IMG/VR virus record: IMGVR_UViG_3300033402_000312 | Length of the DNA stretch: 37,624 nucleotides | From: a virus | Direction: 5' to 3' (one strand) | Shown here: positions 1 through 37,624 of the stretch, one piece after another | How the letters are laid out: every line of letters begins with the position of its first letter | How positions within the stretch are numbered: the stretch's first letter is position 1 | Notes under the pieces: model-generated | The model's database searches: none | What the model was told of the DNA's origin: nothing | What the model saw: the letters and a program-made list of their open reading frames with translations, nothing else | Made by a program: the position numbers and the translations under genes

Positions 1-103
1 GCAACTGAAGAGATCGTCGTGTGGTGAGCCTCTGTGCGATCCCCAGAGCCATCGCACAGCGAGACCTGACCTCCAGCCGCTCGGCTTTGGTCAGCGAGGT
101 CAC
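1..103 (-). CDS. hypothetical protein, 5' part only (runs off the window)
   Basis: GTG at 103 overlaps the TGA of the upstream gene (GTGA). The frame MTSLTKAERLEVRSRCAMALGIAQRLTTRRSLQL is open to the edge. Confidence 0.45.
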   Translation of the reverse strand, partial: MTSLTKAERLEVRSRCAMALGIAQRLTTRRSLQL

Positions 104-291
104 GCGGACTCGCCGGACGGCCCCGGCTTCGGTTTGATGTCGTCGTAGGTGAGCGAGTCGAGCGGCTTGCCATGGACGAGCGCGTACTCGATAAGCTCGA
201 CGCTCCTCGCCAACTCGTTGTGCTCGGCGACGAGTTCGTTGTAGCTTTCGTACAGCTTGCGGAGCTTGGCTTCCAACTGGTCTACGGTCAT
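100..291 (-). CDS. small coiled-coil hypothetical protein (63 aa)
   Basis: GGGAG SD before ATG; heptad-like LEAKLRKLYESYNELVAEHNELARSVELIE. Confidence 0.75.
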   Translation of the reverse strand: MTVDQLEAKLRKLYESYNELVAEHNELARSVELIEYALVHGKPLDSLTYDDIKPKPGPSGESA

Positions 292-353
292 TGTAATCTC
301 CCGTCGTCCGACCAGATGACCCTCTTCCTTCCCCGGACGGAAAGCGGTAAAAT

Positions 354-429
354 TGGCTGCCTCGCTAGGATTCGGACCTAGATTTGACGGTTCAGAGCCG
401 TCCGTCCTGCCAAATTAGACGACAAGGCA
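354..429 (-). tRNA. tRNA-Gln(CUG)
   Basis: TGCCTTG/CGAGGCA acceptor, G73, CCA; anticodon arm GACGG-CTCTGAA-CCGTC; atypical T-loop TCCGAAT. Confidence 0.93.
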
Positions 430-433
430 ATTT

Positions 434-510
434 TGGCTGCGGCGCTAGGGGTCGAACCTAGATTCGCGGGTTCAAGGCCCGCCGTCCTGCCTGAGTTAGA
501 CGACGCCGCA
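434..510 (-). tRNA. tRNA-Gln(UUG), C33 variant
   Basis: TGCGGCG/CGCCGCA acceptor, G73, CCA; GCGGG-CCTTGAA-CCCGC; T-loop TTCGACC. Confidence 0.9.
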
Positions 511-515
511 AAGTT

Positions 516-589
516 TGGCTGCCTCCCGTGGATTCGGACCACGATAGCGGGTTCCAAAGACCCGCGCCCTGCCGTTAGACGAGGAGGCA
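516..589 (-). tRNA. tRNA-Gln(UUG)
   Basis: TGCCTCC/GGAGGCA acceptor, G73, CCA; CGGGT-CTTTGGA-ACCCG; T-loop TCCGAAT. Confidence 0.92.
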
Positions 590-594
590 AAAAT

Positions 595-628
595 TGGAGC
601 TAGACTACTTGCTCGAAAACGCTCTAAC
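595..628 (-). ncRNA. degenerate 34-nt tRNA minihelix or tRNA-Thr remnant
   Basis: GTTAGA-N18-TCTAGC-T-CCA: a 6-bp acceptor-like stem with U73 and CCA. It is spaced like an array member and is the same length as the minihelices at 1923-1993. Confidence 0.35.
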
Positions 629-671
629 TACCCAAAAAAGTGAACTTTCAAGTCCATAAGTGAGGTACCTC

Positions 672-1373
672 ATGGACTACACATGCGCTCAATGCGAGCG
701 AACCTTTACTCCGAATCAGCCTCCAACTCACCCAGAAAATCCGATATGCAGCCGTTCATGCGCTGCAAAGTATATGCACAGAACTGGACGAGCTACATAT
801 CTGCCTAAAAAAGTATACGAATGCTTTTGGTGCCACAAAAACTTTAATGGGCATCCATACAACAAAGAACATCCGTTTTGTTCCCACTCCTGTGCGGCTA
901 CCTACAACAATAAAGCCAAAGGGGGGACTCTAAATAAACCTAACAAAGACCCCCATTGTTACCGTGGAGAAAAGACCCTGTGCTGTAAGACATGTAAGGC
1001 ACCTTCTTATGCCCAGTTTTGCTCTCACAAATGCCAGCATGAGTGGTCGCGTCAACAAAAGATAAAACATTGGCTCCAAACAGGAGAAACAGGCTGCAAA
1101 CCCGGTGGTAGCGGCAGCACCATACCCAGATGGCTCAGAGACTACATCAAAGCCGAACAGCAAGGGCTATGTGCCATTTGTCGCCTGCCGTCTGAATGGA
1201 ACGGACAATTTCTTACTCTCATTCTCGATCACATCGACGGTAACTCTTTCATCTCCTCCCGTGATAATCTCCGGTTGGTGTGCCCGAACTGCGATAGCCA
1301 ACTGCCCACCTCCAAAGGTCGCAACCGAGGCAAAGGTCGTCATTGGAGACACGTGCGTTATGCAGCAGGATAA
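672..1373 (+). CDS. HNH homing endonuclease with N-terminal Zn-ribbon repeats
   Basis: Repeated CxxC...FCSxxC modules; C-terminal CAIC...LDHIDGN...NLRLVCPNCDS HNH motif; GAGGT SD before ATG 672; lower GC; antisense inside the tRNA array. Confidence 0.9.
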   Translation: MDYTCAQCERTFTPNQPPTHPENPICSRSCAAKYMHRTGRATYLPKKVYECFWCHKNFNGHPYNKEHPFCSHSCAATYNNKAKGGTLNKPNKDPHCYRGEKTLCCKTCKAPSYAQFCSHKCQHEWSRQQKIKHWLQTGETGCKPGGSGSTIPRWLRDYIKAEQQGLCAICRLPSEWNGQFLTLILDHIDGNSFISSRDNLRLVCPNCDSQLPTSKGRNRGKGRHWRHVRYAAG

Positions 1374-1375
1374 AA

Positions 1376-1459
1376 TGGGCTGATGGGGAGACTCGAACTC
1401 CCGTGGGATTTCTCCGCCTGATTACAAATCAGGTGCAATCGCCGCTATGCGACATCAGC
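1376..1459 (-). tRNA. tRNA-Thr(UGU) with long variable arm
   Basis: GCTGATG/CATCAGC acceptor; CCTGA-TTTGTAA-TCAGG; 14-nt variable region with GGA-GAAA-TCC hairpin; T-loop TTCGAGT. Confidence 0.88.
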
Positions 1460-1466
1460 ATAATTT

Positions 1467-1541
1467 TGGAGCAAGGCATCGGGGTCGAACCGATATAGCG
1501 TGCTTACCGAGCACGTGAACTGCCTGTTGTTCTAGCCTTGC
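1467..1541 (-). tRNA. tRNA-Thr(GGU), C33 variant
   Basis: GCAAGGC/GCCTTGC acceptor, U73, CCA; CGTGC-TCGGTAA-GCACG; T-loop TTCGACC. Confidence 0.9.
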
Positions 1542-1547
1542 CGATTC

Positions 1548-1623
1548 TGGAGCCGGGTAGGAGCTATGATCTCCTCGCCTCCTGCTTACGGGGCAGGCGC
1601 TCTACCGAATGAGCTAACCCGGC
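1548..1623 (-). tRNA. tRNA-Thr(CGU), C33 and atypical T-loop
   Basis: GCCGGGT/ACCCGGC acceptor, U73, CCA; CCTGC-CCCGTAA-GCAGG; T-arm AGGAG-ATCATAG-CTCCT. Confidence 0.88.
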
Positions 1624-1631
1624 GAAAAAAT

Positions 1632-1706
1632 TGGTCCCCAAGGGAGGGGTTGAGCCTCCGTTTCACGCTTATCGGGCGTGCGTCTTAGCCGTTAGACGAC
1701 TCGGGG
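1632..1706 (-). tRNA. tRNA-Ile(GAU), C33 and atypical T-loop
   Basis: CCCCGAG/CTTGGGG acceptor (C4-G69), A73, CCA; CACGC-CCGATAA-GCGTG; T-loop CTCAACC. Confidence 0.88.
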
Positions 1707-1720
1707 AAAATCCTAGCCTG

Positions 1721-1757
1721 AAAACAAAAAGAGCCGACCTCTTCCGGGGTCGGCTCT
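1721..1757 (-). terminator. intrinsic terminator (attenuator) directly upstream of the tRNA array
   Basis: AGAGCCGACC-ccggaaga-GGTCGGCTCT followed by TTTTGTTTT. Confidence 0.9.
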
Positions 1758-1825
1758 CGCTAGCGTCCTGAAATTGCTGGGCTTGCTTAGTCTTCGAAGC
1801 CCTCAGACACGCCAACGGACCGACC
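1748..1825 (-). promoter_or_regulatory. antiterminator hairpin, mutually exclusive with the terminator
   Basis: GGTCGG-TC pairs with GAGCCGACC (terminator 5' arm). The helix continues with CGTTGGCGT/ACGCTAGCG, TCTGA/TCAGG and GGGCTT/AAGCCC. Confidence 0.8.
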
Positions 1826-1876
1826 GCGTGTAATTCGTTGCGTCGTCGTAGTTCGCGTTGTGGGTGTCTGGTTCAT
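1787..1876 (-). CDS. attenuator leader peptide MNQTPTTRTTTTQRITRGRSVGVSEGFED (29 aa)
   Basis: 8 Thr, 2 Gln and 1 Ile codon in the first 16 codons; its 3' half forms the antiterminator. Confidence 0.8.
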   Translation of the reverse strand: MNQTPTTRTTTTQRITRGRSVGVSEGFED

Positions 1877-1885
1877 GATCTTTTT

Positions 1886-1920
1886 TGGCTGGGGGCCTCC
1901 GGTTTCCCGAAAAGCCCCCA
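1886..1920 (-). ncRNA. tRNA-Gln-like minihelix (35 nt)
   Basis: TGGGGGC-[TTTTCGG-GAAA-CCGGAG]-GCCCCCA-G-CCA; U1-A72, G2-C71, G3-C70, G73. Confidence 0.75.
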
Positions 1921-1922
1921 AC

Positions 1923-1956
1923 TGGAGCCGGGACTCGGATTTCGCCGAACCCCGGC
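1923..1956 (-). ncRNA. tRNA-Thr-like minihelix (34 nt)
   Basis: GCCGGGG-TTCGG-CGAAAT-CCGAG-TCCCGGC-T-CCA; 7+5 bp; G1-C72, C2-G71, U73. Confidence 0.75.
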
Positions 1957-1959
1957 GTA

Positions 1960-1993
1960 TGGCGGGCAGACACGGATTTCGCCGTACCTGCCC
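1960..1993 (-). ncRNA. tRNA minihelix (34 nt), Ile- or Arg-like acceptor
   Basis: GGGCAGG-TACGG-CGAAAT-CCGTG-TCTGCCC-G-CCA; 7+5 bp. Confidence 0.72.
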
Positions 1994-2004
1994 ACTCATC
2001 TACA

Positions 2005-2033
2005 ATACTACTGAAAGTCCAGAAACTTGTCAA
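2005..2033 (-). promoter_or_regulatory. sigma70-type promoter of the minihelix/leader/tRNA operon
   Basis: TTGACA-17 nt-TAGTAT; predicted +1 near 1998, about 5 nt before the first minihelix. Confidence 0.75.
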
Positions 2034-2052
2034 GAGAATTGTTTGCCGCTTT

Positions 2053-2265
2053 TCAGGCGACTGCGGCTACGACCACGACGTTTTCGGCCTGGAGACCCTT
2101 CGGGCCCTTCACGACGTCAAACTTGACGGACTGCCCCTCGTCGAGGGACTTGTATCCGTCAGCCTGGATAGCCGAGAAATGCACGAAGACGTCCTCGCCG
2201 GACTGGCGGGTGATGAATCCGTAGCCCTTTGCTGCGTTGAACCACTTTACGGTGCCTTGTTCCAT
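2053..2265 (-). CDS. cspA: cold-shock protein (CspA family, 70 aa)
   Basis: [18 protein letters not shown] (RNP1) and DVFVHFSAI (RNP2); AAAGGA SD before ATG 2265. Confidence 0.95.
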
Positions 2266-2352
2266 TGTTGTTTCCTTTGATTGGATTGCTGAGAGAGATT
2301 CCTTGCGGGAGGGGTTGAGCCTACAGCTAGAGATCGTTTCCACAGCCACTAC

Positions 2353-2382
2353 ATCATAGCACCGCGAAGTCGGGAAAGTCAA
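2353..2382 (-). promoter_or_regulatory. sigma70-type promoter for csp
   Basis: TTGACT-18 nt-TATGAT with extended -10 TG; about 80-nt 5' UTR. Confidence 0.65.
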
Positions 2383-2399
2383 GCCCTATTTAACGGCCG

Positions 2400-3089
2400 T
2401 CAGTTCCACTTGATCTGATCTTCGTCTTTTCGAGCCGGGGCTGGACGGCTCGGCCCTACCGCTGGAGCCTCCGAGAAGATCAGTTCGGGGTCGTCGTTCT
2501 CGCTCAGTATTTTGTCAACGCCGCTCGTGACCGCGTCGAACAGGGGGTCTTGGCCCGGCTCCGGGGGGTTGAAGGGGTCGCCCTCATCGGTTTCCGCGAA
2601 CATCGCCCCGCCCGCGACCACCGAGTCTATCTCGTCGGTGATGCCGAACCCCGACCTGAGGTCGTCCTCAAGGTCGGACAAGGCCTCGGAAAGCTCGCTG
2701 CGCGTGATCGCGATCCTGTTCGACGCCTCCACGATGGGCTTGAGTTGCGCCTGGATGTCGGCGGACAGGGCATCAAACTTGGCGTTCGTCGCCACCCTGA
2801 AGCGGCTGACGATGTCGCGGATGACCAGGATCATCTCGGTCTTCCTGCTGGCTTCGGTGGCACGCGACTTGCGCGTCTTCTCGTCGTTGCACACGGGGCA
2901 GGTCGTGAACATCTCGTCGGCGGGACTTTGGTTGGCTTGGTTGGCTTGATAAGCCTCTTCCACGCCCTCTACCAAGGCAGGCGGTAATGTCCCAACCTTC
3001 TCCGGGCTGATGGAGGTGGCGTATTTCGCCCGCGCCCGCTTGTTGGCGGTGTTGTTCTTGAACTTGATTTTCTTGCTGCTTTTGCCCAT
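2400..3089 (-). CDS. hypothetical protein (229 aa; basic N-terminus, CxxC, coiled coil, acidic tail)
   Basis: GAGGTG SD before ATG 3089 (MGKSSKK). The longer track ORF overlaps the AlaRS-like gene. Confidence 0.75.
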   Translation of the reverse strand: MGKSSKKIKFKNNTANKRARAKYATSISPEKVGTLPPALVEGVEEAYQANQANQSPADEMFTTCPVCNDEKTRKSRATEASRKTEMILVIRDIVSRFRVATNAKFDALSADIQAQLKPIVEASNRIAITRSELSEALSDLEDDLRSGFGITDEIDSVVAGGAMFAETDEGDPFNPPEPGQDPLFDAVTSGVDKILSENDDPELIFSEAPAVGPSRPAPARKDEDQIKWN

Positions 3090-3115
3090 GCGGCACCTCG
3101 CCCATACCTTAATAC

Positions 3116-3970
3116 TCACGATTTCAATAAAACCAGTTCTTCGGGCAAAAGACCGAAAGTGTCCCACCAGAACTCGGGAGGCTTGTCGCCGTTGCGCCGG
3201 AAATGCCTGCGTCCATTGCGGATGGACTGCTCCATGCGCTTGCGCTCCTCCCCCACCCAGACCGAGAACGGGCACTCGAATTCCTGCGGGTTCAAACGCA
3301 TGAACCGGCGAAGAAGGCGGCGGCAGACGTAGCTCCGCCCCTTGTTGCCCGGCTCAACGCCCCGCTCCCTGAACACGCACAGCGTGCGGAAATGGTCGCG
3401 GGACACCGGGTCGAGGTCTTGGCGGAACAGGCTGGTCTCGTCCACGCGGCCCTTGCCCTCCATGGTCTGGAGCATGCGTTCGTAGCCGAAGCCCACGTCC
3501 ACGGAGTGCCCCATCGGGTTGACGAGGTTGCCGACCTCCAGGCCGCCCGGCGTGAAAAACTCGGAGCACCAGCCGCCCACGGTGCCGTCCGACCACACAC
3601 AGTCCGGGTCGCGGCGCACCGGGAATTCCCTCTCCCAATAGCGCTCGAAGCCCGACTCCGGGTGGACGCTGACGTGCGAGACCGGGATGCCGAGGTCGCA
3701 GATGATGTCCGTCCACATATCGCAATGGCGCTGGTAGTCGTTGGTGCCGAAGCCGAAGCTGCCGACCATCTGGAAGAAGGTCAAATGCGTGCCGTCGCCG
3801 ACCTCGCCGATGTCGTTCGTGCGGACGCAGTACTGGATGTTGCCGTGGCTGGTGCCGTCCGGCGTCTGGAATCTTGGCTTGAGTGGCTGCATCCCCGCGC
3901 TGATGAAGAGGGTCGTTGGATCGTTCTCGGGGATTATGTTGGTGCTTAGTTCAAAGGGGAGACCCGTCAT
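3116..3970 (-). CDS. alaS: truncated alanyl-tRNA synthetase (catalytic and partial tRNA-recognition domains; no editing or C-Ala domains)
   Basis: AlaRS motifs DPTTLFISAGMQ, QYCVRTNDI..VGDGTHLTFFQMVGSF, VDVGFGYERM, DHFRT...GVEPGNKGRSYVCRRLLRR; only 284 aa. Confidence 0.88.
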   Translation of the reverse strand: MTGLPFELSTNIIPENDPTTLFISAGMQPLKPRFQTPDGTSHGNIQYCVRTNDIGEVGDGTHLTFFQMVGSFGFGTNDYQRHCDMWTDIICDLGIPVSHVSVHPESGFERYWEREFPVRRDPDCVWSDGTVGGWCSEFFTPGGLEVGNLVNPMGHSVDVGFGYERMLQTMEGKGRVDETSLFRQDLDPVSRDHFRTLCVFRERGVEPGNKGRSYVCRRLLRRFMRLNPQEFECPFSVWVGEERKRMEQSIRNGRRHFRRNGDKPPEFWWDTFGLLPEELVLLKS

Positions 3971-4144
3971 TCACAAACTCGAACCGTGTTAAAGGCAAAC
4001 GGACCATGGGAAGCGCAGGGGTCGGCGGCCGCCGACCCCCACATGGCTCAATCAGCGCTCAATCCCAACCTCACGGAAGCACTCACGTGAGCTTCTGCCT
4101 CCCGACTCTTGGCGGGATATGTTGCCTGATATATCGCCAATTCC

Positions 4145-4172
4145 ATAATACCACCATGCGCGGCTTTTGCAA
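4145..4172 (-). promoter_or_regulatory. putative promoter for the AlaRS-like gene with a ~170-nt structured leader
   Basis: TTGCAA-16 nt-TATTAT with extended -10 TG. Confidence 0.5.
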
Positions 4173-4187
4173 CATGAGGCCGTCGTC

Positions 4188-4430
4188 TTATTCGTAATGC
4201 GCCCCCGTGGGCCGCCCGCGAATGGCCCGCCAAAAAGCCACGCTGTAAGCGAGGGGGAACGCATCTTCCTTATTGTATGCAGCCTGCGTTGTCCCGTTTG
4301 CATTCTTCTGGACGTTGAAGCGCGGGGCACCCTTGCGCACTTGCCATATCGTCTTCCCCGTGGCGAGCGCCTTGATGATCATCCAACAGCGCCACATCCG
4401 CACGCTGAAGGGAGCGGGATTTGGATTCAT
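4188..4430 (-). CDS. hypothetical protein (80 aa)
   Basis: ORF just downstream of the suppressor tRNAs; ATG 4430 chosen so it does not overlap the tRNA. Confidence 0.6.
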   Translation of the reverse strand: MNPNPAPFSVRMWRCWMIIKALATGKTIWQVRKGAPRFNVQKNANGTTQAAYNKEDAFPLAYSVAFWRAIRGRPTGAHYE

Positions 4431-4457
4431 ACTGAATATTTCAATATCCCGCAAACT

Positions 4458-4531
4458 TGGCACCCCCGATGGGATTTTTACCCATACACACGACTTTAGA
4501 GGTCGCTGCTCTTCCGTTGAGCTACGGGGGT
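4458..4531 (-). tRNA. amber suppressor tRNA(CUA) #1, Trp/Gln-like body
   Basis: ACCCCCG/CGGGGGT acceptor (A1-U72), G73, CCA; GCGAC-CTCTAAA-GTCGT; T-loop TAAAAAT. Confidence 0.88.
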
Positions 4532-4558
4532 AAACTTGTTCTTAAAAATACTAAAGAT

Positions 4559-4635
4559 TGGAGCGCCCGGTGGGGATCGAACCCACGCAGCACAAGGCTT
4601 TAGGGGCCCCGGCTCTGCCGCTGAGCTACGGGCGC
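4559..4635 (-). tRNA. amber suppressor tRNA(CUA) #2, C33
   Basis: GCGCCCG/CGGGCGC acceptor, U73, CCA; GGGGC-CCCTAAA-GCCTT; T-loop TTCGATC; TATACT -10-like box just upstream. Confidence 0.85.
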
Positions 4636-4709
4636 ACGCCGTCAGTATACAGCCTCTCCTTCCGGGATGGCTACCGCTAGCCTTCCCTGTCTAAGATAGC
4701 ACCCTTTGC

Positions 4710-5171
4710 TTACCCAAACCGTTGTTTCAGTTCAAGATATATCCTTTTGTCGCGCTCTTCATCCGCCTTCTTTTCCTCGGCAGCCGCAGCCGCTTTCTTT
4801 TCGGCTTTCTTCTGCTTTGCCTTGAAATAGCGGTCGAGATGCTTCTGTACCTCTTTCGCAATCGCTTCGTCGAGCGCATCGTCCTCAAGCTCAAGCAAGT
4901 GCGACGGGAAGCTCTGCTCGTACGTCGCGTACTCCGGGTGGCAGTGGCAAGCGCCATTGTACTCGTACGAAAGCGTGAACTGGCTTTCGTCGAACGACTC
5001 CAGCTTGTCGAAATCCCTGTGTGTTCGGATTCCGGTCGTCCGGGTGAAGTCCGTGATCTTGAGTCGCTGAAGCTCCTCTTCGAGGGCTTGGTTATAGCGA
5101 CTCGCAACCGCAAACGCTTGCTGGTGAACCCACTGGTACGCCTCTGCCGCTTCCTTAACGCTCTATGTCAT
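4710..5171 (-). CDS. hypothetical protein with in-frame amber at codon 3 (153 aa on read-through); likely paralog of 6128-6577
   Basis: GGAGG SD, then ATG ACA TAG AGC GTT AAG, then an open frame with no ATG/GTG/TTG for 88 codons that joins track ORF 4710-4898. Its C-terminus RIYLELKQRFG resembles QRYLELKSKYEG. Confidence 0.78.
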
Positions 5172-5364
5172 TGTCTTCCTCCTCGGCCCCGCAATCGCAT
5201 TCTCCCCATTCAGTTTTTGTGGCGGAGCACTCTTCTGAATGAAACTCGTGATCCAAAGCTGCCTCGGCTAAGGTTCTCGGTGTGTCCCACCCCTCCGCGA
5301 TCCGCCGCAGGATGCCCCTGTAGTACCTGATCTTTCTTTCGGCGGTCGGCTCAAATCTCTTCAT
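5155..5364 (-). CDS. hypothetical protein (69 aa; H-x3-C...CDC metal-binding motif)
   Basis: Overlaps both neighbours in operon fashion. Confidence 0.7.
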   Translation of the reverse strand: MKRFEPTAERKIRYYRGILRRIAEGWDTPRTLAEAALDHEFHSEECSATKTEWGECDCGAEEEDNDIER

Positions 5365-5983
5365 CGGGTTCCCCCTTTCGCTTGACGCCCCAGCCGCCGC
5401 GCCAGTAGACCTCCAGCATGTCGTCCCACATCGCCTCGCGGCGGTCGTTCCAGCTTGCCTGCCATTCGTAGCCGTCCTTGTCCTTTTTCGGCGGCAAGTC
5501 CTTCACCGGGTCCTTGGGGCTGAGACCGAGCTTCTCGTAGGCATGATCCGAGGCGCGGCGGCAATCGTCGCCGCCGGGGCGAATCCTGTCCGCCTGCTTC
5601 TTGACCCAGCGGTGGAAGGCGTCCATCTCGACCCTCAGTTCCACGTCGCGGGCAGCCTGCCGGGTCGCGTCGTCGGACTCGCGGTAGCGGTCGGCGCAGC
5701 CAAAGAGACCGCCGTAGTCGATCTCGGCGTCAGGGTTGTCCCACAGGACGTCGGTGATGCTCATCGGCGAGATCACGACCTTGTAGCCATTGGAGACATA
5801 CTTGCCGCCCACCACGTCGAAGTAGGGCTTCCTCGCGGGGTCGCGCACCAGCAGTTGCAGCCGCCCGTCGTAGTACGCAGGCTCGGTCGCCACGGCGAAG
5901 ATGTCGATGTTCTCGACGCAGGCCTCAAGCTCGCCGCTCGGGTCTGCCTCTTGCAGTCTTTGGATCAAATCCTTGGTTTTCAT
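5351..5983 (-). CDS. hypothetical phage protein (210 aa)
   Basis: GGAGG SD; MKTKDLIQRLQEADP-type N-terminus; GC3-rich codons. Confidence 0.85.
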   Translation of the reverse strand: MKTKDLIQRLQEADPSGELEACVENIDIFAVATEPAYYDGRLQLLVRDPARKPYFDVVGGKYVSNGYKVVISPMSITDVLWDNPDAEIDYGGLFGCADRYRESDDATRQAARDVELRVEMDAFHRWVKKQADRIRPGGDDCRRASDHAYEKLGLSPKDPVKDLPPKKDKDGYEWQASWNDRREAMWDDMLEVYWRGGWGVKRKGEPDEEI

Positions 5984-6114
5984 TCGTAGTCCTCCGGTGT
6001 CAAAAGCCTATCATACCCCTCGTGGAACTCCCACCACCCCGAGCACGGGCCGTCGATGTGCAAGACCCGCCACAGTCGAGCAGGGCGTTCCAGTGCCAGA
6101 TTCCTTCCATCCAT
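5980..6114 (-). CDS. small hypothetical protein (44 aa)
   Basis: MDGRNLALERPARLWRVLHIDGPCSGWWEFHEGYDRLLTPEDYE fills the gap; its stop overlaps the next ATG (ATGA). Below the track cutoff. Confidence 0.4.
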   Translation of the reverse strand: MDGRNLALERPARLWRVLHIDGPCSGWWEFHEGYDRLLTPEDYE

Positions 6115-6127
6115 GCGCAGGAAGCCA

Positions 6128-6577
6128 TCACGCCGCCCCCTCGTATTTTGACTTCAGTTCGAGGTAGCGCTGGCGCTCGGCTTCCCCCGCTTTGCGCTCC
6201 TTCTCGGCTTCCTCCACCGCCTTGCGCTCAAGGCGCTGGCGCTCGTGCTCGTCGTACGCCTTTTTCTGCGCCTCGATCCAGCCGTCGATGTCGTCGAGCC
6301 AGCCGTTGGGGATGACGATGGAAAGGTAATCGTACTCGTCGCCGCCGCAATACTTGCGTCCCCTGAGCGTGGTGCCGTCCGCCTCGAACTCGTAGGCCTC
6401 GTCCCAGCTTGGCCTGAACTCGTAGCCGGTGCGCGGCACCCACTTGACCCCGCCGTCCTCGCACATCTCCTCCCGGAGAAGCCCGGCGTTCTGGGCTTTC
6501 GCGAAGATTTCCCGCATGGTCTCGTGGAACTGCCCCTGCAACTGCTGAAGCTGCTTGCCCATCTCGCTGATTGTCAT
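6128..6577 (-). CDS. hypothetical protein (149 aa, charged C-terminal helix)
   Basis: AGGAG SD; ATG 6577 overlaps the upstream TGA (ATGA). Confidence 0.8.
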   Translation of the reverse strand: MTISEMGKQLQQLQGQFHETMREIFAKAQNAGLLREEMCEDGGVKWVPRTGYEFRPSWDEAYEFEADGTTLRGRKYCGGDEYDYLSIVIPNGWLDDIDGWIEAQKKAYDEHERQRLERKAVEEAEKERKAGEAERQRYLELKSKYEGAA

Positions 6578-6972
6578 TGTAGCTCTCCTGTCGAAGCAAA
6601 ATTTGCCTGCATGGGCGCAATGGACGCTTGTATTGACGCGTTCGGCTCTTGCCAAAGGCGGTAGTTCGACAGGGCGCGGCGCTGGTGCTGTTCAAGCGGG
6701 ACGGTGGCCACGGCGGACAGGCCCATGTCGAAGTCCGGCTCGTAGAACACCTGGTGGGCGATGTCGTTGGAGCGGAGCTTCTCGACGACGCGGAAAAGCG
6801 CCGCCTTGTCGGGCACGCCTATGACGATGCACGACGGGGTTTCGTCAAGATTTCGGGGTTGCGGCAGACGGCGGGCGACCTCGAAGGTCGCGTGGTTGGA
6901 CTGGACAAGCTGCTGGGCTGCGGTGAGGTCGGTCCTTACGAACACATAAAAATAAGAGTGAACCTATTGCAT
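6574..6972 (-). CDS. PTH2-like peptidyl-tRNA hydrolase with in-frame amber at codon 3 (132 aa on read-through)
   Basis: YFYVFVRTDL...QQLVQSNHA...IVIGVPD...FYEPD...LSAVA follows the PTH2-fold pattern. AGGAGG/AAGGA precede ATG CAA TAG GTT CAC TCT TAT TTT TAT GTG. Confidence 0.78.
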
Positions 6973-7001
6973 GTCCTTTTGAGCCTCCTAGCTCAATACT
7001 G

Positions 7002-7175
7002 CTATAAGCCTCTGAGCAGGCATTTGAAAGTCAAGTTTGTCGGCGGACTTAGCCCTTTCTCTGGTGGTCTGGGAATTCGTCTTGGCCCAAAATAGGGCCT
7101 AAGATAGAGATCGTAGAACACAAGCAACATCGTCGCAAGTGCCATACCCGCCAGAAACCACCCTAGAGCACTCAT
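7002..7175 (-). CDS. small single-pass membrane protein (57 aa)
   Basis: Hydrophobic MSALGWFLAGMALATMLLVFY; ends in TAG. Confidence 0.6.
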   Translation of the reverse strand: MSALGWFLAGMALATMLLVFYDLYLRPYFGPRRIPRPPEKGLSPPTNLTFKCLLRGL

Positions 7176-7199
7176 GCAGTTCCCCCGCAACACAGTCGC

Positions 7200-7228
7200 A
7201 TTGTCCCATAAACCAAGGGTCTTGTCAA
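7200..7228 (-). promoter_or_regulatory. sigma70-type promoter for the operon containing both amber-gated genes
   Basis: TTGACA-17 nt-GACAAT with extended -10 TG. Confidence 0.55.
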
Positions 7229-7461
7229 GTCCGTTTTCTCGGACGCGGCGACCGCTTCTTCGGGAACAGCACCCGTATCTTCACGTCCATCGGCGTCTCC
7301 CGAACAAGCGGCACCTCGACCGCGAAGTAGCCGTCGAGCGCCGTCAATGCCGAGACCCTTTCCTTCCCGATGCGGACGGAAATCTCCTCGCAGGACACCG
7401 CCGCCCCGTTGTTGTCAACCATGAAGCCGCTGATAACGAATTTCATCCGTGCTGTTGGCAT
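7225..7461 (-). CDS. hypothetical protein (78 aa)
   Basis: AAGGAG SD before ATG 7461 (MPTARMKF); beta-rich pattern. Confidence 0.65.
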   Translation of the reverse strand: MPTARMKFVISGFMVDNNGAAVSCEEISVRIGKERVSALTALDGYFAVEVPLVRETPMDVKIRVLFPKKRSPRPRKRT

Positions 7462-7483
7462 GCATTTCTCCTTGGGATCATCA

Positions 7484-7780
7484 AGGCCCCAGGCGCGGAG
7501 TTCCGTCATTGTCACCGCGCCTCAGGGGATTTTCCGGCGCTCATCCTCAACCTGTTCCCGGAATCAAGGCGGGCCTATTCCTATTTCGACCCAGTCGCGC
7601 CGCTATCCCCGTGGTTAGGAACGTCCGGGCAGCGGGGTCGTTTCCCCTTCAAGGCACGCAAAAGCGGGTTTTACGCCGCCTCTCCTTGCGATGCCCTGGC
7701 ACGCCCGGCTAAGTCAAGCCACCCACGAGACTATTTTTGTCGGAACCGAAGACGCCTGCTGCTCGTGGCCACTGGGGCCT
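7484..7780 (-). ncRNA. candidate ~297-nt structured RNA, family unrecognised
   Basis: No credible ORF; 9-bp closing helix AGGCCCCAG/CTGGGGCCT enclosing several internal helices. Confidence 0.5.
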
Positions 7781-7794
7781 AGACATAGGATACA

Positions 7795-8001
7795 TCATTT
7801 GTGCCTAAACTGGTCTTCGTATTTTTTCAGCACATCCGGTGGCAGCACGACGGGATGGCAGTCGGTTGGCGCTCCGGTGCTTGTGATCGAGTTGCAGACG
7901 TAAGGCTCCTGTGGGGACTGTTGCTGTTCCCAAGACGCGAACATCCATAAGCCAGTCCACACAACGAGGAACACAATAAGAGGCATCAGCACCTTCCACA
8001 T
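7795..8001 (-). CDS. small membrane-anchored protein (68 aa; start uncertain)
   Basis: Hydrophobic MWKVLMPLIVFLVVWTGLWMF, then a Cys pair. The frame is open upstream to the TGA at 8107. Confidence 0.6.
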   Translation of the reverse strand: MWKVLMPLIVFLVVWTGLWMFASWEQQQSPQEPYVCNSITSTGAPTDCHPVVLPPDVLKKYEDQFRHK

Positions 8002-8106
8002 CGGAATGTCCCCGTGCGGCTCGTGGCAATAGCATTTGCAGCCAGCGGCTATGCAGGCCTTTCTCCCGCGCAACGCGCTCCTCGCGCCTGCGCCGTGCGC
8101 CCGCCC

Positions 8107-8343
8107 TCATGACCCCGAACACGGAAACCTCCCCGTGGCGCGTTTCCATTGGTCGTTGGCTTCTCCCCAGATGACCAGTTCAGCCGTGGTTGCCCCCTTG
8201 GGCCCGCCCTTAGCTGTCAGCCTCTTGACGGCATTTTCCAGTCTCCTGCCGTGGTAGGAGTAATGCTTCCCGGCGTAGTCAAACTCCATCAGCATGACGG
8301 CGAGCGTCCCGGCGAACGTGATGCGGTAAGTTTCATCGCCCAT
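8107..8343 (-). CDS. hypothetical protein (78 aa; possible TGA read-through)
   Basis: ORF after the tmRNA terminator; ends CSGS-TGA in frame with a Cys-rich stretch. Confidence 0.65.
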   Translation of the reverse strand: MGDETYRITFAGTLAVMLMEFDYAGKHYSYHGRRLENAVKRLTAKGGPKGATTAELVIWGEANDQWKRATGRFPCSGS

Positions 8344-8361
8344 GCCCTATGATACTGCCAG

Positions 8362-8388
8362 AAACAAAAAACCCCGCCGACGCGGGGT
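8362..8388 (-). terminator. intrinsic terminator of the tmRNA gene
   Basis: ACCCCGC-GTCG-GCGGGGT followed by TTTTTGTTT. Confidence 0.88.
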
Positions 8389-8651
8389 CTTTTGCGGTGT
8401 TGAGGATCAGTCCCACCAAGGACTGTGCGTGCAGCTTTTTAGGCCGCAGCCGCAAATGCCATCTCACGAGGAGCGGCAGTTATAGTTTCCATCCTGATTA
8501 ACGAGGGCATGGTGCCTCGGGTCGCTGGCTCCGTCCTCGCATGTCCGCCGTCGAAACCAGTTCACCCCCGAAGTGGTGGAGGTGGGGGGAGTTGGACCCC
8601 CGTCCGAGCAGACTGTCTGGTGCCTTTTGCCCTCGCGGGCTTACGACCATC
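8389..8651 (-). ncRNA. ssrA: circularly permuted (two-piece) tmRNA
   Basis: Acceptor piece first (...GGACGGGGGTCCAACTCCCCCCACCTCCACCA, ending 8574), a 4-nt spacer CTTC, then the coding piece from 8569 (GGGGGTGAACTGGTTTCGACGG). G3:U70 and A73 present. ATAACT-GCC resume context; tag AAPREMAFAAAA* at 8439-8477. Confidence 0.92.
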
Positions 8652-8657
8652 CTACAC

Positions 8658-8687
8658 ATAATACCACGGAAGTCGGTTATCTGTCAA
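8658..8687 (-). promoter_or_regulatory. sigma70-type promoter of tmRNA
   Basis: TTGACA-18 nt-TATTAT with extended -10 TG. Confidence 0.75.
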
Positions 8688-9819
8688 GTATCCTGCGGTA
8701 AATCTGGTCTCCGGTGTAAACATCTTCGTTGACTGCACGGGCTGCTGCCTTGGCGTTGCGGTCTTCCAGGAGCCTGATCTCGTTCTCAAGCTCGGCTCGG
8801 CGGTCTTCCGGGTCTGCCCATTCCTGGAGGTACGCCTCGTCCTGCGCTTGCGCGAGGGCGATCTGACGCGCCCGCTCGCGGTACAGCCTCGGCACGTTGG
8901 AGCCGTGGGTCGCCAAGAACACCACGACGCCGAGGTAATGGTCGTCGTCGTCTGACCCCGGTGCCGGGTCGCGGTCGAGTTCCTTGAGCAGCGCCGGAAG
9001 CTCGGAGTCCGGCACAGGGTCGTCGAAGCTTATGTCTGCGCGATCCGTGTTGCGGTGCCTGTCAAGGATGTCGTGGACCGCGTCGCTGTCGTAGGAGCGC
9101 TCGCCCCACTGCCCGGCGAACTTGCCCTGCTGCCGCGCCCGCCAAGCCGCGCTGGCGCTCGACACGTACTGCTTCGGCTGGCTCAGTTCCCGCTCGCTTT
9201 TGACTTGCGTCGGGTCGGGCGTTTCCGACCAGGTTCTCCACCAGCCCTTTTGCGCTTTGATCTGGTCGGCGAACTCCGCCTTGACGATCTCCTCGGCGAC
9301 GTGCATCTCCGGCTCGGTCGGAAACATGAACATGGAGAACTCGTCCTCCTTGAAATGCTCCACGTCGAAGTCCTTCATGCCAGCCTTGGCTAGGTGGAAC
9401 GCGACGGGGCCGGCCGCGTTCGTCGGGACGGCGAAGCTGAAGCGCGGCGCTCGCCCGGAGAACTTCTTCGAGGTGCGCTGGCGACCGACGATGCCCACTG
9501 ACTTCAGGAACTTCCTGTCGGACGTCTCTTCTTCCTCGGGGCTGAGCTTCGGCGGCTCCGGCTCCCTCGGCTCCACGATGCTCTTGAGCATCTCCGGGTC
9601 GGTCCAACGCACGGATTGCGTCCCGTCTTCGGTGATGATCTGGTAGTACGGCTCCTCCGTCTCGCGGTCTACGTCGATCTTGACCCTGAAGTTGCTGTGC
9701 GGGCTGCGCCACATTTCTTCCGTTACGCCGGACGGCGCGAACCCGTTCACGTGGAGGATTTCGCGCCAATTGTCGTCCGGGAACCTTCCCGCATCCGCCT
9801 TCTTCAGGAGGTCGCTCAT
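8677..9819 (-). CDS. hypothetical multidomain protein (380 aa) with C-terminal DUF4259-like region
   Basis: GAGG SD before MSDLL. GQWGERSYDSDAVHDIL resembles the GxWG.G.F.xD.A.D start of DUF4259 (from memory). Confidence 0.75.
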   Translation of the reverse strand: MSDLLKKADAGRFPDDNWREILHVNGFAPSGVTEEMWRSPHSNFRVKIDVDRETEEPYYQIITEDGTQSVRWTDPEMLKSIVEPREPEPPKLSPEEEETSDRKFLKSVGIVGRQRTSKKFSGRAPRFSFAVPTNAAGPVAFHLAKAGMKDFDVEHFKEDEFSMFMFPTEPEMHVAEEIVKAEFADQIKAQKGWWRTWSETPDPTQVKSERELSQPKQYVSSASAAWRARQQGKFAGQWGERSYDSDAVHDILDRHRNTDRADISFDDPVPDSELPALLKELDRDPAPGSDDDDHYLGVVVFLATHGSNVPRLYRERARQIALAQAQDEAYLQEWADPEDRRAELENEIRLLEDRNAKAAARAVNEDVYTGDQIYRRILDR

Positions 9820-9926
9820 TTTCTTCCTCATAAAAGAGGGGGAAATCCGGTTTTCATTCAAGCTGCGGCAAGGCTTTTAACGGGAGTGTGTCGGGCGCTT
9901 GACTCCTATGTAGTGGAGGACAAGAA

Positions 9927-10118
9927 ATGGCTCACTCACGAAACAAAAACCCAGCGGGTTGGAAAAAGAACGTGTCCGATGGTGCGGTTAAGAGTGCAGA
10001 GAATAGGATTTGCCCAAAATGCCGGAAAAAATCAGCATTGAAACGCTATTTTGATTTTCAGGTCGCGTTCATTTGGTGTCGATTCTGCGACTACGAGAGA
10101 AGGGAGTTAAAGGTATAG
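9927..10118 (+). CDS. small Zn-ribbon protein (63 aa)
   Basis: GGAGG SD; CPKC...CRFC; ends in TAG. Confidence 0.7.
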   Translation: MAHSRNKNPAGWKKNVSDGAVKSAENRICPKCRKKSALKRYFDFQVAFIWCRFCDYERRELKV

Positions 10119-10121
10119 ATT

Positions 10122-10358
10122 TTAGTTGGGGTCCTTGAACAGGGGGCGCTCAAGCATCCCCTTGTCGGTCTTCTCTTCGAGGAGGTCAGCGTATTGGCGG
10201 AGCAAAGCAGCAAGCTCGTGTCCCTCTTCCGTGACGTTGCCTATGGCAACCAGCGACGGGGGGTCGGAACCCACCATCATGCCCGCGTAGGCGAACCCGT
10301 GCTTCGTGGCGAGCGTTGTGAAAATCGTGTAGGCTTGCAGGAGGTCGTCGGGCAGCAT
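10122..10358 (-). CDS. hypothetical protein (78 aa)
   Basis: Track ORF with genome-like codon usage. Confidence 0.7.
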   Translation of the reverse strand: MLPDDLLQAYTIFTTLATKHGFAYAGMMVGSDPPSLVAIGNVTEEGHELAALLRQYADLLEEKTDKGMLERPLFKDPN

Positions 10359-10374
10359 ACAGCCTAATACCGCG

Positions 10375-10926
10375 TCAGCAAGCCTGCGGGGGAATCTTCG
10401 GCGGAGTTCCGCCTGAGCCAGAATTGTTATCTGAGGGTTGGAATCCGAGGGTTTTGGGGCTGTCCCTGATCACGTCAGGCCAGTTCTTGAAAAGCGGGAA
10501 CGTAAGATAGTAGTTCCCCGCGAACTCGATCCAGTACCCGCGCAGCGGGTCGAAGCCCGCATCGAGCATGGTCACGTTGCCCGTGGCGACGGGCGGCACC
10601 GGGGGCGGGATCGGGAGACCGGGGTACTTGTTGTACAGCGCGGGCGTAGCCGCGTAGGGCGGGCGGTCAAGCTGCGCCGCAGGGATGGAAGCGCCGAACC
10701 ACGGCTTGAGGAAAAGCCGGAACCCGTCTTGCCGCGTGTATTGGCCTATGTCGTACCAGATCATGTAAAGCGAGTCGCCGAACAGGACGGTGGTCTGCAC
10801 CTTCGCCCAAATTGTGCGGACGGACAGCATGGCGCGGAGTCCCGAATCCCACGGGATGCCGGACACCGGGAGCACTTCCTGGGGCTGCGGCTTGCTGAGT
10901 TGAAGGGCGAAAATTGTCTCTCCCAT
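10375..10926 (-). CDS. hypothetical protein (183 aa), possibly virion-associated
   Basis: GAGGA SD region; Pro/aromatic-rich, low-charge composition like the structural genes. Confidence 0.8.
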   Translation of the reverse strand: MGETIFALQLSKPQPQEVLPVSGIPWDSGLRAMLSVRTIWAKVQTTVLFGDSLYMIWYDIGQYTRQDGFRLFLKPWFGASIPAAQLDRPPYAATPALYNKYPGLPIPPPVPPVATGNVTMLDAGFDPLRGYWIEFAGNYYLTFPLFKNWPDVIRDSPKTLGFQPSDNNSGSGGTPPKIPPQAC

Positions 10927-10927
10927 G

Positions 10928-11650
10928 TTACATGTTCCTCCTGTTCCGCATCAATTCGACTGCGGCTTTTATTTTTTCGGGGTTGTTCGCCGCCCATGCT
11001 TTGGCTTTTTTGCGGAGTTTTTGGCGTGTCTCCTCAGAACACTCCCTACCCCAAAGGGAAAAAGCTACCTTTTTGGCTATTTCAGGGTTTTGCATGTGGT
11101 GACGCCCCTCAGCAGCTAATTGTTTTAAGCTATCTGATTGTTTCTGTTTTGATTCTACTGAACGCTTATGCCCTATGTGGGCTACTTTGGATGCCGCAAA
11201 TGCGGCATCAGATGGACGCTTACCCTTACGCATAGCACTAAATTTTTCTTGCATCTTTGGGTCTTGCATAGGATTTAATCCAAGGGCAGACCTACGCAAA
11301 TGTGCTTCACTCATCTTCTTTCGGGTTTCAGGATGGACGTTTTTGGCCCTTCCACCAGACTCCAAATTATAGCCTACGCTTGGATCGGTGGCTTTAAGCT
11401 GCTTAATAAACATCTTTTCCCAGTAGTTGGCTTGATCTCTTGAAGATGCTCGTATCAAAACAGATGTTTTGAACGCTTTAGGGCTATACTTGCGGATGGC
11501 AGCGTGAAAATGCGGGCATTTTCCCTGCTTCAAATTGAATGCAGCAGAACAATGAAGTCTCCAGCGATGCTTCAAAGTGAGACTCGTTTGCCCTATATAA
11601 TATTTGTTGTTAACTGTATTTACTACTATATAAATGAGGGTTTCGCCCAT
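10928..11650 (-). CDS. GIY-YIG homing endonuclease (Seg-like, NUMOD3 repeats; 240 aa)
   Basis: LIYIVVNTVNNKYYIGQT, GYNL, HPETRKKMSEAH; AT-rich; ATG overlaps the upstream TGA. Confidence 0.9.
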   Translation of the reverse strand: MGETLIYIVVNTVNNKYYIGQTSLTLKHRWRLHCSAAFNLKQGKCPHFHAAIRKYSPKAFKTSVLIRASSRDQANYWEKMFIKQLKATDPSVGYNLESGGRAKNVHPETRKKMSEAHLRRSALGLNPMQDPKMQEKFSAMRKGKRPSDAAFAASKVAHIGHKRSVESKQKQSDSLKQLAAEGRHHMQNPEIAKKVAFSLWGRECSEETRQKLRKKAKAWAANNPEKIKAAVELMRNRRNM

Positions 11651-11895
11651 CAGCCCAGCCGCTTCATGGGGCATCCGAATTTGTGCGGAAAGGGGGTTTC
11701 GTGAATGTTGGCCACCCTGCCGCACTTGCCGCACTTGAACGCAAAGTCGCCGTCCTCGCCGTCCACCACCTCGTAGGCGAAGCCCATCAGGGCATCTTGG
11801 TTGCCGCGCTTGATTTCGGCGATCTCCTCCGGGGTGAATTCGTCGTCGAGACCATCCTCGTACTGCTCGTCAAAATCATCGAAATCGATAGCCAT
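11650..11895 (-). CDS. small acidic Zn-binding protein (81 aa)
   Basis: GAGGTG SD before MAIDFDD; CGKC...H...C. Confidence 0.75.
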   Translation of the reverse strand: MAIDFDDFDEQYEDGLDDEFTPEEIAEIKRGNQDALMGFAYEVVDGEDGDFAFKCGKCGRVANIHETPFPHKFGCPMKRLG

Positions 11896-11984
11896 AGGAC
11901 ACCTCATCAAAAAGAAACTCGTAGCGGAGGCGGACCTTTCATCTTCTTGATGTCACTCATAATTGTCATATTAGAGTCTCCAGG

Positions 11985-12641
11985 TCAGAATGACAAAATC
12001 CAAGAAAAAATTATGTCAACTCCGGCAGGAAGTATCAGCGGAGGCAGCGTCTTGTAGTTCACGAGTACCACCGAATCCGCCGGGCCGGGAGGCGTCGCGG
12101 CGGGGTTGAAGTACGGCGCGGTCACCATGTTCGTCGGCTGCCCGCCAGCGCCCGCCAGCGTGCCGCCGCCGATGAGTCCCATCTCCCGGATGCTCTGGGT
12201 GATGTTGTCGGTGGTGGCGTTGACCGTGGTCTGGAAGTCCACCATTGTGCTGAACTGGTTCACCGGATTGAAGTTGGCATCGACGTAGTTGATGCGCGAA
12301 AGGGGCTTGCGCAGGAACTCGGAGATGAGCGCGGTCTGGATCGGGGAAGGGTCGGGCTGCGTCTCCGGTGCCCAGCTAGGCGAGCCAGCGCCGATTGCCA
12401 AGCCCCATATGCCGTACAGCGGGTCTGCCGACACGCCTGCCTCGCCGAGGGTGTAGGGGACAGCCGGGGCGTTCGGGAGGGCGTTCGCGCAAAGCCTCGC
12501 GAACAGCCAGCGGACGACGTTGGTGATTATATTTTTCTGTTGAAACAAAACCTCTCCGGTGTCAGACCGAAATATTCGGAGATACCCTGTGTCAATAGGC
12601 AATGTCTGCGTGTAAAATCCATCCCTAAAGTTAAGTTGCAT
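11985..12641 (-). CDS. putative baseplate/tail-fibre attachment protein (218 aa)
   Basis: NIITN...LAIGAG...QTALISE.RKP...IREMGLIGG...NYKT pattern resembles myovirus tail-collar/baseplate proteins; position at the end of the baseplate cluster. Confidence 0.65.
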   Translation of the reverse strand: MQLNFRDGFYTQTLPIDTGYLRIFRSDTGEVLFQQKNIITNVVRWLFARLCANALPNAPAVPYTLGEAGVSADPLYGIWGLAIGAGSPSWAPETQPDPSPIQTALISEFLRKPLSRINYVDANFNPVNQFSTMVDFQTTVNATTDNITQSIREMGLIGGGTLAGAGGQPTNMVTAPYFNPAATPPGPADSVVLVNYKTLPPLILPAGVDIIFSWILSF

Positions 12642-13326
12642 TAGAGCCTCTGTTTTGTCTTTGTAAAGCTGCTTTTTTAAGATTCGCCTTCAAAATAGCA
12701 AAGCACTCCGGTCGCTGGGCACGAAGTTTCGCAGCAACACTTAAATTCCGTTTGTGCTTGTCTGAAAATACCCGACCTTTTAGTGCTTGGGACAGCTTCG
12801 GTACTTTCTTTCCAAGTTTCGCAGCAGAAATCCGTTGCCTAGTTTCAAGCGTAGGTTTTTTACCTTTGTGAGCCTTGGATAACAATGCACGGGTTTCAGC
12901 GGTGGCTTTTTTGCCCAGATGCGCTTTCCGATTTTTTTGATTTGATTCATTCGAATGATGACGACCGAACATCGGATGCGCTGCTCCATGAAGGGCTTTT
13001 TCACCGTAACGTGGGTTAAGTTTTCCGGGGGACGCTCCATCGCCGCCCAACGTCATGTTGTAACCGTTTTCCGGCTTGTGAGACTGGTGCAGGACAATAA
13101 AGAAAGTCTCCATCGCATCAAGTTCATCCTTGGTTTTGGCTTGATGAATTACCTCGACCCTAAAGGCATCTGGCCCGTATTTGCGAATAGCATTAGAGAG
13201 GTACAACTTGCTGCCTTTACTTGCGGCATGAACATGCGCTTTCCAACGATCTTCTACCCTAGCCCGCATCCACTTACCGATGTAGACTTTGCCGTTCACC
13301 GAATTTGTGACTTTGTACACGACCAT
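12631..13326 (-). CDS. GIY-YIG homing endonuclease (NUMOD3 repeats; 231 aa)
   Basis: VVYKVTNSVNGKVYIGK, GYNMTLGGDG, HPMFGRHHS; AT-rich. Confidence 0.9.
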   Translation of the reverse strand: MVVYKVTNSVNGKVYIGKWMRARVEDRWKAHVHAASKGSKLYLSNAIRKYGPDAFRVEVIHQAKTKDELDAMETFFIVLHQSHKPENGYNMTLGGDGASPGKLNPRYGEKALHGAAHPMFGRHHSNESNQKNRKAHLGKKATAETRALLSKAHKGKKPTLETRQRISAAKLGKKVPKLSQALKGRVFSDKHKRNLSVAAKLRAQRPECFAILKANLKKAALQRQNRGSNAT

Positions 13327-13330
13327 ATAC

Positions 13331-14764
13331 TCAAATACTTGGCTCCACAGGCTTTGTCTCGATAAAGTCCTTGTCTGTGATGGCGCGGAACCCGACGCGC
13401 TGCACGCGACCGGCGCTGCGCAAATAATGATAGACCTGCCAGTTCCCGTCGTCGAGCTTCACCCCGTAGCGGCGGATGAAGTAGTGGGGTATGACGACGA
13501 CATTCCTTCCTTCGTAGGTGCCGTAATACCCGGCGCGACCAATCACCATCTTGCCTTCCATGACCGGCTTCCCCGCGAGGTTGTCGGACTTCAAACGCTT
13601 CTGTAGCTTGCCGAGCGGCACAAGGTCGTCGTAGGTTTTCCACGGCTTGAGGTACACCACTTTGCCGTCGCCGCTGACGCGCATCACGTTGTCGGGGTGC
13701 ACGGTGTCCCGCTCGTGGCGGTATTGCGGCCCGGGAGCTTCTGGCTCGGCGGCTTCCTTGACCTCTTCCTTCGGGGCCCCCTTCATATCCTTCGGCTGCT
13801 CAAGCTGCTCCTGCGGGATCATAGTCCACTTGAAGCGGTTCCTCGGCACGGGGAAGTTGAGCAGGCGCATCTTGCGGAACGTGGGGCGTCCGGGGAAAAT
13901 CTGGGAGCGTCCGTCAGGGAACTTGGCAATCCAGTCCTCCGGGCCACGGTACAGCGCCATGTCGCCGCCAGCCACCCCCTCGGGCTGGTATGTCATGCCG
14001 CCCACGGAGATCGCACGCGGGATGCCGTTGAGCGGCGCGGCTTTCATCTCCTGCTCGTTCACGAAACTCACGGGCGCGGTGAAGTCCACGCTGCCCTTCT
14101 TCAGCATCTTGAGAAGCTGGTTCTTGAACTGCTTCCCGCCGAGCGGGATCGTCCCCGTGGGGCGGCCAAGCTGGTCGTACACGATCACGAACAGCGGCTT
14201 CGGCTGCTGCCTGAGCGAGCGGTTGCGGTACTGCCGTATCACGCGGGCGGTGTCGCTCGGCTTCGTCTTCTGCTTCGGCGAGTACGTGAGTTCGATGTGG
14301 CGAACCTTCGGCTCGCGCTTGATCTTCTTTCCCGAGCCGGTCACCACGTGCTTCTGCGTGGCGTTGATGAAGTCCATCGGGATGTCGAACGTGCCCTCGT
14401 ATACCTGCACGGTCGGGTCTTGCCCCGCAGGGTCTTGGTCTTTCGCCGTGTCCGCCTCGGTGCTCATGCTCTTGAACGCGGAAAGCACGGTCTGGTAAAT
14501 CTTCACAATGACAGGCTCCTCGTATTCCTGCGCGAGCATGAACGACGCGACCTCGTCAAGCAGCACGTTGACAGCCTCGGCGATAAGCCCGGACATGGCG
14601 CGAGGCTCCCCCTCGGCCAACGGGAAGTTCATCGAAAACACAGTAAAGTTGGGAATCCCGAGGTCAAGCGCAAGGGTCACACGGGGGTTCACGTCGCGGA
14701 TGATCGCAAGTTCGAGCACTCCGTGGGGAGGCGAGACATAAGCGTTTTTGGTCGCGTTTTCCAT
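13331..14764 (-). CDS. hypothetical protein (477 aa)
   Basis: Long ORF with genome-typical codon usage; no family recognised. Confidence 0.85.
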   Translation of the reverse strand: MENATKNAYVSPPHGVLELAIIRDVNPRVTLALDLGIPNFTVFSMNFPLAEGEPRAMSGLIAEAVNVLLDEVASFMLAQEYEEPVIVKIYQTVLSAFKSMSTEADTAKDQDPAGQDPTVQVYEGTFDIPMDFINATQKHVVTGSGKKIKREPKVRHIELTYSPKQKTKPSDTARVIRQYRNRSLRQQPKPLFVIVYDQLGRPTGTIPLGGKQFKNQLLKMLKKGSVDFTAPVSFVNEQEMKAAPLNGIPRAISVGGMTYQPEGVAGGDMALYRGPEDWIAKFPDGRSQIFPGRPTFRKMRLLNFPVPRNRFKWTMIPQEQLEQPKDMKGAPKEEVKEAAEPEAPGPQYRHERDTVHPDNVMRVSGDGKVVYLKPWKTYDDLVPLGKLQKRLKSDNLAGKPVMEGKMVIGRAGYYGTYEGRNVVVIPHYFIRRYGVKLDDGNWQVYHYLRSAGRVQRVGFRAITDKDFIETKPVEPSI

Positions 14765-14800
14765 CTGCTTATGAGCTTCCTAAGCAAAATTCACATGAAC

Positions 14801-17269
14801 TTAGTAAAGCCCGAAAATGAACAACTCGTCGCCACCGGACAGTTCCCAAACTTGATCCAACCTTGGGGCCACAAGACCGTACAGGTGGCTCGGGTCAACG
14901 TTTCCGACCTCCCCGGTCGGGGGCGGCGGGGTGATTCCGGTCCCCAAGTTCAGGATTTGCACCCAGCCAGCCGGGGCGCTGAACGTGTTAGCGCCGATGT
15001 TGCGCCATGCCACGTTGCCGTCAGGAGTGCCGCCGTTGAGCGACAAATTCCAGCTTGGCTTGGAGTTCTGCGACACGCCAGCGTTCAGCGCAAGCTGCTG
15101 GTTGCCGTTCGGGTCCACCACGATCTGGCCGAGGAACACCGTTCCGCCCGGAACCCAGCTTGATCCGATGGCTATGCTGGAAAGGTTGCTGTTGATCGGC
15201 GGGTTCCCGAGCACATAGACGCCGTTGCTGAGGTAATAGGCGGACTGGAGCGTCGGCGAAAGCATGCCAGCATTGGCTTGAATGCTGGGCGTCTGGATCG
15301 CCACGTCAGCGGTGTTCGTGACTTGGAACGTGGACACCTCGGCGGTGCCGGAGTCAAATGGGTTAGAAAAATCCGTCCCGGCGAAATTCGCCGTGAAGCT
15401 GGTGGGCGTCGCCGAAAGTACAACCAAAGTCTGCCCATTCAGGAACGGCTCGGCTGTGTTGGCAAACGTTACCAGCATGCCGGGCTTGAAACTGTTTGCC
15501 GTTGTCACGGTAAGGACGTTTGAACTGAGTTGGGTCGCCCGCACGTTGGCGACGATGTTGTGCACGTCATGGATCGGGGCGGTGACGTTGAGTGCAGCCG
15601 CGCTGAATCCCGCGACGGTGACATACTCGCCCTCATGGAGGAACTGTGTCGTCGGCACGTAGGTGTACGTGGCGTTCGTGCCGTCCGACATGCCGTTGAG
15701 GATGTTGACAAACACGGTCGGGAGCGCCTGCCACTGCGAAGGCGTAAGCTGGGCGGAAAGCTTCCTGCCGTACGCCGCGACGGTCGTCTTTGGGTTCGCG
15801 GGATTGAGCGGGATCGGGTTGCCTTGCCCGTCCTTCGCCACGGTGCCGTCCGCGTTGAGCTTGAAGTTGGAGAGGGGGGCGATCCACAGCATGGGCCCAT
15901 ATGGCGGCTGCTCTATTTGCTGCACGAAGATGCGCAGCGTGTCCGTCATGCCTGACGGCACGGAGTCGCAAGGCACGCAGCAAAGGTTCGTGTAAAGCTG
16001 CTGGTAAAGCGCACGCCATGCCGAGTTGAGAGCGTTGAACTGAACGGTAGTAATGTCAGCAGGCAGGCCGAACGTCGCCGTTCCTGTGGCTTCCGCCTGC
16101 GCTGGGTAGTTCGGGTGCGCAAAGCTTGCCGTGAACGAGTTGCCTGACACGGAAGTCACCGTGAGGGGCACGCCGTTCAGGAACGTCGAGACCCCAAGGT
16201 TGATGAGCGTGACAACCGTGCCAGCCGACAGCGGGACGGCAAAGCTGAGGTTGACCGTAAGCGTGTTGAACGACACGGAGGTGCTTACCACAGCCGGGGA
16301 AACCCCAGTCCACGTCAATTGATTGTCTCCGGTTGCGGCTCCGACCAGGTTGCCGTGCGCATCCAAAACCGCGCCAACGGTGCTCCACGGCGGCTGCACG
16401 ATGCCGCTGGTATTGGGGTACATGCCGATGCCGGTCACGATTTGGAAGTTGCCGTTGGAGTCCCGCAGCAGGCTGCCCAGCGGGTACACGGTGGTCTTCT
16501 TCCAGTACAATGCCGGGTTGATAGCCGTGTATCCCGTGAATTGGAAGAAAGCCTGCTCATAGGCCGGGAGCAGCGCGAACTGCTGCTGCGTCACGTTCTG
16601 CGGGCTGACTATGCACTGCAAGTCCTCGCCCTCGCCGAAGACCGTCGTGAACTCAAGCCCGACGTGCGCTGGCTTGGCGAGCGCGATGGCGTTGTAGAGG
16701 CTCTGGACGATGGTCTGAAGCTGGAGCAGCGAGGTGATCGTCGTCAGGGGGTTCGACCCCGCCCCGCCGACCTGCACGGCCACGCTGATCGCGTTGCGGT
16801 CGGACTGGTCGTAGACTCCGTTCCCGATCAGCTTGTAAAGCTCCACGACGTTGACGGAAATCCCCGTGTACGCAAGGATGACGTCGTGGATCGCCTTGAC
16901 AGTCGTCCCCTCTTGGTACGCGGAAATAAGCTCGACGAGCATCTGCTTGTACTGCGTGTCGAACTGCCCCAGCGCGGGCCAGTTGGACGAGATGTACAGC
17001 GGCGCTGCCCAGCGGCGACGGATGTCCGGGGGCGTCAGCAGGCTCGGGTCTTTGTTGACGAGGTCGTAGGAGTAGTCGTAGTCCAGCTTTGCAAGCTCGA
17101 TTGCCAGCGCCCTGACGAAGTTTCCCCAGATGCTTTGGTCGTTGCGTGTTGAGTAAAAATCCGCGACCGCCTGTAGTAAACTGTTCAGCCGGGCGTCTTC
17201 GTACCTCAACAGCGATTCACGGTTACGAAGGTATAGAAGGTCTGGGTTATTGTTGGGCGCACTAGCCAT
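14801..17269 (-). CDS. baseplate wedge/tail protein (P2 gpI-like N-terminus plus beta-repeat domains; 822 aa)
   Basis: YKQMLVELISAYQEGTT.KAI..VI..YTG and LAKPAHV motifs; follows the gpJ-like gene; start MASAPNN. Confidence 0.7.
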   Translation of the reverse strand: MASAPNNNPDLLYLRNRESLLRYEDARLNSLLQAVADFYSTRNDQSIWGNFVRALAIELAKLDYDYSYDLVNKDPSLLTPPDIRRRWAAPLYISSNWPALGQFDTQYKQMLVELISAYQEGTTVKAIHDVILAYTGISVNVVELYKLIGNGVYDQSDRNAISVAVQVGGAGSNPLTTITSLLQLQTIVQSLYNAIALAKPAHVGLEFTTVFGEGEDLQCIVSPQNVTQQQFALLPAYEQAFFQFTGYTAINPALYWKKTTVYPLGSLLRDSNGNFQIVTGIGMYPNTSGIVQPPWSTVGAVLDAHGNLVGAATGDNQLTWTGVSPAVVSTSVSFNTLTVNLSFAVPLSAGTVVTLINLGVSTFLNGVPLTVTSVSGNSFTASFAHPNYPAQAEATGTATFGLPADITTVQFNALNSAWRALYQQLYTNLCCVPCDSVPSGMTDTLRIFVQQIEQPPYGPMLWIAPLSNFKLNADGTVAKDGQGNPIPLNPANPKTTVAAYGRKLSAQLTPSQWQALPTVFVNILNGMSDGTNATYTYVPTTQFLHEGEYVTVAGFSAAALNVTAPIHDVHNIVANVRATQLSSNVLTVTTANSFKPGMLVTFANTAEPFLNGQTLVVLSATPTSFTANFAGTDFSNPFDSGTAEVSTFQVTNTADVAIQTPSIQANAGMLSPTLQSAYYLSNGVYVLGNPPINSNLSSIAIGSSWVPGGTVFLGQIVVDPNGNQQLALNAGVSQNSKPSWNLSLNGGTPDGNVAWRNIGANTFSAPAGWVQILNLGTGITPPPPTGEVGNVDPSHLYGLVAPRLDQVWELSGGDELFIFGLY

Positions 17270-18068
17270 TGGACGTCCTCTTTGCCAGTCGGCACTCAAC
17301 CATGTAACGGATGTGTTCCGCAGAGACACCACGCTTTTTGGCAGCTTCGCTCATGCGCTTCTTGGTCTCTTCGGTGCGCTTTTTGCCCCTCAGAGCGATG
17401 GAGCGTTTTTGCAATGTTTCAGCGGATGGATGTCTGCCGGTAAGAGCTTCGCTCATCTTTCTACGGGATTCTTCAGAATGCCTTCTGCCAAAAAACGGAT
17501 TGGATTTCCCGGCTATTGCTTTTCTAACCGACTCGCTGATTTTCTTCTTGACATCTTCCGTCACATGTTTTCCCAACATGTGACGGGAGGAACGTTCGCT
17601 ACGTATTTGGCGTTCTTCCTCTGACTGTTTTCGACCGAGATTATATTGGTTACCTACGTGAACTCGTGTACGCTGAAACACAATTTTCGGGTCTTGTTTC
17701 TTACCTAATTTAGCAACACGCATTTTCATTCGGTCTTCTAAACTACGCTTTTTTCCGCGCCAATAATCAGCACCCTCTCCGCCCGATGTTAGGTTGTAGC
17801 CAAATTGATGGTCATTAGCTCTGTATTTGGTGATGTAAAATTTTTCTTGAGCAGAAAGGTCTTCTTTAGAAGATGCGTAACCAGATAAAAGACAAATTTC
17901 AAAGGCGTTCCTTCCGTGCATTCGTATAGCATTGTACAAATATGGGCAATAGTTCTTGCCCGCAAGAGCGAACTTAAAATGCTCATTTTCCCGTAGCCCA
18001 AAACGGCGAAAACTTTTGCCGACGTAAATCTTACCGTCCAGCTTGTTAACAATGGTGTAAATGTGCAT
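17262..18068 (-). CDS. GIY-YIG homing endonuclease (NUMOD3 repeats; 268 aa)
   Basis: HIYTIVNKLDGKIYVGKS, GYNLTSGGEG, NPFFGRRHSEESRRKMS. Confidence 0.9.
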   Translation of the reverse strand: MHIYTIVNKLDGKIYVGKSFRRFGLRENEHFKFALAGKNYCPYLYNAIRMHGRNAFEICLLSGYASSKEDLSAQEKFYITKYRANDHQFGYNLTSGGEGADYWRGKKRSLEDRMKMRVAKLGKKQDPKIVFQRTRVHVGNQYNLGRKQSEEERQIRSERSSRHMLGKHVTEDVKKKISESVRKAIAGKSNPFFGRRHSEESRRKMSEALTGRHPSAETLQKRSIALRGKKRTEETKKRMSEAAKKRGVSAEHIRYMVECRLAKRTSNG

Positions 18069-18079
18069 ATACTTAGAAA

Positions 18080-21000
18080 CTACAAAGTCGTATTGCTAAG
18101 GTAATTTATTGTAATGACCCCAGGGGCCAGGTACTCGGTCGGCGACACCGTGATGTCCTTTGCCCCGCCCTCGTTGTAGACTTGGTAAGTGACGAAGAAG
18201 GAAAGCTGCGCCGGGGTCGGGACATCGAGCGGGATCGTCAAGGCGACCTTTCCGCTGTCGGGGTCGTCCGTGCCGTAGATGTAGAACGAGCCGGGCGTGG
18301 AATTCACGACGCCGGGCGCGACCGCGAGATGCGGGACGGCGGGGCTGTTGTTCTGGAAGTCCTGCAAGGACGCGGCGCGGCGGAAGACCTGGCCTTGGTA
18401 CAGCACGTCCACTATCGCGGTCGGCTGCCCTCCCGTGTCGATGGTGCTGTCGGGCAACACCGGGTTGGCGGTGACCCATGCGTTGTTTGTCTTGTTCGTC
18501 TGCGTCCAGGCTGTGCCCGTGGGTATTACGACGCCGATGTCGTACGAGCCGTCGCTCTTCGCGCACTTGTTGAGCGGAAGCTCCACGCTCTGCACGCCCG
18601 TGATCGCCTGCACTTGGCTGACAAGCTCGGACTGGAACAGGGTGGTCGAGGAGTTGTCGAGCACCACGTTGATTGCTGTGCGGATGACCGGATCGACCGT
18701 CGCAGCATTGGTGTTTGCGTCTAGCGTGACCGTCATGGTGATGTCAACATTGTTGGCGACCTCCGCCTTGATAAGCACGTCCGCCGCAGCCGACTGGGTC
18801 TGCGCAATGGTGTTCGCCAAAAGCTCCACGAATGTCGGGTATTGGGTGGACACGGTGAACGTTTCGACCGTGAAGTAGGAAACCAGCACAGTCCCGCCGT
18901 CCGGGATTCTCCCCGTGAGAATCCTAGCCAAGGTCGCGGAGCCGGAAGCCGGATCGACTGTCAGCGTGAAGTCGAGGTTCTCCTTCATCACGACGTTCGT
19001 CACGCCATTGTTGTACGTGACCTTGATGTAGCGGTTGGCGTAGGGAATCTGGTTGCCGACAAGACCGCTCGGGTCAAATGTGGCGGAGCCGACCACGTCC
19101 AGCCCTCCGTCGTTGCCGAAGGCCCCGTTCCACCCGTCAAGGACAAGAGCCAATGGGTTGAAATCGAATGGAGCCACGGCAGGAAGGTTTCCGGTGTTCG
19201 CTTGGTTCGAGTTGAACACCCCGGTGCTGTAGCTCTGCGGGAGCCATGTGTTATACACGAACCCGTCATTGTCCAGCGTGGTCGGCAGCGTGCCGCTGAG
19301 CACCTGCGACTCGTCGGAGATGAACGACAGGCGCTCGTAGAGGACGTACTCGTTGTAGGAGACAATGACCTGCTGCCCGACTTGAAGGGCGCTGCCCGTG
19401 ACGGTGCCCGAAGTCAGCGTCGGGCCGGTGTTGGCGTAGTTGAACGTGGCCGTGAACTGGGTCGGCGAAACCGTGGCGACGGTCACAGCCTGACCGTTGA
19501 GAATCGACGCGAAGGTCGGATCAAGGATGCCGCTGAGTGCCACAGACGCCCCCACGCCGAAGTCGTTCGGCACGGTTACGGTCAGTATACTGTTCACGAT
19601 CTGAAGCTGTGTCAGCGTCGCGGACGACGTGAGCGGCTGGATGCCGTACTCGTAGTACGGGCCGTAGGCGACGATGCTGTAGTCCTTTCCGAACACATAC
19701 AAAGTGGACAGGTCGAGGCTCCGCACGCTCAGGACATTGAGCGGCACGCCAGCCGAACTGAGGGGCTGGCTCATGCCGATGGCAATGAGCGTCGGCGCGG
19801 TCAGCGAGCCGATAGTGACGGTGGCCTGAGCCGGTGCGCTGGTCAGCGGGACTTGCACGATGTCGCCAGCGTCGTTGGAGCCTCCGTTCAGGAGGAAATC
19901 CGACGTGTGAACGAGGGTCACGTCGCTGATGGGCAGGACGCCCGTCTCGGTGGCTGACCCGGTGACGGAGTAGACCTGGAGCACGGGCTGAAGCGCCGGG
20001 ACGTGCGAGAACGGCGAGGCGAGCCTCATGAAGAGCGCGAAAGAGTACGTCCCGGTTGCAGCGCCTGCCAGCGCCGCCAGCGCCGCTTGGTTCGTAGCCG
20101 GGGCGTTATTGATCGTAAGGGGGATTTTTGCTTGCGTGATTGAATTGCCCACGTACTGGTAGGCAATGTCGCCCGTGTTGATGGTGATTTGCCCTGTCGC
20201 GACGTTGAACTGCGCCCGGTCGAGCGAAAGGTAGAACGAGTTCGAGGCGCGGTTCACGAAAAGCTCAACGCCGTCGTACGGCGGGTACGCCAAGGCGCTG
20301 TAGTTGCTGATCTGGAACGTGTTGCTACCGATGTACGCCAGCGTCGAGTATGTGTTGGTGGTTCCGTACACGCCGTTGTTGGCGTAGGAGAATGGCACGA
20401 ACTCGTCCTGCTGGGAGAATGTCGTGCCCCTCGCGTAAATGTCCACCGCGCCAAATACATGCTTCAGGCGGGTCGGGTCCCAGTCGCGCAGCATCTCAAG
20501 GTCGCCAGCGGCGACCACTTGGGCAGAGATGATCCCCGGAGTGCTGAGCGCGGTCACCAGGTAGCCGTTGGCGGAACTGCTGTCGTTGCCCGTGAACTTG
20601 CGGGCTTGGATGCGTGCCGCGAACGCGGAGTTGGACTCTTGGTCGGTGCCGAACGCAGCGCCGACAAGGTTCGTGACGTTGACCCCGGTCGGCACGCTGC
20701 TCACTGCCGAGGTGATGGTGCCCGCCCCGACGTTGCCCACGGAGCCGGGCTGCGTGCATTGCGCCGGAACGCTGATGCCCCACCATCCGAGGCTCGTGTT
20801 GTAGTACGAGGCCAGGTTGGAGATGTTTATGATCCCCTGCCCTTGCGTGACGAACGTCAGCGACGACGTGGTCGAGTTCGGCAGGGTGGAAACCGTCGCC
20901 CCCTCCGGGATCGTGATGGTGGAGGTGGGCTGCTGGTAAGTGTAGAACGTCAGGACAACCGTTGACTGCGACGCGCCGAGGCGGGTCAGCCCCGCGTCCT

Positions 21001-23179
21001 CGCCCAGCAGGTCGAACTGCTCGTTGATGAGGTTCTGCGTGTCCTGCGGCGACAAGCCGTAGGCACGTGCGATCTGCTGCTTGTATGGGCTGGATTGGAA
21101 TGGGTCGGAAAGACCGTTGCCGCTGACGTTGTCAACCTGAGAGATGGCGGAGACCGAGGTGGCCACGCGTGCGAACCATTCGCGCACGGACATGTTCGCC
21201 ACTTCGATGGAGAACGGGTCAACGAAAATGTCCCGCACCTCGGAGCGCGGGGACAGGTCAAGGTCCGGAAGCTGCTTGTTGATCTGCGCGATCAGGCGGC
21301 CCGCAATGTTCTCCTTCTGCTGCAAGACCGGGAAGTCGGTGGGGTTGGCGAGGCTGAGGTTGACGTACCCGCAGAGCAGCGGGCCGTTTTCGACGGATTC
21401 GTACACGATGTTTGTGGTCGGGTCTTGGATGACGGTCGAGAACATCGCGTAAAATGTGGTTGCGTTGACGGTGGAGAACGGGATGTCCACCGTGCTGTAG
21501 TTCGTCAGCATCGAGGTGCTTGACGTCGATGTCGTGCTGGTCGAAATGATGCTGGTGGCTATGCCGCTGTCCGCGATGGAGGCGAATCCAATGTCGCTGG
21601 GGTTGACGTAATTCGCGCCAGCGAAGGGCGCTGTGAACTGGAACGGATTGGCCGTCGCCACGGTCAGAACCTGACCGTTCAGGAAAGACTCGGCAGTGCC
21701 GCTGATGACGACTTGCTGACCGATGACATAGCCGTTTGTCGCCGTCACAGTGAGGATGTTGCCCGAAATCTGAGTCGCAGTGATCGGGTTGCCGTAGTTT
21801 GCGGCAGTGAACAGCGACGTAAACCCGGACGGGGTCGCCGTCAGGATCGTCAAATTCTCGCCGTTCAGGAAAACGGCATTGGCTAGGCTTGCGATCTCCA
21901 CCACCATGCCGGGGACGAAATTGTTCTGCGACACGAAAGTAGCGAGGTTGTTGGCGAGCACCACGTTCGAGATGATCGCGGTCGGCACGTTGACTGACGT
22001 GCTGGAGGACGACGTGATGACCGTCTCGGCGGTGCTGGACACACCAGCGACAAGGTCTCCGTACTGGGTGAACGGCGGGTTGATTCCTGCTGGGTCAGTG
22101 GAAATCTGCACCCTGACACCCATGAAGCCGGGATAGTCCGGGGTCACCCATTGGAGCGTGCAGTTAGTTTGGTCTTTCAGCGCGGAAATGCCGGAAGGCG
22201 GCGCGATGGCAACCGAGAGGTTGCTTTGCGCGAACAGCAGGGAGAACCTGACCGTGGGCGTGATCGCCGTAGACCCTATGTTCGCCCACACAAGCTGGTT
22301 GTCCAGCGTTGCCGCTTGCACCGTTCCCGAGTCAGCGGCGGCGGGATAGTCCGCCTGTGTGAGCGGGGCGGTAAACTTTGTCGGGTCTGCGTAAGAGATC
22401 GTCACGACCTGACCGTTGAGCAATGTGGCGTTGACGAAACCCGTGAGATACACGGACTGTCCCACAGAAAAGTTGTTGGCGCAGATCACCGTGAGCAGGT
22501 TTCCCGATACGCTGACGCTCGTGCCGACAGTCGGCAGCAGCTTGCTCCACAAGGGTTGCGGCACTGCAATGCCGGTATCCGAGATGTTTGTGTAATTGTT
22601 GGCGACGAACGTCGCCGTGAAGCCCGTGTACGTCGGTCCGGTGCCGATGAGCGCGGCGACGAGGACGGTCTGACCGTTGAGCGCAGCCTCATCCGTCCCC
22701 GTGAAGACGACTGGCTGCCCCACAGTAAAGGTGTTGGAGCATGTCACGGTGAGGACGTTATTGACGACATTCGTGGCTGTGATCACCACCCCTGTCGAGG
22801 AGGATGTCCCGGACCCGGTGGACTGCACCACGACTTGCACGTTGCCGTTCGGGTCGGCGAGTCTTTCGCCCACGGAATAGTTGGTGCCCGGCTCCCACAT
22901 GACTGTCGGATCATAGTTGCGCCCGATGACCGTGACGTTCGTTTCCAGCACTGACGGCATGAGCGGGATAGATTGGGCAAACTGGTTTTGGGTGCCGACA
23001 AGCGAGAACGTGTTGATGGGGTAGGAGGTGTTGTAGATTCCCACCTCGACTCGGGTCGTGTTCGTGTCGGCATCGACGATGAACGGCAGGACGGTCGAGT
23101 CAATGGAGATCACAAATGTCCCGGTCGGCAGAACCGGCATTACCAGTTGAAGAGGCGTCAATGTCGCTGAGAGTGCCAC
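18080..23179 (-). CDS. large baseplate J-like wedge protein (1699 aa)
   Basis: Central gpJ signature (LGEDAGLTRLGA..STVVLTF...IPEGATV...CTQPGSVGNVGAGTIT...VTN...GTDQESNSAFAARI); N-terminal beta repeats and an FN3-like segment. Confidence 0.85.
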   Translation of the reverse strand: MALSATLTPLQLVMPVLPTGTFVISIDSTVLPFIVDADTNTTRVEVGIYNTSYPINTFSLVGTQNQFAQSIPLMPSVLETNVTVIGRNYDPTVMWEPGTNYSVGERLADPNGNVQVVVQSTGSGTSSSTGVVITATNVVNNVLTVTCSNTFTVGQPVVFTGTDEAALNGQTVLVAALIGTGPTYTGFTATFVANNYTNISDTGIAVPQPLWSKLLPTVGTSVSVSGNLLTVICANNFSVGQSVYLTGFVNATLLNGQVVTISYADPTKFTAPLTQADYPAAADSGTVQAATLDNQLVWANIGSTAITPTVRFSLLFAQSNLSVAIAPPSGISALKDQTNCTLQWVTPDYPGFMGVRVQISTDPAGINPPFTQYGDLVAGVSSTAETVITSSSSTSVNVPTAIISNVVLANNLATFVSQNNFVPGMVVEIASLANAVFLNGENLTILTATPSGFTSLFTAANYGNPITATQISGNILTVTATNGYVIGQQVVISGTAESFLNGQVLTVATANPFQFTAPFAGANYVNPSDIGFASIADSGIATSIISTSTTSTSSTSMLTNYSTVDIPFSTVNATTFYAMFSTVIQDPTTNIVYESVENGPLLCGYVNLSLANPTDFPVLQQKENIAGRLIAQINKQLPDLDLSPRSEVRDIFVDPFSIEVANMSVREWFARVATSVSAISQVDNVSGNGLSDPFQSSPYKQQIARAYGLSPQDTQNLINEQFDLLGEDAGLTRLGASQSTVVLTFYTYQQPTSTITIPEGATVSTLPNSTTSSLTFVTQGQGIINISNLASYYNTSLGWWGISVPAQCTQPGSVGNVGAGTITSAVSSVPTGVNVTNLVGAAFGTDQESNSAFAARIQARKFTGNDSSSANGYLVTALSTPGIISAQVVAAGDLEMLRDWDPTRLKHVFGAVDIYARGTTFSQQDEFVPFSYANNGVYGTTNTYSTLAYIGSNTFQISNYSALAYPPYDGVELFVNRASNSFYLSLDRAQFNVATGQITINTGDIAYQYVGNSITQAKIPLTINNAPATNQAALAALAGAATGTYSFALFMRLASPFSHVPALQPVLQVYSVTGSATETGVLPISDVTLVHTSDFLLNGGSNDAGDIVQVPLTSAPAQATVTIGSLTAPTLIAIGMSQPLSSAGVPLNVLSVRSLDLSTLYVFGKDYSIVAYGPYYEYGIQPLTSSATLTQLQIVNSILTVTVPNDFGVGASVALSGILDPTFASILNGQAVTVATVSPTQFTATFNYANTGPTLTSGTVTGSALQVGQQVIVSYNEYVLYERLSFISDESQVLSGTLPTTLDNDGFVYNTWLPQSYSTGVFNSNQANTGNLPAVAPFDFNPLALVLDGWNGAFGNDGGLDVVGSATFDPSGLVGNQIPYANRYIKVTYNNGVTNVVMKENLDFTLTVDPASGSATLARILTGRIPDGGTVLVSYFTVETFTVSTQYPTFVELLANTIAQTQSAAADVLIKAEVANNVDITMTVTLDANTNAATVDPVIRTAINVVLDNSSTTLFQSELVSQVQAITGVQSVELPLNKCAKSDGSYDIGVVIPTGTAWTQTNKTNNAWVTANPVLPDSTIDTGGQPTAIVDVLYQGQVFRRAASLQDFQNNSPAVPHLAVAPGVVNSTPGSFYIYGTDDPDSGKVALTIPLDVPTPAQLSFFVTYQVYNEGGAKDITVSPTEYLAPGVITINYLSNTTL

Positions 23180-23189
23180 TATCCGTTCC

Positions 23190-23984
23190 TCATGAATTCA
23201 TCTGCAAAGTGAAGCCCAAGGGCGCGGACTGCCCGCTGTAATTAGACACTGTCGCGCTGACCCTCACGATGGTGGGGTCGGTTTGGTCAGTCATCGCCGT
23301 CACGTTCACGATGTCCTTCAAAATCTCCTGCGGGTCTAGGTTCTGCACGGTGCTTTGCGCCTGCTGCACCTTTTGCATGTTGGTCAAGGCGTTGACTACC
23401 GCCGTCTGTATGTCCGTGTCCGTGATCTGAATACCGAGCTTGCGGCCGATGTAGGACTTTACGGCGCAAACAAAAGTCGGGTAGAACGGGCAGCGGGACG
23501 TCAAAACCCATTTCAAGGTTTTCTGTGTCAGCTTGGTGACCTGCGTGACCTCCGCGAACGGGTCGGCCCCAACACCCAGCTTGAAATCGTTAAGGTATCC
23601 CGTGGCGCTGCACTTCAGGCAGTAGTCCTGCACGGACACATAAGAGACCTCAATCAGGGGAAGGACAAGGCGCACGGGGTTGTTGAAGACGACCTTGTAG
23701 AAGATGTTGTCGGTCGTAAGGTCGATGCGGTTCGGGTCGAGCACCACTTGCCAGCCGTAGGTCGGGTCGTCCGAGTAAACTTCCTCCCCGCTGATCCACA
23801 TCTGCACCGCAGAAGCGCCGTTGATCGGGGCACGCTGATTGATGCTCGGCATGCCTGCATAGTTGAGAGTCCTGAAATCGTTTTGATTCACCACATACCG
23901 CTCAAACCACTGGTGGTGGTCGCACGCGCCGATGGGGAGGTTCGTCATCGGGTCGAACATCAAAGTGTTATAGTCGTAAGACAC
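23190..23984 (-). CDS. gp25-like baseplate wedge protein (264 aa)
   Basis: C-terminal KLTQKTLKWVLT...FYP...IGRK...EIL.DI.NV...DPT.VRVSATV pattern; adjacent to the gpJ-like gene. Confidence 0.7.
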   Translation of the reverse strand: MSYDYNTLMFDPMTNLPIGACDHHQWFERYVVNQNDFRTLNYAGMPSINQRAPINGASAVQMWISGEEVYSDDPTYGWQVVLDPNRIDLTTDNIFYKVVFNNPVRLVLPLIEVSYVSVQDYCLKCSATGYLNDFKLGVGADPFAEVTQVTKLTQKTLKWVLTSRCPFYPTFVCAVKSYIGRKLGIQITDTDIQTAVVNALTNMQKVQQAQSTVQNLDPQEILKDIVNVTAMTDQTDPTIVRVSATVSNYSGQSAPLGFTLQMNS

Positions 23985-23990
23985 TTTTTG

Positions 23991-25070
23991 CTATCCTGAA
24001 TACCCTATATCCTTGACATCCACAGTTGATCCTGTTCCGGCAGGGGCGGAGGTCATTTGCTCCCATTCCCAAACGGTTGGGGCATCCAGTTGATGCACAC
24101 GGAACCTCGGCTGCGTCGTTTTTGCCGGATAAACGTCAGTCTGATCGTTCACTAAAGCAGCCTCGTACTCGGGAAGCTGGAAATAGCCGTTTATGCGAGC
24201 AATGAGGTTCTCCACAGTATCGCTGTTGTATTGGGTGACGTTCCCCGCTTGGTACGCCTTCTCTGCTTTATCTTCAGTCTTTTCAATGATATTGCGGAGA
24301 TGGTTCATCGCGAACACGCCCTCGTCCTGCCGCTGAAACTGCTCCTTCATGTAATCCTTGATCTGGTACATGGCAACCATCGGCAACTGGTCATCGCGAT
24401 AGGGATAGTTGAAGTGCCCCTGCGGCCCCGGCTTCCACGGCTCCTTCTTGAAGGTCGGAGCCAATGCCTCGTCGTTCAGCGTGAAGTAAAAATTCTCAAG
24501 CACGCCAGCCGACTTGCGGAGCACGGCGGCGCGAATCTGGAAATGCCGCTGGATCGCGGAAAAATTCTTCTCGCGTTCGCGTACCCACGCCGTGAACGCG
24601 TTGAACTGCGTCAGGGAAAGGTGCCCGAGAAAATTGAAAGGCGGACCGGTGTAGCCGTACACATACCCGTTTTTGGGGGGCGGAGACGCTTGCGGGTTGA
24701 ACGAAACCCGCGTTGCGGAAAACGCTGTGGAACTACCGCCTGGGCCGCCCGGCAGGTATTGGGCGTAAGCCCCATCCCTGTAAGTTGACCACGGGGCGAA
24801 TGAGTACCCCGCCGCCTTGTATATGGCATAAGCAGCTTGGGCATTGGCCAGCGGGTCCATCAACTGTGCCGCTGTGTATTGCGGATGAGCCTGAAGGTTG
24901 ATTTGCCAGAGACCGACCGAGCCTCCAGGCGTCAAGTTCAGGTCTCCGACGGCCGAGGGGTTGCCGCTAGACTCCGCCTCGGCGATTGCCGCAGCGGTGC
25001 TTATGTCCGACCCCTGGAAACCGGCTTGCTGGGCGAGTTGTCTTATCTGGTCCTGTGTCAAACTGCCCAT
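23991..25070 (-). CDS. virion protein with N-terminal lytic transglycosylase (lysozyme-like) domain (359 aa)
   Basis: AAAIAEAESSGNPSA (catalytic Glu), GLWQIN, LMDPLANAQAAYAIY, PWSTY; AGGAG SD; ends in TAG. Confidence 0.85.
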   Translation of the reverse strand: MGSLTQDQIRQLAQQAGFQGSDISTAAAIAEAESSGNPSAVGDLNLTPGGSVGLWQINLQAHPQYTAAQLMDPLANAQAAYAIYKAAGYSFAPWSTYRDGAYAQYLPGGPGGSSTAFSATRVSFNPQASPPPKNGYVYGYTGPPFNFLGHLSLTQFNAFTAWVREREKNFSAIQRHFQIRAAVLRKSAGVLENFYFTLNDEALAPTFKKEPWKPGPQGHFNYPYRDDQLPMVAMYQIKDYMKEQFQRQDEGVFAMNHLRNIIEKTEDKAEKAYQAGNVTQYNSDTVENLIARINGYFQLPEYEAALVNDQTDVYPAKTTQPRFRVHQLDAPTVWEWEQMTSAPAGTGSTVDVKDIGYSG

Positions 25071-25117
25071 GGCTGACTCCTAAAACGCGGTACTCCGATT
25101 GGCCTGTCCATTCGATC

Positions 25118-28033
25118 TTACTCTTGCGGCGCGAGTGTGAGCGCGACCGCGCAGCCCGACGACTGGGTGCACGGCCAAGTTATCGCGTAGGCCCCAGCAC
25201 CGTTTACTACTTGGTAAGCAAGCGCCGACGACCACGTGAAGCTCGGGTTGCCGCCAGTTGAAGATGGGTTGCCCAGCAGGCTCCAGCCGGAGGGCACGCT
25301 GCTCCCGCAGCCTGAGACCACGCACGATAGGAGGACGTCGTGCTGGTTGGACGTGGATACCGTGCCCAGGTAGCTGGCGTGACCTTGAGCGCCCTGCTGG
25401 TAAGCTGGGTTGATCGCAACCGAGCCGTCCGTCTGGACGCCGTAGGTGCAGCCTTGCAACTCGACAATCGTGACAGCCAAGGCCGCGTTGTTGTTGCTTG
25501 CGTGGTGGGTGCCAAGATTCGCGATTACGACCGTGTCGCCGCCGCTGTTCGTGATGTTGGCGACGGTTATGTAGGAAGCCTGCTCGTAGGAGTTGTAGCT
25601 GATCGGAGTGACTCGGGAGAAGGTGTTCCCGAGGGTGTCATAGATGGACGGTTCGCCCCCGTTCGCGACCACAGTCCAGTCGAACTCGGAGAAGCCCATC
25701 ACCAGGAGGTTTCCTTGGGTGACCGGCTGGGACAGGGCTATGTTCACGTTGCCCACCGAGGCGAACTCCCCCGGAGAGATCGTGTACGTGGTGGTCTGGA
25801 CGACGGTCACGCCGTACGTGATGGTGACCGGGAACGTGTACGTGGTGCTGCTGTAGTAGGTTGTTGACAGGCCGCTGACGGTGTCCGTAGCGATGAACCC
25901 GAGGAGGTCGGTCGTGCCCAAGGTCTGGCTCGGCGGAGTCCACCCTGAGAGCGTGAACGTTCTGAAGTACACGGTTTTACCGTTGACGGTGCCCGAGGAC
26001 GTGCTTTGCCGAATGCCGCTGCCGATGAGGGTCGCCCCGGATTGCGAGCTATTGTAATAAAAAGCCATCGTCATCGGGTTGTTGTCGAGCGTGTACGCGG
26101 TGCCGGTGAGGGTGTACGGCTGGCTGGTGAGGCTCGTGTTATTCGGGTTGATCGAAAATGCGTATGCGACAGGCGATTGGTAGCCAGACCCAGTCAGCGA
26201 AATGGCGCGTCCCACGTTGGACATGTACGTGACCGGGCCGTTGACAACAAATGACGTACCGGAAAGGTAGCTCAGGGTGCCGGTTAAGCTTGTGGAAAGG
26301 TTGAAGCTGCCGTTGGACGTGGAAAACGGCACGGACACGGGCACGGTGTATCCTGTCAAGAAGCCGGAGGTGTTGTATTGCGCCGCAACGCCCGTCTGGA
26401 CGGAAGCACCGCTGTCCGAGGTGAACGAGGCGACCACGCTGTTGTTCGTGATGCCCCCCGTGCCGACTTGCTGCGGGGACATCGGTTCGCTTAGCGTGAC
26501 AGTAAATACATGGACAGTGCCGTCAGCAGGCACGCTCGACGGCGACACGGAAACCGCATTGGGGTTTGTCATGTAGCTCACTTCAACGCTGAACGAGATT
26601 CCGCCCGGACCTCCGAGGGACGCCGGGGCAAACGTATCGTAGCTCTTGTCGGCAGAATCAAACCACGCAATGTCCTCGGCAGTCACGGTAAGCTGCGCGG
26701 AAGCGGCAATGCCTGCCGGGAACGGGGTGCCAGCATATACGAGGCTGAATTGCCCGTCGTTGTTGTTGTTGTAAACGATGCTGAAGAGGCTCTGCGTGTT
26801 CCCGCTGAGCGTGAAAACGCTTGCGGCAGCAGATACCGGGTCTACTGCTTGACCGTTGTAGGTTTGGAAATTGAAGACGTTGCTCGGGCTGTTGTAGATG
26901 AAAAGCTTGCCTGCCGTGCCCTCGAAAATCGGGAGGTACTGCTTGTTCGGGTACGTGATGCCGCTGACGCTGACATTCAGCGTGACCTGATTGCCTTGAA
27001 TTTGGATATTCGACTGCGCAAGGCTCAACTGCAAGTTGCCTGAGGGCGTTGTAGCCGGTGGAGCGGCCTGAAGCGCCACGGGCTTGATCACGCCGCCCGA
27101 TTCTCCGTTGCCGACAGAGGGGGGAATCGCGCCCGTGCCTGCGGCGTATGTCATCTGAAAGTACGTTTGCGGGTTGGCGTTGTTCACGAACCACGCAAGG
27201 AACGGATAGATTCCTGGCGTGGGGAAGTTGACGTACACGTAGTCGGTTGGTTGGGTCTCTATAGCTGAGGTGTTGCGAGTACCCAGCAGCGGCCACGGTC
27301 CAACTCCCGTGAGGGAAGTGCCGGAAGCCGCAGCAGCGGCAGTGCTTGGAGAAGCCGGGGCACCGCCGCCCGGCGTGGTCGTGTAAGCGCCAGCCACATA
27401 GCTCGCGCCTCCGCCGACGTAGAACGCCCAAGACTCGGCAACGAGAAAGTAGAATGTTTCAATGCCGCTGGCGGCTACCACAAGCTGCCCCTGCAAGAAC
27501 GTGACGGCGGAGCCGTCGCCCTGTGCGCCCAGACCCCAAGTGAGGGGTGTGCCGAGGGCTGTCAGCGCGGTGCCGTCCGACTTGACGTCGTCGAGCAGCG
27601 GCGGTTCGTGCGCATACTGCCCGGTGTTGCCGTCGTCTGTGGTAAGACCCACGATGGGCACGCCCGTGCCAGCAGTGCCGTTCGTGTAAACTTGGTTGAT
27701 CACCACAGTGTTTTTGTTTGTCAGGATGCCGTATTGCGAACCGACGCCGTACCACGTGGGGTTCTCGCCGGGGTTAACGTACCCGGCCACGGTCACGTTG
27801 CTGATAAGGGATACTGTGCCGTTTGTCGCTTGCCACCCCACGAAGGCATTGTTCGAGGTGTACGGGCTACCGGCGATGGTAGCCGTTGCGCTGAATTGAT
27901 CTTGACCGCTGTTCACACCCGTAAAGGTGACGCTCGTTGAGCCGGAACCCGAGGTCAGATCGACGTTCACCGCAACCGTCTTGGTCTGCGGGTTGGCTCC
28001 GGTTACTTGGATAGTGATGATCTCAGTCGGCAT
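25118..28033 (-). CDS. virion structural protein, Ig-like/PA14-like beta domains (971 aa)
   Basis: Ser/Thr/Gly-rich, low-charge, all-beta pattern; located in the tail cluster. Confidence 0.7.
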   Translation of the reverse strand: MPTEIITIQVTGANPQTKTVAVNVDLTSGSGSTSVTFTGVNSGQDQFSATATIAGSPYTSNNAFVGWQATNGTVSLISNVTVAGYVNPGENPTWYGVGSQYGILTNKNTVVINQVYTNGTAGTGVPIVGLTTDDGNTGQYAHEPPLLDDVKSDGTALTALGTPLTWGLGAQGDGSAVTFLQGQLVVAASGIETFYFLVAESWAFYVGGGASYVAGAYTTTPGGGAPASPSTAAAAASGTSLTGVGPWPLLGTRNTSAIETQPTDYVYVNFPTPGIYPFLAWFVNNANPQTYFQMTYAAGTGAIPPSVGNGESGGVIKPVALQAAPPATTPSGNLQLSLAQSNIQIQGNQVTLNVSVSGITYPNKQYLPIFEGTAGKLFIYNSPSNVFNFQTYNGQAVDPVSAAASVFTLSGNTQSLFSIVYNNNNDGQFSLVYAGTPFPAGIAASAQLTVTAEDIAWFDSADKSYDTFAPASLGGPGGISFSVEVSYMTNPNAVSVSPSSVPADGTVHVFTVTLSEPMSPQQVGTGGITNNSVVASFTSDSGASVQTGVAAQYNTSGFLTGYTVPVSVPFSTSNGSFNLSTSLTGTLSYLSGTSFVVNGPVTYMSNVGRAISLTGSGYQSPVAYAFSINPNNTSLTSQPYTLTGTAYTLDNNPMTMAFYYNSSQSGATLIGSGIRQSTSSGTVNGKTVYFRTFTLSGWTPPSQTLGTTDLLGFIATDTVSGLSTTYYSSTTYTFPVTITYGVTVVQTTTYTISPGEFASVGNVNIALSQPVTQGNLLVMGFSEFDWTVVANGGEPSIYDTLGNTFSRVTPISYNSYEQASYITVANITNSGGDTVVIANLGTHHASNNNAALAVTIVELQGCTYGVQTDGSVAINPAYQQGAQGHASYLGTVSTSNQHDVLLSCVVSGCGSSVPSGWSLLGNPSSTGGNPSFTWSSALAYQVVNGAGAYAITWPCTQSSGCAVALTLAPQE

Positions 28034-28045
28034 GGTTTTTGTCCG

Positions 28046-31000
28046 TTATAGAAGCTGCGTCGGAAAACTCCCCGTGGACGGGGCCACAATCAACGTCCCG
28101 TCAGGGTAGACCGTCCAGTTAAAAGTCTTCGTAATCTGAACACCGGAATCCGTTACCGAAACCACCAAGTCGTTGTTCCCCGGCACTCCGGCGTTGAACG
28201 GGCCAAGCAGCGGGATGATCGCCGTCCTCGTCCCCGTGTTCAGCGTGATGGTGCCCACCGAGAGCGCAGGGTTGCTCAGCGACACCTGTATGGTGCTCGT
28301 GGACGTGCTGACCACGTCTGTCGCCACGACGTGGAAGGACAGGTTCGGGGAGGGGTTGATCGTCGCCACGTTCCCGGCGTCCACGTAGCCGAGGGAGTTG
28401 GTGCTCGTGCTGTCCGAGTAGTCGATCCCAGTTTGAAGCTGAAGACCGACCGACACGGTGACCGTGAACGCCTGATCGACATATGTGCCTATCGTGTCTA
28501 CCACGCGGAAGAGCACGGACTTGCTGTAGCCGGATTGGGTAGAGATGCCGCTTACCAGACCGCCAGACGAAACTCCGATGCCCACAGGCAATGGGTTCGT
28601 GTTGTTCGGAGAAATCTGGAACACATAGGGCGTGTTCGGGCTGCCGCTGGCTGTAAGCTGATAGCTTTCCTGTATTCCCGAGACAACCGGAATCGTGAAC
28701 GGCGAATTGGTGAAATGCAAGCCGGACGGCTGCGACGTGATCGTGATGCCGGTGATGGTCGCCGTGTTAGAAGCACTGTCTGTCACAGTGAAGCTGAACG
28801 TCGCCGGGTTTGGGCTAAACGCGCTCGGCACGGTGCCTGAGATAAGACCGCTGTTTGCTCCGTTGCTTGTCAAGGACAAGCTCGGGGCTATCGTGTTCAT
28901 GGGCGTCGGAACACTCGCCCACGTGTACGGCGACACACCACCTGTGGCAATAAGCTTCACACCGAGGCTGCTCGGGCCGTACGAGGCGCTGATGGTAGCG
29001 TTGGGCAGCGCGTTGCCGATGAATGAGTTGACGACAGCAGGCACAGCCGGGTCGCTCCACCCGATGATTGTCAAAGACGTGTTGGGCACGACCGTGGAGA
29101 TTCGGTGGTACGCGTAAGCTCGCTGACCTGTTGTGGACAGGCACGAGAACCAGCAATCAAAGTAGCCTGCCTCGACAGGCGTGCCGGAAATCTGGATGTT
29201 GCTGCCCACCGCGCTGACTTGCAAGCCGCGAGGCAGCGTGCCGTAGATCAGGGAGGCGGACTGCAATGTCACGCCGAGGGGCGCTGTGAATGCCGTGTTG
29301 CCGTTGTAAACCGAGCCGATGGGCTGCGTATCAACTACGTTGTCGATAAGTTGGAACGCGCTCTGGTACAGCGTCCAGTTGATCGTCGCTGTGCCGTGGA
29401 CGCCGCCGCCCGCATCAACATATTGAATTGTGGTAGGCGTGCTTTGCGTGCCGCTCACCGTGCCGTAGATCAGGCCCGTGTTGGCATCCAAAGACAAGCC
29501 CGGAGGAAGCGTGGACGAAGGCACGACCTGAGCCGTCAGGGGCACGGGAGAATACGGGCTTGCAGCGCCGCTGAGCGGGGCAAGCTGCGGAGAGTTGTAG
29601 TAGGGCTTGCGTGCGTTGGTGCCGAGCACGTCGCCCACAAGGTACGGGCGCGGATACGCGGCGATAATGCCGATGTCGCCGGTCGCGACTGCGGCGTGCG
29701 TCTCCGGCACTGCCGCAGAGTTGGCGAGCGTGAGCGCGTTGACCGTCGAAGCCGTGCATAGGAAATAGCCGTTGTTCGACGCATTGGCAAACCCGGTCAC
29801 GGTAAAAAAGAAGTTGGAGAACGCGTTGCCCGCCCCGCCGACGATGTTCCCGGTGTATACGGCTGTGGTGCCCACTGAAGCCGCCACTTGGGTTAAGCTG
29901 TAAGTCGCCGGGTCGTTGTGCGCCAGCGTCGTGTACTCGCGGGAAATGCTTTCGATCAGGGTGACGGCGTTCGCAAACGGTTGTGGCGTGATAACGATTG
30001 CCGTCGCAGGCTCGGAGGGATTGTTGTAGGTGCTGAGCGAGGTCAATGCGGTAAACGAAGTCGAAGGTCCGGACGGCGGGTTCAACACGGTGAAAACATT
30101 GAAGAGCCTTTGGTTGTTGACCGGCACTTCCGCAGTGCCTTGGATGTACACCTGCTGCCCTGCGGTGAATGTGTTATTTGCAGTGACCGAAAGGGAGCCG
30201 CCAGCAATAGATGACGCCGTGATCTGCGAATAGGTCGCCACGCCGTTCGGATTGTTGAGCGTCAGCGTAGTGGTGGTGGCAGCCGTGCAGGTGAATGTGC
30301 CGTTGTTGTTTGGGTTCAAAAATCCAGAAACAGTGAACTGCAAGCCGACGAAACTGCTGTTGGACTCGGGTTGGGCGGTCGTATAGGTATAGGTCGTTGA
30401 CCCGCCCACGGCGTTCGCCACAAAAGCGAACGGAAGCTGCTGGTTGACCTGCATCAGGACACGAGTCTGCGCATTGCCGTAGTACGCGTTCGCGATGGTG
30501 GCATTATTGCCCGGAGGCCCGAACCATTCCGAGTCGGGCAACTGAACGACCGGGCTTACCAGCGTGGCGGACGTTGGGTCGATTGCCGTGGCGATGCCGT
30601 TCCCAAGAACGATTCCTTTGAGGGCCTTGCCCAAGACTTGGGTCGCAAGCGCAGATGGCGGAGAGCCGGATACAAGTTCGTGAGCGCCGTACGGGTTAGC
30701 CAGCGTCAGCGTGCTGCCCGTGGAAGCCGTGCAGAGGAATGTGCCGTTGTTCTGCTGGTTGAGCACAAACTCGGAGATGACAAAAAATTCCCCCGCGTAA
30801 GCGTTGAAGCCGCCGCCCGTGATCACCCCCGAGTAGACTGTGGTGCCAGCCGAGGCGTTCGCGGCTGCGGACAGGACAAACGTCGAAGCTGTCGTCGCTG
30901 TGCCATTCGGGTTGTTCAGCGTGATTGTGCCGTTGGGAGCGCCAACCGGGCTGCTCGGCGTGGAAGCGACGTAATTGAACGCTCCATTGTTCGCCGCAGC

Positions 31001-33409
31001 GAGACCAGAGACGATGTAAACGTCCGACGTCGAGTATGAGATCGCCGGGATGACGCCTGTGTACACGGTGCTTCCGCCAGCGGTGCCAGCGTTGGACACT
31101 ATGTTGACCCGGACGCCGCTGAGCGAAAGCCCGGCGAGGTCGCCGGAGACGGGGATCGGGAAGGCTTGCGTGGTGTCGAAGATGCCCCAGCTTCCGTCAG
31201 CCGGATGGACTTCGTTCGTCAGGAACGCGGGGACAAGGCGAATGGCGCTTAGCTCCTGCTCCACGTTCACGGTGACCTGCGCCGTGGCTGTGCGCGAGGC
31301 GCTGTCCAAGACCGTCAGCGAGAATGTGCGGTTGCCTGTGGTTGGGAACCCGCCCGGAGTGATTGCTGTCGCCCCGCCTACAGGAATTTCAATCTGACCA
31401 TCGACCAGTACAGGCGTTCCGAAATAGACAATGTCGGCGGGGTTCGGACCGAACCCTGATAGCGTGTAGGGCGACTGACCGCCGAATACCGGGACGATGA
31501 GCTTGAATTCCTCGAATGTGTAGATCGTAGGCTGGTTGACGCTGACGTGATAGCCGAACTGAAGCGGCGCTGGCACGAGCGTCATCGTGTAAGTCTGGGT
31601 CGCCTTCGCGCCGATGGAGTCCGTGACCTGGATAGTGACGCTGTATATCGTCGTGAAATCCGTCGTGGAGTTGTAGGTCTGCGGCGTGCCTGTGATCAGG
31701 CCGCTGTTCGCACCGATGCTCAACCCGGCTGGAAACGCGCCAGCAGGTGCGCTCCACTGGTATGGAGGCAGCCCGCCCGGAAATGTCGAACTGCTGTTGA
31801 TGTTGCCGACCTGCATCTGCACGTTGTACGGCGTGCCGACCTGCGCCACGCCGAGGGTCGTCGCAGACGGGATGAGAGGCGTCACGGTCGGCGACACCGG
31901 GGGCTGGTTGAGGATCGTATAGGTCTGGCTCGGCGCGATCTGCACATCCATGTCTGTTTCGATCAGCATGGTCAGAGTCGCGTGCGCGATGGAGGGCGGC
32001 ACGCTGGAGTCCGACACGGCAAAGTTCGCGGTGAAGAGACCGAGCACGAGCGGGGTGCCGTTGATGACGCCCGCTGTATTCATGAACACGCCGGGGGGCA
32101 GCGGATCGACGCTCCAAATGAAGGGAGGCACTCCCCCTTGGGTCTGCATTTGGAATGTGCCGCCGAGCGCTTGCACGACCGATTTGCCCACATAGAGCGT
32201 CGGCAGCGAAGTGGTGGAGATGCCGACCGGGGACGTTTCCGTGGCGGAAGTCGTCGTAAGCTCATACGGCGGCTGGACAAGCTCCTTTGACCTCGGGCGT
32301 CCCGAGATCGGAAACACGTCCACGGCCATCGTTCCGTAGAGCGAGCTTGCGTTGCTGAAGCGGGTGGACGCCACGAGCAGCTTGAGTTCCTGCGTCATCG
32401 TGTCGCGCACGAGGACGCGGGCAAGGACTTCCCACGGGTTCGGCGTTAACGCGCCGGTCGCGGCTGTCGTGATCTCGAAGCCCTGCTGGCCGCCGATGCC
32501 GAGGCTTCCGGTCAAGCCCTGCTGCGTCGTCGATGACGTAGCTGACTGCTGGTCAACGATGAAAATCTGCTGCTGGATTTGGCTGACCTGCGTGGACGGC
32601 GGGCTGTACTGGGAGCCGCCGTAGTTCCTGCGCGTCTGGACGGTCACAAGGAACGTGCCCGGCTCCGAGAACGACTTGACGACGGCGTTCGACGCGAGCG
32701 GCAGCCATCCTGTGCTGGTGTTGTCAGGCCAAAGCACCTGCCACTGATCCGCCCCCGTGTACGCCGTGTTGAGGGTGACAGTGAGCAACTGACCAAGCAG
32801 CAACGTCGTGCTGCTGAAATTGAGGTCGGCGGCTGTGAGCGCGGTTGGGAACGAGCGCGGCGCAGGCGAAGTCCCGGTGTCCCACGGGTTGCTGTTGTAG
32901 GAGTTCGCCGGGGACATGGTCGCGGTCGCGGCGTGCGATTCCATGGCGGCTGCCGAGTTTTGCAGGGTCAAGGTCGTCGCGGTGGAGGCGGTGCAGACAA
33001 ACGGACCGTTGTTCGCGCTGTTGACGAACCCAGCCACGACAAAGGTGATGCCTGCGTAGCTGTTGTTTCCGCCGTTGATCGCTCCCGCGTACACGGCAGT
33101 GGTGCCGATGGACGCAGCGACATTGGTAAGCGCGAAGCTGGACACGGCATTCGCCGTCATCGTAAGCGTGTAGGGGACTGCCGATGTGCCGAGGACCTGC
33201 GTGAAGAACAAGCTCTGACCGCTGTAGGAGGCCGGGGCGGGGAAAACCTGCGTGATCGGCGAACCCGATCCCTGGTACGTGATGCTCCAGCCGGAGTACT
33301 GGTCGAAAAGCCCGTCCGGGCAGACGGGCGGCTGCCAGTTGACCGTCAGGATATTGTTCTGGTCAATGATGGCCGATGCCGGGGCGGCTTGCAATGTCAG
33401 GTTGCTCAT
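28046..33409 (-). CDS. giant virion protein with putative Ig (He_PIG-type) repeats (1787 aa)
   Basis: Repeated GG.PPY.WS...LP.GLS....G.I.GTP...F.V.VTDS units plus GF.N..NNG.F.CTAST.TTLTL.N repeats. Confidence 0.8.
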   Translation of the reverse strand: MSNLTLQAAPASAIIDQNNILTVNWQPPVCPDGLFDQYSGWSITYQGSGSPITQVFPAPASYSGQSLFFTQVLGTSAVPYTLTMTANAVSSFALTNVAASIGTTAVYAGAINGGNNSYAGITFVVAGFVNSANNGPFVCTASTATTLTLQNSAAAMESHAATATMSPANSYNSNPWDTGTSPAPRSFPTALTAADLNFSSTTLLLGQLLTVTLNTAYTGADQWQVLWPDNTSTGWLPLASNAVVKSFSEPGTFLVTVQTRRNYGGSQYSPPSTQVSQIQQQIFIVDQQSATSSTTQQGLTGSLGIGGQQGFEITTAATGALTPNPWEVLARVLVRDTMTQELKLLVASTRFSNASSLYGTMAVDVFPISGRPRSKELVQPPYELTTTSATETSPVGISTTSLPTLYVGKSVVQALGGTFQMQTQGGVPPFIWSVDPLPPGVFMNTAGVINGTPLVLGLFTANFAVSDSSVPPSIAHATLTMLIETDMDVQIAPSQTYTILNQPPVSPTVTPLIPSATTLGVAQVGTPYNVQMQVGNINSSSTFPGGLPPYQWSAPAGAFPAGLSIGANSGLITGTPQTYNSTTDFTTIYSVTIQVTDSIGAKATQTYTMTLVPAPLQFGYHVSVNQPTIYTFEEFKLIVPVFGGQSPYTLSGFGPNPADIVYFGTPVLVDGQIEIPVGGATAITPGGFPTTGNRTFSLTVLDSASRTATAQVTVNVEQELSAIRLVPAFLTNEVHPADGSWGIFDTTQAFPIPVSGDLAGLSLSGVRVNIVSNAGTAGGSTVYTGVIPAISYSTSDVYIVSGLAAANNGAFNYVASTPSSPVGAPNGTITLNNPNGTATTASTFVLSAAANASAGTTVYSGVITGGGFNAYAGEFFVISEFVLNQQNNGTFLCTASTGSTLTLANPYGAHELVSGSPPSALATQVLGKALKGIVLGNGIATAIDPTSATLVSPVVQLPDSEWFGPPGNNATIANAYYGNAQTRVLMQVNQQLPFAFVANAVGGSTTYTYTTAQPESNSSFVGLQFTVSGFLNPNNNGTFTCTAATTTTLTLNNPNGVATYSQITASSIAGGSLSVTANNTFTAGQQVYIQGTAEVPVNNQRLFNVFTVLNPPSGPSTSFTALTSLSTYNNPSEPATAIVITPQPFANAVTLIESISREYTTLAHNDPATYSLTQVAASVGTTAVYTGNIVGGAGNAFSNFFFTVTGFANASNNGYFLCTASTVNALTLANSAAVPETHAAVATGDIGIIAAYPRPYLVGDVLGTNARKPYYNSPQLAPLSGAASPYSPVPLTAQVVPSSTLPPGLSLDANTGLIYGTVSGTQSTPTTIQYVDAGGGVHGTATINWTLYQSAFQLIDNVVDTQPIGSVYNGNTAFTAPLGVTLQSASLIYGTLPRGLQVSAVGSNIQISGTPVEAGYFDCWFSCLSTTGQRAYAYHRISTVVPNTSLTIIGWSDPAVPAVVNSFIGNALPNATISASYGPSSLGVKLIATGGVSPYTWASVPTPMNTIAPSLSLTSNGANSGLISGTVPSAFSPNPATFSFTVTDSASNTATITGITITSQPSGLHFTNSPFTIPVVSGIQESYQLTASGSPNTPYVFQISPNNTNPLPVGIGVSSGGLVSGISTQSGYSKSVLFRVVDTIGTYVDQAFTVTVSVGLQLQTGIDYSDSTSTNSLGYVDAGNVATINPSPNLSFHVVATDVVSTSTSTIQVSLSNPALSVGTITLNTGTRTAIIPLLGPFNAGVPGNNDLVVSVTDSGVQITKTFNWTVYPDGTLIVAPSTGSFPTQLL

Positions 33410-36400
33410 TTATCCCACCTGGGTAGTGACGAAAGAACTCGCGTCAACCGACACGCCCCCGGTTGGGGGCGTTCCGAGGAACGGAGTTACGCTGACTGTT
33501 CTGCTCAAAACCGAATTCGACTGCAACACCGCTATCCCGCCCGACTGGAAGTCCGGCGTCACGAACACGCTGGAGTTCAACTGCGCCTCAGCGACGATCT
33601 GCGCGGCTGCCACGTTCGTCTCGTTCGAGGGGGCGTGGGTCTGCAAGCTCAGCGTGCTGTTGCGCGAGACCGCGTAGAACGAGCCGGGCCGCCGGAGCGT
33701 GCCCCCGGCGACCAAGGTAACGTTGGAGGAAGTCACGTTCGACTGGGCAGCCACGATTCCGCTGCCCGCGTCGGGAACATTCAGCAGGCCTCCGTCGAGG
33801 ATCACGCTGTCGCAGCCCGTGAAGGAGCCAGCCTGCACGTTGTTGACCCATTGGCAGCCGACCATGTCTATGTCGCCGTTGTATGCGACTATGGCGGGGT
33901 TCGTGAAGCCCTTGAACTGGATGCCGTTCAAGATCACCCGGCTGGTGTCCATGTAGAACGCGCAGGTCGGGCCGTCGCCGAATCCGGGGAACCCGGTTGC
34001 GTCGATGACCACGGGGTTCGTCGCGCCTTCCGTCTGCGAGATGACGAGGCGTCCTTCGCCCTGGATCACGCGGGAGAGGTTCGCGACGCAGTAAATCTTC
34101 GAGGAGCGGATGTCCCCGTCCCCCAAAGCGACCGTGCTGATGTTCGGGATCGTGGTGAGGGAATACGGGACGCCGGTGTCGGCGATGATGACCACGCACG
34201 GGAATGTGAGCACCGGGGGAAACAGGGCTATCGCCGCGCCGAGGGTCGCTAGCGACTCGGTCACTGTCAACCCGGAGTTGCTGTCGCTGCCCGCAGAGTT
34301 GTTCACATACAATGTGATCGGCGCGATGGTAGTCTGAAGGTTCTGACCGAGCACGGTGCGCGGAGTCGGGGCTTTGATGGCGAAACCGATGTGCGGGGTA
34401 GCCTGCCCGAAGCCGCGCTGCGCGGGCGTTGTGAACTGGATCGTTTTGCGGGTGTCCTTGTTTATCGGCGGGATGAAATCGTTTGTGTGCATCGGGACGA
34501 GGAACGTGTCCTCGACGTTGTCAAACTGCATAGCAACGTAGTTGCTGTCGAAAAAAGACTGGAGCGGAGTGTTGGTAAGCTGCGCGTCGTTCCAATTCAG
34601 GAGCACCGGGAGCATGGTGACTATCGGAAGCTCGCGGTCATACGGATACACGTCGGCAAGGCCAATCACAGGCGCTGCCCCTGTGCCGTTTGAAGTGACG
34701 AGCGCATTATCCTCGGTGTGCAGTATCTCGTAGACGCGGTTGAGGACGCCTTCGCCCTGGTAGGGAACATACTGCTCGCTGACAATAAGGCTCGAAGCCG
34801 GGGTCAAAGCGGGAAGAATTGATCCGACAAAGAAAAACGGTTGAGCGCCTGCGAGCAGCGGATCGAGCGTCACGGTGCCGGGGACTACGACTGTCAGCGT
34901 GCCGTTGATCGGGTTGATGCTTTGCACCTGCACCGCTTGCGCGGACGGCGGGGCGGTAGAGGTATTGACTACCCAGATGAAACGGTTTGTATCATCGCCC
35001 GCCAACCCCTTAAATACACAATTTTGGAAGCCCAATACGATGGTCGTAGGTGTGCCGACGCCGCCCGGCGCTCTCACATTCACTACAGTGACTCGGGGGT
35101 CTGTTGGAAAGTTCGCATCACCCGACCAATTGCCAAACAGTACAGTTTCTTCAATTTCAGTGATGCCCTTGACCGGGGCGTTGTAGTTCGCTTGGCATGT
35201 GTTGGCCAGCAGCAACTCAAATATAACTGTCGAGCTTGCTGACACAGCCGCTTGGATTGTGACCACGGTCTGGGTGTTGGTGTTTATTACAGTCCCTATG
35301 GATTGGCCGGAGATCGTGTAGAATGCCTTGCTCGCGAAGTCGAAGGCTTTCACGCAATAGAGGGCGTTGAGGCTGCCGCTGATGCGGTTCGTCGGTATCG
35401 TGAAAACAGTGACCGTCTGCCCGCCGACAGTCTCTTGGACGCCAGCGGAGCCGGGCACGGCCAACCAAAGCCTCGTGCCAAACTCGATGTCGGAATACTC
35501 AGGACTGATCGCCAGCAAGGAGTTAATCGCAGTGCTTCGCCCGTTGACTATAGCGGAAGTCGGCAATGCGATCTGCGTCGTTTGAACCTCATATTCAGAC
35601 ACGCCATAGACCGGGTACACGATGCCGTTCGCATTGTCCGAGAGGGTGCCGCCGTCCACGGAAAACGGGATCACGCGGAGATCAGTGCCAGAGCCAGCAG
35701 GATAGGTCACGCCGACTGTGACATAAAGGGGGTTCGTGCTGGGGTCAAACGCGGTGTTCGTAAGATCGACGACGAACTGCACCGAGACTTGTGAAGTGCC
35801 GAGGTTGGACGGCTCAAACTGCCCTTGGAGCAGCGCAGCCGGGGTTATCGTATTCGCTGCCCGGTTGCTGACGAGGGCAGTCACATCCACGGAAGTAATC
35901 TTTCCTGTTGACGTGGTTGGCAAAGCTATGGCAAACGTGTCGTTGACAGTCCAAGCAGCGGTGGTGTTGCCGCTCGTCTTCGAAGAGATGGGCACCAAGA
36001 TCGTCGTGACATAGGTGCGCAAGTCGGAACTGAACCCGTTTTGGAAACCGTCCCATGCGCCCACCGTGTTCGTGTTGGCAATGCTTGCGGGGGCAACGGA
36101 CACGTTGTACTCCAGCATGGAGCCGAGCGCCCTCGGGTCGTTGCCCGGCGAGAGACCGCGAGAGACCGCCAGCTTGGTGTTGCCGGTCACAAGGTCGCCA
36201 AAACTGAACCGCATATCGGAGTCCAAGTCGTCGCCTTGAAGGCGTACGACGGAGCGTGTGTCAACCACATCGCTTGGGTAAATCTGGTCAGCAAGCTCGT
36301 CATCGAAGCGCCCGGAAATGCCTGTTGTAGTGGTGCCAGAGCCGGGGACGCTCGAAGAGGCGCAGCCAAAGAGGTTCTGCACGATGTCGAAATTCCCTGT

Positions 36401-37462
36401 GTTGCGCTGGAATACGACGGCGAGCGGCATGGCGTAGCTGTAGCCGTCCATGGTGCCGAGGGAATTGTTGACGTTGCCGTCACCCGCCACCCACAGCCCA
36501 GTGTCGCCGTTGATCGGGTACGGGTTCCAGTAAGCATTGTTTACGCGTCCTGTCGTCGGGTCGAGCGGGGGCACCCCGGCAGGAACATTGACGTACGCAA
36601 CGTAATAGGAACCGTTGTACAGCACCACGTTGCCGTCCACGTATATCGAGCCGCTCCAGACCGGAATCGACGGGTTGCCGCCCATGTAGCTGAACCTGTA
36701 CGGCAGCAGACCTTGCAGCGGCGAGACGCCAAACGAGGGCGAGGTGAGCGATGCCTGCGCATAGACCGTGTTGAAGATGTTTGAAAACGAAGGCACATCG
36801 ATTGTATCCGGGTCGAGGCCGAACTTGAACATGTTGAAGTTGTAGTTCAGTCCCACGCGCTGCACATTGATGCGCCATTGGATTTGGGCGCGTTCTGTGG
36901 TGAACAGGCCCGCTGTCACATCAATGGAATCGTCGGGCAGGATTTCTGCGTTGTTTGGGCTGGGCTGGACGCCTCCGTACGGGTAGAAATAGAAAAGCTT
37001 CGTTATTGGGTCTTGGAAATACCCTTGCCCTGTCACCGGGTTGAGCGTCTGGTACCAGAGTTCGAGAAACACGACATAGGCGCGGGCGGGTTCCTCCGCA
37101 GTGCCGGGTGCCCAGTTCGGGGGCGACGGAATCTGCACGCGGTTCTGCGCGAGGCTGGAAGATTGGTTGCCGATGATAGAAACCACGGTGCCGTTGAAGA
37201 GCACGTCGAAAGACGGGACGGTGAAGACCAGCGGATTCTGCGTGTTGAACACCATTGGGGCATACGTCAAGCAGCCGGACGACACCATGTCGTTGAGGAC
37301 AGCAGAGCGCTTGGAGTCTTGCAAGTCTTGGACAACGTTCAGGTCAGCATCAGAAATTTCGTGGTCATGGAGGGCGACGATAGTCCTAAGACTTTTTCCA
37401 GCCGGATCGAGAGTCCGGGAAACTATCAGCGGGTATTGAAACGTTGCTGAAATGTCAGCCAT
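33410..37462 (-). CDS. large tail/baseplate structural protein, possible C-terminal beta-helix (1350 aa)
   Basis: GGAGG SD before MADISAT; DADLNVVQD and VFLELWY motifs; LYVNNSAGSDSNSG before a beta-helix-like tail. Confidence 0.75.
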   Translation of the reverse strand: MADISATFQYPLIVSRTLDPAGKSLRTIVALHDHEISDADLNVVQDLQDSKRSAVLNDMVSSGCLTYAPMVFNTQNPLVFTVPSFDVLFNGTVVSIIGNQSSSLAQNRVQIPSPPNWAPGTAEEPARAYVVFLELWYQTLNPVTGQGYFQDPITKLFYFYPYGGVQPSPNNAEILPDDSIDVTAGLFTTERAQIQWRINVQRVGLNYNFNMFKFGLDPDTIDVPSFSNIFNTVYAQASLTSPSFGVSPLQGLLPYRFSYMGGNPSIPVWSGSIYVDGNVVLYNGSYYVAYVNVPAGVPPLDPTTGRVNNAYWNPYPINGDTGLWVAGDGNVNNSLGTMDGYSYAMPLAVVFQRNTGNFDIVQNLFGCASSSVPGSGTTTTGISGRFDDELADQIYPSDVVDTRSVVRLQGDDLDSDMRFSFGDLVTGNTKLAVSRGLSPGNDPRALGSMLEYNVSVAPASIANTNTVGAWDGFQNGFSSDLRTYVTTILVPISSKTSGNTTAAWTVNDTFAIALPTTSTGKITSVDVTALVSNRAANTITPAALLQGQFEPSNLGTSQVSVQFVVDLTNTAFDPSTNPLYVTVGVTYPAGSGTDLRVIPFSVDGGTLSDNANGIVYPVYGVSEYEVQTTQIALPTSAIVNGRSTAINSLLAISPEYSDIEFGTRLWLAVPGSAGVQETVGGQTVTVFTIPTNRISGSLNALYCVKAFDFASKAFYTISGQSIGTVINTNTQTVVTIQAAVSASSTVIFELLLANTCQANYNAPVKGITEIEETVLFGNWSGDANFPTDPRVTVVNVRAPGGVGTPTTIVLGFQNCVFKGLAGDDTNRFIWVVNTSTAPPSAQAVQVQSINPINGTLTVVVPGTVTLDPLLAGAQPFFFVGSILPALTPASSLIVSEQYVPYQGEGVLNRVYEILHTEDNALVTSNGTGAAPVIGLADVYPYDRELPIVTMLPVLLNWNDAQLTNTPLQSFFDSNYVAMQFDNVEDTFLVPMHTNDFIPPINKDTRKTIQFTTPAQRGFGQATPHIGFAIKAPTPRTVLGQNLQTTIAPITLYVNNSAGSDSNSGLTVTESLATLGAAIALFPPVLTFPCVVIIADTGVPYSLTTIPNISTVALGDGDIRSSKIYCVANLSRVIQGEGRLVISQTEGATNPVVIDATGFPGFGDGPTCAFYMDTSRVILNGIQFKGFTNPAIVAYNGDIDMVGCQWVNNVQAGSFTGCDSVILDGGLLNVPDAGSGIVAAQSNVTSSNVTLVAGGTLRRPGSFYAVSRNSTLSLQTHAPSNETNVAAAQIVAEAQLNSSVFVTPDFQSGGIAVLQSNSVLSRTVSVTPFLGTPPTGGVSVDASSFVTTQVG

Positions 37463-37624
37463 TATGCCGTCGCGACCTCCCTTATGACAAATACTCCGGG
37501 TTCCCTGCAATCGCAGGAGGTTCTCCCGCAGGAGGTTCTCCCGCCCGCCAAAGCTTTGGCGCTGACCTCGATGACGGCACCGCAGTCGCACTTGCATGCC
37601 CAGCAGGAGTGGGAGGAACCCCCG
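37462..37624 (-). CDS. 3' end of a gene with a WxCxCDCG...L..G.T.SC.C domain (associated with phage HNH/AP2 endonucleases)
   Basis: Frame GGSSHSCWACKCDCGAVIEVSAKALAGGRTSCGRTSCDCREPGVFVIREVATA*; TAATG overlap with the next gene. Confidence 0.7.
   Translation of the reverse strand, partial: GGSSHSCWACKCDCGAVIEVSAKALAGGRTSCGRTSCDCREPGVFVIREVATA
37512..37544. repeat. 15-bp tandem duplication (cgcaggaggttctcc x2)
   Basis: Direct read; encodes GRTSC twice in frame. Confidence 0.9.

Follow-up and report, generated by a model that had tools for sequence, protein, structure and literature searches.

A probable ribosome-coupled attenuator upstream of Ile, Thr and Gln tRNA genes in a putative jumbo phage of Acidobacteria

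The window analysed here is a 37,624 nt stretch of viral DNA (IMG/VR record IMGVR_UViG_3300033402_000312), from a giant (jumbo) soil or peat phage, probably with a host among the Acidobacteria. Amber recoding was considered unlikely, with 3 of 15 long ORFs ending in TAG under translation table 11. On the minus strand, a single unit runs from a promoter through a leader, an antiterminator and an intrinsic terminator to seven tRNA genes for Ile, Thr and Gln. The promoter (2005..2033, minus strand), already recognized in a first-pass annotation made from the sequence alone, is of the sigma70 type (TTGACA-17-TAGTAT) and is conserved in homologs. Its conserved upstream neighbour is a cspA cold-shock gene (2053..2265, minus strand), the closest relatives of which belong to Acidobacteriota/Terriglobia. 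The leader ORF (1787..1876, minus strand) has the codons originally quoted and encodes 29 aa in 29 codons, from an ATG at 1876 to a TAA at 1787. The sequence before it is A-rich and lacks a Shine–Dalgarno motif, which counts against control by attenuation. The strong intrinsic terminator described in the first-pass annotation (1721..1758, minus strand) consists of an 11 bp hairpin (1758–1729, −20.8 kcal/mol) and a U tract (1730–1721). Only 14 nt separate it from the first tRNA gene, and no independent promoter was detected in this interval (1707–1720).

All seven tRNA genes lie on the minus strand and have the identities first assigned to them. The first, tRNA-Ile(GAU) (1632..1706), departs from the standard form in its C33 and its T loop; it was missed by default ARAGORN and scored 51 bits against Rfam. 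It is followed by tRNA-Thr(CGU) (1548..1623) and tRNA-Thr(GGU) (1467..1541), both with C33, and by tRNA-Thr(UGU) (1377..1459), the 3′ end of which lacks the standard N73-CCA. The Gln genes begin approximately 790 nt further on, with tRNA-Gln(UUG) (516..589), a C33 variant of tRNA-Gln(UUG) (434..510) and tRNA-Gln(CUG) (354..429). Between the Thr and Gln genes, an HNH endonuclease gene (660..1373, plus strand) is inserted antisense to the array, a feature missing from the first-pass annotation. The HNH gene is absent from this position in L001, L006 and L025, and its location ahead of the Gln genes makes their coupling to the leader less sure in this allele.

The codon content of the leader reflects that of the array. 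The putative sensor codons 2–16 (1829..1873, minus strand) specify eight Thr, two Gln, one Ile, two Arg, one Asn and one Pro. Thr, Gln and Ile, therefore, account for 11 of these codons, compared with 19.8% in the long ORFs of the window (binomial P ~1e-5, with the residue set fixed by the array but the one ORF chosen after the fact). Every tRNA has a cognate codon in the leader, as had been claimed, but AUU and ACU would be read by the GAU and GGU anticodons only via wobble; AUC and ACC are not among the codons of this leader. Conversely, codons 8 and 14 are both CGA (Arg), for which the array encodes no tRNA. The leader is a short ORF with clustered control codons, located between a promoter and the putatively regulated genes. 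The thrL (Thr and Ile) and ilvGMEDA (Ile, Leu and Val) leaders of enterobacteria are multivalent leader-peptide attenuators, and share with this locus a short leader, runs of control codons, 2:3 and 3:4 hairpins and a 1:2 hairpin (predicted here), an intrinsic terminator and last control codons near the antiterminator.

Three such hairpins were predicted on the minus strand: a 1:2 protector (anti-antiterminator) hairpin (1804..1870), a 2:3 antiterminator (1745..1828, −42 kcal/mol) and the 3:4 terminator. In line with the first-pass annotation, the antiterminator begins within the leader ORF, at codon 17–18, and overlaps and sequesters the terminator 5′ arm. In the predicted fold, an antiterminator GGUCGG motif that duplicates the terminator 3′ arm pairs with this 5′ arm. 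Two of 1000 leader shuffles matched the real antiterminator in both stability and sequestration; the 6-mer common to the leader and the terminator 3′ arm was not significant alone (80/1000 shuffles). An initial ribosome footprint model, which allowed 1:2 to close around the ribosome, was sterically doubtful and was replaced by one in which all RNA behind the ribosome leading edge is blocked. With this geometry, modelled stalls at codons 2–14 leave the antiterminator free, a stall at Thr16 does not, and Ile15 is borderline, being fully sensed only under a shorter (+12) footprint. The predicted effective sensing window is codons 2–14 or 2–15, so the earlier caveat that stalling at Ile15 or Thr16 may occlude the antiterminator applies to Thr16, which falls outside the window, and to Ile15 only in that it lies at the edge. 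In full transcripts at equilibrium, the terminator was favoured at every ribosome position (P 0.87–1.0), implying that the switch must be kinetic, as judged from nascent-chain folds only.

The architecture, the switch geometry, the lack of room for a second promoter, and the covariation and within-genome leader/array matching described below all support the attenuator proposed in the first-pass annotation. We are confident, from sequence comparison and modelled folds, that a ribosome-coupled transcription attenuator controls the phage Ile, Thr and Gln tRNA genes, and the synthesis of these tRNAs is probably restricted to times when Thr, Gln and Ile codons are decoded slowly by ribosomes. Host RNA polymerase would start near position 1998 and a ribosome would translate the leader. 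If the control codons were read quickly, the ribosome would cover or pass codons 17–25, 1:2 would re-form behind it, the terminator would fold and transcription would end at approximately 1722. A ribosome waiting at codons 2–14 (perhaps 15) would instead allow GGUCGG to pair with the terminator 5′ arm, and polymerase would enter the tRNA genes. As the output would be the molecule that is sensed, the unit would place decoding capacity under negative feedback.

The same combination of a leader and terminator with an Ile-first tRNA array was found in another 15 distinct leader–terminator sequences. The homologous ORFs remain open over 27–31 codons with an in-frame AUG and stop conserved, and codons 9–16, which were free in the search, vary synonymously or among Thr, Gln, Ile and Arg only. 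The terminator is 100% paired in the homologs, with both sides changed in three pairs, and the antiterminator core is 92.7% paired, with both sides changed in four; the homologs are related, so these counts overstate independent events. The 1:2 hairpin, the 5′ side of which was fixed by the search pattern, is 90.5% paired without covariation. The leader pattern had no match in the genome contig collection, a phage-specific neighbour gene had none in the viral contig collection, and INPHARED yielded only tRNA-level or unrelated matches. A 45 aa ORF that precedes a terminator and tRNA array in phiCbK was a partial match only, with no switch in the model.

Two near-complete relatives, G003 and G002, contain six and four tRNA arrays with leaders, respectively, and each leader is written in the amino acids of its own array. 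A correspondence between leaders and arrays, of the kind that the first-pass annotation proposed to look for, was found within both genomes: the matched pairing was the best of 720 permutations for the six arrays of G003 and the best of 24 for the four of G002. In the G003 Ser leader, UUA occurs alongside the full set of six Ser codons, and the corresponding array encodes four Ser tRNAs and tRNA-Leu(UAA). In the model, the terminator ceases to be sequestered once the ribosome reaches or has just passed the last cognate codon of the Ile/Thr/Gln, Leu/Tyr, Val-group and Arg-group leaders; in the Ser leader, sequestration falls more gradually. The device covers all 20 amino acids in the relatives. 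Taken together, the six leaders of G003 use 53 of the 61 codons; as 105 uniform draws would be expected to give about 50, this coverage is not counted as evidence. The Pro/Met/Phe leaders of the relatives had no clear intrinsic terminator, which counts against the model. In its favour, tRNA clusters with a CUA anticodon had no leader–terminator.

The gene cspA lies directly upstream in most homologs, and E. coli CspA is an antiterminator. Together with the leader's missing Shine–Dalgarno motif, this would suit protein- or temperature-controlled antitermination, in which the terminator is melted by CspA, or by some other factor, and the ORF plays no part. We consider this very unlikely, as it leaves unexplained both the leader residues that track array identity over six arrays and the position of the switch boundary where the cognate codons stop; moreover, no cspA end was found within 175 nt upstream of the Ile/Thr/Gln leaders of G002 and G003.

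A model built from the phage leaders matched an attenuator (L123) before the shikimate kinase gene (aroK) of the probable host group (genome-wide E 0.0014), with a Phe/Tyr/Trp leader and a 3′ half similar to the phage leaders, indicating that the device occurs in the host group. L123 shares with the phage unit a short 5′ end without a Shine–Dalgarno motif and a similar region 3 and terminator, but it regulates a biosynthetic enzyme, occupies one locus and has a less sharp modelled switch. The scaffold may therefore be host-derived, and the phage unit could be a captured amino-acid attenuator that is now a relic or merely a leaky brake on tRNA dosage. This is highly improbable, given that continued selection is required to keep six leaders of different codon content matched to six arrays and that covariation is maintained. 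Furthermore, a search of 5 + 121 Acidobacteria genomes with the RNA model recovered the aroK locus only and no Thr/Ile/Gln-type leader; none was found at the host thrS, homoserine dehydrogenase and ilvD loci, and none of 40 tRNA loci of one probable host (0/40) had a leader–terminator.

The reason for which phages carry tRNA arrays has long been debated, and the proposals are codon bias, counter-defence and compensation for the decay of host tRNAs. A sensor in front of each array would open this question to testing, because the signal that trips a leader in infected cells is the pressure to which the tRNAs respond. Demand from Thr/Gln-rich virion proteins, one suggested trigger, was only partly upheld: the large virion-like proteins are Thr-rich (12–13%) but ordinary in Gln (~5%), and the same device serves all 20 amino acids in the relatives, which weakens this explanation. 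We moderately favour loss or inactivation of host tRNAs over simple starvation for an amino acid, a state that additional tRNA would not relieve; a trigger by host tRNA-destroying defences is plausible. The same switch could have evolved, like thrL, to sense slow charging or a lack of amino acids, with tRNA destruction incidental and the added tRNA helping the phage to capture a limiting amino acid. Known leader-peptide attenuators sense exactly that, the host aroK attenuator is of the same build, and a stalled ribosome cannot distinguish a missing tRNA from an uncharged one. However, each codon family is represented in the leaders by several codons, which would be expected if each isoacceptor is sensed, and many array tRNAs have altered anticodon loops (e.g. 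C33) that were not seen in the six host Ile, Thr and Gln tRNAs checked. In the parts of the T5 study covered, a T5 tRNA-Lys with anticodon stem-loop changes resists the tRNA-cleaving defence PARIS (PMC11464382). The array tRNAs could likewise replace destroyed host tRNAs, a putative role here, whereas no sensing or conditional transcription is described for T5 in those parts. On balance, starvation seems the less probable trigger, and tRNA loss the better candidate.

The mechanism is already known, and the tRNA genes would be its new target. Leader-peptide attenuation also controls aminoacyl-tRNA synthetase genes, as in E. coli pheM-pheST. A Bacillus hisS* leader is a further example (PMC2965389). 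These systems likewise provide ribosome-read feedback on charged tRNA supply, but are chromosomal, act on an enzyme mRNA and read one amino acid per leader. The phage unit differs from the thrL, ilvL, hisL, trpL and pheM families in that tRNAs, rather than enzymes, transporters or synthetases, are encoded downstream; unlike thrL and ilvGMEDA, it is phage-borne, would use one molecule as input and output, has no Rfam leader family match, and belongs to a group in which six modules divide the genetic code. The first-pass annotation knew of no attenuator of tRNA genes, and our literature search, mostly of titles and abstracts and with few subscription papers, found no description of one. Attenuation in its textbook form acts on enzyme operons; here it would govern stable-RNA genes and close a feedback loop, and each leader would be a ready-made reporter of decoding capacity for one codon family.

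Upstream of the leader, the transcript contains three conserved CCA-ended minihelices on the minus strand. Minihelix 1 (1960..1993), a 12 bp helix with discriminator and CCA, has an Ile-like acceptor end (GGGC); minihelix 2 (1923..1956) is Thr-like (G1-C72, C2-G71, U73, CCA) and minihelix 3 (1886..1920) is Gln-like (U1-A72, G2-C71, G3-C70, G73, CCA). Across 15 sequences they are 97.2% paired, both partners have changed in 11 of the 12 pairs and the CCA is invariant, in a set chosen by a scan that demanded pairing and CCA. Their reading as boxB-like or stabilizing 5′ hairpins was set aside, as minihelices fit better. These tRNA-like elements and the codon/anticodon matching could point to a leader RNA that binds tRNAs directly, without translation. 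Like the present unit, a T-box riboswitch couples antitermination to tRNA status, but the region has no T-box or other Rfam match, its in-frame AUG and stop are conserved and its geometry fits a ribosome footprint; direct binding is, thus, barely credible beside a translated attenuator.

The minihelices precede the terminator and would be transcribed constitutively. Our leading, though tentative, guess is that processing turns them into decoys or substrates for enzymes acting on Ile, Thr and Gln acceptor ends. We speculate, more cautiously still, on a genetic-code-wide tRNA homeostat, in which six leaders report destroyed or inactivated host tRNAs and each switches on the matching replacement tRNAs alone, some with altered anticodon loops, while, in this clade, constitutive same-identity minihelices act as first-line decoys for acceptor-end toxins. 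If so, this would be an inducible, RNA-only counter-defence in Acidobacteria jumbo phages. A pattern scan for minihelices over viral contigs was empty, and no natural phage minihelices were described in the literature covered, mostly titles and abstracts with few subscription papers; natural minihelices cognate to the array on their own transcript would add another new component. They share a 12 bp helix, discriminator, CCA and acceptor identity pairs with synthetic minihelices that model the acceptor and T stems of tRNA, from which they differ in being natural, genomic, tandem and matched to a downstream array. Their loops are A-rich and 6–7 nt long, in place of the canonical 7 nt UUCRA T loop, and the discriminator of minihelix 1 is G73 here and A73 in homologs.

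In minus-strand order, this part of the window carries cspA (2265-2053), a sigma70-type promoter (2033-2005), three hairpins between the promoter and the leader ORF (1993-1886), and a leader ORF of 29 codons (1876-1787). The ORF is followed by a strong intrinsic terminator (1758-1721) and then by seven tRNA genes. The first of these, tRNA-Ile(GAU), was matched by Rfam but missed by default ARAGORN. The promoter, leader ORF, terminator and seven tRNAs listed in the first-pass annotation were all present. Leader codons 2-16 include eight Thr, two Gln and one Ile codon, an enrichment of P ~ 1e-5 against a Thr/Gln/Ile background of 19.8% in the window's long ORFs. The proposal that each array anticodon has a cognate leader codon stood as listed, with the qualifications that AUU and ACU are wobble matches and that the array lacks a tRNA for two CGA codons of the leader. 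An HNH endonuclease gene (660-1373), antisense to the array, separates the Thr genes from the Gln genes. Directly before the first Gln gene, a short stretch with a Thr-tRNA-like 3' end, GCTCCA (597-640, minus strand), is possibly a remnant from the HNH insertion.

Folding of the full transcript without a ribosome gave a protector hairpin (1:2) and the terminator, while the nascent chain up to the terminator loop folded into an antiterminator (-42 kcal/mol), in which GGUCGG of leader codons 18-19 is predicted to pair with the terminator 5' arm. The nascent-chain fold supports the earlier claim that the leader sequesters this arm, and when the leader was dinucleotide-shuffled, only 2 of 1000 versions equalled it in both stability and sequestration. 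In a ribosome model that blocked all RNA behind the leading edge, the terminator arm stayed sequestered from A-site codon 2 to codon 15 with a +12 footprint, or to codon 14 with a +15 footprint, and was freed beyond that. The original caution about late stalls was justified by this model, with Ile15 on the edge of the sensing range and Thr16 beyond it; in the homologous locus L007 an Ile codon stands at position 9. The full-length RNA favoured the terminator at equilibrium for every ribosome position, so the switch decision would have to be kinetic, as is usual for attenuators.

Neighbour-protein and pattern searches yielded 16 distinct leader-terminator sequences, including that of the window. 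tRNA-Ile(GAU) was the first tRNA after the leader-terminator in all 16, followed by Thr and Gln genes wherever the contig sufficed. Across homologs the terminator was 100% paired, with three pairs altered on both sides, and the antiterminator core 92.7% paired, with four such pairs, although the shared kinship of the homologs makes the counted changes non-independent events. The 1:2 hairpin, its 5' side fixed by the search pattern, was retained with no covariation seen. Codons 9-16, which were free of the search pattern, were solely Thr, Gln, Ile and Arg codons.

Leader-bearing arrays were found in two near-complete related phages, six in G003 and four in G002, and represent the classes Ser; Trp/His/Arg/Asn/Lys-group; Ile/Thr/Gln; Val/Gly/Ala/Asp/Cys/Glu; Leu/Tyr; and Pro/Met/Phe. 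Every leader combines a promoter-like site with a short ORF enriched in the residues of its own array. The G003 Ser leader, for example, contains each of the six Ser codons plus a single UUA, alongside an array that encodes four Ser tRNAs and Leu(UAA). A lack of correlation between leader codons and anticodons in homologs, the main refuting outcome named in the first-pass annotation, was not what we found: the true leader-array pairing ranked top of 720 permutations in G003 and of 24 in G002, with the Pro/Met/Phe windows delimited by eye. The modelled switch boundary fell at or just past the last cognate codon in most leader classes, and a clear terminator was present in all classes except Pro/Met/Phe. 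The Pro/Met/Phe leaders at L026:1369 and L034:6142 (oriented) match their own arrays and lack a clear U-tailed terminator, possibly reflecting Rho-dependent termination or another output. Two sets of loci served as controls, clusters of CUA-anticodon tRNAs and 40 tRNA loci from a single acidobacterial chromosome, and no leader-terminator was found in either. The window has a pair of CUA-anticodon (amber suppressor-like) tRNAs at 4458-4635 (minus strand), in a cluster conserved in four homologous loci (L001, L004, L029 and L032); TAG still serves as a stop in long ORFs.

These observations make it very likely that Ile/Thr/Gln decoding capacity is under negative feedback through translation-coupled attenuation. 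A ribosome stalled on the leader would not distinguish a missing from an uncharged tRNA. A C33 anticodon loop unlike those of the host is found in many of the array tRNAs; in the window C33 replaces U33 in four tRNAs (1632-1706, 1548-1623, 1467-1541 and 434-510). These loops recall the T5 tRNA-Lys, which is reported to be nuclease-resistant (PMC11464382). Because more tRNA would correct such a loss, and because the C33 loops are unlike those of the host, we favour tRNA loss as the probable trigger. The alternative of late demand from virion proteins is weak, since Gln is not enriched and the relatives gate all 20 amino acids. Two of the window's C33 tRNAs also have odd T loops. The C33 Ile(GAU) variant occurs in most homologs, usually next to a canonical copy, which the window lacks.

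The phage attenuator probably shares its working principle with thrL and the ilv leader, and has the structural features of that mechanistic class, the 1:2 hairpin being a predicted one. It falls outside the biosynthetic leader families in that its output is tRNA and Rfam contains no matching family. A broad attenuator survey looked for terminators upstream of genes, and its text is silent on tRNA genes and phage (PMC2965389). The mechanism is known and the target apparently new; we found no precedent for attenuation of tRNA genes in the literature searched, which included few subscription papers. A covariance model built from the phage leaders and run on 121 genomes matched one host locus, L123:1505-1670 of an acidobacterial chromosome, where shikimate kinase is preceded by a terminator and by a leader containing Phe, Tyr and Trp codons. 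It resembles the phage leaders in region 3 and the terminator and, like them, has no Shine-Dalgarno sequence. The host group thus appears to use leader-peptide attenuation, and this single locus suggests that the phage scaffold may derive from a host attenuator.

When the 37.6 kb window was scanned for 12-bp helices that terminate in N-CCA, exactly three matches emerged, the tandem hairpins at 1993-1886, compared with 11 in 803 kb of host sequence. These hairpins resemble tRNA minihelices. Homologs carry 0-3 of them, and in a set of 15 distinct 34-nt copies all but one of the 12 pairs were altered on both sides. As the scan already demanded pairing and CCA, the informative features are the fixed position and the class-specific ends, which in most copies agree, in array order, with host tRNA-Ile(GAU), Thr(CGU) and Gln(UUG) over the initial four pairs and the discriminator. 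Lying 5' of the terminator, the minihelices would be transcribed constitutively. Since G002 and G003 lack them, they are dispensable for the switch. We tentatively favour a role as decoys or substrates of acceptor-end enzymes; alternatively, they may be processing sites that leave an mRNA with a short leader, or relics. Further CCA-ended hairpins of this kind occur within or after tRNA arrays at L004:9661-9694 and L029:2102-2136 (both plus strand).

The window encodes a baseplate J-like protein and Ig-domain proteins. Several homing endonuclease genes, GIY-YIG or other, lie amid its virion-like genes (10928-11734, 12631-13326 and 17262-18068, minus strand). The window looks like a piece of a very large phage; IMG/VR scores two relatives, with lengths of 332 and 463 kb, as complete. 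The protein encoded at 2400-3089 (P0001) also occurs on a contig of 894,233 nt, a length that could reflect either a very large genome or an assembly that was doubled. The nearest relatives of CspA are overwhelmingly from Acidobacteriota/Terriglobia, making these the probable host. A truncated alanyl-tRNA synthetase of 284 aa, the N-terminal part (3116-3970, minus strand), is kept near the array in several homologs. A 125-155 nt RNA within the Ile/Thr array of two homologous loci (L001:11597-11750 and L004:8407-8540, plus strand) has a G3:U70 Ala-like acceptor, T arm and CCA; it had no Rfam match at gathering score and looks like the tRNA-like domain of a tmRNA carrying an insert. The window also encodes a tmRNA of the permuted (two-piece) type, served by a promoter and terminator of its own (8348-8667, minus strand); such a tmRNA is present in L001 too.

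Follow-up and report, generated by a model that had tools for sequence, protein, structure and literature searches.

Why phages carry tRNA genes, and why some carry suppressor tRNAs in genomes that use the standard code, is an open question that is posed by positions 354 to 8687 of IMG/VR record IMGVR_UViG_3300033402_000312 (here called the window; 37,624 nt). The initial annotation took this region to be an integrated translation-rescue island; all of the parts that it listed were located, with the exception that the mini-AlaRS is damaged, and a second amber ORF (5171-4710), a noncoding RNA (4140-4005), and an HNH gene had been missed. The region consists of several separate modules, one of which is broken in this genome, and we consider it probable that these separately promoted modules support translation, each being switched by the supply of one charged tRNA or by stop codon readthrough. 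The translation parts are all encoded on the minus strand, as follows.

354..589, minus strand: three tRNA-Gln genes (CUG, UUG, UUG) with U1-A72, G73, and encoded CCA (ARAGORN)
660..1373, plus strand: HNH homing endonuclease, a passenger within the tRNA array (PHROG HNH, E 1e-18; PADLOC HEase)
1377..1623, minus strand: three tRNA-Thr genes (UGU, with long variable arm; GGU; CGU, with C33) (ARAGORN)
1632..1706, minus strand: tRNA-Ile(GAU) with C33 and a non-canonical T loop (Rfam, 51 bits; relaxed ARAGORN)
1758-1729, minus strand: putative attenuator terminator hairpin (regions 3:4) and U tract
1876-1787, minus strand: gene for a 29-aa leader peptide with many Thr (ACA, ACG, ACT), Gln, and Ile codons
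1825-1819, minus strand: antiterminator segment within the leader peptide gene
1993-1960, 1956-1923, and 1920-1886, minus strand: three tandem tRNA minihelices, each NCCA-ended
2005..2033, minus strand: sigma70-like promoter of the minihelix-leader-tRNA unit, kept in relatives
2053..2382, minus strand: Csp unit, comprising a gene (2265-2053) with a cspA-like 5' leader and its own promoter (PF00313, E 4e-30)
2400..3089, minus strand: orf229, which comes after AlaRS in some relatives
3116..3970, minus strand: mini-AlaRS, aminoacylation domain only (PF01411, E 1e-24)
4005..4172, minus strand: promoter and structured noncoding RNA of about 135 nt (4140-4005), conserved
4458..4673, minus strand: unit with its own promoter and two amber suppressor tRNAs (CUA; 4635-4559 and 4531-4458) (ARAGORN)
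5171-4710, minus strand: second putatively amber-gated ORF, with SD, ATG, TAG at codon 3, and then 150 codons
5351..5983, minus strand: orf210, the sole small ORF after the Pth2-like gene that is widely kept across the clade
6128..6577, minus strand: orf149, weakly similar to the second amber ORF and with a start that overlaps the Pth2-like stop (ATGA)
6972-6574, minus strand: Pth2-fold gene with an ATG-CAA-TAG start, TAG being codon 3 (6966-6964)
8348..8687, minus strand: permuted (two-piece) tmRNA with G3.U70, A73, and its own promoter (RF04321, 70 bits against a cut-off of 47)

The first switch lies ahead of the Ile, Thr, and Gln tRNA genes, behind a leader in which Thr accounts for 8 of the first 16 codons. 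This leader is kept in 14 loci, and a model built from them matched 15, the 14 training loci and L032, in all of which the Thr/Gln/Ile leader attenuator precedes Ile, Thr, and Gln tRNA genes; the relatives counted here and below are kin, and locus counts exaggerate their independence. The terminator and antiterminator are mutually exclusive and co-vary among the 14 leaders, and the position at which a ribosome would stall is one that would free region 2. In a folding model, the probability that region 3 pairs upstream was 0.71 to 1.00 with a ribosome in the Thr run and 0.01 to 0.51 with a ribosome at the stop codon, a pattern found in 14/14 leaders. These features support the prediction that a leader-peptide attenuator gates the three groups of tRNA genes: host RNA polymerase would transcribe the modules and host ribosomes would translate them, and a shortage of Thr-, Gln-, or Ile-tRNA would stall the ribosome in the leader, favor the antiterminator, and allow the matching phage tRNAs to be transcribed. 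The folding model is static, and the equilibrium fold always favors the terminator.

The attenuator of the E. coli thr operon (thrL) has a leader with Thr and Ile codons and gates biosynthetic enzymes. The phage leader resembles it in its short Thr run, alternative 2:3 and 3:4 hairpins, and U-tract terminator but differs in that it would gate tRNA genes of the sensed isotypes and has minihelices upstream. A bacterial origin of the leader was rejected, none of 14 GTDB pattern matches being a leader; in 151 sampled genomes of the order of an Acidobacteriaceae metagenome-assembled genome, a search that had no positive control, it occurred in 0. C33 was dismissed as a special feature of the window tRNAs, being present in 52/568 phage tRNAs. 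In favor of the preferred reading, P2-OLD destroys tRNA-Thr(UGU), and phage tRNA-Thr rescues (PMC12445682); against it, the window tRNA-Thr(UGU) retains the paired CUG/CAG stem motif at which P2-OLD is reported to cut this tRNA (PMC12445682). As in the cases of T5 tRNA-Lys against PARIS (PMC11464382) and phage tRNA-Thr against P2-OLD (PMC12445682), phage copies of a few isotypes, Thr(UGU) included, are present, but here a ribosome sensor is predicted to control whether they are expressed. PARIS cuts tRNA-Lys (PMC11464382), an isotype absent from region 354-8687.

Between the promoter and the leader stand the minihelices; across the attenuator loci, one to three matching minihelices precede the leader. 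The region 1993-1886 folds with z = -6.7, and a perfect 12-bp stem with NCCA was matched twice, whereas 200 shuffled sequences gave 0.005 matches on average; the second acceptor is of the Thr type and the third is of the Gln type. Lying upstream of the leader, the minihelices would be transcribed whatever the tRNA supply. The correspondence between their acceptors and the attenuator-gated tRNAs bears on the proposal that this is an ordinary jumbo-phage tRNA region, an insertion hot spot whose switches track host nutrition or timing and have no role in defense. Such a proposal fits the turnover seen in the HNH insertion, the variable small ORFs, and the deleted AlaRS 5' end, as well as the ordinary, cspA-like Csp leader and the frequency of tRNAs, synthetases, and tmRNA in the large genomes of huge phages, although suppressors and peptidyl-tRNA hydrolase go unmentioned in the main text of that survey (PMC7162821). 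We regard it as distinctly unlikely: the minihelix acceptors match the gated tRNAs, and an extra tRNA would be expected to cure tRNA loss rather than amino acid starvation. The existence of the switches is undisputed under it.

Stop-codon-recoded phages (TAG = Gln, code 15) carry a CUA tRNA that decodes UAG in phage genes. A phage CUA tRNA would likewise read UAG here, but under the standard code and in one or two genes only: TAG terminates 4/30 called ORFs in the window, from which the code is standard, and ORFs of up to 1787 aa are open in table 11, so that genome-wide recoding was ruled out. The gating UAGs sit within the first 3 to 13 codons of one or two neighboring genes per genome. Of 38 distinct loci, 32 have an early in-frame TAG in the Pth2-like gene, and for 27 of these 32, a CUA tRNA is present in the fetched locus; in L035, TGA replaces TAG and a UCA tRNA lies 500 nt downstream, and L015 has neither an early stop nor a CUA tRNA in the locus. 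The second amber ORF carries the same TAG in L002 and L166. This pattern supports amber gating of the Pth2-like gene, with readthrough by the phage CUA tRNAs, such that the Pth2-fold protein and the 153-aa product of the second ORF would be made only if those tRNAs beat RF1 at the early UAG. A pyrrolysine identity, which calls for a 6-bp anticodon stem, short D and variable loops, and a neighboring PylRS, was rejected for the suppressors, which have ordinary tRNA bodies with CUA, and there is no PylRS in the region; "Pyl" is the label that ARAGORN gives to a CUA anticodon.

The early UAG might instead be the real stop of a minigene of the lambda bar type, the Pth2-like protein starting downstream and the AlaRS leader described below acting through reinitiation. 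Gene callers do place the Pth2-like start at an internal GTG, and an ATG directly follows the TAG in L037 and L042, but an internal start would remove strand beta-1 (residues 4 to 10 in the structure model), all 33 stop-bearing loci keep one reading frame from the upstream ATG through the stop, and the identity of the stop tracks the anticodon, as in L035. We therefore hold this explanation to be very improbable; gene callers overlook or shorten all of these putatively gated genes.

What the amber gate would release is a protein with the Pth2 alpha/beta fold (Foldseek E 3e-6; TM 0.65/0.74 to 2ZV3), scoring 17.6 bits with the Pfam PTH2 profile, below the cut-off of 23. Work on S. solfataricus Pth2 reportedly assigned catalysis to a Lys and a DAG-x-T motif. 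Archaeal and eukaryotic Pth2 (PDB 2ZV3, 3ERJ, and 1XTY), including the PTRHD1-like subgroup, share the fold at TM 0.62 to 0.75 and 11 to 22% identity, but the phage protein has Gln in the Lys column and EPD in the DAG column, lacks the canonical Lys and DAG-x-T, and keeps one invariant Asp. Of the amber-gated PTH2-like hydrolase in the initial annotation, the early UAG and the fold stand; the canonical catalytic motifs are absent. The amber module is mainly self-referential, a tRNA with private targets, and so would not by itself repair termination defects, contrary to the suggestion that every consequence of translation sabotage is covered.

The third switch is found in relatives. Of 71, 66 have a short leader whose slip site includes an Ala codon, with mini-AlaRS following in the -1 frame, and the remaining five have in-frame starts. 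Bases -4 and -3 of the slip site are identical in 65 of the 66 leaders and change jointly about 12 times on the tree, and the leaders combine a conserved out-of-frame start, an open -1 frame, and a re-pairable P-site codon. From these sequence patterns, the leader is probably a hungry-codon -1 frameshift, in which the ribosome would wait at the Ala codon near codon 6 until the P-site tRNA slipped back one base, giving AlaRS. Doublet decoding of the Ala codon and a 7-nt backward hop were both rejected, as they leave the -4/-3 identity unexplained. Reinitiation fails in the same respect, and although an in-frame ATG is found close to the leader stop in a few cases, most AlaRS genes have no in-frame start. 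RF2 (prfB) and antizyme +1 frameshifting and E. coli hungry-codon frameshifting (PMC5009743) also involve a short zero-frame leader, and as with RF2 and antizyme, the predicted shift yields a functional protein in the new frame whose product feeds back on the trigger; it differs from their +1 shifts in being -1 at a sense (Ala) codon and in being absent from the window copy.

That copy is 5' truncated by a deletion (junction 3967-3964) and is without the family's frameshift leader, about 16 N-terminal codons, and the motif-1 helix. A frameshift route in its own leader was rejected, since a stop interrupts the -1 frame 8 codons upstream; this genome has lost the predicted switch. Assembly error is ruled out, as the junction reads identically in a Logan assembly and in an ENA assembly made independently. 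The PF01411 gene that had been noted is hence present, without its switch or first helix. It keeps class II motifs 2 and 3, the Ala/ATP pocket residues, and the helical tRNA-recognition part, stopping after the recognition helices with no editing or C-Ala domain; R50, W126, E145, N148, D158, G162, and R165 are invariant in 39 sequences. PGN and DTFG motifs occur in the window protein and most homologs, and these may, judging by motif, correspond to N303 and D400 of E. coli AlaRS, the Asn and Asp that read G3.U70. Motifs 2/3 and the tRNA-recognition helices are shared with the bacterial AlaRS N-terminal fragment (PDB 3HXU and 1RIQ), but the phage protein has about 300 rather than about 440 residues and a start that is out of frame.

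Of the remaining parts, the tmRNA has CCA, a tag frame, and a tag that ends in four Ala (ARAGORN). Csp is 69% identical to an Acidobacteriaceae protein and equally to a Nocardioides protein, indicating no single host; positions 2300-2350, once considered a tRNA remnant, are its cspA-like leader, conserved in L001. The noncoding RNA at 4140-4005 lies downstream of suppressor tRNAs in four phages and matches no Rfam family. Seven small ORFs had no matches in the other fetched phage loci, and PADLOC, PHROG, Pfam, and the ESM Atlas yielded no useful match for the small ORFs; without conservation or a PADLOC or PHROG match, their designation as anti-defense factors is a guess.

Gene neighborhood comparison, proposed as a check on the island, showed a core order of tmRNA, amber Pth2-like gene, orf210, CUA tRNAs, Thr leader, and Ile/Thr/Gln tRNAs that is maintained in about ten related phages. 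This order, the neutralization of PARIS and P2-OLD by phage tRNAs (PMC11464382 and PMC12445682), and an alanine-identity tmRNA near an AlaRS gene would all suit one co-regulated anti-defense island that covers all effects of translation sabotage and in which the small ORFs encode anti-defense proteins. We think this unlikely. The region has six sigma70-like promoters, each separate from the others; within the clade, AlaRS, Csp, minihelices, and the noncoding RNA are optional; distant phages carry the amber and AlaRS modules without the remaining parts, AlaRS often being beside tRNA-Ala genes; and in the window, AlaRS is truncated and the small ORFs are unconserved and without library matches. 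The idea of sensors built from the ribosome has fared better, applying to the attenuator and the amber gates and, in relatives only, to the frameshift gate.

The anatomy, conservation, and co-variation of the switches can be read directly from the genomes; that they function as described, and that the selective pressure is tRNA loss through host defense or starvation, we infer. On this preferred reading of separate, individually switched modules, the phage tRNAs would be paired with a sensor of their own shortage and the suppressors with specific targets. More tentatively, giant phages may possess a ribosome-read sensor panel for loss of charged tRNA or of termination, coupled to the exact remedy, as an inducible counter-defense that includes a natural hungry-codon -1 frameshift making an aminoacyl-tRNA synthetase and anticodon-less minihelices as decoys for acceptor-end toxins. 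A 2016 review knew of no hungry-codon frameshift that makes a starvation-specific functional protein (PMC5009743), and the AlaRS leader, if true, would be an example. The ribosome-read switches look to be unpublished: no account was found of a phage Pth2 under amber control, of attenuators ahead of phage tRNA genes, or of frameshifting in a phage AlaRS in literature whose coverage omitted most subscription journals. In the cultured Serratia phage BF, an amber Pth2-like ORF that lacks an annotation lies 3.5 kb from the phage's tRNA-Sup, and the amber gate is testable there.

Every part of the translation-rescue island proposed in the initial annotation exists in the window, and three elements appear from their sequences to be real and unusual switches read by the ribosome, two of them intact in the window and one found in its relatives only. 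The phage origin of the window is evident from long minus-strand structural genes beyond the region, one of which matches baseplate wedge; its genetic code is standard, its close relatives (fetched loci carry L numbers) are contigs of 170 to 463 kb, and genes of the region are also present in ENA and Logan assemblies. Six sigma70-like promoters on the minus strand (8687, 7228, 4673, 4172, 2382, and 2033) make the region a row of transcription units; the promoter search over 10 kb found 7, compared to 2.7 in shuffles. The features concerned are as follows.

6972-6574, minus strand: Pth2-fold (Pth2-like) gene
5983-5351, minus strand: orf210
5171-4710: second amber-interrupted ORF
4458-4531: suppressor tRNA
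4140-4005, minus strand: structured, promoter-driven noncoding RNA (ncRNA)
3970-3116, minus strand: mini-AlaRS gene
1993-1886, minus strand: three tandem tRNA-acceptor-like RNAs (minihelices)
1876-1787: leader of 29 codons
1377-1459: tRNA-Thr(UGU)

The unit transcribed from promoter 2033 consists, in order, of the three minihelices, the 29-codon leader, a terminator, and tRNA genes for Ile, Thr (three), and Gln (three). Thr, Gln, and Ile codons are abundant in the leader, and the gated tRNAs are of the same isotypes as these sensed codons. The leader and terminator were found again in 14 further loci, 5' of the Ile/Thr/Gln array in every contig reaching far enough. In a folding model in which the transcript was taken before synthesis of region 4, region 3, which forms the antiterminator with region 2 and the terminator hairpin with region 4, pairs with leader codons 16 to 23 with a probability of 0.71 to 1.00 when the ribosome is over the Thr run and with a much lower probability (0.01 to 0.51) when it is at the leader stop. 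The two structures covary, with a GCCGACC arm accompanied by the partner GGTCGG and a GCCGCCC arm by a matching G-rich partner. By anatomy, this is a classic attenuator, from which we infer its function. Loss of tRNA to a defense system is a plausible trigger, since P2-OLD destroys tRNA-Thr(UGU) and a phage tRNA-Thr provides rescue (PMC12445682), but the tRNA-Thr(UGU) of the window retains the stem motif reportedly cut by P2-OLD. In this tRNA, the variable arm is long (type II) and the NCCA is not fully encoded. Additional tRNA-like RNAs with odd or absent anticodon loops lie amid the tRNA genes of relatives (L001 11640-11755; L004 12547-12690; L005 11016-11090 and 11411-11486). Minihelices, one to three per locus, separate the promoter from the leader in the window, L001, L006, L027, L032, L033, L066, L067, and L074; the second is Thr-like and the third Gln-like in acceptor type, and they could serve as processing signals or decoys.

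The second switch intact in the window is the amber gate of the Pth2-fold gene, which begins with an SD, an ATG, and TAG as codon 3. Among 38 distinct viral Pth2-like loci, an in-frame start followed by TAG at codons 3 to 13 was present in 30, TAG followed by ATG in 2, TGA in 1, and no stop in 5; the DNA fetched included a CUA tRNA for 26 of the 30 start-then-TAG loci and for one of the two in reverse order. The TGA locus (L035, 10001-10580; TGA at codon 3) has a UCA tRNA 500 nt downstream, labeled SeC by ARAGORN, with an ordinary body of the same type as the CUA tRNAs, and is apparently an opal version of the module, with stop and anticodon switched in concert. Locus L015 has neither an early stop nor a CUA tRNA, and a pattern search of its 58%-complete record also detected no CUA tRNA, which is a weak negative. 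Unannotated amber-interrupted Pth2-like ORFs occur in the cultured Serratia phage BF (286104; L167 1501), with an annotated tRNA-Sup 3.5 kb downstream, and Ralstonia phage RsoM2USA (L170 1501). In Xanthomonas phage XacN1 (L168 970-1809), the domain makes up the C-terminal portion of an extended ORF without an amber codon. The second amber ORF, with TAG at codon 3 in the window and in its L002 and L166 homologs, directly precedes the CUA tRNAs in all three; this slot in L001 (2755-3360) holds a different amber-gated gene of 201 codons (phrog_14850, HD-like motif), again with TAG at codon 3. Because disabled RF1 would likewise raise readthrough, the gate could act as a sensor of termination failure. 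The Pth2-like protein has the Pth2 fold (model pLDDT of 86), but other residues stand in place of the canonical catalytic motifs, so the label "hydrolase" is not established. The suppressor at 4458-4531 has a Trp-like acceptor (A1-U72 and G73) and an A-rich, noncanonical T loop common to L001 and L002. The ncRNA lies directly downstream of the suppressor tRNAs in the window, L001 (4660-4830), L002 (13105-13250), and L004 (13044-13185); two-sided changes occur at 11 of 37 predicted pairs across the four sequences, and the ncRNA matches no Rfam family.

The third switch precedes mini-AlaRS in relatives. This family, with at least 185 members of mostly 255 to 350 aa in a search covering near lengths only, retains the catalytic residues and AlaRS fold. 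Of the 71 relatives for which upstream DNA is present, 66 have a short leader frame, one base out of register with AlaRS, that starts at an ATG with, in most cases, a clear SD. It contains an Ala codon, in any of its four synonymous forms, at position 6 (57 cases) or at 4, 5, or 9, and from this codon the -1 frame is open through into AlaRS; in the remaining five, AlaRS has a normal in-frame start. The first base of the codon preceding Ala is identical to the base ahead of that codon in 65 of 66 leaders (GG, 34; CC, 12; AA, 12; TT, 7), compared to at most 33 of 66 at any other adjacent pair, and on the AlaRS tree, 12 and 13 changes are required at the two positions singly and 13 at both jointly. 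For the P-site tRNA to slip back by one base, such identity is required: the ribosome would wait at an empty Ala codon until this tRNA slipped into the AlaRS frame. A second GCN, present at -7 in 60 of 66 leaders, would be the E-site codon once slipped; that uncharged tRNA-Ala binds to it is speculative. The 635-kb phage LR745206.1 has the same leader between tRNA-Ala genes; according to a 2016 review, no functional case of hungry-codon frameshifting was known (PMC5009743). The leader is absent from the window's own copy, where the 220 nt upstream match the promoter-plus-ncRNA unit lying 5.1 kb (L001) or 1.3 kb (L004) upstream of AlaRS in relatives. The deletion, whose join sits in a shared ACGG, took away the leader together with some 16 codons, those of the first helix among them; a shortened AlaRS might start from the junction ATG, which lacks a good SD.

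Integration of these parts into one island held only in part. The order tmRNA, amber Pth2-like gene, CUA tRNAs, Thr leader, and Ile/Thr/Gln tRNAs is kept within the clade (window, L001/L003, L004, L005, L010, L012, L014, L020, L027, and L033), and the parts are thus not scattered there, but such shared order is to be expected among kin. AlaRS is absent from the core interval in most core-order phages and stands without the other modules, frequently with tRNA-Ala genes as neighbors, in L056-L064, L134, and L140, as does the Pth2-like gene with a CUA tRNA in L036-L046 and L054. Csp is ordinary and found in some relatives only; the permuted tmRNA, a known form (PMC11915505) of a molecule known from huge phages (PMC7162821), has alanine identity, and its tag is intact. 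No tie to anti-defense emerged for the small ORFs proposed as such factors; seven have no match in other phage loci, and only orf210 is widely conserved. An integrated anti-defense island is a possible reading. A JGI contig of 894,233 bp with P0231/P0232, which carries the window's Csp, may be a very large phage or, since it is almost exactly twice the size of a related 447-kb contig, a doubled assembly. Three GIY-YIG-type homing endonuclease-like ORFs lie amid the structural genes of the window (10928-11734, 12631-13326, and 17262-18068), two with Pfam GIY-YIG matches.

Follow-up and report, generated by a model that had tools for sequence, protein, structure and literature searches.

Minihelices, which join the acceptor stem of a tRNA to its T arm, are familiar constructs in the laboratory, and tRNA has been proposed to descend from them. 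Synthetic versions of about 35 nt, with a coaxial helix of 7+5 bp, a discriminator and CCA, are substrates of alanyl-tRNA synthetase (AlaRS), RNase P, the CCA-adding enzyme and the toxin FaRel2. Anticodon-less tRNA-like RNAs also occur naturally; mascRNA/menRNA, plant mitochondrial t-elements, T4 species 1 RNA and the tRNA-like domain of tmRNA have an acceptor/T-arm geometry suited to RNase P and take no part in decoding. Phages are also known to make RNA decoys, and the pseudo-ToxI repeats of phage phiTE and RNA anti-CRISPRs are short, tandem, non-coding units of variable copy number that mimic the host RNA ligand of a defence protein. Multivalent leader-peptide attenuators such as thrL and ilvL combine a leader rich in the sensed codons with alternative 1:2, 2:3 and 3:4 pairings and an intrinsic terminator. 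Finally, the tRNAs of phage T5 are cited as countering PARIS and retrons (in 10.1101/2024.07.05.602228), and in known cases of this kind full-length variants are swapped in for tRNAs that have been cleaved.

We examined a tRNA operon in a 37,624-nt stretch of viral DNA (IMG/VR record IMGVR_UViG_3300033402_000312, hereafter the window), in which the operon lies on the minus strand. An earlier note on this DNA had described three tandem hairpins of 34-35 nt, 2-3 nt apart, each with a 7-bp acceptor stem, an extension of about 5 bp, a discriminator and CCA and with no D or anticodon arm. Our analysis recovered these hairpins at the same coordinates and with matching folds. Reading 5' to 3' on the minus strand, minihelix 1 (1960-1993, 34 nt) is separated by 3 nt from minihelix 2 (1923-1956, 34 nt), which is followed after 2 nt by minihelix 3 (1886-1920, 35 nt). 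The 7+5-bp folds of units 1 and 2 are closed by an identical 6-nt loop, the shared loop that the note had pointed out, and unit 3 forms 13 bp with one bulge or, alternatively, 7+6 bp. Each unit is a single helix of 12-13 bp with a 4-6-nt loop, an unpaired discriminator (G, U and G in units 1 to 3) and CCA, and has a predicted folding energy of -20 to -23 kcal/mol. A strict scan of the window returned exactly these three units (1886-1993) against 0.03 per window expected by chance, as estimated from 30 Markov-1 simulations of the window. A covariance model scored them at 35-47 bits and the rest of the window at 12 bits or less, with units 1 and 2 belonging to the model's own training set. As the note had anticipated for tRNA scanners, ARAGORN and Rfam searches of the window did not report the minihelices, and no Rfam family matched them. 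The absence of a U-run, the G-U-rich stems and the invariant CCA ruled out a terminator or a DNA cruciform.

Compared with the tRNA family (RF00005), the units have the 7-bp acceptor stem, the discriminator and CCA, whereas the D and anticodon arms are absent and a single hairpin of 34-35 nt is all that remains. The 7-nt T loop with its UUCRA consensus is likewise missing, the loops being 5-6 nt long and purine-rich, although the G-C closing pair is kept; this pair, at position 53-61, occurs in 20 of 22 copies, as in synthetic minihelices. The 12-bp coaxial helix and single-stranded NCCA of an acceptor/T-arm minihelix are both present. Unlike the synthetic constructs, however, the phage units are natural, genome-encoded, tandem and under covarying selection, their 6-nt loop lacks the T-loop U54-U55, and their G-U-rich inner stem is common to different identity classes. 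Nor do they resemble mascRNA or t-elements, in which a cloverleaf-like remnant at a transcript end is needed for processing: the units have no D-arm remnant, are located at the 5' end, and are absent from four loci with an intact leader. The natural anticodon-less RNAs are of one fixed identity each and retain part of the D arm, a genuine T-loop or a body of 58 nt or more, whereas the phage units are bare helices of 34-35 nt in three classes. The units are a variant of tRNA-like mimics that falls outside the tRNA, mascRNA-type and AlaRS-substrate classes and is structurally a minihelix. Searches of a largely non-subscription literature for minihelices acting as phage decoys, for tRNA mimicry against defences and for phage tRNA arrays under attenuation returned nothing relevant, and in the literature searched we found no earlier description of a natural, conserved, stand-alone 34-nt minihelix family.

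The minihelices lie directly between a promoter and a leader peptide. A sigma-70-type promoter (2005-2033, minus strand; -35 at 2033-2028, -10 at 2010-2005; 10/12 match) ends 11 nt upstream of unit 1 and would place +1 near 1997-1999, and a -35/-10 pair with identical spacing is present in nearly all homologous loci. The leader ORF (1787-1876, minus strand) starts with an ATG at 1876, 9 nt beyond the last CCA, and has 29 codons; Thr, Gln and Ile make up 11 of its first 16 residues. It is kept in about 20 distinct loci, and in all in-frame copies these three amino acids fill 10-12 of the first 16 positions, with all four Thr codons and both Gln codons in use. In one related locus (L004, 3044-3120) the leader is frameshifted by a single additional base and leaves the Thr-rich frame, through error or decay. 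The 3' half of the leader can pair either with its own 5' half or with the 5' arm of an intrinsic terminator with a U-run (1721-1758, minus strand). In a constrained fold of the window, the latter pairing forms an antiterminator (1748-1828, minus strand) when the Thr, Gln and Ile codons are covered. Across 21 loci the antiterminator duplex averaged -20.7 kcal/mol for cognate partners, against -16.9 for swapped partners and -12.0 for shuffled sequences. A leader ORF rich in sensed codons thus overlaps two alternative pairings, one for the antiterminator and one for the terminator. Ribosome-mediated attenuators are built in this way, and the present one is predicted to sense charged Ile-, Thr- and Gln-tRNA. 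It resembles thrL and ilvL in these respects, but it gates phage tRNA genes and its 5' leader bears a panel of minihelices. The note's placement of the units after the predicted +1 and upstream of the attenuator held in the window and in its homologs. Since they would be on the terminated transcript as well, the minihelices are probably made constitutively. Assembled contigs from two soil RNA runs gave one short contig each from a relative, covering the leader ORF (1787-1886 and 1806-1881) and none of the minihelices; such contigs cannot show ends or transcription.

Downstream of the attenuator (all on the minus strand) are tRNA-Ile(GAU) (1632-1706), which ARAGORN misses, three tRNA-Thr genes (1377-1623; CGU 1548-1623, GGU 1467-1541, UGU 1377-1459) and three tRNA-Gln genes (354-589; UUG 516-589, UUG 434-510, CUG 354-429). 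The tRNA-Thr(UGU) has a long variable arm, as it does in several relatives, and several of the array tRNAs have non-standard T loops or C33. An HNH-like ORF with CxxC repeats (660-1373, plus strand) is an antisense insertion between the Thr and Gln blocks, for which a Pfam search gave no match. In three related loci (L001 11598-11751, L002 11686-11816, L003 11510-11625) the Ile block contains a tRNA-like RNA that is not found in the window; it has an Ala-type acceptor (G3:U70, A73, CCA) and a T arm and lacks a normal anticodon arm. A conserved and probably structured stretch of about 170 nt is also present in the Ile block of four loci (L002 ~11824-11995, L003 ~11631-11808, L004 ~3360-3550, L011 ~7095-7285), and an Rfam search with this stretch from three loci gave no match.

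We recruited homologs through an AlaRS-like protein encoded upstream and a leader DNA pattern, which yielded about 20 distinct related loci. Wherever the DNA extends far enough, the leader is followed by the terminator and then by an array of solely Ile, Thr and Gln tRNAs, with Ile at the start and Gln at the end. Between promoter and leader there are 0-3 minihelices per phage, which amount to 27 distinct sequences, 23 of them 34 nt long with 12 bp and 4 of them 35 nt. The 22 34-mers that were compared align without gaps at a mean identity of 60%, down to 35%, with a CCA whose invariance stems partly from the search criterion. Nevertheless, 95.5% of the 264 cells are paired, compensatory changes occur at 11 of the 12 pairs, and the covariation score is 0.82, whereas shuffled alignments reach 0.29 and slid partners no more than 0.22. 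G-U pairs account for about a third of the inner stem, and therefore it is a strand-specific RNA structure that is kept, which fits a function at the RNA level. The earlier note had proposed such a pattern search with covariation analysis near tRNA arrays and had held that a lack of conserved stem length or NCCA would speak against its proposal; both are conserved in the homologs. We therefore have high confidence that the minihelix structures and the family are real. Variants include a middle minihelix with a 2-nt deletion (L029, 344-375) and an insertion of about 110 nt between two minihelices (L016, ~399-508).

As a control, a pattern for the inner scaffold plus CCA found 14 matches in viral contigs with 1-5 of the 7 acceptor pairs; all were chance matches, so the exact scaffold was not found in the other phage groups searched. 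Viral contigs contained no match to DNA patterns taken directly from the window, and a blastn search of annotated phages returned just short chance or tRNA matches. When the covariance model was applied to 69 candidates in each of 101 Terriglobia genomes, no convincing copy emerged, only two weak matches (one in a coding region, the other a terminator-like hairpin), and in five phage records it found no further copy elsewhere.

The note had named recent random deletions of tRNA genes among the outcomes that would count against it, and related to this is the explanation that the units are neutral relics, tRNA genes that have lost their D and anticodon arms. The unit order, which equals that of the tRNA blocks, is consistent with relics, as are the copy number of 0 to 3 and the decaying L029 copy. 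However, the inner stems are 59% identical across classes and only 34-43% identical to the cognate T-stems. In the inner 16 nt, identity between classes (62%) nearly equals that within classes (64%), whereas the acceptor ends are 36% identical between and 65% within classes. The inner parts are thus alike across classes and unlike T-stems, which argues for one scaffold that was duplicated and given different ends, not for three tRNA deletions, and recent deletions are excluded by the same data. Furthermore, the 6-nt loops lack a T-loop consensus, and length is fixed and pairing kept although identity drops to 35%. The covariation largely refutes the neutral reading, which we regard as extremely improbable.

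Four distinct loci retain the leader and terminator and have no minihelix at all, and the minihelices are therefore accessory. This bears on an alternative in which the units act as processing or stability signals, namely handles by which RNase P, with RNase Z or E, would cleave the leader at its 5' end or shield that end and so tune read-through or leader translation, the freed RNAs being by-products. RNase P prefers a pyrimidine at position -1, and this position is a pyrimidine in 25 of 26 copies. The 12-bp helix, the loop and the RCCA end also fit model RNase P substrates, the leader ATG, which lacks a clear Shine-Dalgarno sequence, usually follows the last CCA at a distance of 9-16 nt, and in three minihelix-free loci the leader begins almost at +1. 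On the other hand, one generic unit would be enough for processing, which leaves two or three tandem copies and class-specific ends in tRNA-block order unexplained. RNase P cleaves on the 5' side, so the last hairpin would stay on the mRNA, and attenuation demands that a ribosome load within seconds of transcription. RNase P-like processing is needed if the units are decoys as well, yet it has no need of class-specific ends. The note's suggestion that processing exposes the leader ATG was weakened by the four loci, in which the same leader and terminator remain intact, and the reading that leader translation requires the minihelices was rejected. Overall, a role limited to processing seems unlikely.

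The order of the classes is invariant, with an A73 class in the first slot followed by a Thr class and a Gln class, and it equals both the order of the tRNA blocks and the amino acids of the leader; the note's observation on the window thus extends to its homologs. We compared the last three pairs and the discriminator of each unit with the full tRNA set of an Acidobacteriaceae genome. Within this set, 3 of 4 Thr-class copies matched only Thr, the remaining Thr-slot copy resembling tRNA-Leu, and 8 of 9 Gln-class copies matched only Gln. The end of unit 2 (G1-C72, C2-G71, C3-G70, G4-C69, U73) matched solely tRNA-Thr(CGU) and that of unit 3 (U1-A72, G2-C71, G3-C70, G73) solely tRNA-Gln(UUG), which bears out the likenesses that the note had proposed for these units. 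Its suggestion of Ile for unit 1 is weaker. First-slot copies have G1-C72 in 14/14 and A73 in 13/14, and their ends mostly fall in the Ile/Val/Met group, with some Tyr-, Ala- or Ser-like. Unit 1 (G1-C72, G2-C71, G3-C70, C4-G69) is the outlier with G73, and together with this discriminator the last three pairs fit host Arg/Asp and not Ile, which makes an Ile label weak for this unit. The leader-region tree places the Thr class in one supported clade and the Gln class in two, with the A73 class widespread; class counts therefore overstate independent events, and the Thr class may have arisen once.

Because the end classes equal the amino acids sensed by the leader, the units might also be synthetase sponges or tuners that bind where IleRS, ThrRS and the Gln-charging system (GlnRS or GatCAB) take up tRNA acceptor ends, lower host charging, and thereby sensitise the attenuator or favour the phage tRNAs. 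The acceptor identity elements are in place (C2-G71 and U73 for Thr, U1-A72 and G73 for Gln, G69 and A73 for Ile). However, all three enzymes depend heavily on the anticodon, and minihelices should therefore bind weakly. Inhibition would moreover harm the phage, whose tRNAs use the same enzymes, and the avoidance of G1-C72 by phage tRNA-Ile (see below) would be left unexplained. We consider this role improbable.

The window belongs to a large phage with baseplate and homing endonuclease genes, and the related phages of this soil family are represented by contigs of 170-460 kb (jumbo phages). It also encodes a permuted (two-piece) tmRNA with an Ala-rich tag that is kept in relatives (8348-8667, minus strand) and two amber (CUA) tRNAs (4458-4635, minus strand). 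Relatives have two to four of the latter, and long ORFs nonetheless read fine in table 11. In the amber-tRNA cluster of two relatives (L006 4050-4085, L013 3924-3959) there is a separate 35-nt minihelix with a different scaffold and an acceptor like that of host tRNA-Ala(UGC) but with G3-C70, and in that of another (L048, ~10118-10170 and ~10567-10616, minus strand) two CCA-ended acceptor stems surround short hairpins, as armless tRNA-like units. Directly upstream of the operon promoter is a cold-shock protein gene (2053-2265, minus strand) whose product is 75-87% identical to its closest relatives, proteins mostly from Terriglobia, and the host is therefore probably a member of the Acidobacteriota, as judged from this single protein. 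A 229-aa ORF between the AlaRS-like and cold-shock genes (2400-3089, minus strand) has counterparts of 42-55% identity in some relatives and is missing from others.

About 20 Terriglobia genomes supplied host tRNA-Ile, -Thr and -Gln for comparison with the minihelices and the phage tRNAs. The difference is most pronounced for Ile: G1-C72 is present in 15/15 host tRNA-Ile and 14/14 first-slot minihelices but in only 1/38 phage tRNA-Ile, which have A-U, G-U, C-G or U-A as the first pair instead. In the window the non-host end consists of C1-G72, C2-G71 and C3-G70, with C4-G69 and A73 kept, as they are in 38/38 phage tRNA-Ile. Many phage tRNA-Ile have the exact host anticodon loop, so the difference is at the acceptor end and points to pressure there. 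For Thr, G4-C69 is found in 26/31 host tRNAs, 16/39 phage tRNAs and 3/4 minihelices, and the host-majority Gln end in 15/21, 13/34 and 8/9, respectively. The note had contrasted a canonical bacterial Gln end on the minihelix with UGCC or UGCG ends on the phage tRNA-Gln genes; the minihelix is indeed host-like, but the contrast is weaker than claimed, as host tRNA-Gln(CUG) also has a UGCC end and 13/34 phage tRNA-Gln have the host-majority end. The minihelices thus resemble the host substrate more than the phage's own functional tRNAs do, strongly at Ile pair 1 and moderately at Thr pair 4 and the Gln end, in counts that are not independent. Host-like minihelices together with host-unlike phage tRNAs form the pattern that would be expected if a host factor reads acceptor ends, is drawn to the minihelices and is evaded by the spare tRNAs.

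This pattern leads us to propose that the minihelices may be constitutive, uncharged decoys for toxins that act on tRNA acceptor ends, backed by escape tRNAs made on demand, a proposal that we hold to be evenly balanced. The units, on a shared 12-bp scaffold carrying host acceptor ends of the three tRNA classes that the operon would protect, would be transcribed whenever the promoter fires, being upstream of the attenuator, and RNase P and 3' trimming would free RNAs of 34-35 nt ending in CCA. Having no anticodon, these would stay mostly uncharged and outside decoding, and could soak up putative host toxins whose recognition of uncharged tRNA rests on its acceptor stem and CCA, such as toxSAS pyrophosphokinases, MenT-type nucleotidyltransferases or acceptor-stem tRNases. 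Should charged Ile-, Thr- or Gln-tRNA still run short, a ribosome would stall in the leader and the terminator would be bypassed, and read-through would then supply spare phage tRNAs with acceptor stems unlike the host's. The more specific claim, that natural free-standing minihelices form an identity-matched decoy panel absorbing tRNA-end toxins while the attenuator, by sensing codons, holds back the escape tRNAs unless the decoys fail, is put forward tentatively, at slightly less than an even chance.

Two precedents speak to the feasibility of decoys, and to that only. The toxSAS FaRel2 picks tRNA-Gly and tRNA-Thr via acceptor pairs 1, 2, 4 and 5 and efficiently modifies a synthetic minihelix (10.1101/2024.07.05.602228), and its determinants are present in 24/31 host tRNA-Thr, 14/39 phage tRNA-Thr and 3/4 Thr minihelices. 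The CDI (BECR) tRNases cleave the acceptor end of tRNA-Gln and cut uncharged tRNA-Ile(GAU) behind nucleotide 71 or 72, although according to the same review CDI toxins may additionally read the anticodon (PMC9086364). These CDI toxins, however, work between bacteria and not against phages. As with the T5 tRNAs, the Ile-Thr-Gln array looks like a set of escape tRNAs, here tied to the same three amino acids, but anticodon-less decoys with an attenuator-gated replacement would differ from the known exchange of full-length variants. Compared with pseudo-ToxI repeats and RNA anti-CRISPRs, the ligand mimicked in this putative decoy role would be a tRNA acceptor arm. The note's toxin-decoy idea gains indirect backing, chiefly through the difference between host and phage tRNA-Ile and not through the Gln contrast on which the note had drawn. 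Several observations weigh against decoys. The class counts lack phylogenetic independence (one clade for Thr, two for Gln), and the first slot is ambiguous: the last three pairs there fit Ile, Val and Met alike, and the copy in the window carries G73. The anticodon and T loops of the phage tRNAs vary too, which would fit anticodon nucleases that no minihelix could decoy, and the A1-U72 of phage tRNA-Ile could have been inherited from another host group rather than selected. In addition, the operon runs without minihelices in four loci, and the host was deduced from a single protein.

A compact AlaRS-like gene (3116-3970, minus strand), 1-2 kb upstream, suggests a different partner: its product might charge the minihelices, or be titrated by them, so as to provide non-ribosomal aminoacyl donors or an RNA antitoxin. 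The protein (about 257-284 aa) keeps the class II and tRNA-recognition motifs, lacks editing and C-Ala domains, and has 185 relatives, several on large phage contigs. Its residues are conserved (Asn in 98/107, Asp/Glu in 96/101) at positions that we take, from AlaRS motifs, to read G3:U70, and the predicted fold (pTM 0.47) is too low in quality to map them. The gene is upstream in 12/12 minihelix loci whose DNA extends far enough, no match to it occurs in a complete phage that has the operon and lacks minihelices, and first-slot ends carry G1-C72, G2-C71 and A73, with G3-U70 in one copy. Truncated AlaRS enzymes do charge minihelices, weakly without G3:U70 in one study (PMC11392972) and strictly with it in another (PMC10036535). 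However, G3-U70 occurs in 1/26 copies and in none in the window, so the G3:U70 and A73 of an AlaRS substrate do not characterise the units, while the enzyme family retains its G3:U70-reading positions. The Thr and Gln classes have U73 and G73, respectively, and the enzyme also occurs without such units and, in L012, next to tRNA-Ala genes. Moreover, a G3:U70 substrate is readily available in the phage tmRNA, the co-occurrence can be put down to synteny and kinship, and the phage without an enzyme match still has the non-host, escape-type tRNA-Ile end. A partnership is therefore disfavoured and, in our judgement, highly improbable, and the gene is best regarded as syntenic context; possibly its product charges the phage tmRNA or tRNA-Ala.

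As the minihelices are invisible to tRNA scanners, more of them may be hidden in phage genomes, and a length of 34 nt makes in vitro tests against known toxins cheap. As decoys, if that is their role, they would constitute an RNA-only counter-defence against tRNA-end toxins, and since sensor, decoy and replacement share three tRNA classes, these classes would predict the specificity of a putative Acidobacteriota defence. The same premise would bear on the question of why phages carry tRNAs, in that sensor, decoy and replacement would all be directed at the same three classes.

Follow-up and report, generated by a model that had tools for sequence, protein, structure and literature searches.

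Translation of a small phage gene whose product adopts the fold of the PTH2 peptidyl-tRNA hydrolases is likely to be gated by suppressor tRNAs that the phage itself encodes. The gene was found in a virus record of 37,624 nt (IMGVR_UViG_3300033402_000312; hereafter the window, on whose whole length all positions are counted). We document here its anatomy, the conservation of an early in-frame stop codon, the co-variation of this stop with the anticodon of a suppressor tRNA, the PTH2 fold of the product and the use of the standard genetic code by the phage. About 30 distant phages, cultured ones among them, retain the pairing of stop and tRNA, so that synthesis of the enzyme probably requires that the tRNAs override the stop. 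Ribosomes would start at ATG 6972, which is led by a Shine-Dalgarno (SD) sequence, and reach UAG as the third codon; elongation would proceed past it only if insertion of an amino acid by a phage tRNA with the anticodon CUA outpaces termination by release factor 1. The PTH2-fold protein would then be made only with CUA tRNAs that are transcribed, processed, charged and abundant, and in the absence of the suppressor the product would be a mere dipeptide. Gene and tRNA would make up a lock-and-key cassette that soil giant phages and cultured jumbo phages alike have retained and that comprises one or two more gated clients, namely gene 5171..4710 in the window and an HD-fold gene elsewhere.

Anatomy of the gated gene

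The relevant features of the window are the following:
8348 to 8667, minus strand: phage tmRNA gene (ARAGORN), a neighbour conserved among most relatives
7200 to 7228, minus strand: promoter-like site, TTGACA, 17 nt, GACAAT (consensus match only)
6984 to 6989, minus strand: SD sequence AGGAGG, with an 11-nt spacer to ATG 6972
6964 to 6972, minus strand: leader and gate, ATG CAA TAG (TAG = 6966-6964; next base G)
6574 to 6972, minus strand: PTH2-fold gene, 132 codons if read through; annotated start GTG 6945
4710 to 5171, minus strand: second gated gene, GAGGAGG at 5184-5178, ATG ACA TAG (TAG 5165-5163), then 150 codons
4559 to 4635, minus strand: amber-suppressor tRNA, anticodon CUA (ARAGORN); G1-C72, U73, C33
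4458 to 4531, minus strand: amber-suppressor tRNA, anticodon CUA (ARAGORN); A1-U72, G73

The original prediction, made from the sequence of the window, was an SD-led ATG-CAA-TAG followed by an open frame, and this was confirmed by reading the minus strand from 6989 to 6574. ATG 6972-6970, CAA 6969-6967 and the gate TAG 6966-6964, the third codon, are followed by GTT CAC TCT TAT TTT TAT GTG (6945) TTC GTA AGG ACC GAC CTC; in translation this reads VHSYFYVFVRTDL, and the frame stays open until TGA 6576-6574, where the ATG of the following gene overlaps the stop. The sequence upstream of GTG 6945, CACTCTTATTTTTAT, contains neither a purine-rich stretch nor an SD sequence. As had also been predicted, a start at this GTG (V10) would cut into the first beta-strand: strand 1 comprises residues 7-13 in the AlphaFold model described below, and three of these seven residues would be lost. 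In relatives the codon at this position is GTT, GTC, CTT, CTC or ATT and is thus not conserved, which leaves the SD-led ATG 6972 as the true start.

The promoter-like site precedes a small ORF (7193..7002) and the gated gene, and no strong minus-strand terminator was found between this site and the tRNAs. The tRNAs of the window, which include three for Gln and three for Thr besides the two with the anticodon CUA, and the tmRNA are all encoded on the same strand. In most relatives the tmRNA gene is located 1-5 kb upstream of the gated gene. No match was obtained when 8 kb of the window were compared by megablast to 50,697 phage records.

Conservation of the early stop codon

For a comparison with relatives, the DNA of 32 IMG/VR loci (contigs up to 463 kb) was fetched and translated upstream of each match; including cultured or deposited phages, 34 lineages with protein identities of 36-80% were examined. 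An early in-frame stop is present in 31 of them (30 TAG, one TGA), usually at codon 3 with a range from 3 to 13, and in nearly all IMG/VR loci it lies between the ATG and the conserved N-terminus x-P-Y-F-Y-V-F-V-R-Q-D. The absence of the TAG from relatives had been named as one finding that would speak against the original prediction; the TAG is conserved, and this objection therefore falls. The occurrence of a TAG at exactly codon 3 in two genes of the window had been considered unlikely to be due to chance. Chance is indeed excluded, by the retention of the stop in 31 of 34 relatives rather than by statistics on the window alone, and the counts are not those of independent events, since the lineages are related; the position at exactly codon 3 is not general, as the leaders comprise 2-12 codons.

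Two-codon leaders are found in ATG GCA TAG (L001), ATG CTC TAG (L004), ATG CAC TAG (L014, L020, L022) and ATG ACN TAG (L017, L024-26, L028, L029, L032), and longer ones encode MSQH (L002), MKLQLEGL (L003), MRK...L (L005-L009) and MSNEH (L030). Among cultured jumbo phages, the gate is ATG GCA CAA TAG in Pectobacterium phage CBB, ATG TTG TAG in Ralstonia phage RsoM2USA, ATG CTG TAG in Salmonella phage Arash, ATG ACT TAG in Acinetobacter phage ME3 and ATG AAG TAG in Xanthomonas phage XacN1; in the deposited genome LR756511 (595 kb) it is ATG ACT CAC TAG. Such genes have been overlooked because a stop at the gene start causes gene callers to truncate the gene, as annotated for CBB_406 and Arash gp84c, or to skip it, as in RsoM2USA, where it is unannotated. 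When four seemingly ungated database proteins were looked up, three turned out to be gated, the caller having used an ATG or GTG shortly past the stop. The pre-stop codon is for Gln only in the window and in CBB and otherwise for Thr, His, Leu, Ala or Lys, which does not sustain the earlier suggestion that the Gln and Thr codons preceding the two stops of the window wire the gates to the corresponding tRNAs.

The pattern of codon changes indicates that the codons flanking the gate stop are translated. The codon after the stop is one for Ile or for Val, the latter in each of its four forms (GTN), the Ser two codons past the stop is encoded by TCA in L005 and by AGT in L010, and the residues P-Y-F-Y before the GTG of the window are conserved with synonymous codon changes; within the leaders, residues vary synonymously (AAG/AAA, CTC/CTG) and indels comprise whole codons. 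In the relatives, 7-11 nt separate the SD sequence from the leader ATG, and none precedes the stop or the following codon. Among the 31 gated lineages, 30 have a purine (G or A) directly after the gate stop, and the four terminal TAGs of the window are followed by C or T. Purines after UAG are reported to favour suppression, a finding that is said to go back to Bossi in 1983.

A scan of the window and 22 loci (285 kb) for an SD sequence, ATG, 1-12 codons, a stop and at least 80 open codons gave 23 cases with TAG on the coding strand, compared to 5 with TAA and 7 with TGA. In one locus (L026:6001-6222), the PTH2-like frame breaks after ..IDHQVF by a frameshift or an insertion; the gate ATG ACA TAG and a CUA tRNA are retained there despite the broken frame.

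Suppressor tRNAs and their pairing with the gate

The two CUA tRNAs of the window are located on the same strand as the gated gene, 2 kb downstream of it. The tRNA 4559..4635 carries C33 in place of U33, and tRNAs of the 4458..4531 type are also present in L002, L003, L007, L009 and L029. A survey of homologues for an early TAG together with CUA tRNAs, which had been proposed along with the prediction, showed that the records of 28 of the 30 TAG gates also contain a CUA tRNA; overall, 29 of the 31 gated lineages possess a suppressor tRNA with the matching anticodon (that of XacN1 was counted from its paper, PMC5852040). In the metagenomic loci the CUA tRNA is usually encoded 0-2.5 kb downstream of the gated gene on the same strand, and in deposited genomes the distance reaches up to 13 kb.

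The stop type tracks the anticodon of the neighbouring suppressor tRNA, which fits gating by suppression and agrees with the earlier proposal that the gene is switched on by amber suppression. In L027, a complete genome of 143 kb, the gate is ATG CAT TGA, a tRNA with the anticodon UCA is encoded 200 nt past the gene, and no CUA tRNA was found; the closest relative of this UCA tRNA is the tRNA 4559..4635 of the window (79% identity). The pairing of TGA with UCA rests on this one lineage. The PTH2-like gene of phage RaK2 starts MCTEARRYVYILVRKD with no stop and is ungated, and none of the eight RaK2 tRNAs has the anticodon CUA; the same applies to all ten tRNAs of the ungated L085. In L010, an opposite-strand gene for an endonuclease VII (Pfam E=3e-13) separates the TAG leader from the PTH2-like body. 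The relic reads ATG CGT AAG GCA ATC GGC GAT CTG TAG GTC AGT CAG CAG CAA CCA CCG TAC TTC, the body now begins at a new ATG supplied with the inserted gene, and the two CUA tRNAs of the close relative L007 are absent. The inserted gene (L010:5326-6060, in IMGVR_UViG_3300030042_000123) encodes an endonuclease VII/HNH-type protein of 244 aa, and the leader relic lies 680 bp upstream. Evidence counter to gating by tRNAs comes from L016 (89% complete) and L017 (100% complete), which keep the TAG gate with no CUA anticodon among their 27-31 tRNAs.

Many of the phages encode two suppressor bodies side by side, one of the A1-U72/G73 type and one with a GCGCCCG acceptor and A, U or G73, which suggests that UAG could be decoded as either of two amino acids. 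Initiation at the UAG by an initiator-like CUA tRNA was considered and rejected: the SD spacing fits the ATG (7-11 nt; the TAG is 17 nt away), both CUA tRNAs of the window have normal 1:72 pairs, and the anticodon stem that was parsed, that of one of them, lacks three consecutive G-C pairs. A conserved tRNA-like gene past the PTH2-like gene (L016:6320-6395, L017:6323-6398, L027:6319-6396, L084:1811-1886) is characterized by an acceptor ACGCGC.., A73 and an abnormal anticodon loop. It was rejected as a hidden suppressor, its loops (GCAGUCU, GCAGUUU or GGAGGUUGA, the last of 9 nt) being devoid of CUA. At about 6580-6640 of the window, the C-terminal tail NASIQASIAPMQ.. aligns with the 5' half of this tRNA-like gene and looks like a decayed copy. 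In L016 (5983-6645), L017 (5971-6429) and L084 (1390-1905) the PTH2-like frame runs through the downstream tRNA genes with no earlier stop, and RNase P, by cutting at the tRNA, would produce a PTH2-like message lacking a stop codon. Among further tRNAs (L005:8320-8399, L086:2616-2694, L020:6360-6510, L014:7050-7127), there are some with 8-nt anticodon loops containing CUAG or UCUA, which adjoin normal CUA tRNAs, and others of the ochre-like UUA type; near the UUA-type tRNAs of L014 and L020 no convincing TAA-gated genes were found.

Genetic code of the phage

The 26 genes of the window, with about 11,000 codons in all and among them ORFs of 1787, 1699 and 1395 aa, were checked for TAG. Internal TAG codons occur only at codon 3 of 6972..6574 and at codon 3 of 5171..4710, and the genes terminate with TGA (12), TAA (10) or TAG (4). 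Reading TAG as sense increased the ORF coverage by no more than the TGA or TAA controls. A genome-wide scan of CBB for gates yielded 6 candidates with TAG, compared to 10 with TAA and 8 with TGA; those with TAG that look real are the PTH2-like gene, the HD-fold gene and perhaps CBB_461. By these analyses there is no genome-wide recoding of TAG, and the phage uses the standard code. Strong amber suppression should be costly, since two of the four TAG-ending genes of the window have no nearby back-up stop (the next are 96 and 266 codons away). One of them is the 359-aa gene 23991..25070, which ends with TAG followed by C at 23984-23993 on the minus strand; the frame past it is open for 266 codons, with the GTG of the next gene (23190..23984) three codons on and in frame, and amber readthrough at this site would fuse two structural-region proteins.

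Fold and family of the product

The product had been predicted to be PTH2-like. Its match to the Pfam family PTH2 (PF01981; E=0.0047, 17.6 bits) lies below the cut-off of 23 bits, which is exceeded by the fused homologue of XacN1 (25.3 bits). An AlphaFold model (pLDDT 79.5), for which 26 read-through relatives were used, was compared to the PDB by Foldseek, a check suggested with the prediction, and the top 12 matches were all Pth2 (probability 1.0, TM 0.58-0.71), including 2zv3, 3erj, 1q7s (Bit1), 1rlk, 1xty and 1wn2. The predicted structure thereby establishes a Pth2 alpha/beta fold. The family comprises 107 homologous database clusters, most of them called with the start MFVRQD or MRQD.

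The motifs VRxD and Q-S-x-H-A are common to Pth2 and the gated family, but where Pth2 has G-K, the gated family has a two-residue deletion and a Gln in place of that Lys. In an alignment to a single solved hydrolase (24bt_A), the Lys of G-K-K is opposite the Gln of L-A-Q-Q and the Asp of D-A-G opposite Glu78, which is nearly invariant in the gated family. Mutagenesis of the Sulfolobus Pth2 is reported to have identified the Lys and the Asp as catalytic, and one such residue of Pth2 appears not to be conserved in the gated family. The residue-level comparison is thin, since a profile search of solved structures up to E=10 returned no Pth2 chain besides 24bt_A. Hydrolysis of peptidyl-tRNA, and with it the ribosome rescue proposed earlier, is a putative activity of the product.

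Further gated clients

The other gene of the window that had been predicted to carry a TAG at codon 3 (5171..4710) proved to be real: it is SD-led, and its single homologue, in L001, retains ATG ACA TAG. No match of this gene to Pfam or PHROG families was found. An HD-fold family, phrog_14850, adjoins the PTH2-like gene or is fused to a PTH2-like domain (loci L002:7194-7796, L015:6891-7466, L040:3924-4466, L038:3315-3881, L039:2449-3309) and contains invariant His and Asp residues, including an H-D pair at 73-74. Its gates are ATG CTG TAG in L002, ATG ACA TAG in L015 and ATG AAA TCG TAG in RsoM2USA; the gene is also gated in XacN1 and ungated in L014. In CBB, an in-frame TAG interrupts the gene at codon 47, flanked by homologous sequence on either side, and CBB_407 and CBB_408 are one split gene. 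In XacN1, ORF364 is a fusion of the phrog_14850 domain to the PTH2 domain (34% identity, E=2e-34). We regard this HD-fold gene as a second client under suppressor control; the family has an invariant Met, some 10 codons past the gate, that could serve as an alternative start. The best PDB matches of the family's model (pLDDT 93.7) were 3wfo-3wfs, described as a 'tRNA processing enzyme', followed by HD phosphohydrolases; with E only about 0.01 at a probability of 1.0, this likeness is a lead.

A further candidate is seen in CBB (KU574722.1, 308297-308710; L067), where ATG CTA TAG AAT is followed by 134 open codons just past a tRNA-Gly gene. The annotated start of CBB_461 is 27 codons downstream of this ATG CTA TAG, and the region may represent a third gated gene in CBB.

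Alternative explanations

Of the readings that do without a suppressor, one regards ATG-CAA-TAG as a start-stop mini-ORF at which ribosomes terminate and then restart on the next codons, the CUA tRNAs being neighbours for other reasons. The mini-ORF is led by a strong SD sequence, an ATG stands directly past the TAG in L028, L082 and L084, where reinitiation could therefore serve, and ATC, ATT, GTG or CTG does so in several others; the invariant Met of the HD-fold family and the gates of L016 and L017, which have no CUA tRNA, point in the same direction. In most lineages, however, the codon after the stop (GTT, GTC, GTA, GGG, GAT, AAT, AAC or ACC) is no start codon, and the peptide sequence of 8-12-codon leaders is conserved; the pairing of TGA with the UCA tRNA in L027, the absence of CUA tRNAs beside ungated genes and the TAG at codon 47 within a conserved domain in CBB are left unexplained, and we regard reinitiation as improbable. 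The gates of L016 and L017 would equally suit readthrough that is independent of suppressors, brought about by near-cognate tRNAs of host or phage or by scarcity or inactivation of release factor 1, in which case the gate would sense the termination capacity. Minigene work in E. coli has shown that termination is inefficient after very short peptides. This explanation is similarly improbable, given that 29 of 31 gated lineages have a suppressor tRNA of matching anticodon and that the stop type in L027 switches along with the anticodon.

Two simpler readings concern the gene start and the code. An ordinary gene beginning at GTG 6945, with ATG-CAA-TAG upstream by chance, would agree with the choice of the gene callers and with the MFVRQD or MRQD starts of most database proteins, but it is contradicted by the lack of conservation and of an SD sequence at this GTG, by the loss from strand 1, by the conserved P-Y-F-Y ahead of it and by the retention of the stop, and is very unlikely. 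Reassignment of TAG throughout the genome (code 15), with the gated gene as one of many recoded genes, would account for the CUA tRNAs, but hardly for 26 genes with no other internal TAG except that in 5171..4710, for four genes ending in TAG, for the lack of any special gain in coverage or for only 2-3 candidates in the CBB genome, and we give it next to no credence.

Possible roles of suppressor gating

Under the favoured reading, gating by the phage's own suppressor tRNAs, we infer that readthrough does take place and that the tRNAs are functional. As to the purpose, we consider most likely, though at somewhat less than even odds, an AND gate or feed-forward arrangement that tightly blocks synthesis of tRNA-3'-end enzymes as long as the phage's own tRNAs are not yet active. 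The candidate purposes are, by analogy to a synthetic loop (PMC7969014), a leak-proof AND gate or timer, a feedback between an enzyme acting on tRNA ends and the charged suppressor, and a rescue capacity matched to the readthrough burden. In a rather speculative extension, suppressor tRNAs of standard-code giant and jumbo phages would serve not for recoding of the genome but as dedicated keys or sentinels of a small tRNA-3'-end enzyme regulon, the synthesis of which would track the charged, functional state of one non-essential tRNA. This regulon would consist of the PTH2-fold hydrolase and the HD-fold partner, which resembles part of the solved 'tRNA processing enzyme' and is fused to the hydrolase in XacN1; if this is true, the circuit would provide homeostasis or a counter-defence when the host attacks tRNA ends.

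Many standard-code jumbo phages carry amber-suppressor tRNAs with no known client, and the paper on XacN1 (PMC5852040) states that no targets were identified for the suppressors of this phage; the cassette offers a concrete, conserved target. It would represent a natural tRNA-keyed translational AND gate, and cultured phages of easy hosts permit direct tests. In addition, the annotation is corrected for more than 100 database protein clusters starting with MFVRQD or MRQD.

Comparison with known systems

Phage suppressor tRNAs are known from 'code 15' phages, in which TAG is read as Gln and wholesale recoding has been proposed as a regulator (Borges et al., bioRxiv 10.1101/2021.08.26.457843). 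Both these phages and the window encode CUA suppressors for decoding in-frame stops, and the idea of a post-transcriptional switch is common to both. In code-15 phages, however, many late and lysis genes contain many in-frame stops and the coding density collapses under code 11, whereas the window follows the standard code with TAG still serving as terminator, and only 2-3 small genes next to the tRNAs contain an in-frame stop, a single one per gene and nearly always at one of the first 13 codons. A stop-gated PTH2 cassette is not mentioned by Borges et al., and a literature search yielded no paper describing one.

The prfB gene likewise makes the synthesis of a translation factor dependent on decoding of an early in-frame stop (UGA), but it relies on an internal SD sequence to stimulate +1 frameshifting at the stop, and the stop is read by its own product, release factor 2; the gated gene, a translation factor-like one, keeps frame 0 across the stop in all lineages, and its decoder would be a separate tRNA gene. 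The prfB-like autoregulation proposed earlier, with feedback by the gene product, would be hypothetical. The bar minigenes of lambda, which had been cited as an analogy, share the arrangement SD-ATG-NNN-stop with the window but stand alone and act through peptidyl-tRNA drop-off; the stop of the gated gene shares its frame with a conserved protein, and the analogy to a two-codon minigene does not hold for the leaders of 2-12 codons in relatives or the TAG at codon 47 in the CBB partner gene. A further parallel is an engineered one: according to PMC7969014, a suppressor-tRNA feedforward loop in bacteria, consisting of an amber gene and a co-expressed suppressor, forms an AND gate against leak, and the phage cassette would be its natural, conserved counterpart.
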